This document shows, in pieces, positions 1 through 64,000 of a stretch of 64,000 nucleotides of DNA. A model generated the notes under the pieces. It was not told where the DNA came from. It saw nothing but the letters and a program-made list of their open reading frames with translations, and did no database searches. How positions within the stretch are numbered: position 1 is the first letter of the stretch; each line of letters starts with the position of its first letter. The DNA is from Selaginella moellendorffii (Eukaryota > Plantae > Lycopodiophyta). The DNA is taken from assembly GCF_000143415.4 (NCBI RefSeq), contig NW_003314342.1, positions 782,173 to 846,172 on the forward strand, read 5' to 3'. The position numbers and the translations under genes were made by a program.

Positions 1-380
1 ATGGTATGTGGTTTATCTAAAGGGCTATTTGCTCAATGGAAAGGACTGTATCGGGTGTTGCGGCAAGTTGGACCATAAGTTTATGAGGTTTGGCATGACG
101 TCTAGCAAGCCAATCCTTCAAAAATTGTGAATGTGCAACAGTTGAAATGCTTCATATAAAGAGATTAGAAATAACTGCTACTACCTATAGATCCACTAAT
201 GCCTCCTGTTGACGTTCTTCTAAAAGGGGATGATGTGAAGTTTAAGTGTATGGTTATGATGCCGTATACTAATATTAGCATAGTGGCATTTTAGTAGCTG
301 TCGAATTAGTTTCAATCCAGACCATTCACTCCTATATATAAGCTAAAGTTTTTGGGCTAATTGGGATAAATTAATGTTGA
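1..380 (+). mobile_element. Degenerate Ty3/gypsy 3' end (integrase C-terminus, PPT, start of ~176-bp LTR)
   Basis: Relic GLSKGLFAQWKGLYRVLRQVG; PPT AAAAGGGGGA at 221-230; LTR starting TGTGAAG at 234. Same family as 18832-19840 and 23450-24465. Confidence 0.75.
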
Positions 381-649
381 ATACCAAGGGTGTATTTTTT
401 ATTTCCTCAGTATATTTAGCGGTAAAAGGAAACTTCAAAGGCAATTATTCCCTTTTTAAAGTTTAAAGGTTAAATTAAATCTCAATGATTTAAATTATAA
501 AAATGTTAATAACTTTTGAAGGGGTTTTATGACATTCAATTATTCACTGAATTTACAATGTTTGAATTTTGGTAAAGGTTGGCAACAACCTCAAATAGAA
601 TTGGCTGAAAACTAAAAATCCCATACTAGAAGGTTTCTAGAAGGATACA

Positions 650-2100
650 TGTTTTTTGCAGCGCCCAATACCACAGGGTGGGTATTTATAATTACCTACC
701 TACTCCTCACTCCCTAGCACCTTGAAGCTCTAAAGTCCTTGGCAAGAGTTGCTCTCAATGCATCCTCAAGATATACCAGCCATGATGTCAATGTTGGATA
801 GGCTAACAAGGAATAATAGTGAACTGCTTTCATAGGCGGTTGTATGTCATACAATCAAGAGCATGTGACTTAGGCAGTGTTACAGACTTTGCAATGACAG
901 AGATGACGAGGGAGTCAATTTCAACATGAAGCTAGTGATTACCACACCAAACTTGTAACATGCTTATGGCGAGGCATGATGATAAACATGCGGATCCATG
1001 CCAAGAGGATTAAACAGTTTTTCACTTTTTGGCATATTTGACAGATCCAACTGTTCTAGACAGCAGTTAGTGTTTGAAAGCTTGTGCCATCCACCAGCTG
1101 TAATTGTCTAGTGGGCTTTCAAGCACGGACTCAAGATCCAGGCCTACCTTTGCTATGAGATCTGTCCATCAGCCTCCATTACGCTCGTACATAAGACCAA
1201 TGGAGTTGTCAATGGAGCTTAGTCTGAATGTTGTTGAGATGCCACTATGTCTTCGCATAATTGATTGTATGTTTCCATGCAAGGAGCTCCAAAGGCCATA
1301 ATTCTGATTCGAACAGGATAATTGGATATGACACATCTGCTGTGTGGAGCTCTGCGCAAATGAAGTGGTATTGGAGCTCTTCAACTTGACATCCATCATA
1401 CCCAGCTGTGACCTCTTCTGTGTACAAGGGGACAGTGAATACTTTGGCACTACAGTTTGTGGCACAATCCAACTAGAGTGCAATGTAGGCACTGCCTACA
1501 ATCACCGTTCCAGGGATTGATTTCGTGAATTATCCCGAGTATTTGTATTTGTCCACTTCTTCGACTCAGACTCCAAGGTAATAGCATGTGTTGTCCTCCA
1601 TTGGCCAGCAGATTGTGTCTCTGTTAGATTAACTTCCATACATGTGGCCTCACAGAATTCACTTGGTGCATCCAGTGTTGAGGGTGCCACACATTGTGTC
1701 ATCTACATAGCAACACATACAAACAAGAGTTGATATGACGCCAGTGTGTTTCCTAGGATCATGGCTTCTAGTGCATCAATGTATATTGCAAAGAGCTTAA
1801 GAGACAGAGGACAGCCTGCATCATCCGATATAGAGCTCAAGTACCACCCATAATGAGAGGAGTAAGCACCTGGATCTCAACGAGCTTTTGGATCTCAACG
1901 AGCTTTTGATAAGCAAGTCTCGTGGCATGTGATCAAAGCCTTGGCTAAATCCATATATCCGAGGTTGGTTACGCTTGTAACACATGCGTACAAGCAGGAC
2001 TTGGAGCATGAGTAGCTGATCCATACATGAATAGTGCTGGTGAAAGCCTGCCTGTCCATGAGCATCCAATCATGAATTTCCACTCAATCGGAGTGTTGTT
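650..2100 (-). pseudogene. Highly degenerate LINE-like reverse transcriptase remnant
   Basis: One minus frame with several stops reads YLGV*VEEVDKYKYSG ... IILFESELW, resembling the non-LTR RT C-terminal motifs 'VxxYKYLG' and 'LLYGxExW'. Boundaries approximate. Confidence 0.35.
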
Positions 2101-2654
2101 TTTCTACTATTCAGGAAAGAGCTTTGGAAAATAACCAATGTCCAATAGTTTGCCACATTGGCAGGATCCCCTGCTTTATACAAGGTGATGATTCTATTAG
2201 TTATCCAGGTCTAAAACCTTTCACTTTTGATTAGATAATGGGGGTGATAGAGGCCATCCGCCGGGGGCCCATGGCATGAAGCATCTCAACTGTAAAGCCA
2301 TGCTGGTCTAGTGCCTTCTATGTATATGAATATAGTCTGCTCAGCTTGTTAAGGGGAGATGCCAGGCAAACCATCCCACTCCACCTCTAGGCTTTGAGTA
2401 TAAGTGTGGAGATGTGCTTCCCAGTCCTCTAGCTTCGTTGTCTAGAGTCTCATGGCCACCTCTCGAAAAATTCAGTATGCTTTCAGTATTCAGTATTCAG
2501 TTCTCTCCTTTACGCTGAGAATTCGTCTTCACAGTGGCTTGCGAGCCAGGAAGAAGTACATTGGAGTGAAGATCTCCTTCTCCAAACATTTTAGAAAAAT
2601 TAAATACGCTGATATAATTTATAATTCCCTTATAGCTTTAGATTTGTTAGATTT

Positions 2655-2656
<2 letters not shown>

Positions 2657-2686
<30 letters not shown>
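2657..2686. repeat. (AT)n microsatellite
   Basis: About 14 TA dinucleotide units, directly visible. Confidence 0.9.
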
Positions 2687-2689
<3 letters not shown>

Positions 2690-2896
2690 ATTTATTTATT
2701 TAAAGATTCACATATATGTACACATATGATATTTGCTAGTCCAATTTTGAACATAGTTGTTGTATTGCCCAAAGCCTTTAAAGCAAAAACTTTACAGCTT
2801 TTTTTTTTTTTTCGATTTTGTACATAACAAAATTCACCTATATATTTATACTACATGTATTTAAACTCATCTATAATATCAATCTAGTTATTAAGG

Positions 2897-3193
2897 ATGA
2901 ATAATTTTACTAATTTTCTTTATATTGTTTTTCTTAGCTATTTATGCATTGTCGAAGCTAAAAAATGTGGGCAATCTTGCAAGACCCATGACGATTGTAA
3001 CAGAAGGATTGCATGTATGAACCATATATGTGATGATGATCCAGATTTACACACTCATATTTGTGGTGGTACACGAAAAAATGGACCACCTAGCACAGAA
3101 AGCCCAAATGTGCCAGAATTTTTTCCAGAATTTCCCCCTACGCATCCTCCTCCCCCTCCATCTTATAAAATGTATCCTCCACCTTCACCCTAG
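2897..3193 (+). CDS. Small secreted Cys-rich protein: kiwellin N-terminal (kissper-like) domain plus Pro-rich tail, 98 aa
   Basis: Signal peptide ending VEA|KK. CGQSCKTHDDCNRRIACMNHICDDDPDLHTHICG has the same 6-Cys spacing and DDPxxxTHIC motif as kissper. PPTHPPPPPSYKMYPPPSP tail. TATA-like elements upstream (2838, 2872), AATAAA downstream. Confidence 0.75.
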   Translation: MNNFTNFLYIVFLSYLCIVEAKKCGQSCKTHDDCNRRIACMNHICDDDPDLHTHICGGTRKNGPPSTESPNVPEFFPEFPPTHPPPPPSYKMYPPPSP

Positions 3194-3693
3194 ATGAGTG
3201 AATTTCTTTTTAATAAGCTATAAATCTAATAAATAAATAAACTGTGTAATTTATATTTACCTTAAGAATAAATTGAAAATAAATAGGCAAGAAAATCAAG
3301 AATTTACACTGAATAATTTTGTATTAATCATTAGAAATTAAAGCAGATGGAGATATCCTAACTCCAAATCAGATGGGTTCTAATAACCTTTAAAAACAGT
3401 TATCTCAATTGATCTATTAGGACTTTAAACAAATTTTTTATTTAAACAGGATTTTCTATTGTTGTACCACCTTGCGCATGAACTGACGATGTCCTGGTTT
3501 CCAAGAGATAACGATAACAAGCGAGAGGGCTCTACAGTTGATTGAGGGGAAATCGTACTTATTCCTTGACGGAGAAAAGAGCTACTAAAAGCTACGATTG
3601 TGCTTATACACACACAAGAGAGAGTTCCACCAAGTAAATCCACCCTCACCTCACGATCTTTGGAAGAAACCTTGGGTCTCAACTTTTTCTTTC

Positions 3694-5002
3694 TTAGTGG
3701 AAAGGAATGGCACGAATGACGAACTGGTGGTAGAAGGCTGCAAGGGCTGCTCCAATCAGAGGACCGACCCAGAAGATCCACTGCTTACACACAGACGATG
3801 CACCAACAAGTTAGAACTTAAAAGAAGAGCGAAAAATTCAAAGAGTAAAGTGATCTTACATGATCATCCCAGGCCTGGTCGCCATTGTAGATGACAGCCG
3901 AGCCGAGACTTCGCGCTGGGTTGATGCCCGTGCCAGTGATGGGGATCGTGGCAAGGTGGACGAGGAACACCGCAAACCCGATTGGAAGTGGAGCCAAAAG
4001 CTGTAGAAATCGCCAAAGTTTGTGAGCTTGGAACATATCTTAAATCTATCCATGAGGAGGAGAAGAGATAAGGAGAAGATAAGAGGAAGTACAGCAAGAA
4101 AAACTAGGAAAACCACACAAGAAGATAAGAAGAAGAAAAGTAAAACTTCATGAGAGGGGGGAATCAACCAAAGCTTTGGATGGAAGGAGAAACGTACCGG
4201 GACATGGGAGTCTCTGGCACTTCTCTTGGCATCAGTGGCGGAGAAGACGGTGTAGACGAGAACGAAGGTACCAACAATCTCAGCTCCAAGACCATCTCCA
4301 ATGGTGTAGCCGTGGTGGACATAGTTGGCTCCTCCTCCCGCGGCGTTAAACTTTGCCTTCTGGAAGCCTTTGACGACTCCAGCCCCGCAAATCGCCCCCA
4401 GGCACTGCGCAACCATGTAGAGCAGCGTTCGAGGCAGCGACACCTTCCGAGCCAGGAAGAGGCCGAAAGTCACCGCGGGATTGATGTGTCCACCTGAGAA
4501 AAACAAAACATGTCAAGCTTTTAGCTATGGTTTCCAGTCTCGCACGAAAACTTTCGCTGGAACACTAGAACTCGCGAAACTTTAGCTAGAACAGCACCAA
4601 AGTTTCGGGACAACACCACACCCGAGGTAAAGTTTCGCAAGAACACTTTAGCTCGAACACCAAAAAACTCATCTTGGTACCTGAGATTCCGGCAGTGCAG
4701 TAGACGAGAGCAAAGATCATGCCTCCAAAAGCCCACGCGATGCCCTGGATGCCCACTCCAAGGCAGCTGGTGCGATCGACATTTCCCACAACCGTGAGAA
4801 TAGTGATGTAGAGAAAGAGGAAAGTGGCGAAGAACTCGGCTATGCCGGCGCGCCAGAAGGACCACGAGGAGAACTCGGACGGCTCGATGAGGCGCGTCGG
4901 GGGCGGCTCCACATAATCCTTCTCGGCCTGCGCCGAGGTTCCCAGCTCGCGCTCGGGGTACTTGGCCACACCAACATGGACGTCTTCCCTGTTACCCTCC
5001 AT
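3694..5002 (-). CDS. PIP1: Plasma membrane intrinsic protein (PIP1-type aquaporin), 281 aa, 4 exons
   Basis: Exons 5002-4681, 4493-4198, 4000-3860, 3780-3694 with GT-AG introns; 296- and 141-nt middle exons typical of PIPs. Two NPA motifs ([15 protein letters not shown]). N-terminus [26 protein letters not shown]-terminus VIRAIPFH. Confidence 0.96.
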
Positions 5003-5896
5003 AGACGATGATCGATCCACCCAAGAGCTCTGGAGCAAGGAGAAAGAACTCTCGGACAAGCAAGAACTTCGAAGAGCTCCTCAAGACACCCGAGAGCTTA
5101 GAAGCGTCTGGAGAAAAGAAGAGAGATAAGGAAAGATACTGGTCGTAATCCTACTTACGCAAAGCAAAGCAAAGCGTCTTTCTTTTAACGTAGAGGGAGA
5201 GGTCCCACTGTCCTATAGTGTTTCTTCCACAGTGTCTACTCCTCCATAGCCAAAAGCTCTCTTTTCTTTCTCTTTGCTTGGATGATCGTCTTGATGATAG
5301 CTCTCGCTACTTTTTCTTCTAGAGGACCACTAACTTTGCTTGGTACCACTAGAACTGGCCGAAAGGGAAATCTTATATACAAACCCAAAGTGGGGGGACC
5401 AAGGAAGGCCAAGCACACCGTCTTTCTACTGTTTTTAGCTTGTTCTCTAGCGCGCGAAGAGAAAAAGAAAAAGGAAGAGAGGAAGCCACTACAGTGCTGG
5501 GTTTGGATCTATCCCTTTAGCCCTCTCGCCAGTAGCTCTGTAGAAGCCCAGAGCCATCAAAATCTCGCAATGGTCCACTCTCGCCGCCCCTCTCCTCCCA
5601 TTCGTTAGACGGCCGTCTTTGTGTTTGGCATTTTAGCGTGATTACGCCCAAAAGCTTTAAATTCGAATCATAGAAACGAATATTCCACCACCCATCTCGA
5701 CCGTTGCTGGCTAACGGCCCGCATTTCTCGACAAGATGGGTTCCAGCTGGCCCGCCACCGGCCGTACGATCACTCCCAAAATTTCCTGGGGGCGTCGCGT
5801 CATGAGAGGGAAATAAAATAAAAAAGTCACCGGGCCCCGCCACATGTCGCCATCGTGGCCCACTCGTACGTATATATCCGTTCAGCAAAATTGCAG

Positions 5897-5904
5897 CACG
5901 TGGC
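5897..5904. promoter_or_regulatory. ABRE/G-box (CACGTGGC) upstream of PIP1
   Basis: Exact CACGTGGC about 0.9 kb upstream of the PIP1 ATG; candidate TATA box (TATATAAG, minus strand) at 5372-5379. Function untested. Confidence 0.35.
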
Positions 5905-6087
5905 ACAGCTGTGGCGCTCGCACCGTCCAACCAATGGCGAGCCTCCAGCGCTGCGAATATCCTATCCCACGGGCCTGGAAGATGCCAACCGCTGTTCAGC
6001 TGACCTCCTACTGTTATATATGTACAGTCTTGTCTTCTTCTTCTGTACACGCGCGGCGAGCGAGCAATGCGAATAATCCCAGCTTCG

Positions 6088-9000
6088 TCAGTTCTTCTCT
6101 CTCGGCTTCTTTGGCAAATCCGGTGGCCTCTTTGGAGGAGCGACGCTTCTGCTGGCCTGTCGAGATGATAGATCTGCGAGCTTAGAATCAGCGATGGATG
6201 GATCGCAAAAGAAAAAGAACAAGAAGCCATAGAAAACGAAGCGAACCTGGTCTCTTGGAGTCGAACAACGAGCCTGACAAGAGCGCAAGAACTTCTTCTC
6301 TGCCCTTCCTCTTGGTCTCATTCGCGTCGATGTGTTTCTTAGCTGGAGCCGATTGCTGCTGCTTTGATGAAGGAACGGGAGGCCTCTTGTCTTCGACTTT
6401 TTTCTGCCTCTGATCTTCAACACTTTGCCTGTCGCGATTCTGTTCACACCTTTCAGGCCGAGTTTCCAAAACCGTGCTATCTACGGCTCGCCGGTCATCT
6501 CTCTGTCTGTTATCCTGCAAAACTTTGGCACCCCCCTCCGACTGGTTAGCCGACAGCCGTCTACTGGTACTTCCATACTCTCGATTGTCCAAACTTGCAG
6601 AAGCTCTTGCTTTCTTGTGGAGTTCCTGCTTGCAAGTGTCTGGAGCTTCGTCCAAAATCTTGATACCTCTCGGAGGTTTCGCCACTTCTTCACCTCTCTT
6701 CTGTTTCTTCTTGTCCCTGAAGCTTCCAGCTTGCTCTCCTGGTCTTTTCCTAGGGGACGTACCACCACCACCTTGCACCATCGGGTCCACGTCTCTGGTA
6801 ACATTCTGGTCGCCCCGACTGTTAAATGCTTTGCTGTATGGCTTTTGTATTGGGTACACCGCCCCCCTTGACGTAGCATCTTCGAGTAGAGCAGCCCAAG
6901 CCCGATTGCTTCGAAGGGCCCTGGCACTACCGATTATCCACAAGGAGAACCTCGGACGAGTTAGCGCCACGTTCATCCGCCGGATATCCGCTACAAAGCC
7001 GATGCCTTTTGGTTCCAAAGAGGCCCGCACGGTAGAGAGAATGAGAATATCCACCTCCCGACCTTGAAAGCCATCGATGGTGTTGAACTCCAAAATCGAT
7101 GAAATTTTCTCGCCGAAACGTTGGAAAGCCCGCTTCAGCATATTGAGCTGCTGCTTATAAGGAGTAATCACTCCTATGCGTCCAGGTTGGATCTCTTGAG
7201 GATACCTGCAGATCTCACTCATTATTTCTATCCATGCATGATACCACAAACGCAAATATACTTCGCTTGGAACCGTTCATAAAGCTTGACCGCGACGTCA
7301 ACTTCGTCCACGTTTCCAACTGATGACCCGCCAGCCCTCTCCTGTCCATCGATGACGTCGAAGAAGGTGTATGGTCGAAAAAACCTGTGATAGGAAAACT
7401 TCAAGATGTGAAGAAGTTTAAATGTTTATCACCTATCCTTGTGAAAGCTTGAACGTCTCTTGTCCCCCAAAACGCTCGCTCCATCGACGAGCTGATTGTT
7501 ATAAAAATACGAAGATGGAAACTTTCGAATGTCCGGATGCATTCGGTACTGTAAAGCATCCCAAATTTAAGAAAATGTTGCAACGAAACATACCATGCCG
7601 AATTTTACCTGTGTACTAAGCATCGTCACCGGATAGCCGTTCTTCTGGAAGCGTTCAAACATGCTGCGCTCGTAGCATACGCTGCTTGCCGCTTGTGATA
7701 AGACTGTTGCTGGAAGCTGCTTGGGATCTCCTACCTGATCATAAAACAAAAAAACTTGTTATTACAGGCAAGCAATGACAAAAACCAGTACCAGGACACA
7801 TCTTCCGTGATTGCCTCCCAGAAACTGTAAGGGAATCAAACTTGCTGGTTCCAGCGCCTGTGTAAGAACAGAAAACACTTAGAGAACCCTGTCTGACTGC
7901 TTACTTTACCTGTCCAGCTTCGTCAATCACAACAGCATCGAAAAAGAGTTCAGTATCTTTTTCCGAGGTATCCATGCACGCAGCATATACATCTCCTCCA
8001 CAGCCACCCAGTGTCGTCAACACAATGTCGGCGTCCCGGATGTTCTGGTTTTTCAGCTTTCTTCTCCTCTCCTTGCTGATCTCGAAAGTCTTTCTGGATT
8101 TACGAATATCCAGATTAAGATCGTTCTTCTGCTGCTCCAACTGCGTCAGCTTTGCCATCAGCGAGTCGTCATGAACACCTTCAGACTTCCGACGAAGAAT
8201 CTCATTTATCTTTTCTGTGACCTGTTCCAGCTTGGAAACCAGTTCCTGAGCAGAATCCTCCTGGCTAGTGTCGGCGTCCTCTTTGATGAGCGTGTCGATA
8301 AAAACCGGCACTGAATCAGGATGCACCAGTCTTGCATTCCCAGTACGCACAAGTTTGGGCCTGTAAAGCTGGCCTGTTGAACTGTATATCTCACGAAGGC
8401 GACCAACTAGCTCGTCGACAGCTGCATTTGACTGTGCACAAACAAGAACCCTGGCCTTTGCCTTCGTCGGGGCAAGTTGATCACGTTCAATCTGCTTTGC
8501 ATAAGCCATCGCTTGCCAGGAGCTAGCAACCGCTGCATGGTGGCTAAGTCTCTGATTTCCAGAAGTACGGCAAACGTCCTCGTTGCTTTCACGACTATGT
8601 AATAGTGCGCTGACAATAGCAACTATAGTTCGGGTCTTTCCTGTACCTGCAAACACACATACGTTACACACAACCAAAAGAAAAACAAAGCTTTACTCAC
8701 CTGGTGGCCCCTGAATTAGAGAGATTTCGTGCTGATCTTTCCGGCTATCTCCTAAGCTGGCTTTTATAGCTGATAATTGACTCTCGTTGTAATCTTCTTT
8801 GAGCTTTCGCCACAGTTTCTCCGGTAGCGGAACAGGTCTACCTGAATGCTGATCAGACGCGGCGGGTGACAGTATAGATTCCAATAATGGCGAAGATGAC
8901 AGTGCAGAGACGGCCTGAAATTCCCGAACTTGCGGCGTGATGTTCATGAGCCGAGTTATGTGCCATGTACTGCGAATGTGAAGCACGCTCTTTAACTTAA

Positions 9001-12000
9001 AAAGCTTCTCGTTGTTTGGAGGCAAGAAGAGCTTCGCACTGAAAACATCTTTATCTCGACGATCCACCTGTGTTTGCCGAAAGTGAGAAAAACAATGCAA
9101 AAGAGAACACGAAAGTACCTTTCCCAGTAGATGCACGCTTCCTGGGCATTCTAGAAAAGGCTTCTTGCTTATAAGCAGCAAATCGTTCTCAGTGCAAGCT
9201 GAAGATGCACCGACTTTTCCAGCTTCTGACTTAAACCGTGCCACGTGAAGGTTGTCAACACGTTCCAAGCTCATAAGATGAACCATCCCCACTTTCTCTG
9301 TATCATCTGCGTTGAACTCGTCGCGAGCACGATGAAGTTGTGCTCGAAACTCCTCTATGAGTAGCGGCCGAAAGACTTCCATGTACTGCTCAGCGTTTCT
9401 AAAACTCAGGGGAACCTTCACCAGGTCAGGCGGGTCTTCGTTGTCAGCGAACAGGTCCAGACTTAAGATCCGCATAAGCCACTCGTCCATCTTCGGTGGC
9501 GGAGGTTTTCCTGGACGACGTTTGTTTCTTGCCAAAATTGAAGGTTTCAGCTGTGCATCGGGTACAGGCATGTCGATCTTCATCAGCTTCCGTCTCTCTT
9601 TTGGTGCTGTTGACATTAAAGGTGCACGCTGCTTCTTGGAAACCTCATCCTCACTAACGAGATCATTGAGAAGTTTGCTCATGTCGTCAGCATTTTTCGC
9701 TTCAGCTGGTAACACCGGTTCAATCGGCCTTTGCTGCTTCCGCTCAGCAGGGCTAACTTGGTGCACCTGTTGTATAGCCTTAGCTTGCTTCTCCATCTCG
9801 ACGGGCTTGGTTGGTGGTTCCATAGTCGTAAGGTGCTGCTCAGACATACGCAAGGACAAAGATAGATCATGCTGGCGCAAACGGCTGAACTTTACCTGCG
9901 GTTGCGAAGCGAGCTTGTTCAAGTTTTTGCCCAAAAGGTTCCGGATATCCATCTCTCCGTGACTTTGACGAGGCTCATACTGCTTTTGTTTGTTTAAGTC
10001 CTCTCTTCTATGCAGAGTTTGGCTTGCCACCTTTCGTACCGCAGGCCTTTTATGTTGACGTCCTGAAGGCCCTGGTTCAGCTTGGACATCGGGCCCCTTC
10101 TTAGAAACAAGCGGCTTTGCCTCCTCATCGCTACTGAGAAGTACAACTTCCGCCCCTGCCTTCGTATCGGACTTCAGATTTTCGAGTTCATGCGCATTGG
10201 ATGAAAACAATAAGAGTAGCCTCTCCCTCTCCTCGTTCTCTAGCACAGAGCCTGGAAACGAAGAAAAATGTCAGAATGTTGGATAGCTTGAGTACAGAAA
10301 AATAAAACCTGGTTGTAGTAACTCTTTAATTTCTTTACTCTGAGATACTCCCCCACGAGCTAGATCTTCTAGTATAGATACAAGTGCCTCGATATAACGC
10401 CTGCGAATGCTGGGAAAAGGTGTGCTGCTCCATGCAAGAAGACTTCGGAACCAGGAAGGACTGTCCATATTAGAGCTTACATTCCACAGCTTCAGTTCAG
10501 CCGACGGTATCGTGTACTTGAAAACTAGTGGAAGCAGATCGAATAAACGAGAGCAACTTGCCTAAGAAAACACATGAACAATATATGTTGTGAAAAGGCC
10601 GGATTACCTCGTATCCAGTGACTGGGAGACATTGTTGTCCGTGAATGATGGCGTTTACTAGTGATGGCCACAGCAAAGCAGAGAGCTTCCGAGAAAATAC
10701 TTGCGAGCCAAAACTAAGAAACCTTGTCCCAAGAAAATAAACGTGTTGTCGCGACGAACAATGTCCATAAGGCTCAACGCTTAACTGCAAAAATTGATCA
10801 GGACTCGTGACAAAATCTTACGGAATAAACTTACAAACTTGACAGCATGACTGAATCCGCGAATAATGTAGTCTAGCGCTTCCTCACTTTTGCAAAAGAA
10901 ATGAATCACAGAATCAAGGCCGTTATCCTTGGACAACTGTTGAAGTATATCTTTGGCCACCATACGCAAATCCTAAAGAGATTAATGAGAAGAAACTCAG
11001 ACAGGCAACTAGATCTTACCACAGATGAGTTCATTAGCAGCAAAATAAAGCACTCGGCCATCGTCGGCTCCCATTGCCAGTCAACGAAAATTCCATCAGC
11101 CCGGAATTTATGTCCAAACGAATCTGTGCATCTACAGACAAATATCAAAAAATTAAAAAGCGTGACAAATTGAGCCTAAATACCTTTTGAAGACATTGCT
11201 CAACATCCGGAAATTACTGCTAGCTTTCATGGCATTAAGACATCCTTTACCATCGCTCCCATCATCACACCCCGTCGGAATTTGCCAGTGCAGTGAAGCA
11301 GAGAAAGCTGCAGAACCTGTTGTAGCCGCCACACTGACTTCAAAAATGGATAAACGTGAAGCTGCCCAGAGAAAAGCCTTCAAGAGCGAAGATGAAAAAA
11401 CGGAAGGCGCTGTAGTTTCCAACGCTCCAATCCATACAAGAGGGACGCAGTACCAGTTATCACTTTCTGATTCAACTTGTTGAATGAAGCTCTGCCACGA
11501 AAATCCTTCCGCGCCCGCGTCTTCTTCTTTCGACGGCCGTACTTTGCAATACAAAGCGGATAAGGCAGCAGCATCCGCAACGAGTAAAATACCGGTAAGG
11601 TTTAGAGCAGATTGACGATATTGCAGAGGTAGCTCAGTGTCCTTAATAGATGCTAGTAACGAAGGACCCCTGCGACGAAGGGACGAAGGTCAAAACGAAG
11701 AAATCGAAAGAAAAAAAAAAGGTACCAGAAATGTGCACAATCAAACGGAGGCAAAGGTGGCTCCATCTTGTAACTCCGTGCCACAATATCGAATGCAACC
11801 TGTCATTACTTGAGAATGATAAAGTAAGAAAACACGTCGATTTTCGAACCTTTGAGCTAAGTTTCTTGGTCAACGGGCTAAAGTTGCTGCTAAATGGCAC
11901 TTGTTGAAGAAGAAAATAGAGAAGATACCGCCGTTGCCTTTCATACTGTCCGTCTTGAAGGGCCTCTAAAGACTGAATTTCCCTTGCTATTAAAAAGGTT

Positions 12001-13388
12001 GGGGGATTTAGAAAGGCAACAGTACCTGTAGGAAGAACTCAAAAATATCAAAAACTTCCTTGTGGATTTTTTCATCTTTAACATGAAAGCACTGGCTGAG
12101 AAGAGTGTTCCGCAATACGGAAGGAGTAAAAGAGCTTTTTAGCCACAGTTTCAATCCTGGACACAGAGGTTATCACAAGAACAAAACCACAGAATGTTTG
12201 TACCGAGAACTTTCAGGAGTGTTTTAAGGCAGCAGAGGGCGTTCCAGAAAACGGTGCTGCCACTTTCACTCACGTAGTTGAGAACGACACCGAGGAATAA
12301 TGGATAACGTTCCATGATACCGTCTTCAATCGCGGGTGCTTCGAGGCGATGCAATCTATCTTGACAGAGAGAAATGAATGAAACAGTTAACAATGATCAT
12401 GAGACAAAGTTCAACTTACATGCTCTTTAGCCCCTGCCACAGAGACTCAAAGGTCACTCCCACGATGGCATTTACAGGTGATGGTGATTCCAGAAACTTC
12501 ATACGTTTTTCGAGGAGTGGCTGAACAACTTCCAGTTCTTCGGCGTTTTTGAAGGGTTCCAGTGTCGTCGCAAGGTTATAGGCGACTCCTCGTACCACTT
12601 GGCTGCTGTGAAATAGTAGCGCACACAAGCCCTGAGAAGAGCGTAAGTTGAAAGAACTAGAAAAAAACACAGTGCCGGATACTCTCACATACCGGATACT
12701 TTCTGTCCGTGGCGAATTGGAGCTCGTGAGTGTCGGAGACGTAGCGCATGAACTGGACAAGACCTTCGTTCAGGTCGGAGTCATCGAGAAGCTCAGGATA
12801 CATAAAAAGCTGCAAAAGAAAGAGTAAGAAAAGAAGAACAGGGACAAAGAATGAAAAGTTCACCTCGTAGAGGAGACATGAAACGCTTCGTTCATCACCG
12901 GTCTTAACAGAGCTTTGCATGGACGATATCACTCTCTGCTTGTCAAGTGTCAGCAACACGGCAAGGATCGGCTTGACGACGGCGTCCATGTACTCATTCC
13001 GATAGTGTTCTTTCACCTGGTAGTACTGGACGACGCAGCTCGTGCAAACACTGAGCTCGGAAGAAAGCCTCTTCCAGAGCACTTTGATCGAGAGATTTTC
13101 ATCCGCGCTCTTGAAATATGCGTGAAACGTCTCGAGCAGCGGCATCGCGACGTCCCGGTGATGGCACCAGCAATGACGATCCGCCGGGAGCTTCTTGAGG
13201 AACTCAAACGCATCGGCGAACCTGAGGCGATTTCAATGGGGGAGTGAAAGGGGCCGCATTCTTCGACAAAATCACACGCCCTACCAGGATTCCTTGAGGC
13301 GCCGGTACCGATCGTCATCCTCCTCCTCCTCGATCGTCTTCCAGCGCTTTAGCAGCTCGGCCTCCCGCGCTCCATCCCCTCCTCTCAT
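6088..13388 (-). CDS. SEN1/senataxin-like superfamily 1 RNA/DNA helicase (plant At1g16800-like), multi-exon
   Basis: ATG at 13388 (MRGGDGAREAELLKRWKTIEEEEDDD). N-terminal FADAF...PLLETFHAYFK block. Helicase motifs LIQGPPG|TGKT, VCAQSNAAVDEL, VVIDEAGQ, VGDPKQLPATV, TIDGFQGREVDILILSTVR, RRMNVALTR. Stop is 6188 if unspliced, or 6088 via a final short intron. Confidence 0.92.
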
Positions 13389-13410
13389 AGGACGGATTAC
13401 TCGAGCCCTA

Positions 13411-13418
13411 AAACCCTA
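13411..13418. promoter_or_regulatory. Telo-box (AAACCCTA) just upstream of the helicase ATG
   Basis: AAACCCTA within the 80-bp intergenic gap; a known plant 5'-region element. Confidence 0.45.
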
Positions 13419-13468
13419 AAGGTTTAACACGGAGTTTAATTCAATGGCATTTTAAACAAAACCACAGC

Positions 13469-14871
13469 TTATATCAAACGCGCGCTTCGCGCAGCTAGAA
13501 AGCCTTCTGTGAACGCCGTGTTCTTGAACATAACCTGGGAGGAACACTACACTGTTAGCAAGATAGAACGGCATGAAAGGAAAGAAAAAGAACGAACAAG
13601 AGATGCTTACCAAGAGATTTTCCAGCTCCGGTTTTACTCTCTTTTCGATCGCCTCCCAAGTCTCCTTGTCCGATTTCTCCAGAGCTTTAGACGCGATTGT
13701 GCTCAAGATTAGCGATGATAGAGCCTCTGTACTCGCAAAGTCTGTTCTCCTGGACTCGTCGCCTGGTTTTAAGAACTCGGGAGAATCAAAAACCAAGAGA
13801 ATTCGAAGAGTTTTGCTCTTACCTCTTACAATCGCAGCAGGCTTTTCTTTTGATTGTGATTCGCTGGACGGTTTTCTCAATTCGCTGCCAGTTCCATCTG
13901 CCGCTGTGAAGTCAGTATTGCGAAAACTATGAACTCAGTGTTACTTGGCATCCCTTCCGTTGATGACTCCTTTTTACTTGGAACATAGACGGAAAGATCT
14001 GCTTGGTCTTTTCCAGCTTGAAGAGCAGCCTAGAACAAGTATGAAGATCATCACTCCGATTCAAACTCAAGCTCACCTCCAGATCAACGTAGATGGGAGT
14101 TTTGCCGATCGATTCTAGGAACTGTTCCAGCGAAGCCCGAGTCACGGCTATAATACAGAAGGACGAGATAGTTCCTGAGATGTAGAGAGAACTTAGGAAA
14201 ACTTACCGATGCTTAGTTCATCAGAGACAGGAAAGATGAGTCGTGATGAGGTCTCGAACTTTTCATCCAGCAGTAGAACTATAGAGCTGCTCAAAACCAA
14301 GTCAGGGGGATTGAAAATCACCATCGCCAAAAAGAGTGTGCAGCCGCTCACACCTTTGCGAGTCAGTGGTGAGAACAAATGGCGAAACAAGCGCTGGAGG
14401 AACTCCCAGTAACTCCACAACATTTTCCTCTGGAGCAAATCGAACTCCGCCCTTCCCAACGCCAAGACGAATGCTCAGTGCTTCAAAAGGAAAGAAAAAA
14501 AAATCACAGTGAGCACGCAAAAAAACGCGAGCATTTTCTCACCTTTGAGGTCCAAGTTTGTCGACTGCTTGCAAGAGATGAGAAACATTCTACTCTTCTT
14601 GTCCTGGAAAATCCCCGCATCAAGGCGACCAAAACTTCATAAAAGAGGACACATACTTTGACAAGGAGATTTTTCGTGCCCGAGTCATTGTTCGCTGCCT
14701 AGAAGCATTACCCAGTCGGAATATTGCCACTATATCACAAATGCCACCATACCTTGTCACCGCTCGCTCGAGAGATCTCCTCCAAAGAAATCCCTCGCCC
14801 CTGACAATCCAACTCAAGCCCAGCACTGCGGTGAAACCATCACATACCTTGAGGAGCTCCAAAAGCGCCAT
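13469..14871 (-). CDS. YbaK/ProX-family prolyl-tRNA editing domain protein (At1g44835-like), multi-exon
   Basis: Spliced reading: MALLELLK|GRGISLEE...|TKNLLVK|DKKSRMFLISCKQSTNLDLK|ALSIRLGVGKGGVRFAPEE...VSPF...|LLLDEKF...|LEQFLESIGKTPIYVDLE|...|VMFKNTAFTEGFLAARSARLI*. GT-AG short introns. Confidence 0.85.
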
Positions 14872-16204
14872 GGACAATAGGGCTTTTGGAAGAATATTCT
14901 CAAGAGTCTTGGAGTAGTTCTTCCTGGATTTCTTGCAAACTTTACTGAGATGCCTGGAAAGGTCAGGTATGTGACAAACTTCAGTTTCTCATGAGAGACC
15001 AGTTGGACGATAGCCAAATTGTTTATAGATAGCTAGGGTTAAATACAAATGAAGAGTTGAAATAGATGTTTACTAAGAGCAGCTTTCTCAGTAAACTAGT
15101 ATGGTCTGCAAACATGCTAAGAAAGTGTTAGATTATCTTGGGATGGATTAGCTTATGCAAAAAATTACTTAGCACTCAACCACATTACATCCTTTACTGA
15201 TTGGTTAAAAAGGTCATGGTCATGAGGCATTTACATATTATAGATATTAACATTCATGTGGAAAAGATAAATTTAGTTTTTGGTGTTTAACATGAATAAA
15301 CATAAGGTATTACATTATCATATATATTAGACATTAGTAAAATTCAATATAAAACTGTTTCCATCTATATATCACTAGTTTGACTTTAAAAAACACAAAA
15401 GATAAAAATTATAAAAAGATAAACATAAATTTATATATAATCAGAAATTTTTAATTTTTTTTCTATTTCTCATTATTGAACTCAATTAAACTTTTGGAAA
15501 GTGATTTTAATAGTAAATAGAAAACAGTGATTTTTGACATATAACTTAAAAATAAACAAACACATGTTTGACATTTAACACTGCTCCAACTTTGGAATCC
15601 AGTCAATATTTATTTTTATAAAATATAATATTTTATTCTCATAACAGGAATAGCATTTTTGGATTGAAATAATAACTTAACATACTATCTACTTTTAAAT
15701 GAAACTTAATATTTAATAAAAATATTTATTTTGAAATTATTATTATTTCTTGGTATGAGAGTTTAATTAGCTTGATATTATAAAACATAAACTAGATTAA
15801 ATGAGTAAAAATAATTTTTCTTTTTTATTTTGTAAAACTTTTATTATCTAATTTTATACTTGATATATTTAGCCAATATAGCAATCTATAATTAAAATAA
15901 AAATTATGTGTAAATTATTTATATCAGAAATATATGTTACAATTTTTAAATTTTGAATTAAGTAAAATATATACCTAAAAGGTAATTTTATACTTTATCT
16001 CGGTAAAAAACGCAATTATTTACCATCAATATTTTTAGGGTTCTTCCGAAGGGGTGCCACGATCAGCTGGCAATTCCAAAGATATTACACACTGGATCCT
16101 TGTCTGGACGCGCTTCCGCGGGTTCTCCTATTCTCGGATTTGTCTGCGCATGAGGCCTAGATAAACTTGCCGAGCTCGCATTCTTTCCAGGTAAACATTC
16201 AAAG

Positions 16205-17430
16205 ATGGTGTTCTTTGCGAGATTTCTAGCTCTAGCATGTCTTGTAGCGATTGCTGTGGCCGATCCAGCGGCACCTCCTCCAGGAAATTAGTATGCATCA
16301 ATGCTTCCTCATTGCTTCTCTCTATGTTTATGTTGATCGTAGGAGTTTTTCTTCTTTCGAATGCTAAACTTTGTTTCTCTGGGTGGATTCCAGCGCGTAC
16401 CTCCGGGTGAGAGGCCGTGGCAAGCAGCTCTACGCTTGCAATGCTGCGTCCAAGGCCTGGGAGTTCGACGTTGCTTGGGCGGATTTGTTCTACCCCTCGG
16501 ACAAAAACTATACGCGGCGAATTGGAGTTCACTATTTCCTCCAGTTTCCAGATGCCAACGGTGGACGACCGTCCTGGTCGCTGTTTAGAAGTCCTGGAGA
16601 TCCAGACTCTGCGACTCCATCGCTCACAGTCACAGGTACCTTGTCGCTTGTTCTATCTTTTGCTGTGCTTTGTGGTTTTTATATGTTTTTTCTTTCGCTG
16701 TTTTCTGCCAGGCAAAGTGCTGGACAAAACTCCATCAGCCGGAAACATCGATGCACTGCTCCTCCAAGTTACTTCTTTCAGTGGACGCACAGGCATTTCT
16801 TATATCCAGCGATATCCAGTGAGTGGAGGAGTGGCTCCTGCGGCCAACCTTTGCACCAAAGCGGGAGACACTCTAGCCGTGGACTACGAGAGCGACTACG
16901 CCTTCTTCTCCCAGCTCAAGAGGCCTGCCGCTTCGGGTCTTTCAAACGCAACAAGCAACAGTACCAAGGTCGTGGCATCCTACTTTGGCGAGGGATTCCA
17001 GCTCTACACTTACGAGAATTCTTCCTGGGTTCTAAAGGGAGCCTCGGCCTCCCTGAGCTCTGTTCCCGGACGAGAGATTGTTGGGAGTCACTATTTCCTT
17101 TATCAAGCTGATGCGAGCGGCGGACAGCCGACTTGGACCATCTACTCTCCGACTTACAGTCGTGTGACTGGCAAAGTGACCGAGAAAGTTTCAAGCGACA
17201 ACTCGAGTGTTCCGGTGCTTCGTCTAGAGAGGACCAGCAGCAGCGGAGAGCCGTAAGTTTTCTATCTGCGAGTTGAGATTCTAAGAGTTTCCACTTTCAG
17301 GGAAGGAATAGCGCGTGCAACGAGGATCGAGCGGTTGTCCCCGCGTGGAGGTCTGCCACCCACCAATCCTGGCAAAAATGGTGAAAGATTCAGATCGCCA
17401 TACACATCAATCTACTGGTTCTATGCGTGA
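16205..17430 (+). CDS. Secreted protein with two tandem DUF3455-like domains, copy 1 (332 aa)
   Basis: Exons 16205-16290, 16394-16635, 16712-17252, 17301-17430 give 999 nt in frame. Signal peptide, then twice the pattern GxQLYx..W..AxL..GxHYF..PxW..VTGKV..R..GG.P..Y...Y.F. Confidence 0.85.
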
Positions 17431-17543
17431 GAGGGCACTTGACAGGTTTCACTGACAGAAGAAATAAGACCTTACTGTGTTGTTCCATTCAATTTTTCTA
17501 ATCCAAACTTGCGTTTCAGTCACAAAGATGGTGCCGTGCCGAG

Positions 17544-18830
17544 CTAGCTCGACGAGAACTTCCTCATGGAAGACGAGCTAGAGAGCACGTACGAAGCAGA
17601 GACCTCGGGCTCCAGTTGGAGCGTCCTCTCGGCGGCAACCGAGGCCTGCCGCTCGCTCCCCTTGCAAACTTTGTTGCTCGAGTCGAGCAGGATCGTCCAA
17701 GGCACGGGACCTGGCTCAAACGGCATGACATCGACGAGCTCCTGCGCTAGCTGAAGCTGCCCCGACCGTCCCAGCAGATCCACCACGCACACAAAGTGAT
17801 CCACGCTCGGCCTCAAACCAAAGTCCTCCTGCATGCTCTGGAAGAGCTCGAGTCCTCTACTCAGCATTCTGGCATGGCTACAGACCGAGAGCACGCTCAC
17901 AAACACGATTTCGTCGGCCGCAGCGCCGCCCTCCAACAGCATGAGCTCGAAAGTCCGGATGGCCGCCTGGGACTCGCCAGCTTGAGCGTAAGAAGACCAT
18001 GGCGTCGTAAGAAGCTACGTCCCTGTGGAGTGGAGGGATTTGCCAGAAGACAGCCTCGGCACTGGGCAGTGATCCACACTTCTTGAACATCTGGACGAGA
18101 GCAGTGTGAAGCTTCTGAGAGTGGAGCCTCGCCTGGATGATCTCCTCGTGGACAAGCTTGGCTTCTCCGAGAGAAGTGACCCCATTGATGAGGCTGACGA
18201 AGGTGACATGGTTGGCTTCCACGCCTCCCAAGTCCATTCCAGCGAGAGCTTGGATGGCCTCGCGGCAGTGGTGGTTCTCTCCAAAGGCCGTGATCAGTGC
18301 AGTCCAGCAAAAAGCGTTGCGGAGGCTCGCTCGGGTTTGATCGAAGACTGTGACGGCGTCCACCAGGCTGCGGCATTTCCCATACATGCTCACCAGCAAG
18401 ACCTGGATGCGTTGGTTGCGGTCGAGGCCTTGATCGATGATCTCAGCGTGGAGCGCTCGTCCGGTTTCAAGCTCGCCAGCATCAGCGCAGGCTCCCAGGG
18501 CTGCGATGAAAGTTATCTCGTTTGGTTTGATCCTCTCGAGCTGCATGGTTTTCAGCAGCTCCAGAGCTCGGCCATTGAGATTAAACACCAAGAGCATCAA
18601 GTTCCAAGTGATGATGTTTCGTCTCTTTGCGGGCATGGAATCAAACACTTGCTTTGCACGAAATGCTTCCCTGTTTTGGGCATATGCAGTGATCATAGCA
18701 GTCCAAGCCATTTCATCCTTGTCATGGATTACATCAAAGATCTTCCTTGCCTTTTTGACAAGACCATTGTGAGAAAACATTTGTAACATTGTAGTTTGGG
18801 CAATTATGTCCTTTTCAGGCATGAGAGCAA
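17544..18830 (-). pseudogene. PLS-class (E-type) PPR pseudogene, 5'-truncated, frameshifted
   Basis: Near-identical to the 3' two-thirds of 44067-46076. 2-bp deletion near 17990. 5' end replaced by a retroelement fragment at about 18832. Confidence 0.88.
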
Positions 18831-18831
18831 A

Positions 18832-19840
18832 CTACTGTTAAATACTTCTTCCTCAATTGAGTTTTATTTCAGCATTCTTATCTAGAGTGGATTTTTTTGG
18901 ATAATGGTCCCGTATTTATAGTTGAGTTTTGATGTCTCGGTTAAGGATATGCTATACTTTCACAAGTGCTTATCATCCACAGTCAAACAGTTTGGTGAAA
19001 TGGCTTGTTCAGACATTCAAAAGAATGATCATAAAGTATGTGAATTTTCAGCATTCAGATTGAGATGGTTATTTACTGTTTTTTCGATATGTATATATCA
19101 CAGGGGTGTAAAGTTTTGTTGATGTTTCACCATATAAATTTTTATATGGTCATGATCCAATATTATCAATGGAGCTGGGTTTACCTTCGCGATTGTCATA
19201 AGTTGCCAATACTAGGTCATGGGATTAGTATTTGACAAACATTCTTCCACTTGTCCAAGTAGAATTTACTAAACATTTAGGCCACATACAAATGGGACAA
19301 CAACGGCATTACCACTCCTATCATTGTCCACCTGCAGAGTATAAAATGGATGACTTGATGTTAATCTGTTTTCCTCATCTTACAGTATGTGGTTTATCTA
19401 AGGGGCTCTTTGCTCAGTGGAAATGACCGTATTAAGTGTTGTAGCAAGTTGGACCGCAAGTATATGAGGTTTGGGGTGACGTCCAACAAACTAATCCTCC
19501 AGAAATTGTGCATGTGTAGCAGTTAAAATGCTTTATACAAAGGGATCAAGAACAATTAATACCACCTATAGATTCCAATGCTTTCTTTTGATGTTCCTCC
19601 AGATCCCCTCCCATTTACAAAAGAACTTTGATAGTTTTCCATTATTTTGAGAGGAGGGGATGATGTGAAGTCCCAAGTGTATGGCTATAATGCCGTATAC
19701 TAATATTAGTGTAGTGGAATTTTAGTAGCCATCGGATTTGTTTCAATCCAGACCACTCGCTCTTATATATAAGCTAGGGTTTTTGAGTTAATTGATATGT
19801 ATATTTTTTGTATTCCCTTTCCATATTCCATGCATTCACA
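18832..19840 (+). mobile_element. Ty3/gypsy 3' fragment: degenerate integrase, PPT, LTR 19664-19840
   Basis: Relics FTSAYHPQSNSLV and SPYKFLYGHDP; PPT GAGAGGAGGGGA; LTR TGTGAAG...TTCACA. Confidence 0.85.
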
Positions 19841-20028
19841 CATCTATAAAAAATACAAAAAATAAAAACTATAAAAAAATAAATATAAATTTATATATAA
19901 TCAAAGATTTCTAATTTTTTTCAATATCTCATTATTGAACTCAATTAACCTTTTGGAAAGTGATTTTGATAGTAAATATATAGCTTAAAAATAAACAAGC
20001 ACATATTTGACATTTAACATTACCCCAA

Positions 20029-20222
20029 TGTAAGCTCCTAAATTTAGACTTCCCGGGAGGTCACCCAGCCCAGTACTATTCAAACCCAAAGACGATTAAC
20101 CCCAACTATCCTAAAACCCTTAACCGATTGGAAAAGGGGGTGCACTCTTGTTCATGGGCCCTTTCTCTCTATATTTGAACCCCATGGATCGTCTCTCAAG
20201 TCGTTCTCTTTGGTTGCTTACA
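20029..20222 (-). mobile_element. Solo LTR of a Cassandra-like TRIM carrying a 5S rRNA-derived segment
   Basis: Termini TGTAAGC...GCTTACA; CCCAA target-site duplication; absent at the paralogous sites (~15585, ~24668, ~42279). Reverse complement of 20047-20101 matches the 5S A-box/IE/C-box region. Confidence 0.85.
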
Positions 20223-20852
20223 CCCAACTTTAGAATCCAGTTAATATTTAGTTTTGTAAAATATAATATTTTATTCTCATAACAAAAATAATATTTTAAG
20301 ATGTATGGATTACAATAATAGCTTAACATTTTATCTACTTTGAAATGAAAATTAAAAACGTATTAATATTTTTAAAACATTTAATTTAAATTTTTTATTA
20401 TTTCTTGGTATGAGAATTTAATTATCTTGATATTATAAAACATAAACTAAATTAAATGAGTGAGAATAATTTTTTTTTGTTTTGTAAATGTTTTATAATC
20501 TAATTTTATACTTGATATATTTAGCCAATTAGCGATCTATAATTAAAATAAAAATTATGTGTAAATGATTTATGTCAGAAATATGCCATTATGATGTTGA
20601 ATTAAGTGAAATATATACTAAAGGGTATAATTATACTTTATCTCGGTAAAAATGCAATTATTTACCTTCAATATTTTTAGGGTTCTTCCGAAGGAGTGCC
20701 ACGATCAGCTGGCAATTCCAACGATATTACACACTGGATCCTTGTCTGGACACGCTTCAACCTCCGCGGGTTCTCCTATTCTCGGATTTGTCTGCGCACG
20801 AGGCCTAGATAAACTTGCCGAGCACGCATTCTTTCCAGGTAAACATTCAAAG

Positions 20853-22070
20853 ATGGTGTTCTTTACGAGATTTCTAGCTCTAGCATGTCTTGTAGCGATT
20901 GCTGTGGCCGATCCAGCGGCACCTCCTCCAGGAAATTAGTATGCATCAATGTTTCCTCATTGCTTCTCTCTATGTTTATGTTGATCGTAGGAGTTTTTCT
21001 TCTTTCGAATGCTAAACTTTGTTTCTCTGGGTGGATTCCAGCGCGTACCTCCGGGTGAGAGGCCGTGGCAAGCAGCTCTACGCTTGCAATGCTGCGTCCA
21101 AGGCCTGGGAGTTCGACGTTGCTTGGGCGGATTTGTTCCTCACCTCGGACAAAAACATTACGGGGCGAATTGGAGTCCACTATTTCCTCCAGTTTCCAGA
21201 TGCCAACGGTGGACGACCGTCCTGGTCGCTGTTTAGAAATCCTGGAGATCCAGACTCTGCGACTCCATCGCTCACAGTCACAGGTACCTTGTCGCTTGTT
21301 CTATCTTTTGCTGTGCTTTGTGGTTTTTATATGTTTTTTGTTTCGTGCCAGGCAAAGTGCTGGACAAAACTCCATCAGCCGGAAACATCGATGCACTGCT
21401 CCTCCAAGTTACTTCTTTCAGTGGAGCCACAGACAGTTCTTATATCCAGCGATATCCAGTGAGTGGAGGAGTGGCTCCTGCGGCCAACCTTTGCACCAAA
21501 GCGGGAGACACTCTAGCCGTGGACTACGAGAGCGAGTACAGATTCTTCTCCCAGCTCAAGAGGCCTGCCGCTTCGGGCCTTTCAAACGCAACAAGCAACA
21601 GTACCAAGGTCGTGGCATTCTACTTTGGCGAGGGATTCCAGCTCTACACTTACGAGAATTCTTCCTGGGTTCTAAAGGGAGCCTCGGCCTCCCTGAGCTC
21701 TGTTCCCGGAGGAGAGATTGTTGGGAGTCACTATTTCCTTCGTCAAGCTGATGCGAGCGGTGGACAGCCGACTTGGGCCATCCACTCTCCGACTTACAGT
21801 CGTGTGACTGGCAAAGTGACCGAGAAAGTTTCAAACGACAACTCGAGTGTTCCGGTGCTTCGTCTAGAGAGGACCAGCAGCTGCGGAGAGCCGTAAGTTT
21901 TCTATCTGCGAGTTGAGATTCTAAGAGTTTCCACTTTCAGGGAAGGAATAGCGCGTGCAACGAGGATCGAGCGGTTGTCCCCGCGTGGAGGTCTGCCACC
22001 CACCAATCCTGGCAAAAATGGTGAAAGATTCAGATCGCCATACACATCAATCTACTGGTTCTATGCGTGA
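20853..22070 (+). CDS. Secreted tandem DUF3455-like protein, copy 2 (diverged paralog)
   Basis: Same 4-exon structure and splice sites as copy 1, intact frame, about 18 amino-acid differences. Confidence 0.85.
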
Positions 22071-22180
22071 GAGGGCACTTGACAGGTTTCACTGACAGAA
22101 GAAATAAGACCTTACTGTGTTGTTCCATTCGATTTTTCTAATCCAAACTTGCGTTTCACATTCACAAAGATGGTGCCGAG

Positions 22181-23450
22181 CTAGCTCGACGAGAACTTCC
22201 TCATGGAAGACGAGCTAGAGAGCACGTACGAAGCAGAGACCTCGGGCTCCAGTTGGAGCGTCCTCTCGGCGGCAACCGAGGCCTGCCGCTCGCTCCCCTC
22301 GCAAACTTTGTTGCTCGAGTCGAGCAGGATCGTCCAAGGCACGGGACCTGGCTCAAACGGCATGACATCGACGAGCTCCTGCGCTAGCTGAAGCTGCCCC
22401 GACCGTCCCAGCAGATCCACCACGCACACAAAGTGATCCACGCTCGGCCTCAAACCAAAGTCCTCCTGCATGCTCCGGAACAGCTCGAGTCCTCTACTCA
22501 GCATTCCAGCATGGCTACAGACTGAGAGCACGCTCACAAACACGATTTCGTCGGCCGCAGCGCCGCCCTCCAACAGCATGAGCTCGAAAGTCCGGATGGC
22601 CGCCTGGGACTCGCCAGCTTGAGCGTAGGCCGAGACCATGGCGTCGTAAGAAGCTACGTCCCTGTGGAGTGGAGGGATTTGCCAGAAGACAGCCTCGGCA
22701 CTGGGCAATGATCCACACTTCGTGAACATCTGGACGAGAGCAGTGTCAAGCTTCTGAGAGTGGAGCCTCGCCTGGATGATCTCCTCGTGGACAAGCTTGG
22801 CTTCTCCCAGTGAAGTGACCCCATTGACGAGGCCGACGAAGGTGACATGGTTGGCTTCCACGCCTTCCAAGTCCATTCCAGCGAGAGCTTGGATGGCCTC
22901 GCGGCAGTGGTGGTTCTCTCCAAAGGCCGTGATCATCGCAGTCCAGCAAACAGCGTCGCGGAGGCTCGCTCGGGTTTGATCGAAGACTGTGACAGCGTGC
23001 ACCAGGCTGCGGCATTTCCCATACATGCTCACCAGCAAGACCTGGATGCGTTGGTTGCGGTCGAGGCCTTGATCGATGATCTCGGGGAGCGCTCGTCCGG
23101 TTTCGAGCTAGCCAGCATCAGTGCAGGCTCCCAGCGCTGCGATGAAAGTTATCTCGTTTGGTTTGATCCTCTCGAGCTGCATGGTTTTCAGCAGCTCCAG
23201 AGCTCGGCCATTGAGATTAAACACCGAGAGCATCGAGTTCCAAGTGATGATGTTTCGTCTCTTTGCGGGCATGGAATCAAACACTTGCTTTGCACGAAAT
23301 GCTTCCCCGTTTTGGGCATATGCAGTGATCATAGCAGTCCAAGCCATTTCATCATTGTCAAGGATTACATCAAAGATCTTCCTTGCCTTTTCGACAAGAC
23401 TGTTGTGAGAAAACGCTTGTAATTATGTCTTTTTTAGGCATGAGAGCAAA
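22181..23450 (-). pseudogene. PLS-class (E-type) PPR pseudogene, 5'-truncated, premature stop
   Basis: Paralog of 44067-46076. GAG>TAG at 23108-23110. Same 5' truncation point as the 17544 copy. Confidence 0.88.
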
Positions 23451-24465
23451 CTATTGTTAGATACTTTTTCATTAATTGAGTAGTGTTTCAGGATTCTTAT
23501 CCGGAATGGATTCTTTTGGATAATGGTCTTGTATTTATAGTTGAGGCATTTTATGTTTTGATGTTTCGGTTAGGGATACGCCACACTTTCACAAGTGCTT
23601 ATCATCTATAGTTAGACGGTTTAGTAAAATAACTTGTTCGGACATTCAAAAGAATGATCGTGAAGTACGTGAACTTTCAGCATTCGGATTAGAATAGTTA
23701 TTTACCGTATTTTTGGTATGTATATGTCACAGGGGTGTAGAGTTTTGTTGATGCTTCACCATATAAATTTTTATATGGTCATGATCTAATATTATTAATG
23801 AAGTTGGGTTTACCTTCACGATTGTCACGAGTTGCCAATGCTAGGTCATAAGATTAATATTTGACAAACATTCTTCCATTTGTCCAAATAGAGTTTACCA
23901 AACACTTAGGCTGTATACAAGTGGGACAACAACGACACTATAACTTTTATCATTGTCCACATGCGAAGTATAAAGTGGATGACTTAGTGTTAATTTGTTT
24001 TCCCCATCTTATAATATGTGGTTTATCTAAGGGGCTCCTTGCTCAGTGGAAAGGACTGTATCAAGTGTTGTGGCAAGTTGGACCACAAGTATATAAGGTT
24101 TGGGATGATGTCCAACAGACTGATCCTCCTGAAATTATGTATGTGCAGCAGTTAAAACGCTTTATACAAAGGGATCAGGAATAATTGATACCACTTACAG
24201 ATCCACCAATGCCTCCTCCTGACGTTCCTCCAGATCCCCTCCTGTCTACAAAAGAACCTTGATAGTTTTCCATTATTTTGAGAGAAGGGGATTATGTGAG
24301 GTCCAAGTGTACAGCTACAATGCCGTATACTAATATTAGCGTAGTGGGATTTTAGTAGCCATTGGATTGGTTTTAATTTAGACCACCTTATATATAAGCT
24401 AAGGTTTTTGAGTTAATTGATATGCATATTTTCTGTATTCCCTTTCCATATTCCATGCACTCACA
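23450..24465 (+). mobile_element. Ty3/gypsy 3' fragment with LTR 24295-24465 (paralog of 18832-19840)
   Basis: Colinear with 18832-19840; PPT GAGAGAAGGGG; LTR TGTGAGG...CTCACA. Confidence 0.85.
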
Positions 24466-25293
24466 TGTCTATATATCACTAATTTGACTTTAAAAAACAC
24501 AAAAGATAAAAACTATAAAAAAATAAACATAAATTTATATATAATCAGAGATTTCTAATTTTTTTCAATATCTTATTATTGAACTCAATTAACCTTTTGG
24601 AAAGTGATTTTGATAGTAAATATATAACTTAAAAATAAACAAGTACATAATTGACATTTAACACTACTCCAACTTTGGAATCCAGTCAATATTTAGTTTT
24701 GTAAAATATAATATTTTATTCTCATAACAGAAATAACATTTTAAGATGTATGGATTACAATAATAGCTTAACATTTTATCTACTTTGAAATGAAAATTAA
24801 AAACGTATTAATATTTAATAAAAATTGTAATTTGAAATTATTATTATTTTTTGGTATGAGAATTTAATTATCTTGATATTATAAAACATAAACTAAATTA
24901 AATGAGTGAGAATAATTTTTTTTTTTTTTGTAAATGTTTTATAATCTAATTTTATACTTGATATATTTAGCCAATATAGCAATCTATAATTAAAATAAAA
25001 GTTATGTGTAAATTATTTATATCAGAAATATGCCATTATGATGTTGAATTAAGTGAAATATATACTAAAAGGTATAATTATACTTTATCTCAGTTAAAAC
25101 GCAATTATTTACCTTCAATATTTTGAGGGTTCTTCCGAAGGAGTGCCAGCTGGCAATTCCAAAGATATTACACACTAGATCCTTGTCTAGACGCGCTTCA
25201 ATCTTTGTAGATTCTCCTATTCTCGGATTTGTCTGCACATGAGGCCTGGATAAACTTGCCGAGCTCACATTCTTTCCAAGTAAACATTCAAAT

Positions 25294-25353
25294 ATGGTGT
25301 TCTTTGTGAGATTTCTAGCTCTAGCATGTCTTGTAGCGATTGTTGTGGCCGAT
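25294..25353 (+). pseudogene. Truncated DUF3455-like copy (promoter plus signal peptide only)
   Basis: Upstream region 24466-25293 matches the other copies; MVFFVRFLALACLVAIVVAD is followed by an abrupt switch to TRIM sequence. Confidence 0.85.
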
Positions 25354-25633
25354 ACACAATGGAAGGATTGATAAATTGAGTGCAAAAATGGAGGTGTTGG
25401 TTCCCCTTGGCTCAATAAGGGTTGTTAGTCAATAATTAATGAGGACATTGACATCTCTGAAAAGGGGGGTGAGTGTAACATATGTGATCATGGGATGAGA
25501 TTTAGATATATTAACACCGTGGATCCTTGGAACTTTGGGGGATAAATGGGGATAAAATAGCCACTAAGGGCTCTTTCATTAAGCAATTGCCCTTTTTGCA
25601 ATTGGCTTAAGGGGAGAAAGATAAGGTGTGTTA
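25354..25633 (+). mobile_element. TRIM 3' half (internal segment, PPT, LTR 25474-25633)
   Basis: Reverse complement of the TRIM unit at 40700-40930; PPT GAAAAGGGGGGTGAG precedes TGTAACA. Confidence 0.75.
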
Positions 25634-26199
25634 GTGAGGGGACAAAAGTAATGGAAGTAGAGGTAAAAGTAGAGAGATGAAGAGGTACAGAAATGAAAGG
25701 AATGGATGAAATATAAAGAAGTATGAGACAAAAAGGAAAAGCCTCAAAGTCACACTTGGCATGATTATGATGCAACTAATCTATACCAAAGATGAGGTTA
25801 AAAGCTTAACTTAGCACCACCCACAATGATTGCAACCCAAGCTCGAGATCGCCCATACGCACAACTAAGTCTGCCTCATCCAGTGCACATGTATGTGTAC
25901 AGCCATTGCCATAAAGAATGAAAATTAACTCTATGGCACGATGCAAATGTAGACGGCAACGTGTGACAACGGGTCAAGCAATAGAAGATAAACTCAAACC
26001 TGTCTCAACTAACATGGAGAGAATAATAAAAGATTGCTTATTATAAAAACAAGCTTAGAAAGTAAACATTGGATGAATTGGTGTCGAGTGAACCCCTTGA
26101 TAATACTCCCAAAAGAAAGATAAAGGGGTCACTAACTTATTCGTGCAAAGTCCTTCAATTACTCATGCGATTCTTTGTTTTCTGGATGCATCTCGGTGT

Positions 26200-26920
26200 C
26201 TAGACCTTCCACTGCAACAACACTAACAGGACGTTGTTGATGCCAAGATCTCCACCCAAGAAATGGTGGCCGCCAATTTGGAAAACACCGATAACACTAA
26301 TAAGTGTGATCAACTTCATCACACGCCCAACAACAAATATCACGGCCATGACTACGGCTTTGCCCTTGTCCTTGGACTCGAGCAGCAACAACATCAGCCT
26401 CCATTGGAATAGGATCATCACCTATAGGAAGTGGAGTTAAAGGACGTGTAGCGAGAAGTGGAAGAGGATATTTCATAACGTTGTGCCAAGCGAAGAGCAT
26501 TGTCAAAGGTGGCAGGAGCAAGTGCATGCACAAGTTTGACAAGATTTTGACAAAGTGCTGGCCACAACATTCCTAATTTGATTCGCTCCGACATATTTGG
26601 CTTTACATGAAGCAAAAGGCTTCGGAAATGAACGCCAAATTGCATCACCGACTCAGATGGCCTTTGATGAAAACAATGCAATTGTTGGAAGGTATCATCG
26701 CAATCGTCAACATATCCGAATGCACGTTTGAAGACGTCCGGAAGAATACTCCAATCCTCACGAGTGACTGTGTTCAAACCATTGTACCATTGTAATGCCG
26801 TCCCTTGGAGACACATGGGAAACTCACGCAAACGTTGAGCATCATCCCAAAAATGATATGTGGCAATCACTATAAAGTGATCGAACCAATGGTACACATC
26901 ATCCCTAGGATTCCTGCAAA
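26200..26920 (-). mobile_element. Retrotransposon gag remnant of the host gypsy element
   Basis: LQGTALQWY...W...FKRAF...Q..SESVMQF...F (Retrotrans_gag-like), PIPME, and a degenerate zinc knuckle CWACDEVDH. Continues upstream at 41626-42173. Confidence 0.8.
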
Positions 26921-27459
26921 AAATTCCACGGTGATAGTATATCCAAATCTCATCCCATGATCACATGCGCTACACTCACCCCCCCTTTTGTGTAGACCAG
27001 CTAAAATTCCACGGTGATAGTATATCCAAATCTCATCCCATGATCACGGTGGATACCTTCGTCCGTGGATACTCCACACAAGAGGAAGGACATACGCATG
27101 GATGCCCAATACGTACGATTTCAAATTTAGGGGTAGGAATATACCTTGCTCAAGGGTATATTATACTTTTAAGTAACCACTAATCAATGGGAATCGAACC
27201 CATGCCATTTACTCCGATACCAACTTGTGAGACACAAAATCCCTGGGCCCCAAAGTGGAGCCGGAAGGGTGCCACGTGGTAGTGGCCGAAGCGAGAGCCA
27301 AACGAGCGTAACACGTTTGGACCAAAAGCTCCGACTTGAAAAGTCAAGAGCGGGAGTGGAACTCCCAACGAAGTGCTCGAGGAATGAGCATGAAACGAGC
27401 CATAGGCGAGGCTCCAAATAGGGACCCAAAAGGACCAACACATGACACGTGGAAGTGTC

Positions 27460-27900
27460 TGAGATGGAGTCCGAGGCGGACCCAAAGTGGAGTCCGAGAT
27501 GGAGTCCAAGATGGACCCGAGATGGAGTCTGAGATGGAGTCCGAGATGGACCCGAGATGGACCCGAGATGGGATCCGAGATGGACCCGAGATGGACCCGA
27601 GATGGAGTCCGAGAAGGACCCGAGATGGAGTCCGAGGTGGAGTCCGAGATGGAGTCCGAGATGGACCCGAGATGGAGTCCAAGCTGGAGTCCGAGATGGA
27701 CCCGCGATGGAGTCCGAGATGGACCCGAGATGGAGTCCAAAGTCGAGACCGGGACCAAGACCGAGACCAGGACCGAGACCGAGACCGAGACCGGGACCGA
27801 GACCGAGACCGAGGCCGAGGCCGAGTCCGAGTCCGAGTCCGAATCCGAGTCCGAGTCCGAGTTCGAGTCCGAGTCCGAGTCCGAGTCCGAGTCCGGAGCC
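27460..27900. repeat. Compound minisatellite in 5' LTR (GAGATGGACCC / GAGATGGAGTCC, then GAGACC / GAGTCC hexamers)
   Basis: 11/12-mer and 6-mer tandem units directly visible. Confidence 0.92.
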
Positions 27901-30900
27901 TGAGAGGGTGAAAGCCCAAAGCGTTCGTCTCCCAGACCCTGGGGGGTTTGGTGAGCTCCAAAAGTATAGAAGGGGGAGGACTGCAGTGGAGCCAGTTTGG
28001 CCAGGAAAGGCCAGTTTGGCCCAGGAAGGCCGGACCCAGTGTTGGGTGATGAGCTGCCCACTGGGAAGTCCAAGACTAGAGTGAACACAGACCGACAAGC
28101 GGGGTAGCTTAGTGAAGTGTTCAAGAGCCGGCTCTAGTTCCCCCGGGAGATCGACTGGCCGATGCTCCCAGTCCAAGTGTGGGTGGCACTACCTACTTGG
28201 ATACCAGGCGTGGCTCAACGGAACCTCGCTCTAAGCCCATGGCTAGAGCACCTAAAGGCGATAGGTGGGGAGAGTACCCAGGTGGCTCACGTAAGGCCAC
28301 GGTGTTCCGAAATGTTGTCCCAAAGGCCCAGACTGTGGAAAGGAAGAGGAGCAGTCCTCTGGGGTAGTGACCAAGGACACAGTCGTGTGGTGAGGAAGTC
28401 CCAGAGGACCGTGGGACTTAGTGGTCGGGCCTGTGGGTCTCGATCCAGTGGCAGTGTTGGCAAACACGGCCAAGGGCAGAAAGGGACTTAGTGGGGACTG
28501 ACAGAGGGATATTGGGGAAGGCTAATCCCCATGTCAGTGGGCATCCTAAGGATGCTAAGGAGTGGATCTGGGATGATCACTCATGGATGGATGGCCCAGT
28601 CTTTGAGTGACGGGACTGGGATGCAGGTGCTGTCAGACCATCGGTGTGACCAAGGTGAATGGGCATGGCCTTAGCGTAACGGGCCGGTACGTCGGTGGTA
28701 CCTTGGGGTGTCGATCATGGGATCGGACACGTGGAGCACTTGGACCAAGTGCTAAGGTTAAGTGGCATGGATGCCATTCTCGGGGCTGGCAAGCCCCAAG
28801 TTCTGAGTTGGACTTATGGAGGTTGTGAATGAGACTCCTCCAAGTGGTTGAAGGTGTGGTTAAGTGACTAAAGTGAAATGGAAAAATTAGTCGCTTACAA
28901 TTTGGTATCGGAGCTGTTCCTTAGTCCGACTTTTATTGGTGCTCAAGTATATCATCACTGGTGTTGGCAACGGAAGGTCCGAGAAGTGGGCCTATCCTTG
29001 AGGAGTAGCAGGTCGGGAAGACATGGCTCTCCATTACAGTTCATGTGTGAACTTGTAGACAAGGTGGTGGATAGAAAATGGGCCAATAATGGAACGACTT
29101 TGGGATCTTGGGAACAGTGCAAGGTTTTCCTCATTGAGTTGAGGAGGTGATCCAGATGAGCGTTTGACTCAGCAAATGGGCCAATGTAGTTGTGGTAAAC
29201 AACTAAAGTTGGGATCACAGGAAAGATAAAGACTCCAAAGCAATAAGGGAGTCACAAGATTATCCTCATATAGTTGAGGTTGGTGCTCATGAATGTGAGA
29301 CCAAAAGTAATAACCATAGGAGGTCAAATACGGAAAAGGACTCAAGTCCTTGAAATGGTAGCCGGGGCTACCTTTAATAAATGCTGGAACAACCCAAGGA
29401 GTTGGGGGGTGTACTTAGAGATGAGTTGGTATTCTCATCACATGGACAAGTAGTCCTAAGGGGCAGAGGTTGCCCCAGAGAACAAAAACAAGTGTCAGAG
29501 TAACATTTGTGAAAATAGTCCTTCTGAGTAGGACAGGAATGCAGGAAGTGTATTCCAGTGAGCTAGTGCCTCACAAGTGGGACCTTACGGGTCTGTGGAT
29601 GAACCAAGTCCAAAACTGCTGGATGACTCAAATAGAGTCAAGGAAAGGTCCTAAAGGGACTGATTGAAGCATTTGGACTGAGGTGTGTTGTACCCCATGA
29701 AGGATGGGGGGGGGGGGATCATAGGATCCAAGGATGAGAATAGAGGGTATCTCATCAATGGCAAAATGTGCCATGCTAAAGTTATGGGAAAGGTGTTCCC
29801 AGAAGAAAACAACTTTGACACAAAGTTGTGTGTGACCTCTATGGTGCAGTGCTAACAGATGGTTGGCATGAGAAACAGCGGTGTTAGTCTTGGCAAAGAC
29901 TTAAACACGAAGGGGAAGTGTCATAGAGGTAGGCTCGTGTAGCCGATGGTGTGGAGACACCAAATGTGCCAAGGTGTGATACCTTGAGGCTATGTTGGTG
30001 GGTTCATGAGAACCCCTTGCCAAAGGAATCCCAATGGAAATGGGAATGGCATAGCCTAAGCTGCAGAGCATGCAGTTGGAGTGTGGTGACCCAGATAATG
30101 ATGGAGGTGTGAAAGCACCAAGCAATGAGTTGTAAGACTTGACAAATATGAGGCAACTAAGCAAGAGGTGCAAAATAACTGGTTAAACGGGTAGAAGGTA
30201 GCTACCCAAGACTTCTAGCATAGGGAAGTCGGATATACCCTTACGGGGGATAAGTTGCTTACGTTGCGATATAGTAAGTCAATGTCATAAAAGGAAATAC
30301 TCATTGTCAAGAAAGCCATCATTGGGACACCCGAACACTCTAGAACACCAGAAAGTGGTGTTTAATGGCGCGAGGGCAATGGATAAAGCCCAAGGGACTA
30401 AGTCCCTAGCGAATGATGGATAGAAGGTGCTATCCAAATGTCCAAGGTTGCGGAGACAGGAGAGGATTGTCTACCCAAGTTGGACAAAGCCAAGAATGGA
30501 ATTTTGGCAAGGCTAGTGATGGGCATGTAAAGACCCATAAGCAACAATATAATCCCAGTGTGTGGGATTATAAGGTGAGTATACCCGGATTGAGGAACCA
30601 CTCCCTGGGCTATTGGGTAGGTTCATCCCTAAGAATACTTGCTAAGGCATGATAGAAAGTGCAAAGCTATCCTCCTAGTCTGGAGGAGAATGACCGAAGG
30701 GAAGGTGTGAAGCCAAAAGCAAGAAGTAAGGGGATAGAACCGAACCACAGGAATTGACGGGCATAACCAAGGTTGGTTATGCCAGCTGGGAGTGGAGAAT
30801 CAAGTGGGGGCTCGAGGGTGTTGCCGCTAGCAACCGTGATGCCATGGAGAGTCTAAAATATGGAATTGTCCATGTTAGACTATGTGGCAATTGGAAAGCT

Positions 30901-33239
30901 TGCAAGAAGGGAGGCCTTGGCAAGCTGAGGGACAGAGTTCCTTCAAGGTTCCCAAACACGATTCTAGGTAGCTTAGTACCTAGAAAGGCCAAGTGTAAAT
31001 GGTTCATGGAACGCGCAAAATCAGAGTGGCGCAGCAGAAGCGTAGTCTTGAAGCTTGCCATGAGGCGAGGCTAGCAAGATTAGGGAAGTAGTTCCCGAGT
31101 GTTCAAAGAGAGGGCTTTGAACGAAAGTCGATGGTTAAGGACTTTCACGCTTATACAGGAACCATGTTACAATGGTCGGAGGACTTGCCAAGTGAGATTG
31201 GCACGTCGGGGGAACAAAGACCCTAGTTGAAAGTGATAACTTCAAAAAGGGTGGGCCATGGGGCCGAGCATGGAGGAGTCCATGCATGATCACAGACATG
31301 TCAAGTGAGAGGACTTGGCAGTGTGGAGGAACTAGGTTCCTAAGCTGTGATCTATAGCGCGCTTTAAAAATAGGTTGGTGCACCGGCGTGGGGAGTCACG
31401 CCAGGCATCTTGTGTGATGCCGTCCGTAGATGCATATACGGAGGTTGGGTTCGAGTCCCGACCCTCTAGTGCTTGGGTTCAAGTCCCAAATCACTAGGGC
31501 GTGGTGATGGTTTGGAATATGAGGACACTCATATTTCGGTGGTCATGGACTCTCAGTGGGGAGACTGGTTTGGGCACACCGCCAAGCGAGGGATGCCTCG
31601 GAGTCGTGATGCACGGTTAGATTGCTTAGTGTGAAAGCTCGGCATATCTAACTTGAACACTTTGGTGCACGTGGCACCAAGGACGTGGTGAGTGAGATGG
31701 GGACACCTAATCTCAGTTGCTATGGACCCTTGGCCGGAAGGGCTGGCTTGGGCGCACCGCCAAGTGTGGGGGATGCCCCCGGGGTCGTAGTTAACAAGTT
31801 AAAGGTCTGGAAGACCTAGAACCTATTGGCAAACCTGTTAAGGTGCCAAGGTGACATCACTAGGTGATCTTGTGGCTAAATAAGGATAAGGTCCTTGTTT
31901 GGGCTAAGGAATAAGGTTCCTAGTTCAAAGTGTTGATTTGAACTATTGATGATGGTGTGGCTTGGTCAAGGTGACCAAGTGGGAAAAGCATCTTAGGGAA
32001 ATGAGCTATGTCATTGCGATGGCATAGTGTGTCCAAGGAAAGTAGTCTCTAAAGAGACCCATAGGACGGTCACAAAGTTGGGCTGTGGATAGAGCCCACT
32101 GCAGAAGATGCTAAAGAGACTTACTAGGGGTGAACACTCTAGTCTTGGCAAAGCAGAGCCTTTGCTAGGGAATCAAAAGAATACCTCAAGGAGGGAGGTA
32201 GAGATTCAGTGTTGCTTGGTGCAACAATCAACGGATAGGAGCAAAAGATGAGTGGCCAAGATAGGGCCGTGGAATCCCTTGGAAGGAATCCAAGTGGCAA
32301 AGTTAGGCGAGGAACACTAATGTGTTGGACGCTAAACAATTGTGGGAAAGGAAGCGAGTTTCCAAGGATGGATTCCGAATTGCTCCGGTTTGGCGAAAGG
32401 GGAAGCTCCGAGGGAGGGAGCGGTAAAGTAGCCAAATGATAGGGCCATGGACAGCCCTAGCACAAAGTATGATAACTGGAACTTAGTGCCCAAGGTGGCA
32501 CGAAATAAAAGAGAGGATGATGGTGCCCTCAAGTAGAGAACTTCCTAGGATGAGGGAGTGAAGTTGCACAATATGTGCAATGCAAGGTGTTGGAGACACC
32601 TAGGGAATTGACTTCCAGAAGTCAAAGAGTAAAAGTTCCAAGGTGCAAACGTTCAATCAATGGAAATTGAGACTACTCGAGAAGGAGTAGTGGTATTGAC
32701 TTAGAGAAGGTTCTCTAAGAGGTTTAGCAAGAACTAAATCAATAAAAGGAGAGAACCACTGCATGTGGTCTAATCAGTCTCTAAGTTGGAGAGACTACCC
32801 TCCTTAGAGGATGGGAAAGGCATGGAGAGCCTTTGGTGTCAAACCATTGACGAGTATGGAGAAGGCATGGTGAGCCTTCAATGTCAAACCATTGACGAAT
32901 ATTGGCTAGGTGCCAAGGATGGAAATGGTAACACATGCGGGTGTTACTTTATAAAATGGTTTACCGTTCGATGAGGACATCGAACTTCGTCTATGGGTGG
33001 TGGAGTTGTGAGACACAAAATCCCTGGGCCCCAAAGTGGAGCCGGAAGGGTGCCACGTGGTAGTGGCCGAAGCGAGAGCCAAACGAGCGTAACACGTTTG
33101 GACCAAAAGCTCCGACTTGAAAAGTCAAGAGCGGGAGTGGAACTCCCAACGAAGTGCTCGAGGAATGAGCACGAAACGAGCCATAGGCGAGGCTCCAAAA
33201 AGGGACCCAAAAGGACCAACACATGACACGTGGAAGTGT

Positions 33240-33662
33240 CTGAGATGGAGTCCGAGGCGGACCCAAAGTGGAGTCCGAGATGGAGTCCGAGATGGACCCG
33301 AGATGGACCCGAGATGGGATCCGAGATGGACCCGAGATGGACCCGAGATGGAGTCCGAGAAGGACCCGAGATGGAGTCCGAGGTGGAGTCCGAGATGGAG
33401 TCCGAGATGGACCCGAGATGGAGTCCGAGCTGGAGACCGAGATGGACCCGAGATGGAGTCCGAGATGGACCCGAGATGGAGTCCGAGATGGACCCGAGAT
33501 GGAGTCCGAAGTCGAGACCGGGACCAAGACCGAGACCAGGACCGAGACCGAGACCGAGATTGGGACCGAGACCGAGACCGAGGCCGAGGCCGAGTCCGAG
33601 TCCGAGTCCGAATCCGAGTCCGATTCCGAGTTCGAGTCCGAGTCCGAGTCCGAGTCCGGAGC
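33240..33662. repeat. Same compound minisatellite in 3' LTR
   Basis: Same units with a different unit order and number. Confidence 0.92.
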
Positions 33663-35403
33663 CTGAGAGGGTGAAAGCCCAAAGCGTTCGTCTCCCAGAC
33701 CCTGGGGGGTTTGGTGAGCTCCAAAAGTATAGAAGGGGGAGGACTGCAGTGGAGCCAGTTTGGCCAGGAAAGGCCAGTTTGGCCCAGGAAGGCCGGACCC
33801 AGTGTTGGGTGATGAGCTGCCCACTGGGAAGTCCAAGACTAGAGTGAACACAGACCGACAAGCGGGGTAGCTTAGTGAAGTGTTCAAGAGCCGGCTCTAG
33901 TTCCCCCGGGAGATCGACTGGCCGATGCTCCCAGTCTAAGTGTGGGTGGCACTACCTACTTGGATACCAGGCGTGGCTCAACGGAACCTCGCTCTAAGCC
34001 CATGGCTAGAGCACCTAAAGGCGATAGGTGGGGAGAGTACCCAGGTGGCTCACGTAAGGCCACGGTGTTCCGAAATGTTGTCCCAAAGGCCCAGACTGTG
34101 GAAAGGAAGAGGAGCAGTCCTCTGGGGTAGTGACCAAGGACACAGTCGTGTGGTGAGGAAGTCCCAGAGGACCATGGGACTTAGTGGTCGGGCCTGTGGG
34201 TCTCGATCCAGTGGCAGTGTTGGCAAACACGGCCAAGGGTAGAAAGGGACTTAGTGGGGACTGACAGAGGGATATTGGGGAAGGCTAATCCCCATGTCAG
34301 TGGGCATCCTAAGGATGCTAAGGAGTGGATCTGGGATAATCACTCATGGATGGATGGCCCAGTCTTTGAGTGACGGGACTGGGATGCAGGTGCTGTCAGA
34401 CCATCGGTGTGACCAAGGTGAATGGGCATGGCCTTAGCGTAATGGGCCGGTACGTCGGTGGTACCTTGGGGTGTCGATCATGGGATCGGACACGTGGAGC
34501 ACTTGGACCAAGTGCTAAGGTTGAGTGGCATGGATGCCATTCTCGGGGCTGGCAAGCCCCAAGTTCTGAGTTGGACTTATGGAGGTTGTGAATGAGACTC
34601 CTCCAAGTGGTCGAAGGTGTGGTTAAGTGACTAAAGTGAAATGGAAAAATTAGTCGCTTACACAATTGTAAACCTTATCTCTCTCCCCTTAAGCCAACTG
34701 GAAAAGGGGCAATTGCTTAATGAGAGAGCCTTTAGTGGCCATTTATCCCAATACGTACGATTTCAAATTTAGGGGTAGGAATATACCTTGCTCAAGGGTA
34801 TATTATACTTTTAAGTAGCCACTAATAAATGGGAATCGAACCCATGCCATTTACTCCGATACCAACTGTAACGCACTTTATCTCTCTCCCCTTAAGCCAA
34901 CTGGAAAAGGGGCAATTGCTTGATGAGAGAGCACCTTATCTCTTGTCAGGAATCCCCCAATTCTTGCCACATTCCTGACTCTCGCCGGATTCCTGACCTG
35001 CAGACCACATTCCTGACTCTCGAGACACTTCCCTATTCCTGACTCTCGAGACACTTCCCGATTCCTGAGTCTCGAGCCACATTCCTGATGATGATGTGGC
35101 GCCTCCTTGACCTCAACTATATTTAGGCCATCCTCGATCCAAGAGTGGTGGAGCTTCATCAACCTATAGTATATATATGTTAGCCTTGTTCTATTTCTCC
35201 ACAATCGGAATCAACGCCAGTCTAAGGCCTCTTTTTTGTTTCCACTAGCTTTTTTCTTTGTCTTTTTGCATTTTCCAGTCTTGATCTTGTCAGGGGTCTT
35301 GACAGTTTGATTCAGATTGTGTTTTTTCGTTTTTTGATTTAGCTCGTTTTGATTGCTTGATTACCTTTGCCTTTTTTTGCCCCTTTTTTCTTTCTTCTTG
35401 CCA

Positions 35404-36375
35404 ATGGAGTCTCCAAGCCATCCTGATTTCTTTGCTGAAGTCCTTGCAAAAATCCAGTCTGAGAATACTGAGCTGAAGGCAACCCTTCTTTGCATGCAGC
35501 AGGAGCTTGCTTCACTTTCGGCTCAAGGATCCAGCAAAGTTCCTGAACCGAAGGTGAGCTTCCCGGCGAAATTTTCAGGCAAGTGTTCGGAGCTTTGCGG
35601 ATTCCTGAACCAGATGGAGTTGATCTTCGCACTTCAACATCGGCGGTACCCTACTCCCGAGTCTCAAATCGGCGCGATTGGGACGTTGCTTGAAGGTGCA
35701 GCTTTGTCATGGTTTTCTCCTCTTCTAGAGAAGAGCATGAAAGGGGTCGTGGTTCCAGAGCTGATGGATCTTCAATTGTTCAAAGAGAAGCTCGAAGCAT
35801 GTTTTGGCGAGACGGATCGGGTTCGGGCTGCTACCACAAAGATGAGACGTCTCTCTCAGGGGTCTCGTCCTGCCTCGATCTATGCTGCAGAGTTCCAACT
35901 CCTTGCTTTGGACACTCAGTGGGATGAGTGGGCCCTGATTGACCAATTTCGTTTCGGCCTCAACAACGGTGTCAAGGATTTGTTGCTCACCATGGAGGAT
36001 CCCAAGGACCTGTCGGATGCCATCAACAAAGCTGTTCGATGTGACAATCCTCTCTTTGAACGTCGTCAGGAAAGTCGCCGCGCCGCTGTTTTTCCGTCCC
36101 AGACTCAAGAATCCTAGCTTGAGTCTTTGGGGCATACTCCTGAACCTACTGCTCCGGTTCCGATGGATATTTCTGGTACTCCCTGACTCATTAGAGGGAA
36201 GTTGAGTCCTGCTGAGAAGCAACGTCGAATATCTCATAATCTTTGCCTCTATTGTGCTGATCCTAATCACAAAGCAGCTGTATGTCCCAAGAAGCCTCCT
36301 CGACTGCTCGAGTTCACTCTGCCTCAAAGTCCACCTCTATTGCAGTCGGGAAACGACCCTGTCCAAACAGAGTAG
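35404..36375 (+). pseudogene. gag: Chromovirus gag (two premature stops), CCHC zinc knuckle
   Basis: PEPKVSFPAKFSG, LLEGAALSWF, LSQGSRPASIYAAEF, CLYCADPNHKAAVC. Internal TAG at 36115 and TGA at 36184. Confidence 0.85.
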
Positions 36376-39300
36376 GAGCTGTCTGTTTGGACTCCCCGAA
36401 TAAAAATCACTTTTCTTCTTTATCAAGCTCCTCACCACCTTTCATCAAAGCCACCACCAATTCCCGCAACTTCCGCGTCCCATGTCTCCTTTCTTTCACC
36501 GGACAATCAGGACTCAAGGCTCTGGCGTTACTAGACTCGGGTGCAACTTCCTGCTTCATGGACACGGACTTTGCTGCCCGACATCACGTTCCTCTTTCTC
36601 CTACCATACGGGATTTGAGGGTTGAAGGCATCGGCGGGCATTTTGTGTCTCCATCTTCTGGACTTAGGGAAACGTTGCCCGTTTGAGTACACATCGGGTC
36701 CACCGTCACCGATATCGCCTTCAACATCATCAACAACAAGTCCTCCTCTGTGGTGCTCGGTCTTCCTTGGTTCCAACTACATCAGCCTTAGATCTGTTGG
36801 AAGGAATTACAGCTCATCTCTCCCACGGCTTCCCCTGCTTTTCATCGAGTCCGAATTAGGAAAAGTTCCCTAAACTCAAATCGGGGTTCTGTTCCTGACT
36901 CTATTAAGTTTTCACCCTCTTCTTTTTCCTCTCTTCCATCTTCCATTGGACCGTATCCTCGTCTCATCATTCCATTTAGTCGTACGCCTCCTCCTATCTC
37001 CACAATCACTATGAAAGAACTCCTTCATGAAGAACCTCTTTTTCTTTTTGCTTTGCATGTTTCTCCTGTCAGTCTTCCTGAGAAGTATCATGATTTTAGG
37101 GATGTGTTTGACAAGAAAAAAGCTAGTGTATTACCTGTTCATCGGCCTTATAATTGTCCCATTGATTTACAGGAAGGAGCGTCACCTCCGTGGGGGCCTA
37201 TCTACGGGTTATCCCCGTCCGAGCTTAAGGCCCTCAAAGAGTACGTGGATGAGAACCTTGCCTTGGGCTACATTCAGCATTCGCAGTCCCCAGCTGGAGC
37301 GCCTGTCTTCTTTGTCAAGAAGAAGGATGGGAGCTTGCGGCTAGTCATCGATTACCGAGGTTTGAACAAGGTGACTGTTCGGAACCGTTATCCGCTTCCC
37401 CTGATCTCGGACCTGTTGGAACGCCTCGGCGGTGCCCGCTTCTTCACCAAGATCGACCTCCGTAGAGCATACAACCTGATCCGGATCCGGCCTAGTGATG
37501 AATGGAAGACTGCGTTCTGAACCCGCTATGGCCACTTCGAGTACACTGTCATGCCATTTGGCTTGACAAATGCTCCAACAGTTTTCCAACATATGGCGAA
37601 CGACGTCTTTCGGGAGTTTCTTGATCAGATGGTGATCGTCTACCTCGATGACATCCTCATCTACTCAAAAACTCAGGAGGAGCATGACGAACATGTACGC
37701 AAGGTGCTAGCGAAGCTGCGAGAACACGGCCTATACGCGAAGCTTGAGAAATGTTCCTTTGATCAGCAGTCTGTGGAGTTCCTTGGGTACATTGTCACTC
37801 CTAAGGGTATCACGATGGATCCTGCCAAAGTCAAGACTATTCTCGAATGGGAGCCTCCACAATCAATGTCGGACGTTCAGGTTTTTCTTGGCTTCGCCAA
37901 CTTCTACCGCAAATTCATTGATCACTACTCTGACATTGTCCTTCCTCTCACACATCTCACTCGCAAGGATGTTCCCTTCTCTTGGTCTGCTGCTGCCCAG
38001 CAGGCCTTCGACACACTCAAGGCGGCCTTCAGTTCTGCTCCTGTCTTGATCCATGCTGATTCCTCACAACCTTTCTTCATCGAGGCTGACGCCTCCGACT
38101 TTGCCATTGGTGCTGTGCTATCTCAACTCGGAGCGGATCACGAACTTCATTCGGTCGCTTTCCATTCTCGGAAATTCCAGCCTGCGGAGATCAATTACGA
38201 AATCCACGACAAGGAGCTCCTTGCCATCGTGGATTCCTTTGGAGAGTGGCGCCGTTTCTTGGAGGGGGCGAGCCATCAAACAACAGTCTGGACGGATCAC
38301 AAAAATCTCGAGTACTTTGCCACTTCCCGAGTTTTAAGCCGTCGTCAAGCAAGGTGGGCACAATTCCTGAGTCGGTTTGACTTTGTTATCAAGTACAGAC
38401 CTGGAAAGTTTCAAGGCCTTCTTGATGCTCTTTCAAGGAGCTCCTATCTCAGTCTCAGGCCTGGTAATCCTGCCTTCGATCAACAGGATCAAGTTATCCT
38501 CGGTCCTGATCGGCTTCAAGTTATGGCAATTTCTCTGGCCCCTCAGGACTCCTCCTTGATGGATGCAATCAGAAACGATCTTCAATCCGATGATCTCGCT
38601 AGCGACATTTTCCCCCATCTTCAGGCTGGACACCCGGTGACTCCCGACTGCCGGCGATTTGACGAGTTCGAGTTCTTAGATGGCTTATTGTACCGTGGGG
38701 AGCAGCTTTACGTTCCTAAAGGTGATGCTCGAAGGTTGGTTCTGATGGCGTGCCACGATAGCCTGACTGCTGTTCACTTCGGCATTGCGAAAACCTATGA
38801 GCTAGTTGCACGGGACTTTTGGTGGCCTCACATGGACGACTACATCAAAGCTTTTGTTACCTCCTGTGACACTTGTGCCCGGAATAAGGTACCTCGCCAC
38901 CTTCCTTCAGGTTTGCTTCATTCCCTTCCAGTCCCTTCAGGTCCTTGGGAATCCATCTCCATGGATTTCTTGAGTGATCTTCCGAGTTCTGGAGGCTTCA
39001 ACAGCATTTTAGTCGTGGTGGATTGCTTCACAAAAATGGCGCACTTCTTGCCATGTACCAAGGAGTTTTTGGGCGAGGACATGGCAAAACTGGTATTCAG
39101 GGAAATTTTCCGACTTCATGGGATTCCTACAGATGTGGTTTCGGATCGGGGGCCTCAGTTCATCTCTCATTTCTGGCAACGGTTTTTGCAGCTGCTTGGA
39201 GTGAAGGCCAACCTCTCTTCGGCATATCATCCTCAAACTGATGGGCAGTCCAAGCGAACGATTTAGACGTTGGAACAATTTTTGAGGTGCTTCATCAACT

Positions 39301-40106
39301 ATCATCAGGATAATTGGTTCGATATCCTTCCCCTTGCTGAATTCTCCTATAACAACTCTGTTCACTCCTCTCTTCGAGTTTCCCCCTTCTTTGCGAACTC
39401 TGGCCGAAATCCCCGATTCAATCTCTCACTTCCTTCTCCATCTGAATCCTCTCGTTCAAATCCCCGCTCTGAGGCATTTATCTCCAACCTCCAGGAAATC
39501 CACAACTCCATCTCCTTCCACCTCCATCGTGCTCAGGAATCTCATAAAACATTTGCAAATGTCCATCGTCAGGATTGTCCCCCTTACAATATCGGGGATA
39601 AAGTCTGGCTCCTCAGGCGAAATATCTCCACTACCAGGCCCTGTCCAAAACTCGATTTCAAACGCCTTGGTCCTTTCCCTATCACTGCCATCATTAATCC
39701 TGTCACTTATCGCCTTGCACTTCCCTCCTCATATCAAATTCACCCCGTTTTTCACTCCTCTCTCCTTGAGCCTTATATTCCCAGTCCTATTCCAAATCGG
39801 GTCATTCCTCCGCCTCTACCGGTACAGCTCGAGGATGGGTCTGAGTACGAGGTTCAGGACATCCTTGATTCCAAGATTTCATGGTCTAAACTCTACTATC
39901 TGGTGGACTGGAAGGGTTACGGACCTGAGGAATGCACTTGGGAACCTGCGGACAACCTGATTCATTCTCTTGACCTTGTTCAGGACTTCCACCGCCGCTA
40001 TCCTTCTCATCCCAGTCCTCATTCTTTTTCTCCATCTCCCATCCCTTGCTGTTCATCTCATCCTCCTCTTCGTTCTCGTTCACATCCTCGTTCCACTCGT
40101 TCTTGA
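36348..40106 (+). pseudogene. pol: Chromovirus pol (PR-RT-RH-IN-chromodomain) with nonsense mutations
   Basis: LLDSGA, PFGLTNAP, YLDD, EADASDFAIGAVL, SAYHPQTDGQ, EYEVQDILDS..YLVDWKGYGPEECTWEP. Stops at 36684, 37518 and 39264 (CGA>TGA / CAG>TAG type). Confidence 0.9.
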
Positions 40107-41625
40107 GGAGGGGGTGCTGTCAGGAATCCCCCAATTCTTGCCACATTCCTAACTCTTGCCGGATTCCTGACCTGCAGACCACATTCCTGACTCTCGAGAC
40201 ACTTCCCTATTCCTGACTCTCGAGACACTTCCCGATTCCTGAGTCTCGAGCCACATTCCTGATGATGATGTGGCGCCTCCTCAACCTCAGCTATATTTAG
40301 GCCGTCCTCGATCCAATAGTGGTGGAGCTTCATCAACCTATAGTATATATAGGTTAGCCTTGTTCCATTTCTCCACAATCTGAATCAACGCCAGTCTAAG
40401 GCCTTTTCTTTGTTTCCACTAGCTTTTCTCTTTTTGTCTTTTTGCATTTCCCAGTCTTGATCTTGTCAGGGGTCTTGACATCTCTCTCCCCTTAAGCCAA
40501 CTGGAAAAGGGGCAATTGCTTGATGAGAGAGCCCTTAGTGGCTATTTCATCCCCATTTATCCCCCAAGGTTCCAAGGATCCACGGTGACAGTATATCCAA
40601 ATCTCATCCCATGATCATATGGGCTACACTCACCCCCTAGCTTTTCTCTTTTTGTCTTTTTGCATTTTCCAGTCTTGATCTTGTCAGGGGTCTTGACATC
40701 TCTCTCCCCTTAAGCCAACTGGAAAAGGGGCAATTGCTTGATGAGAGAGCCCTTAGTGGCTATTTCATCCCCATTTATCCCCCAAGGTTCCAAGGATCCA
40801 CGGTGATAGTATATCCAAATCTCATCCCATGATCATATGGGCTACACTCACCCCCCCTTCAGAGATGTCAATGCCAAGGGGAACCAGCACCTCCATTTCC
40901 GCACTTAATCTACCAATCCTTCCATTGTGTAAACTAGCTATTCCATGTGAGGCAACTAGTCATCCACCCGTGTCAATGCCAAGGGGAACCAGCACCTCCA
41001 TTTCCGCACTTAATCTACCAATCCTTCCATTGTGTAAACTAGCTATTCCATGTGAGGCAACTAGTCATCCACCCGTACCGCAGTCCCACGATGGATACCT
41101 TCGTCCGTGGATACTCCACACAAGAGGAAGGACGTACGCATGCTCAAGGGTATATTATACTTTTAAGTAGCCACTAATCAATGGGAATCGAACCCATGCC
41201 ATTTACTCCGATACCAACTGTAGCGCACTTTATCTCTCTCCCCTTAAGCCAACTAGAAAAGGGGTAATTGCTTGATGAGAGAGCCCTTAGTGGCTATTTT
41301 ATCCCGATTTATCCCCCAAGGTTCCAAGGATCCACGGTGACAGTATATCCAAATCTCATCCCATGAATGCACTCACCCCCCCAATTAATCTACCAATCCT
41401 TCCATTGTGTAAACTAGCTATTCCATGTGATCCATACCTTCGTCCGTGGATACTCCACACAAGAGGAAGGACGTACGTATGGATGCTCAATACATACGAT
41501 TTTAAATTTAGGGGTAGGAATATACCTTGCTCAAGGGTATATTATACTTTTAAGTAGCCACTAAGGTTCCAAGGATCCATGGTGACAGTATATCTAAATC
41601 TCATCCCATGATCACATGAGCTACA

Positions 41626-42173
41626 CCAAAAGTAGAAGGAGTTGTACCACGTGCCATAAATGCCACCATCAATTAAGTTTGATTGTTCAATTGTAAACAC
41701 ATAGCATCAAGCAATTGTACCAACTACTACTCCAAAGTCAAAGGAGGAGATTGCTAATCTGCCATGAAGATGAACAAAAAAGAAAGAGTAAAAGAAGAGA
41801 AATGACAAAAAGCTAGAAGAAAATGGTAGATCTAGACAATGCAAAAAACTAGATCTAAACCAAAATCCTGAAAGGGAAGAAAAGAAAAAAGAAATGGAAA
41901 AAGCTAAATCTAGACAATGTAAAAGTTAGATCTAAACCAAAATCATAAATCCAAACACTCCTCAGAGACAATCAAAAGTGCCCCTCAACTCCACCAATGT
42001 GAGTGCATGGAATATGGAAAGGGAATATAGAAAATGTGCATATCAATTAACCCAAAAACCCTAGTTTATATATAGAAGTGAATGGTCCGGATTGAAATCA
42101 ATCTGACGGCTATCAAAATCCCACTATGCTGATATTAGTATACGGCATCGTAGCCGTACACTTGGACCTCACA
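41626..42173 (-). mobile_element. 5' end of the host gypsy element: LTR 41998-42173, PBS and leader
   Basis: Reverse complement of the LTR at 24295-24465; adjacent TGGTGGAG PBS on the minus strand; downstream sequence colinear with the relic at 59340-59500. Confidence 0.8.
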
Positions 42174-42732
42174 AACTCAATTAAAATTTTGGAAAGTGAT
42201 TTTGATAATAAATAGAAAACAATGATTTTTGACATATAACTTAAAAATAAACAACACATGTTTGACATTTAACATTGCTCCAACTTTGGAATCCAGTCAA
42301 TATTTATTTTTATAAAACATAATATTTTATTCACATAACAGGAATAAGATGTATGGATTGAAATAATAGCTTAACATATTATCTACTTTTAAATGAAACT
42401 TAAAAACGTTTTAATATTTAATAAAATATTTATTTTGAAATTATTATTATTTCAGCAATATGAAATATGCATGCGTAATATGTTACAATTTTTAAATTTT
42501 GAATTAAGTGAAATAAACACCTAAAAGGTATAATTATACTTTATCTCGGTGATACCTTCAATATTTTTAGGGTTCTTCCGAAGATCAGTTGGCAATTCCA
42601 AAGATATTACACACTGGATCCTTGTCTGGACGCGCTTCAACCTCCGCGGGTTCTCCTATTCTCGGATTTGTCTGCGCATGAGGCCTAGATAAACTTGCCG
42701 AGCTCGCATTCTTTCCAGGTAAACATTCAAAG

Positions 42733-43956
42733 ATGGTGTTCTTTGCGAGATTTCTAGCTCTAGCATGTCTTGTAGTGATTGCTGTGGCCGATCCAGCGGC
42801 ACCTCCTCCAGGAAATTAGTAAGCATCAATGCTTCCTCATTGCTTCTTTATGTTTATGTTGATCGTAGGAGTTTTTTTTCTTTCGAATGCTAAACTTTGT
42901 CTCTCTGGGTGGATTCCAGCGCGCACCTCCGCGTGAGAGGCCGTGGCAAGCAGCTCTACGCTTGCAATGCTGCGTCCAAGGCCTGGGAGTTCGACGTTGC
43001 TTGGGCGGATTTGTTCTACACCTCGGACAAGAACTATACGCGGCGAATTGGAGTCCACTATTTCCTCCAGTTTCCAGATGCCAACGGTGGACGACCGTCC
43101 TGGTCGCTGTTTAGAAGTCCTGGAGATCCAGACTCTGCGACTCCATCGCTCACAGTCACAGGTACCTTGTCGCTTGTTCTATCTTTTGCAGTGGTTTGTG
43201 GTTTTTATATGTTTTTTCTTTCGTTGTTTTCTGCCAGGCAAAGTGCTGGACAAAACTCCATCAGCTGGAAACATCGATGCACTGCTCCTCCAAGTTACTT
43301 CTTTCAGTGGACGCACAGGCATTTCTTATATCCAGCGATATCCAGTGAGTGGAGGAGTGGCTCCTGCGGCCAACCTTTGCACCAAAGCGGGAGACACTCT
43401 AGCCGTGGACTACGAGAGCGAGTACGCATTCTTCTCCCAGCTCAAGAGGCCTGCCGCTTCGGGCCTTTCAAACGCAACAAGCAACAGTACCAAGGTCGTG
43501 GCATCCTACTTTGGCGAGGGATTCCAGCTCTACACTTACGAGAATTCTTCCTGGGTTCTAAAGGGAGCCTCGGCCTCCCTGAGCTCTGTTCCCGGACGAG
43601 AGATTGTTGGGAGTCACTATTTCCTTTATCAAGCTGATGCGAGCGGCGGACAGCCGACTTGGACCATCTACTCTCCGACTTACAGTCGTGTGACTGGCAA
43701 AGTGACCGAGAAAGTTTCAAACGACAACTCGAGTGTTCCGGTGCTTCGTCTAGAGAGGACCAGCAGCAGCGGAGAGCCGTAAGTTTTCTATCTGCGAGTT
43801 GAGATTCTAAGAGTTTCCACTTTCAGGGAAGGAATAGCGCGTGCAACGAGGATCGAGCGGTTGTCCCCGCGTGGAGGTCTGCCACCCACCAATCCTGGCA
43901 AAAATGGTGAAAGATTCAGATCGCCATACACATCAATCTACTGGTTCTATGCGTGA
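42733..43956 (+). CDS. Secreted tandem DUF3455-like protein, copy 3 (intact)
   Basis: Same 4-exon structure; protein nearly identical to copy 1. Confidence 0.85.
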
Positions 43957-44066
43957 GAGGGCACTTGACAGGTTTCACTGACAGAAGAAATAAGACCTTA
44001 CTGTGTTGTTCCATTCGATTTTTCTAATCCAAACTTGCGTTTCACATTCACAAAGATGGTGCCGAG

Positions 44067-46076
44067 CTAGCTCGACGAGAACTTCCTCATGGAAGACGAG
44101 CTAGAGAGCACGTACGAAGCAGAGACCTCGGGCTCCAGTTGGAGCGTCCTCTCGGCGGCAACCGAGGCCTGCCGCTCGCTCCCGTCGCAAACCTTGTTGC
44201 TCGAGTCGAGCAGGATCGTCCAAGGCACGGGACCCGGCTCAAACGGCATGACATCGACGAGCTCCTGCGCTAGCTGAAGCTGCCCCGACCGTCCCAGCAG
44301 ATCCACCACGCACACAAAGTGATCCACGCTCGGCCTCAAACCAAAGTCCTCCTGCATGCTCCGGAAGAGCTCGAGTCCTCTACTCAGCATTCCAGCATGG
44401 CTACAGACTGAGAGCACGCTCACAAACACGATTTCGTCCGCCGCAGCGCCGCCCTCCAACAGCATGAGCTCGAAAGTCCGGATGGCCGCCTGGGACTCGC
44501 CAGCTTGAGAGTAGGCCGAGACCATGGCGTCGTAAGAAGCTACGTCCCTCTGGAGTGGAGGAATTTGCCGGAAGACAGCCTCGGCACTGGGCAGTGATCC
44601 ACACTTCGTGAACATCTGGACGAGAGCAGTGTCAAGCTTCTGAGAGTGGAGCCTCGCCTGGATGATCTCCTCGTGGACAAGCTTGGCTTCTCCGAGAGAA
44701 GTGACCCCATTGACGAGGCCGACGAAGGTGACATGGTTGGCTTCCACGCCTTCCAAGTCCATTCCAGCGAGAGCTTGGATGGCCTCGCGGCAGTGGTGGT
44801 TCTCTCCAAAGGCCGTGATCATCGCAGTCCAGCAAACAGCGTCGCGGAGGCTCGCTCGGGTTTGATCGAAGACTGTGACGGCGTCCACCAGGCTGCGGCA
44901 TTTCCCATACATGCTCACCAGCGAGACCTGGATGCGTTGGTCGCGGTCGAGGCCTCGATTGATGATCTCGGCGTGGAGCGCTCGTCCGGTTTCGAGCTCG
45001 CCAGCATCAGCGCAGGCTCCCAGCGCTGCGATGAAAGTTATCTCGTTTGGTTTGATCCTCTCGAGCTGCATGGTTTTCAGCAGCTCCAGAGCTCGGTGAG
45101 GATGGCCATTGAGATTAAACGCCGAGAGCATCGAGTTCCAAGTGACGATGTTTCGTCTCTTTGCGGGCATGGAATCAAACACTTGCTTTGCACGAAATGC
45201 TTCCCCGTTTTGGGCATATGCAGTGATCATAGCATTCCAAGCCATTTCATCCTTGTCAAGGATTACATCAAAGATCTTCCTTGCGTTTTCGACAAGACCA
45301 TTGTGAGAAAACGCTTGCAGCATTGTAGTTTGAGCGACTACGTCCTTCTCAGGCATGAGAGCAAACATCCTCTCCGCATTTGCAATTTCTCCGGCTTTGG
45401 CATACGCAGTGATCATCGCAGTGTAGACGTGAATGTTTGGTTTCTCCATCGCATCAAACAAACGCTTCGCTTCTTCCAGCCGGTTGTGCGCTGCGTAAGA
45501 CGATATCAGAGCACCCCAAGAAACCGGATTTCTTTCAGGCATCCTATCAAACAACTCTTTCGCACGATCAAATTCCCCTTTCTGGGCAAGTGCGGTAAGC
45601 ATCACAGTCCATGCCACTACATTCTTCTCGGGCATTCGATCAAACAGTTCCTGGGCTTGATCCAGGTTCCCATCAGCGGCGTAGCGTTTTATCATCACGA
45701 CCCATGAGACCGGATCTCTCTTGGGCATCGCTTCGAACCACGCTCGAGCGTCGTCCAAGGTTCCATTCTGGGCAATTGCCGAGAGCATGATCGTCCACGA
45801 GAAGACATTGGGTCGGCGGATGCGATCGAAGGCCAATCTGGCCCTTTCCATGTCCCCGCATCTCCCGTAGCTCTGGACGACGAGATTGGCAAGGAAAACA
45901 TTCGTGCTATGGCGACTGCTCAAGACCCTGTCGTGAATCTCGTGAATTTCATTCACCCGGTGGGATTGCGCGGCAGATCGTAGCAGCCCAGCAAAGAAAG
46001 AAACCTCTCCCCGATCACCTCTCAAGTCACCACAAGAGACCTTTAGTGGAAAGGAAGCACAAAGAGAGAAGATCAT
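44067..46076 (-). CDS. PLS-class pentatricopeptide repeat protein with E-like C-terminus, no DYW (669 aa)
   Basis: Intronless ORF with many repeats such as FDRMPEKNVVAWTVML; terminal DHFVCVVDLLGRSGQL...MPFEP..VPW..LL...LEPE.SASYVL; no HxE/CxxC deaminase motif. Confidence 0.92.
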   Translation of the reverse strand: MIFSLCASFPLKVSCGDLRGDRGEVSFFAGLLRSAAQSHRVNEIHEIHDRVLSSRHSTNVFLANLVVQSYGRCGDMERARLAFDRIRRPNVFSWTIMLSAIAQNGTLDDARAWFEAMPKRDPVSWVVMIKRYAADGNLDQAQELFDRMPEKNVVAWTVMLTALAQKGEFDRAKELFDRMPERNPVSWGALISSYAAHNRLEEAKRLFDAMEKPNIHVYTAMITAYAKAGEIANAERMFALMPEKDVVAQTTMLQAFSHNGLVENARKIFDVILDKDEMAWNAMITAYAQNGEAFRAKQVFDSMPAKRRNIVTWNSMLSAFNLNGHPHRALELLKTMQLERIKPNEITFIAALGACADAGELETGRALHAEIINRGLDRDQRIQVSLVSMYGKCRSLVDAVTVFDQTRASLRDAVCWTAMITAFGENHHCREAIQALAGMDLEGVEANHVTFVGLVNGVTSLGEAKLVHEEIIQARLHSQKLDTALVQMFTKCGSLPSAEAVFRQIPPLQRDVASYDAMVSAYSQAGESQAAIRTFELMLLEGGAAADEIVFVSVLSVCSHAGMLSRGLELFRSMQEDFGLRPSVDHFVCVVDLLGRSGQLQLAQELVDVMPFEPGPVPWTILLDSSNKVCDGSERQASVAAERTLQLEPEVSASYVLSSSSSMRKFSSS

Positions 46077-47001
46077 ACATAGCTACCTTTTGTGAAACTG
46101 AGTTCCAAGAATTAGGGTTTGAAAGGGTTTAGCAAAGGATTAGATGTAGAACTCCCAATGAAAGTGGAGAAGATTTTATTCTCTTCCAACACCAACAATC
46201 TAGAGTATGAAGTACTTGGGGAAAAGGAGCAAGATGGAGAGTGGATGTTTTTGGGTAAAACAATTCAAGCTCACTAAGCTGTGATTCATCTTTGTCAAAC
46301 CTCTCTCTGGATTTGAGGTATCTACCATTGTGAGTTTCTATGGTAAAGACAATGCTAAAAAGCCTGTGGAGTTGAAATACATCAACCTTCTGGACTATGA
46401 AAAGCCTTTTAAAGTCGGCCAGCTTTCCAAGATACTCGTCCTTGGAAAGTAGGACGACTTTAAATTGCAATTGTTCCATCCAATCTCCCGTATTACAATT
46501 CTGGTTAGACCATCCCTGCCGGTGGTTGTTGACGATGACCAGGACAAGCCCAACCCTAAAACGCGAGAGTTGACCATCAGATAATTAGAACGAGGGGAAA
46601 TGCTAAGGCCTCAATGCAAGCTGATAGTTTTTTAAAGGACTTCCACTTGTCACTTAGAGCGTGAGGAATATGATCTCCAGCAGATAGGATTTAACTGTAA
46701 TATCTGATTTTAAATTTTTTTAGAGCTTTAACAGTTTTTACAAAGAGTTAATTTTGTTTTTTTAGTGCAATAGGACAAAACAAATATGTGGCTATTAGGC
46801 TTCAAGCCACAACGTAGAATTCTCACCACTAAATATTACCCCAATATGTCCATCTTTTGGACTGTATGGTTCGTATTTCCAATCATACAAATAATGAAAG
46901 ACAAGACGTAGAGGAAAGAACAATGTCCAATTCAGCCCATAAGTGCTGGTACATCAAATGATCCATCAAAACTTCCTCTTTGAAAAGTTTCTTCTTTTTT
47001 C

Positions 47002-48487
47002 ATGGGCTCTCTCTCGAAATTTCAAGTTGTTCTTATCCCAGTTCCAGCACAGGGACATGTCGTTCCAATCATCTATCTCGCCCGGAAGCTCGCGCTCCTC
47101 GGAGTCACTGTGACCATCATCAACGTTGATAGCATCCACGAAACCTTGCAGCAATCCTGGAAGAGCGAGGACAATCCTGTGAGTAATGGCCACGACATTC
47201 GCCTCGAGTCCATCTCTATGGACTTGCGAGTTCCCAATGGCTTCGACGAGAAGAACTTCGACGCGCAGGCCGCCTTCTGCGAGGCCATCTTCCGAATGGA
47301 GGATCCACTCGCGGAGCTCTTGTCCCGGATCGATCGAGACGGCCCCAGAGTCGCGTGTGTCGTCTCGGACTTTTACCATCTCAGTGCTCCACACGCTGCA
47401 AAGAAGGCTGGATTGGCTGGAGCGAGCTTTTGGCCGGGAAACGCTGCTTGGGCTGCCATAGAATTCCACGTTCCAAAGCTCCTGGAGATGGGAGACGTTC
47501 CTGTCAAAGGTGAAGCTTTGATTGATCTAGAAGTGTGTTCTAAGAAAACTTGGGATTTCTATGGTGCCAGCGGGAGATGAAAAGCTGATTTCTTACATCC
47601 CTGGAATGGAGATAAGATCGCAAGACATTCCAGTCTTCATGCACGACGGAGAATTCCAGAAGAACGGGGAAGAACTATCACTGTATCGCTCCAAGAGGAT
47701 CGCACTGGATTCTTGGTTTCTGATAAACTCTGTCCACGACATCGAGCCGCGAATTTTCGAAGCGATGAGGGAAGGATTCGGGGAGAATTTCGTGCCGGTT
47801 GGACCATTGTTTCCTCTCAAGGGAGAGGGGATCGATTCGACTGGATTGCAAGAGGTAAACCTGAGAACTCCGGATGAATCTTGTCTTCCATGGCTAGACA
47901 AGCGTGATCGTGGTTCGGTCCTCTATGTTTCGTTTGGAAGCATCTCCTTCATGACTGCCAAGCAATTCGAGGAGATCGCGCTGGGATTGGAGGCAAGCAA
48001 GGTTTCTTTTCTCTGGGTGATACGATCAAACTCTGTTCTTGGCATGGACGAGGAGTTCTACAAAGGTTTCGTGAGCAGGACTGGCGGGAGAGGATTGTTC
48101 GTGAGATGGGCGCCGCAGCTAGAGATCTTGCAGCACGAATCAACAGGGGCTTTTCTCACTCACTGCGGATGGAACTCCATGCTCGAGAGCTTGGCGTGTG
48201 GAGTGCCAATGCTGGGGTGGCCATCTATGTTTGAGCAAAACACGAATGCCAAGCTGGTGCTGGAAGGCGAGGGCGTGGGAGTGGCATTCTCGAGATCTGG
48301 AGGGAAGGATGGATTTGCGCCGAGAGAAGAGGTGGAAGAGAAAGTGAGGGCGATCATGGAGGGAGAGCAAGGCAGGAGATTGAAAGCCAGGGCGATGGAG
48401 ATTCGAGAATTGGCTGTCAAGGCTGCTTCTCCCGGAGGTTCTTCTCACACGAACCTCAAGAAATTCGTGGAGAGCCTTGCCTGGTAA
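47002..48487 (+). CDS. Family 1 UDP-glycosyltransferase (474 aa, one intron 47510-47570)
   Basis: PAQGH (catalytic His), VLYVSFGS, full PSPG box WAPQLEILQHESTGAFLTHCGWNSMLESLACGVPMLGWPSMFEQ, GGSSHTNL. The 61-bp GT-AG intron restores the frame. Confidence 0.96.
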
Positions 48488-49240
48488 AGAAGATCTTCGC
48501 GGGGATACCGATCAAAAACGCTGTCGCAGCAACGATCATGATCGTCGCCTATGGCCAAGAGGGCGACGGGGATTCCGCTAAGCAGGTTTTTGATCGTGCC
48601 TTGCCCAGAATCTCGTTTGCTGGAACGCGATGCTCACAGCATATGCGCAGAACGTGCATTTGCATTAATCGAAGCTTCTCTTGATACCATGCCCGAGAAA
48701 GATGTGATCTCTTGGACCGCAATGCTACAAAAACAATACCTAGTTTGATAGATGCCGAGAATGTTTTTGCAACTAAATGGAATTTAGCAACCTGGGGTCC
48801 CAAGCCAGGAATATGGAAAAGGCGAGGACACGATGCTAGAGAAAAATCTAGTGTTGTGGAACTCTCTCATTGTAGGATTTGCTCACAATGGATCTATCGA
48901 GAAGGTGGAGAAGCTCTTTCTTGAGATGCCTGAGTGGGATCTCATGTCTGTGAATGCTCTAATCTCTACTCATGGCAATGTCAATTGAGTGCAAGTTATT
49001 TTGGGTTCCACTCCTTTGGTGAGCACCATGTTCTAGAACATGATCCTGGTGGCCTACAGTGACAACGATTGCATCATCGAGGCCAAGACCTCTTTGATTA
49101 TGAGGAGGAGCAATGGAATCTCATGTTGTGGAACTCAATGATCTTGGCATTTGAGTGGCAATCATGATGTAGCCTAATAGCTATTCAATGTGATGCTCAA
49201 ATGAGATATGGTATTTTGCAACTCAATCCTTACGCAATAG
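48488..49240 (+). pseudogene. Degenerate PPR relic
   Basis: KIFAGIPIKNAVAATIMIVAYGQEG, DTMPEKDVISWTAML and further broken repeats with stops and frameshifts. Confidence 0.7.
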
Positions 49241-51233
49241 TATCCCATAAAAGAGATTTAATACTGAAGAAAATAGCCCATAAATAAAAGTGCATCCAAT
49301 CCCTTTAATTACTTATAATAACTTTGTTCTACATTATCATCAATTCCTTTTATGCCTCTTTTTATATTGGGATTGTGGGAAGAATATATTTAAGAAAACT
49401 TCCAAAGCCTCCAGCTTTAGAAATTCTAGATGACTATCATCTACAAAATAGATGTAATCAATCACAACACCATTTTATGGGTAATAGAGTTAAAATAGAA
49501 TTTGTATTGCTAATGGAGTTTAAAATCAATACCCAAGAAACATATAATAAATTTGCTCATTTACAAAGTTAGGTATGATGTTAGTGAAACTATCATACCT
49601 AAGCAAAATGTATCCTATATGCTTCCTATCATGAAACCTATCATGCATGTTTTTGTAAAAAGTATAGCAAGTCCACATCATAACCTAGAAAATAAATAGT
49701 TTAGAAGGTTTATAAAATATAAAGTACCTACTTATTTTTCAGGCTTGCCTAATGCTGATACTAACAAGATCCATAATGCACCTAGAGAGAATGATTTAAA
49801 ATGAACTTTCATTGCACACATTATAAACTTATATATTAAATTGGGGTTATTTAGCAGAAGGAAAATGATATGGCTAACTTCAAGTAGAAGAGTTTTTGAC
49901 AAAAGGAATGTATCATGCATGTTGTCATTAGTTTAATTCTCAACTTTCCCATTAATATATAAAAAAACTATTTAAAAAGTTAAAGAGAATGAAGTATGAG
50001 CAAATTTTTTTATATCTTTCAACACAAATAGTTGAACTAGTGTTATATATCTATATTCATGTCATTTTCATGAAAGATGTCAACAATTTACTATACGAGC
50101 CACTAAAGACACCCATAATGCTTTGGTGTGTTATTGGGGAAACAAAGCAAATCTATAAAAGAGTTAACTGAATGAAAAAATAATAAATAAAATGCTATTA
50201 TTATATAGTATATTATTAATGAGAGTTCCTCTAACTCCTCATCATGAGCATCTCGTCAAACATGAATGAAACTACTATAAAAAATCATTGCTATAAAACA
50301 CATATGTCCCCTTTTGGTTTGTAACAGTAAGTTTTAAAATTGATATAATATTTTTTGAACTTTTCAATTATTGTTATTTATTGGCAGAACTTATTCCAGA
50401 TTTTAACCATTTAGTGGTGGAACTTCCTCATCCTCCTTTTCATCATTATTGATATCACCATCATTACCAGCATTAATAACTTCTTCTTAGTTTAATGTAG
50501 AGGTCTCTTTCCCAAGGCATTCTAATTCCCAAACATAATCTATCTTTCATGCCTTTTAAAATCTTATAAATATTATTAGATATATTCTTCCATCCTTTAT
50601 ATCCTTTGCAACAAGTTAAGTGTAAATTGGTGTCTCAAATGGCACACTTTTATATCGAAGAAGATAATATATTTAGGAAAGATCCTAGAAATTTTATTAT
50701 ACTTTTAAACTATATGTCATATGAAATAAAGCTAGCTATAGTGGCAATCATAAGTTGTTTTACTTTTGGACTTATTTAGCAACCACCCCTTTGTGATCCC
50801 TTCCAAATATGCATTGACACATGTGTTGAAGAACATGAAAATGATATTTAGATCATCATTAATGTGTAGTGTCAAAAACTTCTCATTTTCACCTATAATT
50901 TGTGTGATGTGAAAAGTTCTTCTCAACTACTTCTAGTACTCATTCCTATAATATACATTGTTTATAATGATTTATCATAAGATAACCATAAAGTGGAAAC
51001 TTAACCCTTAGATATATATATGGAGTGGGATTTGAGTTTGAAGGCCTTGGGCCACTTAACAAAGGGACGAAGTCAAATTCCTAAGCATATAGCCAAAGAG
51101 CCAAAGAATTATAGCATAGAATAATTCTGAAATGTACAATCAAAGAACAAAAGAACAAAAGTATAGAGCAACTTATAAGTGTACAACCAAGGAACTAAAG
51201 AACATGAATATGGAGTGATATATTTAAATAATC

Positions 51234-52061
51234 TATAAGCTCCTAAATTTGAACTTCTCGAGAGGTCACATAGCCCATAGAGCAACTTATAAGCGTACAA
51301 CCAAGGAACGAAAGAACATGAATATAGAGTGATATATTTGAATAATTTGTAAGCTCTTAAATTTGGACTTCTCAGGAGGTCACGTAGCCTAGTACTATTC
51401 AAACCTAAGGACACTTAACCCAAATTCACGCCCTCGTGAATAGAAGTTGAGAACTGCAACTCTTTTAAGAGCTTCGCTCTCTTGACACCCTACCCCTCGG
51501 GTCAAGCCTAACAAGAGCAAATTGGACTAATTAAATGTCAATCAATATGTGGTGTGATTTCCGTAACCAACCAATAGAGTTGGAGTCGAAACCGCTTTAA
51601 TACCAAATGTAAGCTTCTAAATTTAGATTTCTTAGGAGGTCACTCAGCCCAATACTATTCAAACCCAAGAACGTTTAACCCTAAATATCTTAAAACCCTT
51701 AACCAATTAGAAAAAGGGGTGCACTCTTGTTTATGGGCTCTTTCCTTCTATATTTGAACCCTTATGGACCATTTCTCGAGTTATTCTCTTTGGTTGCTTA
51801 TATAATTTTAGAGCATTTAAGCTAAGACTAACATGTAAATCAAAGCTAAATTTATGAGATTTGAAGAAAAGATTTAACACTTATATAAGCTCAGGATGTC
51901 ACCTAACCTAGTACTATTCAAACCCAAGGATACTTAACCTCAAATATCCCAAAACCCTTAACCGATTGGAAAAGAAATGCACTTTTATTGATAGGCCCTT
52001 TTCCTTTTATATTTGAACCCCATAGATTGTCTTTTAAATCATTTTTTTTTCGTTGCTTATA
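51234..52061 (-). mobile_element. Cluster of Cassandra-like TRIM pieces (LTRs 51608-51802 and 51884-52061, PBS, internal domain, partial LTRs)
   Basis: LTRs homologous to 20029-20222. GTCGAAACCGCTTTAATACCA (51585-51605) is a degenerate copy of the tRNA-iMet 3' end, i.e. a minus-strand PBS. About 170-bp internal domain. Confidence 0.8.
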
Positions 52062-52549
52062 ACTTTCTTCCACGCATTCACCAAAAACCTTTGTAGCAAT
52101 TATTGAAAGCAATTACTACTTTTTTTTGCCACTACTCAAAGAATGCTTAGTAGTGGTGTTTGTCCACTACTTCCAACCATTTCCTATCTTGTAATTTAAA
52201 TTTGGTGCTTTGTTTGGTGGTTATTTCTAAAAATTGTTATAATTGTAGTCATTGCAATTCAAAAAAGAGGAATCTTCTTTATTTTACTATGTTTAGTTTG
52301 TTACTAATACACTTGCATCAAGTTCACCTTATATATTGGTTTATTTAACATATGTTAAGTAAAAACAAATGGTGCTAGACTTTAATTTTCTTTTAGCCTA
52401 AAGCTTGAATGGTAAGTCTTTTATGAGTATCAATTAATATGTGAGTTGGAAATCTTTCTTCGCTAGGAATCTTTCATTTTGATACATTTAGTTTTATTTC
52501 TACTCGAAGATCTTTATATTGGTTTATGAAGGCACTTGGAAACCATATC

Positions 52550-53155
52550 TTCTTACCCTATCTATCTTTATTGCTAGAATCTAGAGGAATCATGCTCTAG
52601 AGAAAGTTATAAAAGAATGTTACTCAGCTTCTATGCTCTATTCTGTATCTACTTTGCTAACTAAAATATCAATTAGGATGAAATGACCAAATTTCTTGGC
52701 ATAACTCAATTATTGGTATTTACAGCCCATAACACTAACTATGAAGCCTTGTCCTTTAACCAAGTTCAAGCTTGAAGTTTGGTGGAATCAAAATAAATTG
52801 CATCATCAAAGAAATAATGTGTCTTATTAGCTTAAACAAGTAACCACAATATAATCACTTTTTAGTAATGCCTAAGAACTATGCAAATATGTATAAAACT
52901 TTTCAAAACCCCAAATTATTGCTAAACACTACTACTCTATTGCAAAATAATTCACTTCCACTAGTTTTAATGTATAGTTAATGTATGCAATGCAATGGTA
53001 CTGACCAGGCATACTCAGGCTCTTTTGCATCAACACACCACCAAAATCGATATCAAAAACATCCATGCACAAAATGAAAAGTTGAGTGTAGTTATGATAT
53101 GCCAAAATTGGGGAAGTCATCTATAATTGTTAATGCCCACTCCTAATTCACAGAT
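52550..53155 (-). mobile_element. Degenerate gypsy RNase H remnant
   Basis: TSPILAYHNYTQLFILCMDV...GGVLMQ...IAY...EVNY. Confidence 0.7.
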
Positions 53156-56100
53156 TGTAAATGACTAAATTTTCCATTCTACTTTAATCACTTAACCACA
53201 CCTCCAGCCACTTGTAGGAGTCTCACGCATAACCTCCATAATGTGAAACACAAATCCCAAAGCCCCAAAATAAAGTCGAAAGGGTGCCATGTGGTAGTGG
53301 CTGCAGCAAAAGCCAAACAAGCATAACACGTTTGGGCTAAAAGCTCTGACTTGAAAAGTCGAGAGCGGGAGTGGAACTCCCAACAAACTCCCAACTTCCA
53401 ACTCCATCTCGGGTCCATCTCGGGTCCATCTCGGACTCCATCTCAGATCCATCTCGGACTCCAACTCGGGTCCATCTCAGACTCTATCTTGGGTCCATCT
53501 CGGACTCCAACTCGGGTCCATCTCGGACTCCATCTCGGGTCCATCTCGGACTCCATTTCGGGTCCATCTCAAACTCCATCTCGGATCCATCTTGGACTCC
53601 AACTCGGGTCCATCTCGTACTCTTCCACGTGTCATGTGTTGGTCCTCTTGTGTCCCTTTTCTAGAGACTCACTTATTGCTTGCTTTGTGCTTGTTTGTCG
53701 AGCACTTCATTGGGAGTTCCACTCCTGCTCTCGACCTTTCAAGTCAGAGCTTTTAGTCCAAACGTGTTATGCTCATTTGGATTTCGCTTCAACCATTACC
53801 ACATAGCACCCTTTCGGCTCCACTTTGGGGCCTAGGGATTTTGTGTCTCACAACTCCACCACTTATAGACAAAGTTCGATGTCCTCATCGAACAATAAAC
53901 TATTTTATAAAGTAATACCAACATGTATTACCTTTTCCATTCTTAACACTTCACCAATATTCGTCAATGGTTTGATATCGAAGGCTCACCATGCCTTGCC
54001 CATCCTCTAAAGAGGACAGTCTCTCCAATTTAGAGACTGATTGGACCATTTGTGGTGGTTCTCTCTTTTTATTGGTTTAATTCTCATTAAACTTGTTAGA
54101 AACACTGTCTTTATCTCAATCCCTCTATTCCTTCTCGAGTAGTTTTAGTTTCCATTGATATAACCTTTTCACTTTGGAACTTTTACTTTTGACTTCTTGA
54201 GGTCAATTTCTTAGGTGTCTCTGACACCTTGCATTGCACATATTGTGCAACTCCAATTTCCCATCCTAGGAAGCACTCTACTTGAGGGCAATATCATCCT
54301 CTTTTCTATTTCGTGCCACCTTGGGCACTAAGTTCTAGTTATCATAATTTGTGCTAGGGCTGTCCATGGCCCTATCATTTGGCTACTTTACCGCTCCTTT
54401 CCTTGGAGCTTCCACTTTCGCCAAATTGGAGCAATTGGGAATCCATTCTTGGAAACACATTGCCTTTCCCACAATTCGTTAACACCCAACACATTAGTGT
54501 TCTTGGCCTAACTTTGCCTTTTGGATTCTTTCCCATGATTCCTATGGCTCTTTTTTTAGCCGCTAGTCTTTTGCTCCTATCCTTGATTATTCCACTCAGC
54601 AATATCGGATCACTACCTCCATTCTTGAGGTATCTGTAAGCCACAAATTTTTCCTTTCCATTTTGCCAGCTTACCTTATCTATCCAACCAACACTGCCTT
54701 GGCTTTAGCTAAGTTCCCTCGCCAAGGTTCTCGCCTATGGTACCAGCTCTTACTTGGTCCTACTTGGTTTCAATTACTCACTACACGAGCAATAGAGTGT
54801 TAGCCATCCATCCACGGATTCCCAAATCTTTCCCAATCCCCCTCCCCGGGTTAGACTAGACTTAAGGTTCGGCTACACTCCCCGCAGGCACAAGCAGTTA
54901 AGCACACCAAGCTTCCAGGTTCCTAACATCCCTTGATACCACAAGACTTAATTATAGGACCCTCTAAATCCCAAGCCTTGGGTGCAACACTTACTTCGGG
55001 ACACCAGGGTGAAACACCGTGGCCTAATGGCCTAGTATGGGTACCTCTACCCCCCTACTTCCATCCCGAAGGGAAGGTCCAAGCCCTTAGGAAGGGCGAG
55101 GACCAATGAGCCACAAGGTACTTAAGTGAGGCACCACTCCACATGAGCCGGAAGCATTGTAGTCGGTTTTCCTTTCGGGAGTGGGAGCTGCTCTTGAGCA
55201 CTTCCTTAAGTGGCCCTCTGGCACCACCCGAGTCCATGCTCACTCCCACCCAAGGCCCCTCAGCCCCAGTCTCAACCTCAAGTCAATTTGGAAGCACCAC
55301 CAATTTGGAAGTCCTTCAAGACTGGTTCCTGGACCTCCCTATCCCTACTATACTTTTGGAACCCCCTGCAGCCCCCCCCCCCCTGGGAGACGCACGCTTT
55401 GGGCTTTCACCCCTTGACCTGTATTAATACTCGAACTCGGTTTTGGACTCGATCTCGGACCCGACTTTGGACTCGGTCTTGGACTCGATCTCAGACTCGA
55501 TCTCGGACTCGACTTCAGACTCGACCTCGGACTCTGTCTCGGACCCGATCTCGAATCTCGGACTCTGTCTCGAACTCGATCTCGAACTCAATCTTGAACT
55601 CGGTCTCTGTATCGGCCTCGGACTCGATCCCGGACTCTATCTCGAACTCGGTCTCAGAGTCAGTCTTGGACTCGATCTCAGACTCGGTCCCATCCGATGA
55701 ACTCTTTGTCATTTCGGTCATGCTTTCGGGGATCCTTTAGCCTACGACACCTCGGGGAGTTGGTTCTTTACAGTATCCTTTCAGTTCCATAGCAAGGACT
55801 TTGCTTTGCCAAGTCCAGAGGGTGTTCACCTCTAGTACATCTCTTTAGCATTTTCTACTATGGGCTCTATCCCTGGCCCAACTTTGTGACCCTCCCATGG
55901 GTTTGTTATAAAGACTACTTTCTTCGGACTCACTATGCCATCGCATTATCACAGATCATTTCCCTTAGGTGTTCTTCCCACTTGGTCACCTGACCAAGCC
56001 ACACCGTCATCAATAGTTCAAATCAACACTTTGAACTAGAAACCTTATCCCTTAACCTCACAAGGACTTTGTCCTTATTTTAGCCATAAGATCACCTAGT

Positions 56101-58290
56101 GATTTAACCTTGACACCTTAACAGATTTGCCAATAAGTACTAAGTTTTCCAAACCTTTAAGTTGTTCACCATGACCCCGGGGGCATCCCTCACACTTGGC
56201 AGTGCACCCAAGCCAGCCCTTCCGGCTGAGGGTCCATAGCAACTGAGACTAGGTGTCCCCATCTCACTCACCACGCCCTTAGTGCCACTCGCACAAAAGT
56301 GTTCAAGTTAGATATGCCGAGCCACACTAAGCAATTTAACTGTACATCACGACTCCGGGGCATCCCCCGCTTGGCGGTATGCCCAAGCCAGTCTAAGAGT
56401 CTATGACCACGGAAAAATGAGTGTCCTCATATTTCAAACCATCACCGCGCCCTAGTGAGTTGGAACTTAAACCCAAGCATTAGAGGGTCGGGACTTAAAC
56501 CCAGCCTCCATATATACATCTACGGAAAGCATCGCCTAAGATGTCTAGCATGACTCCCCACGCCAGTGCACCAACTTATAGTTAAAGTGCACTACAAATC
56601 ACAGCTTAGGAACCTAGTTCCTTCGCACTGCCAAGCCCTTTCACTTGACAAGTCTGTGATCATGCATGAACTCCTCCATGCTTGGCCCCATGGGCCACCC
56701 TTTTTTAAGTTGGCACCTTCAACTAGGGGATTTGTTCCCCTAACTTGCCAATCTCACTTAGCAAGTCATCCGACCAACGTAACATGGTTTCATGCACAAG
56801 CGTGAAAGTCCTTGACCATCGACTTTCATTCAAAGCCATCCCTTTGAGCACTTGGGAACTGCTTCCCCAACCTTGATAGCATTGTGTTATAACAAGTTTC
56901 AAGGCCACACTTTTGCTGCACCACTCTAATTTCACACGTTCTATGAACTATTTACACTTGGTTTTCTAGGTACTAAGTTACCTAGAATTGTCTTTGGGAA
57001 CCTTTAAAGGAACTCTGTCCCTTAGCTTGCTAAGGCCTCTCCTTTCGTAAGCTTTTTAATTGCCATATGGTTTAACATTGACAATTCCATGCTTTAGACT
57101 CTCCATGGCATCACGGTTGCTAGTAACAACATGCTTGAGCACCCACTTGATTTTCCACTCCCAACTGGCATAACCACCTTTAGTTATGCAATTCGATTCC
57201 TATGGTTTGGTTCTATCCCCTTACTACTTGCTTTTGGCCTCACACATTTCCCTTGGTTATTCTCCTTTAGACTAGGAGGATAGTTTTGCACTTTTTACTA
57301 TGTCGTAGCAAATATTCTTAAGGATGAACATACTTGATAGCCTAGGGAGTGGTTCCTCAATCCGGGTATGCTCAACTTATAATCCCACACACCGGGATTA
57401 ATGTTGCTACTTATGGGCTTTTATATGCCTATCACTAGCCTTGCCAAAATTCCATTTTGGCTTTGTCCAATTCAGGTAAACAATCTTTTCTTGTCTTCGC
57501 AACTTTGAACGTTTGGATAGCACCTTCTATCCATCATTTGCAAAGGACTTAGTCCTTTGGGCCTTATTTATTGCCCTCGTGACATTAAATACCACCTCCT
57601 GGTGTTCTAGAGTGTTTGGGTGTCCCAATGATGGCCTCTTTGACAATAATATAACATTGACTTACTATATCACAACATAAGCAATTTATCCCCCGTAAAG
57701 GTATATCTAGCTTTCTTATACCATTAAGAAGTTTTGGGTAACTACCTTCTACCTGTTTAACCAATTATCTTGCACCTCTTGCTTAGTTGCTTCATAGTTG
57801 TCAAGTCTTACAACTCATTGCTAGTGATTCTACACCTCCATCATTATTTGGGTCACCACACTTTAACCGCATGCCTTCCAGCTTAAGCCATACCATTCCC
57901 ATTTCCATTAGGATTCCTCTGGGAAGAGGCTCTCATTACCCTGCCAACTTAACCTCAGGGCATCACGCCTTGGCACATTTGGTGTCTCCACATTATCGAC
58001 TCCACGAACCTACATTTACAACACTTCTTTCTCGTGTCTAGGTCCTTGCCAAGACCAATACAGTTCTTTTTCATGCTAACTATCTATTAGCATTGCACCA
58101 TAAAATTTACACACAACTTTGTGTCAAAGTTGCTTTCTTTTTGGGAACACCTTTTCCACGACTTTAGTATGACACATTCTGCCATTAATGAGATACCCAC
58201 GGTTCTCATACTTGGATTATATGATCTTCCCCATCCTTTATGGGGTACAACACACCTCAGTCCAAATGCTTCCACCAGTCCTCCAAGTCA
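53156..58290 (-). mobile_element. Older, truncated relative of the LARD-like element
   Basis: LTR 53156-53852, followed by reverse-complement PPT (ACTCCACCAC). 53853-58290 is colinear with the reverse complement of ~33006-29650, plus an extra 54640-55790 segment. Confidence 0.85.
55430..55690. repeat. Degenerate (CTCGGA/CTCGAT) hexamer array
   Basis: Visible tandem hexamers; reverse complement of the GAGTCC-type repeat. Confidence 0.85.
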
Positions 58291-58479
58291 GCAGTCACCT
58301 CCAATATATCATAGAGAACTTTGTCCATCATTTATTAAAAAGTCATTAAAGCATTATTTAAACCACTAAAAACTTGTACAAACTAAAAAATGTATAAAAA
58401 ATAGTCATAGGAACATCTTCCTCAGCTATTAACATTTACCAATACCCAAAAGTAAAATCTAATTTTATGAATTAATAAC

Positions 58480-60015
58480 TTCTCCCCAGGCAATTTAGAA
58501 GATCAATAGTGTGAGGAAGAGGGTACATATTTGAGATAGTCGCCTCATTAACAAATGATAGTCAATACAGAAGTGAATACTCCCATTAGGTTTCATCAGA
58601 AGATGGGGTTCACATGCCTGAGGATTTGAGACTTTCAAATAATACCCTTCTCTAACATCTCCTTGATGTTCAAACATAAAATCTTAATCCCCTTTGAGAA
58701 TCTCCGTATCAAGACCTTCTACTATAGCAGCACTAACAGGACATTGTTAACATCAAAGCCTGCACCCAGGAAATCAAGGATGCCAATCCAAAAAATGCCA
58801 ACAATAATGATATGTATGGCCACTCCTAGCAACAGATATCATAACCATGATCATATCTTTGTCTTTGTTTTTGGACAAGAGCAACAACATCAATCTCCAT
58901 CAGAATAGAACCATCTCCCACATGAAGTGGAGCTGAAAGACATATAATAAGAAGTGGAAGAGGCAATGTTTCATAATGTTGTATCAGTCAAAAAAACATT
59001 GTAAAGGGTGATTAGAGCAAATGCATATACAAATCCCACAAGATATTGATGAAATGTTGGCCTTAATATTCCAACTTGATCCGCTCCAACATATTTGGCT
59101 CTGCATGAAGCAAGAGGCTTTGAAAATAAATGCTAAATTGCATCACTGACTCAAATGGCCTAAAAGGCATCACCATAATCATCAATATGTCCAAATACAT
59201 ACTTGAAGATATCCAAGAGAATGCTCCAATCTGCATGAGTGGTTGCATTCAAATTATTTGTACTATGGCAATGTTATCCTTTGTAAACACTAAGCATCAT
59301 CTCAAAAATGATAAGTAGCAATCACAATAAAATGATCGAACCAATGGTATACATCATCTTTAGAATTTCTATGGAAAAACTCTAGCCATACATGAGGATT
59401 AACAGTAATAGTAGGAGGAGCTGTAACATACACCGTAAATGCTGCCATCAACTAAGCTTGATTATTCAATTGCAACCATATAGTTATAAGCAACTAAAAA
59501 GAATGATAGAGAATGCCGGTGTATCAAATAAGTTTCAAGTCCGACTCTATTAGTTGACTAAGGGAATCACACTATATATTGAGATTCTAGGCTTAACTCG
59601 AAGGTAAGATGTCAAGGCTCTCAAGAGAGCTGTGACTTTTAGCTTTCATTCACGAAGATGTGAACTTATAGGGAAGTGTGGTGGATTATAAATGACTAAA
59701 ATGAACAATTCAAGAAATGATTCATAAAAGTTTAAATATAAAGGGAAAATATCCAAGAAAAAAAATATACCTCTTTTTTAAATTGATTAAGAGTTTTGGG
59801 ATATTTAGAATTAAGTGTTTTTGGGTTTAAATAATATTAAACTGAATGACTTCTCGAGAAATTCAAATTCAAAAGTTTAAAATTGCATTGAACAATTGCA
59901 CTAATTGCTCCTCCAAAGTCAAAGGAGGAGGAAGCTACTCTCACAAAAATGTGCATTTTAATTATCCCGAAACCCCTAGTTTATATAATCTGGATTGAAA
60001 TCAATCCAACGCCTC
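58480..60015 (-). mobile_element. Degenerate gypsy gag/RT fragments and LTR relic of the 176-bp-LTR family
   Basis: KPNGSIHFCIDY RT relic; gag homologous to 26500-26920; LTR relic at 59945-60010; interrupted by a Cassandra-like fragment. Confidence 0.7.
59518..59881 (+). mobile_element. Degenerate Cassandra-like TRIM (PBS relic, internal domain, PPT, 3' LTR)
   Basis: Internal part matches the reverse complement of 51423-51593; PPT AGGGAAGTGTGGTGG at ~59670; AT-drifted LTR at ~59688-59881. Confidence 0.7.
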
Positions 60016-60029
60016 TATGCCCAAGATTA

Positions 60030-61845
60030 TGATCCTTAAAAGTAGCTCCCCCTATTCACCTTTGTCTACAATACCCCTAGACAATAATGATTGGAGAGGC
60101 TTAAATAGAAGTTTGTAGCCATCTGGTGTCTCCTTGAACTGTTAGATACACACTAATGCAGCTTCAGAAAGAAGCGGCTTAGTTACCTATGTAGTAAATA
60201 ACCTAGATTGGCTTAGCATATGACCCATAATTAGATCTTTCATGAGTTTGGATAGAAATCCCATATCTGGTTCCCATAATGCAAACATGCTCACTGTACT
60301 AGGTGATATAACCAAGGTAAGCTTATACTGCACAATCCAAAATACTGGTTCGAAACGCCTCTGCTTTACATGCATCTGTAGCACGCTCAAGCCATCAGTG
60401 AGGATCCTGGCAGGATTCAAATGCATAAATAGCAGGATCCTGAGCAAGGTTGCTCAAGTAGAGAGACCACCAAAGCAGTCGGCCATACTTGAGCATCCAC
60501 TCATTACTAACCACCTCAAAACAATTCCCCTGTGTAGATGTAGCCAGCAGAGTGTGCTGTTTTCCCCGATATCTCCCTTAAAGAAGGCAATCAAAGGAGA
60601 CGGAAGAAAAAACCCAGGGACCAGATTCCGACTCTGCAAAGAAGGATAGCACCACTCGGGTTCTAAGAAATTGGTGACCCTGGATGTAGTGTCTATGAAC
60701 AGAGTTAAACATGTTCCACCTAACACTTGTGTAGATCTTCGAAGTGGGATGTACACGTTTTCTTCAAGAATATAACTCTGGAAGACTTCAGTGGCTTTAG
60801 TCTCCCATGTCGTCCATAGTTCAACTGAGTACTAGCCTGTATCTTCTTGAGAAACTTAAGTTTCCATTCAAGTTTTTTTATCCGATTCGGTCAAAATCCC
60901 TTTCCACCATCTACCGTCATCATGTTTGAAAACACTTGCAGCGTCCACGGCTCCTCTTTCCCTAGTCCTCCACCCAGCTCCTCAATGCATGCAATCCAGT
61001 AAGCCAGACAGTAGGTCATGCATGCGAGATGGCCTGCGTAATCTCCATTTCCCAGTGCCTGCCTTGCACGGCCGAGGAAAGCATTTCTAAAATATGAGGG
61101 CTGAGGATAACAGGAGCCAGAACCCAGCGACAAGTAAATGACCCAAACCTGTTTCCGATGTAACTCTCGAACCACCCTCGACTTACCCCAGCCGCTGGAC
61201 TGGAAGAGACCAACGATACGTGAAAAATCAGTCTCCTTCTTGATTTTGTTTGGGGCGTCGTAAAACGAGTCTACTCCACTGCCCTGATAGTCGATGTCAA
61301 ATGCTCGACCTGTAGCAGCAGCAAACATAAACATTCATGCAAACTGACACACTTACTTGCCATCTTTAACTCTATGCCATGTTGTGGACTTGTGCTTGTA
61401 CTGCTACTGCTCCTCCAGTGTCAGCTTGTACCAGCAAGCTCTATAGATTTCATCAAGCCATTCCTCGCCGTTCAGCTTCTTGTGGATACACTCCCAAGAT
61501 TTGAAAAGAAGCTCTGGGTACTTCTCCAACACCATTCTCACTTTTGATTCCTGTGCCTCGTTGTCTGCTTGTTGCAGCGCCATTTCAAGTACATACTGTG
61601 GGCCGATGCCTTTGTGTTTCTCTTGCTGCTCTGGCGACAACTTGTCCCAACTCTCAAGCAGCAGATCCAAATACATCAGCTTCCTGTCAGAATTGAAACC
61701 TTCAAAAACATCGAACAGGTTCTTCGGGCTTTGACGATATCTCATCTCCAGCAATCGCATTTGCTCTTGGGCAGATAGCAGCAGCTCTCGTCACTCTCTT
61801 CTCGAATCCTCTTTCGGGCTTCTCCCCAATCCTCTTGTTGGCCAT
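60030..61845 (-). pseudogene. P-loop NTPase pseudogene resembling an uncharacterised fungal/oomycete family
   Basis: Walker A IVGLFQSSGWGKSR; downstream LFIDTTS, KPLLSEAA, GIVDKGE*GELLLRII; several stops and frameshifts. Confidence 0.6.
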
Positions 61846-61904
61846 AGTTGGGGCTAGGGTTTGTAATTGTGGATCCCCAAGTGTGGAAGCATGGTGGAAG
61901 TTGA

Positions 61905-61968
61905 TACCAAATTGTAAACAACTAAATTTTTCATTCTACTTTAGTCACTTAACCACACTTCTAAGAGA
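61905..61968 (-). mobile_element. Small LTR-end/PBS fragment of the LARD family
   Basis: GATACCAAATTGTAAACAACTAAATTTTTCATT... is the reverse complement of 28850-28910. Confidence 0.6.
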
Positions 61969-61969
61969 G

Positions 61970-62640
61970 TTCAGGAGCATGCCTTGCCACAGCTTGGTGT
62001 CATGGATAAGTCGCACAGGATTTGGAGCAGGAAAAGTTTTCAGGGAGGACATTTCATCAATGAGATGCTCAGCTTCTTGCAGTCTCTAACACTGTGCGAG
62101 GAGATCAATCATACAGATATAGTGATCTGGAGAGGCTGAAATTATGCCCTGGAAATTCTGGTGGCCGTTCCTGAGTGGCTACATGTTGCCAGAAGGTTGA
62201 GAAAAGTGATTTGGTTTGGGGGAATTCCCTCGAGCTTCATTGCCTGGAAGATCTCTAGTGCTGCTTCCTCCGATTCAATGTAGGCAGTGAGCATCGCAGT
62301 CCAGGAGATCACGTCGCGCTCAGGCATGGAATCAAACACGGGTCTCGCGTCTAGGGAATTGCAATCTTCTTCGATGCCACGGCAACCAAGACTCGTCCGC
62401 GCTCCAGGCTGGGGATCGCCGCACAGGCATTGATCACCAGAGTGAAGGAAACCTCCTCGACCAAGACTCCCTCCAGATCCATGCGCACAAAGATCACGAG
62501 GGATTCTGGCGCGAATCCACTGACTGGCCCCCCCAGGAGACAGCATCCTTGCGATCACCAGCAGCCTCTTCAGTCCCACTGCTCTCCACCTTCACAATTG
62601 AAATGCTGGCCCACACAGACTGCATTAACGAGATTATAAA
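61970..62640 (-). pseudogene. PPR relic
   Basis: VFDSMPERDVISWTAMLTAY, LEGIPPNQITFLNLLATCSHSG, DHYICMIDLL. Confidence 0.75.
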
Positions 62641-63529
62641 ATCTTTTGTATATCAAAGTATGTCTATGTAAGAAAAATTGAAGAACATAAGAAAAAGATA
62701 AAGAGTATAACCAGGTTTTAGCTTTTTGTGGTATTTTTGTAAATTTTTGTAACTTCGCTTGTAATGTATGCTAAAATACATCTGTATGTTAACCAACATC
62801 ACATGTAATATATGAGGTATTCCATCAATTCCAGAATCATCCTTTAAAGCCCGGAAAGAGCATTGACAAGATCTGAGGCAAACATTTTTTCCTGTGCTTC
62901 TTTCTTGTCAGCATCATCATTATCTTTGTCATCACGAATAACTATATTCCCATCTAGTAGCATTTGTAAAAGTAGTTGTAGTAAAATAATATAATTTTAG
63001 AAAAGATAAAGTCCTTATGAATTTTGTTTTTGGTTTACTTAAGCAAACCTGACACACCTAGAATATATTTGGATATTCTAGAATTTTTTACCATTTAACG
63101 GTTGTTATTTATTTTCTATAATTTATAAACATGTTTATAATTTATAAATTTTCCTATACACTTTTTAATATATTATTTTTTATTTTACCATTTAATGGTT
63201 GATATTCAATAAGATTAATCTTGTCTTTATAAAGTATATACATATTTATAATTATAAGTTTTCATTTGATCAATAAATAAGAATAACACTACTATTATGC
63301 AAAACAAACATTGCTACAACAAATTTTTTTCTAAAATACTCAATTTAGTAGTATCTAATTACTTGTACATTTCAATATTTTAAAGTTTATCAAAACCTTC
63401 ATTTCTTTAATTAAAATTTCCTTTATAAGACTTATAATTAAGTACATTGACTTGCATTAAATTAACTTAAACTTCTAAACTTTAACTCAATTTTAGACCA
63501 CCCCCACTACAGCAGGAACTTTAGATAGC

Positions 63530-64000
63530 CTTAGCTCCTTTCGAGAGGTTTCTTTCTTCCTACGATCTGCCGGGCAATCCCACCAGGTGAAAGAAATTCA
63601 CAAGATTATTAGCAGCCACAATAGGTCAATGTTTTCCTTGTGAATCTCATGTGGGGACATGGTCTAGATTGCCTTCAATCACATCTGCCGACCCAATGTC
63701 TTCTGCTCTTGGCGATTGCCCAGAATGGAACCTTGGGACGACGTTCCAGCATGGTTCGAAGCAATGCCCAAGAGAGATGTTACGACACTACGCAGGTGAT
63801 GGGAACTTGGATCAAGCCCAGGAACTGTTTGATCGAATGCCGAGAAGAATGTAGTGGCATGGACTGTGATGGTTACCGCATTTACCCATAAAGGGGATCT
63901 AGATAGTGCGAAAACGTTGTTTGATAAGATGCCTGAGAAAAATCCGGTTTCTTGAGGTGCTCTGATATCGGCTTACGCAGTGCACAATCGGCTTGAAGAA
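63530..64000 (+). pseudogene. Degenerate copy of the 5' part of the 44067-46076 PPR gene (runs off window)
   Basis: Colinear with the reverse complement of ~46010-45470 (AIAQNGTL, GNLDQAQELFDRMP); deletions and stops present. Confidence 0.85.

Follow-up and report, generated by a model that had tools for sequence, protein, structure and literature searches.

An excess of amino-acid replacements confined to one young DUF3455 paralog of Selaginella moellendorffii

Copy 2 of a group of closely related DUF3455 genes of Selaginella moellendorffii carries an excess of amino-acid replacements that is specific to its own lineage, exceeds the rate of change in the local neutral DNA and is placed non-randomly in the encoded protein. 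The best reading of these observations is positive selection on a young paralog, to which a probability of about one half is assigned from the sequence comparisons; we infer that selection was the cause and that the changed sites may form a binding surface or pocket. The initial annotation proposed diversifying selection on a binding surface. The part of this proposal that stands is an excess that is confined to one lineage and lies above the neutral rate; recurrent change was found only at sites 135 and 240.

According to the proposed scenario, the 2.8 kb core of the duplicated unit was probably last duplicated or homogenised among three copies before the burst in copy 2. Positive selection would then have caused a run of replacements in copy 2 alone, with copies 1 and 3 remaining under purifying selection. 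The replacements are at positions that vary in the family, mostly in or beside the loops of both predicted barrels; half of them remove or create Tyr or Arg, several codons have been hit twice and the outcome may have been an altered specificity for a ligand or partner (neofunctionalisation).

Gene structure and the duplicated region

The copy 2 gene (SELMODRAFT_426271, plus strand, positions 20853-22070) lies in a 64 kb stretch of S. moellendorffii DNA, analysed here as the window, which is eukaryotic, with short GT..AG introns. Its four exons (Table 1) give an uninterrupted translation of 332 aa with neither a stop nor a frameshift in the reading frame, and all its splice sites are intact GT..AG sites. 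The spliced product is identical to the database protein P0005, and a RefSeq record exists for the gene model. Exon 4 has the same sequence in copies 1, 2 and 3 and is conserved across all distant relatives; the initial description of the frame, the splice sites and the last exon as untouched is thus correct. This exon encodes GGLPP...YWFY and covers positions 120-157 of the 157-position DUF3455 profile, i.e. the last 38 positions.

Table 1. Coordinates in the window of the three DUF3455 gene copies and of the surrounding duplicated sequence.
Feature	Position	Strand	Description
Copy 1 (SELMODRAFT_426270)	16205-17430	+	Conservative paralog
Copy 1 exons	16205-16290, 16394-16635, 16712-17252, 17301-17430	+	
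Copy 2, exon 1	20853-20938	+	Start codon, signal-peptide-like N-terminus; A5T
Copy 2, exon 2	21042-21283	+	First half of DUF3455 domain 1; Y62L, Y68I, R70G, S95N
Copy 2, exon 3	21352-21892	+	Remainder of domain 1 and larger part of domain 2; DUF3455 E=5e-14; R135A, G137D, I138S, A173R, S199F, R230G, Y240R, T252A, Y254H, S287C; single silent change, at codon 246
Copy 2, exon 4	21941-22070	+	C-terminal strands of domain 2 and stop codon
Copy 3 (SELMODRAFT_426272)	42733-43956	+	Conservative paralog, polarises changes
Copy 3 exons	42733-42818, 42920-43161, 43238-43778, 43827-43956	+	
Core of the duplicated unit	20604-23376	.	2.8 kb; self-BLAST and sliding divergence profile
PPR gene fragment, unit 2	22181-23347	-	Frameshifted pseudogene; ORFs, PPR Pfam hits, frame analysis
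Truncated fourth unit	24669-25356	+	Promoter and ~21 initial codons of exon 1; unrelated sequence beyond

A database word search with the exon-3 frame (window 21285-21890), in which residues 24-202 were scored, led to SELMODRAFT_426270, whose cluster at 90% identity contains six sequences. Copies 1, 2 and 3 correspond to P0001, P0005 and P0006 of this cluster, which match their spliced products exactly and are all encoded on a single scaffold of 890 kb. The alternative RefSeq models P0002 and P0003 (XP_024517068.1 and XP_024540715.1) read into intron 3 (21893-21940) and end at an in-frame TAA there, so that exon 4 is omitted; P0002 also has an additional 97-aa N-terminal extension upstream of the signal peptide. 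Since exon 4 fits the family profile and is conserved in distant relatives, the four-exon model appears to be right and the two RefSeq models truncated; P0002 and P0003 are probably mis-annotations.

Repeat finding and self-BLAST delineated two tandem units (15586-20028 and 20224-24672) and a dispersed copy (42496-45317) that holds only the central part of the unit. Identity across the three copies of the core is 97-98%, introns and intergenic DNA included, against ~88% in the flanks of the tandem units, so the core would have been duplicated or homogenised far later than the tandem units arose. This pattern of identities indicates that gene conversion or re-duplication of the core postdates an older tandem duplication. 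Conversion among the copies could distort the three-sequence tree. The truncated fourth unit carries A5V and confirms that codon 5 began with G in the ancestor; the unrelated repeat that follows its partial exon 1 matches 40480-40931 in inverted orientation.

The core also contains a PLS-type PPR gene on the minus strand, with further copies at 17540-18700 and 44060-45320. Its frame is open, for at least 432 codons, solely in copy 3. In units 1 and 2 it is frameshifted, by a 2-bp deletion at the position matching ~22630 in unit 1 and by 3-bp and ~17-bp deletions in unit 2. The pseudogene of unit 2, with 9 private changes over 1194 sites, served as a neutral reference. Its decay fits the main rival explanation of the copy 2 excess, rated as unlikely, namely relaxed constraint or incipient pseudogenisation of a redundant gene, in which chance and some multi-nucleotide mutations (MNMs) give a high N:S ratio; the absence of any stop or frameshift from the copy 2 gene speaks against it.

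Elsewhere in the window, direct repeats of 300 nt with 99% identity, LTR-like and 5.8 kb apart, occupy 27457-27761 and 33215-33519. The intervals recorded with these repeats also include 27225-33305 and 53368-53679, and there are 23-bp tandem repeat arrays at three places. The ~3.5 kb interior of the element is present twice, at 29798-33204 and, inverted, at 53655-58144, with 81-90% identity.

Domain architecture and predicted fold

Profile comparison with Pfam PF11937 (DUF3455; cut-off 25) gave 100.6 bits for P0005 and 104.7 bits for P0001, with two matched stretches in each. Exon 3 alone scores 53.4 bits and exon 2 alone gives a weak match. Wherever a column is invariant among the other eight relatives, copy 2 has the same residue; it thus retains the DUF3455 motifs, and the domain is not degraded. 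Residues 1-19, read by eye, comprise a basic residue, a hydrophobic core and an AVA-D junction and constitute a putative signal peptide; the predicted model has a low-confidence helix at residues 4-13.

The AlphaFold2 model, built from a nine-sequence alignment (mean pLDDT 75), consists of two all-beta domains, ~28-177 and ~196-331, each of which is predicted to be an eight-stranded beta-barrel. When aligned to each other, the two domains are identical at 48/133 positions. A sequence search of the PDB found no match, a Foldseek search of the PDB with the predicted model found nothing at E<=0.001 and the ESM Atlas gave no usable match. Using VIA-align, domain 2 was superposed, with Z of 7.6-8.9 over 102-117 residues (rmsd 2.8-3.7 Å), on small-molecule-binding eight-stranded barrels, including the Diels-Alderases Cyc15, AbmU and PyrI4, pyocyanin demethylase, the dirigent proteins AtDIR6 and PsPTS2 and allene oxide cyclase. 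These barrels differ from copy 2 in sequence (identity 5-12%) and in the lack of a significant Foldseek match. Domain 1 matches the LucK barrel with Z of 7.0. The tool itself describes Z values in the range of all these matches as typical of a common arrangement; the barrel matches of both predicted domains are accordingly a lead and not a classification.

Beyond the close cluster, a search with P0005 found relatives at most 42% identical: P0007 of Diphasiastrum, P0008 and P0009 of Selaginella and two assembly proteins. The double-DUF3455 proteins of lycophytes, i.e. O6H91_12G088800 of Diphasiastrum complanatum and SELMODRAFT_412172 and LOC9634955 of Selaginella, resemble copies 1-3 in having two domains, a similar length and the invariant motifs GxHYF, GG.P.W, GGLPP and YWFY; they differ in sequence (39-42% identity) and in lacking the derived residues of copy 2. 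The occurrence of the two-domain architecture in D. complanatum and in two further Selaginella paralogs (~40%) suggests that the family is old within lycophytes.

Substitution counts and lineage assignment

From a manual comparison of copy 2 with copy 1, the initial annotation reported about 18 codons that change the amino acid and about 3 synonymous differences. The codon table of the three-copy alignment gives exactly 18 nonsynonymous codons (5, 62, 63, 68, 70, 95, 135, 137, 138, 171, 173, 199, 230, 240, 252, 254, 271 and 287) and 3 synonymous ones (74, 185 and 246). The five codons with two-base changes that had been listed (TAC>CTC, TAT>ATT, CGC>GCC, GCC>AGA and TAT>CGT) are all there, as are all the peptide clusters quoted for copy 2.

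With copy 3 as the third sequence, P63T, D171E, S271N and the change in the third base of codon 173 belong to the copy 1 lineage. The private changes of the copy 2 lineage amount to 15 replacement codons (20 nt) and 1 silent change, those of copy 1 to 3 replacement and 3 silent changes and those of copy 3 to 2 and 3, respectively. Pairwise Nei-Gojobori dN/dS is 0.27 for copies 1 and 3, which are under purifying selection. For copies 1 and 2 it is 2.14, which alone is not significant (Fisher P=0.15); significance is reached only once the changes are assigned to the copy 2 branch. When each codon is counted as one event, N:S for copy 2 is 15:1 (P=0.064). The dN/dS ratios of copy 2 are fragile because they rest on only one silent change, and the nominal P values are optimistic because the gene was chosen for its extreme look among thousands of windows. 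Both this tiny silent count and the post hoc choice of the gene fit relaxed constraint.

Rate tests

A purpose-written three-taxon maximum-likelihood branch model (GY94 type, F3x4) gave omega=8.8 for copy 2 and 0.35 for the background. Omega=1 for copy 2 was rejected (2dlnL=8.58, P=0.003), and so was a single omega for all branches (P=0.001). MNMs are a known source of false branch-specific signals (bioRxiv 10.1101/165969). When a two-base instantaneous rate was added, the fit improved strongly (2dlnL 12-17), omega of copy 2 fell to 5.3 and the test against omega=1 became borderline (2dlnL=3.87, P=0.049), as relaxed constraint accompanied by MNMs would lead one to expect. A dN/dS significantly above 1 is found with the standard branch model, not with the pairwise estimate and only marginally with the MNM-aware test.

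The local DNA provides a second reference. Outside the CDS, copy 2 has the lowest number of private changes in the core (16, against 30 and 25 in the other two copies); within the CDS it has the highest (21, against 6 and 5). The relative-rate chi-square test gives P=1.4e-4 by bases and 2.5e-3 by events. An overall acceleration of unit 2 is ruled out by its having the fewest private changes outside the CDS among the units. On the copy 2 branch, 20/748 replacement sites have changed (2.7%), against 8/793 upstream, intron, 3' flank and silent sites (1.0%; P=0.011) and against 17/1987 sites when the baseline includes the frameshifted PPR region (0.86%; P=5e-4). By bases, replacement sites have thus changed 2.7-3.2 times faster than the local neutral DNA, whereas relaxed constraint predicts that the two rates are equal. 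Counting by codon events yields P=0.08 with the strict baseline of non-coding and silent sites and 0.014 with the PPR region added; when sites 95 and 230 are also set as ancestral, the values are 0.16 and 0.043. The event-based results of 0.064, 0.08 and 0.16 fit relaxed constraint.

The spectrum of copy 2 comprises 11 transitions and 10 transversions, and its Arg codons changed by C>G transversion. Both features rule out a mutational bias of the repeat-induced or CpG type.

Doublets and placement of the changes

Tandem doublets account for 5/16 events in the copy 2 CDS, for 0/16 in the non-coding and pseudogene DNA of the same lineage and for 3/78 across all remaining classes and lineages (P=0.003 and P=0.02 for the comparisons). 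All 5/5 doublets of copy 2 affect codon positions 1-2 (P=0.004 if phase were random), whereas under relaxed constraint doublets of random phase would be expected, in non-coding DNA as well. As the doublets respect codon phase and exon boundaries, they point to successive replacement hits and not to a mutational process; the MNM-corrected test is probably over-conservative for copy 2.

Two of the doublets are swaps of adjacent bases (TA>AT and CG>GC), which would be compatible with an assembly or base-calling artefact in a multi-copy region, such as a haplotype mosaic or swapped bases. The region is a recent multi-copy repeat, and the S. moellendorffii assembly contains two haplotypes. This origin of the changes is nevertheless highly improbable: 3/5 doublets are not swaps, and errors would not spare the introns, the silent sites and the 1.2 kb of adjacent pseudogene.

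The other eight members of the family show no variation at 74 columns, and 0/14 changes in the mature protein touch these (P=0.02). Along the sequence the changes form clusters, four of the gaps between them being no longer than 2 residues (permutation P=0.017), and 7/14 strike an ancestral Tyr or Arg, which account for 40/312 residues (P=6e-4). Relaxed constraint predicts hits on invariant columns, no clustering and no bias towards Tyr and Arg; the avoidance of invariant columns, the clustering, the targeting of Tyr and Arg and the phase-locked doublets argue for selection and not decay. The predicted secondary structure places 10/14 changes in loops or strand ends, against an expected 54%, an enrichment that is not significant (P=0.14). 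By family column composition, 11/14 are at variable, mostly polar columns and 3 at columns of a hydrophobic class. The latter are radical changes at columns where every relative has a hydrophobic residue: I138S (I/V/A), A173R (A/V/L) and Y254H (Y/F). These, together with S287C, which gives copy 2 a third, unpaired cysteine, are what relaxed constraint could produce.

Changes in equivalent loops of both domains, as initially described, are found only approximately. The alignment of domain 1 with domain 2 maps site 230 to 66, sites 252/254 to 91/93 and site 287 to 133, i.e. 2-4 residues off the domain-1 changes at 68/70, 95 and 135, and sites 240 and 199 are without a counterpart. A test for enrichment of the changes at domain-equivalent positions was not significant.

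Fourth copy and possible donors

A fourth close copy, P0004 (SELMODRAFT_419604, 332 aa), is located on a different scaffold of 1.66 Mb. It has 10-12 private amino-acid changes. Among them are R135H and Y240P+Q241R, which coincide with sites changed in copy 2 or adjoin them; two base changes are needed for Y240P. Three states are therefore present among the four close copies both at site 135 (R/A/H) and at site 240 (Y/R/P). Four changed sites are common to copy 2 and P0004 (P=0.001), and at two of these the state itself is shared, N95 and G230; the overlaps with different states alone give P=0.05. The shared N95 and G230 may simply be ancestral.

That copy 2 and a gene on another scaffold have N95 and G230 in common, and that the core is so much more similar than its flanks, would also be expected if older differences of copy 2 had been kept by selection against homogenising gene conversion and had survived as small islands. 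This variant of the selection reading is improbable. It would need many very short conversion tracts that spared 13-15 isolated codons, although silent sites a few bases away (codons 62-70 and 135-138) were homogenised, and the introns and flanks of copy 2 have no excess of private change.

Clustered changes, five of them two-base changes, could likewise be left by micro-conversion or templated mutation if an unsampled donor existed, whether a diverged paralog, a pseudogene or a haplotype. Such a source is quite improbable, since a diverged donor would import silent differences, of which there is just one. At the outset, conversion from a distant paralog had been named as a competing explanation; the derived residues of copy 2 were sought in the distant relatives P0007-P0011 and found in none, which rules out these proteins, the only other annotated relatives and no more than 42% identical, as donors. 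A template for the derived patches within the window is excluded too, each derived 11-mer of copy 2 being unique in the 64 kb. Copy 2 also did not receive the residues next to sites 95 and 230 from P0004.

Functional and evolutionary implications

The literature mentions DUF3455 almost solely in lists of fungal secretomes and effectors. UvDUF1 of Ustilaginoidea virens is described as a virulence factor that is secreted and elicits immunity, MoCEP7 of Magnaporthe oryzae as a candidate effector with a signal peptide, and a Marchantia DUF3455 gene is regulated by KANADI; no biochemical activity of DUF3455 members is reported in this literature. UvDUF1 and MoCEP7 belong to the same family as copy 2 and share with it a signal-peptide-like N-terminal segment. 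Fungal members are experimentally secreted, and the likeness of the Selaginella protein to them is through the Pfam family and not through direct alignment. Unlike them, copy 2 belongs to a plant, a lycophyte; its gene has three introns and encodes DUF3455 twice in tandem.

The host-microbe arms race that was first suggested for copy 2 is speculation, its sole support being the role of fungal DUF3455 proteins as secreted effectors or elicitors. A more specific form of the idea would make the lycophyte double-DUF3455 proteins apoplastic barrels that bind ligands or effectors, and copy 2 an arms-race specificity variant with Tyr/Arg-rich recognition loops in both barrels and recurrent sites 135 and 240; it has a slim chance of being right.

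Positive selection on copy 2, the preferred reading, would have parallels in secreted and defence families of plants, in which one paralog has omega >1 after duplication, its sisters remain constrained and substitutions gather at variable positions, most of them in loops, as they do here. The present case differs from these families in comprising only three or four sequences, too few for a site model to be fitted. Young duplicates with dN/dS >1 are common in plant genomes, and support for the adaptive divergence of copy 2 is moderate.

The family also has an interest beyond lycophytes, as its fungal members are secreted effectors that trigger plant immunity. Copies 1 and 2 are 95% identical and differ almost only at 15 positions that look selected; the pair would therefore guide work to the functional surface or pocket of the DUF3455 fold.
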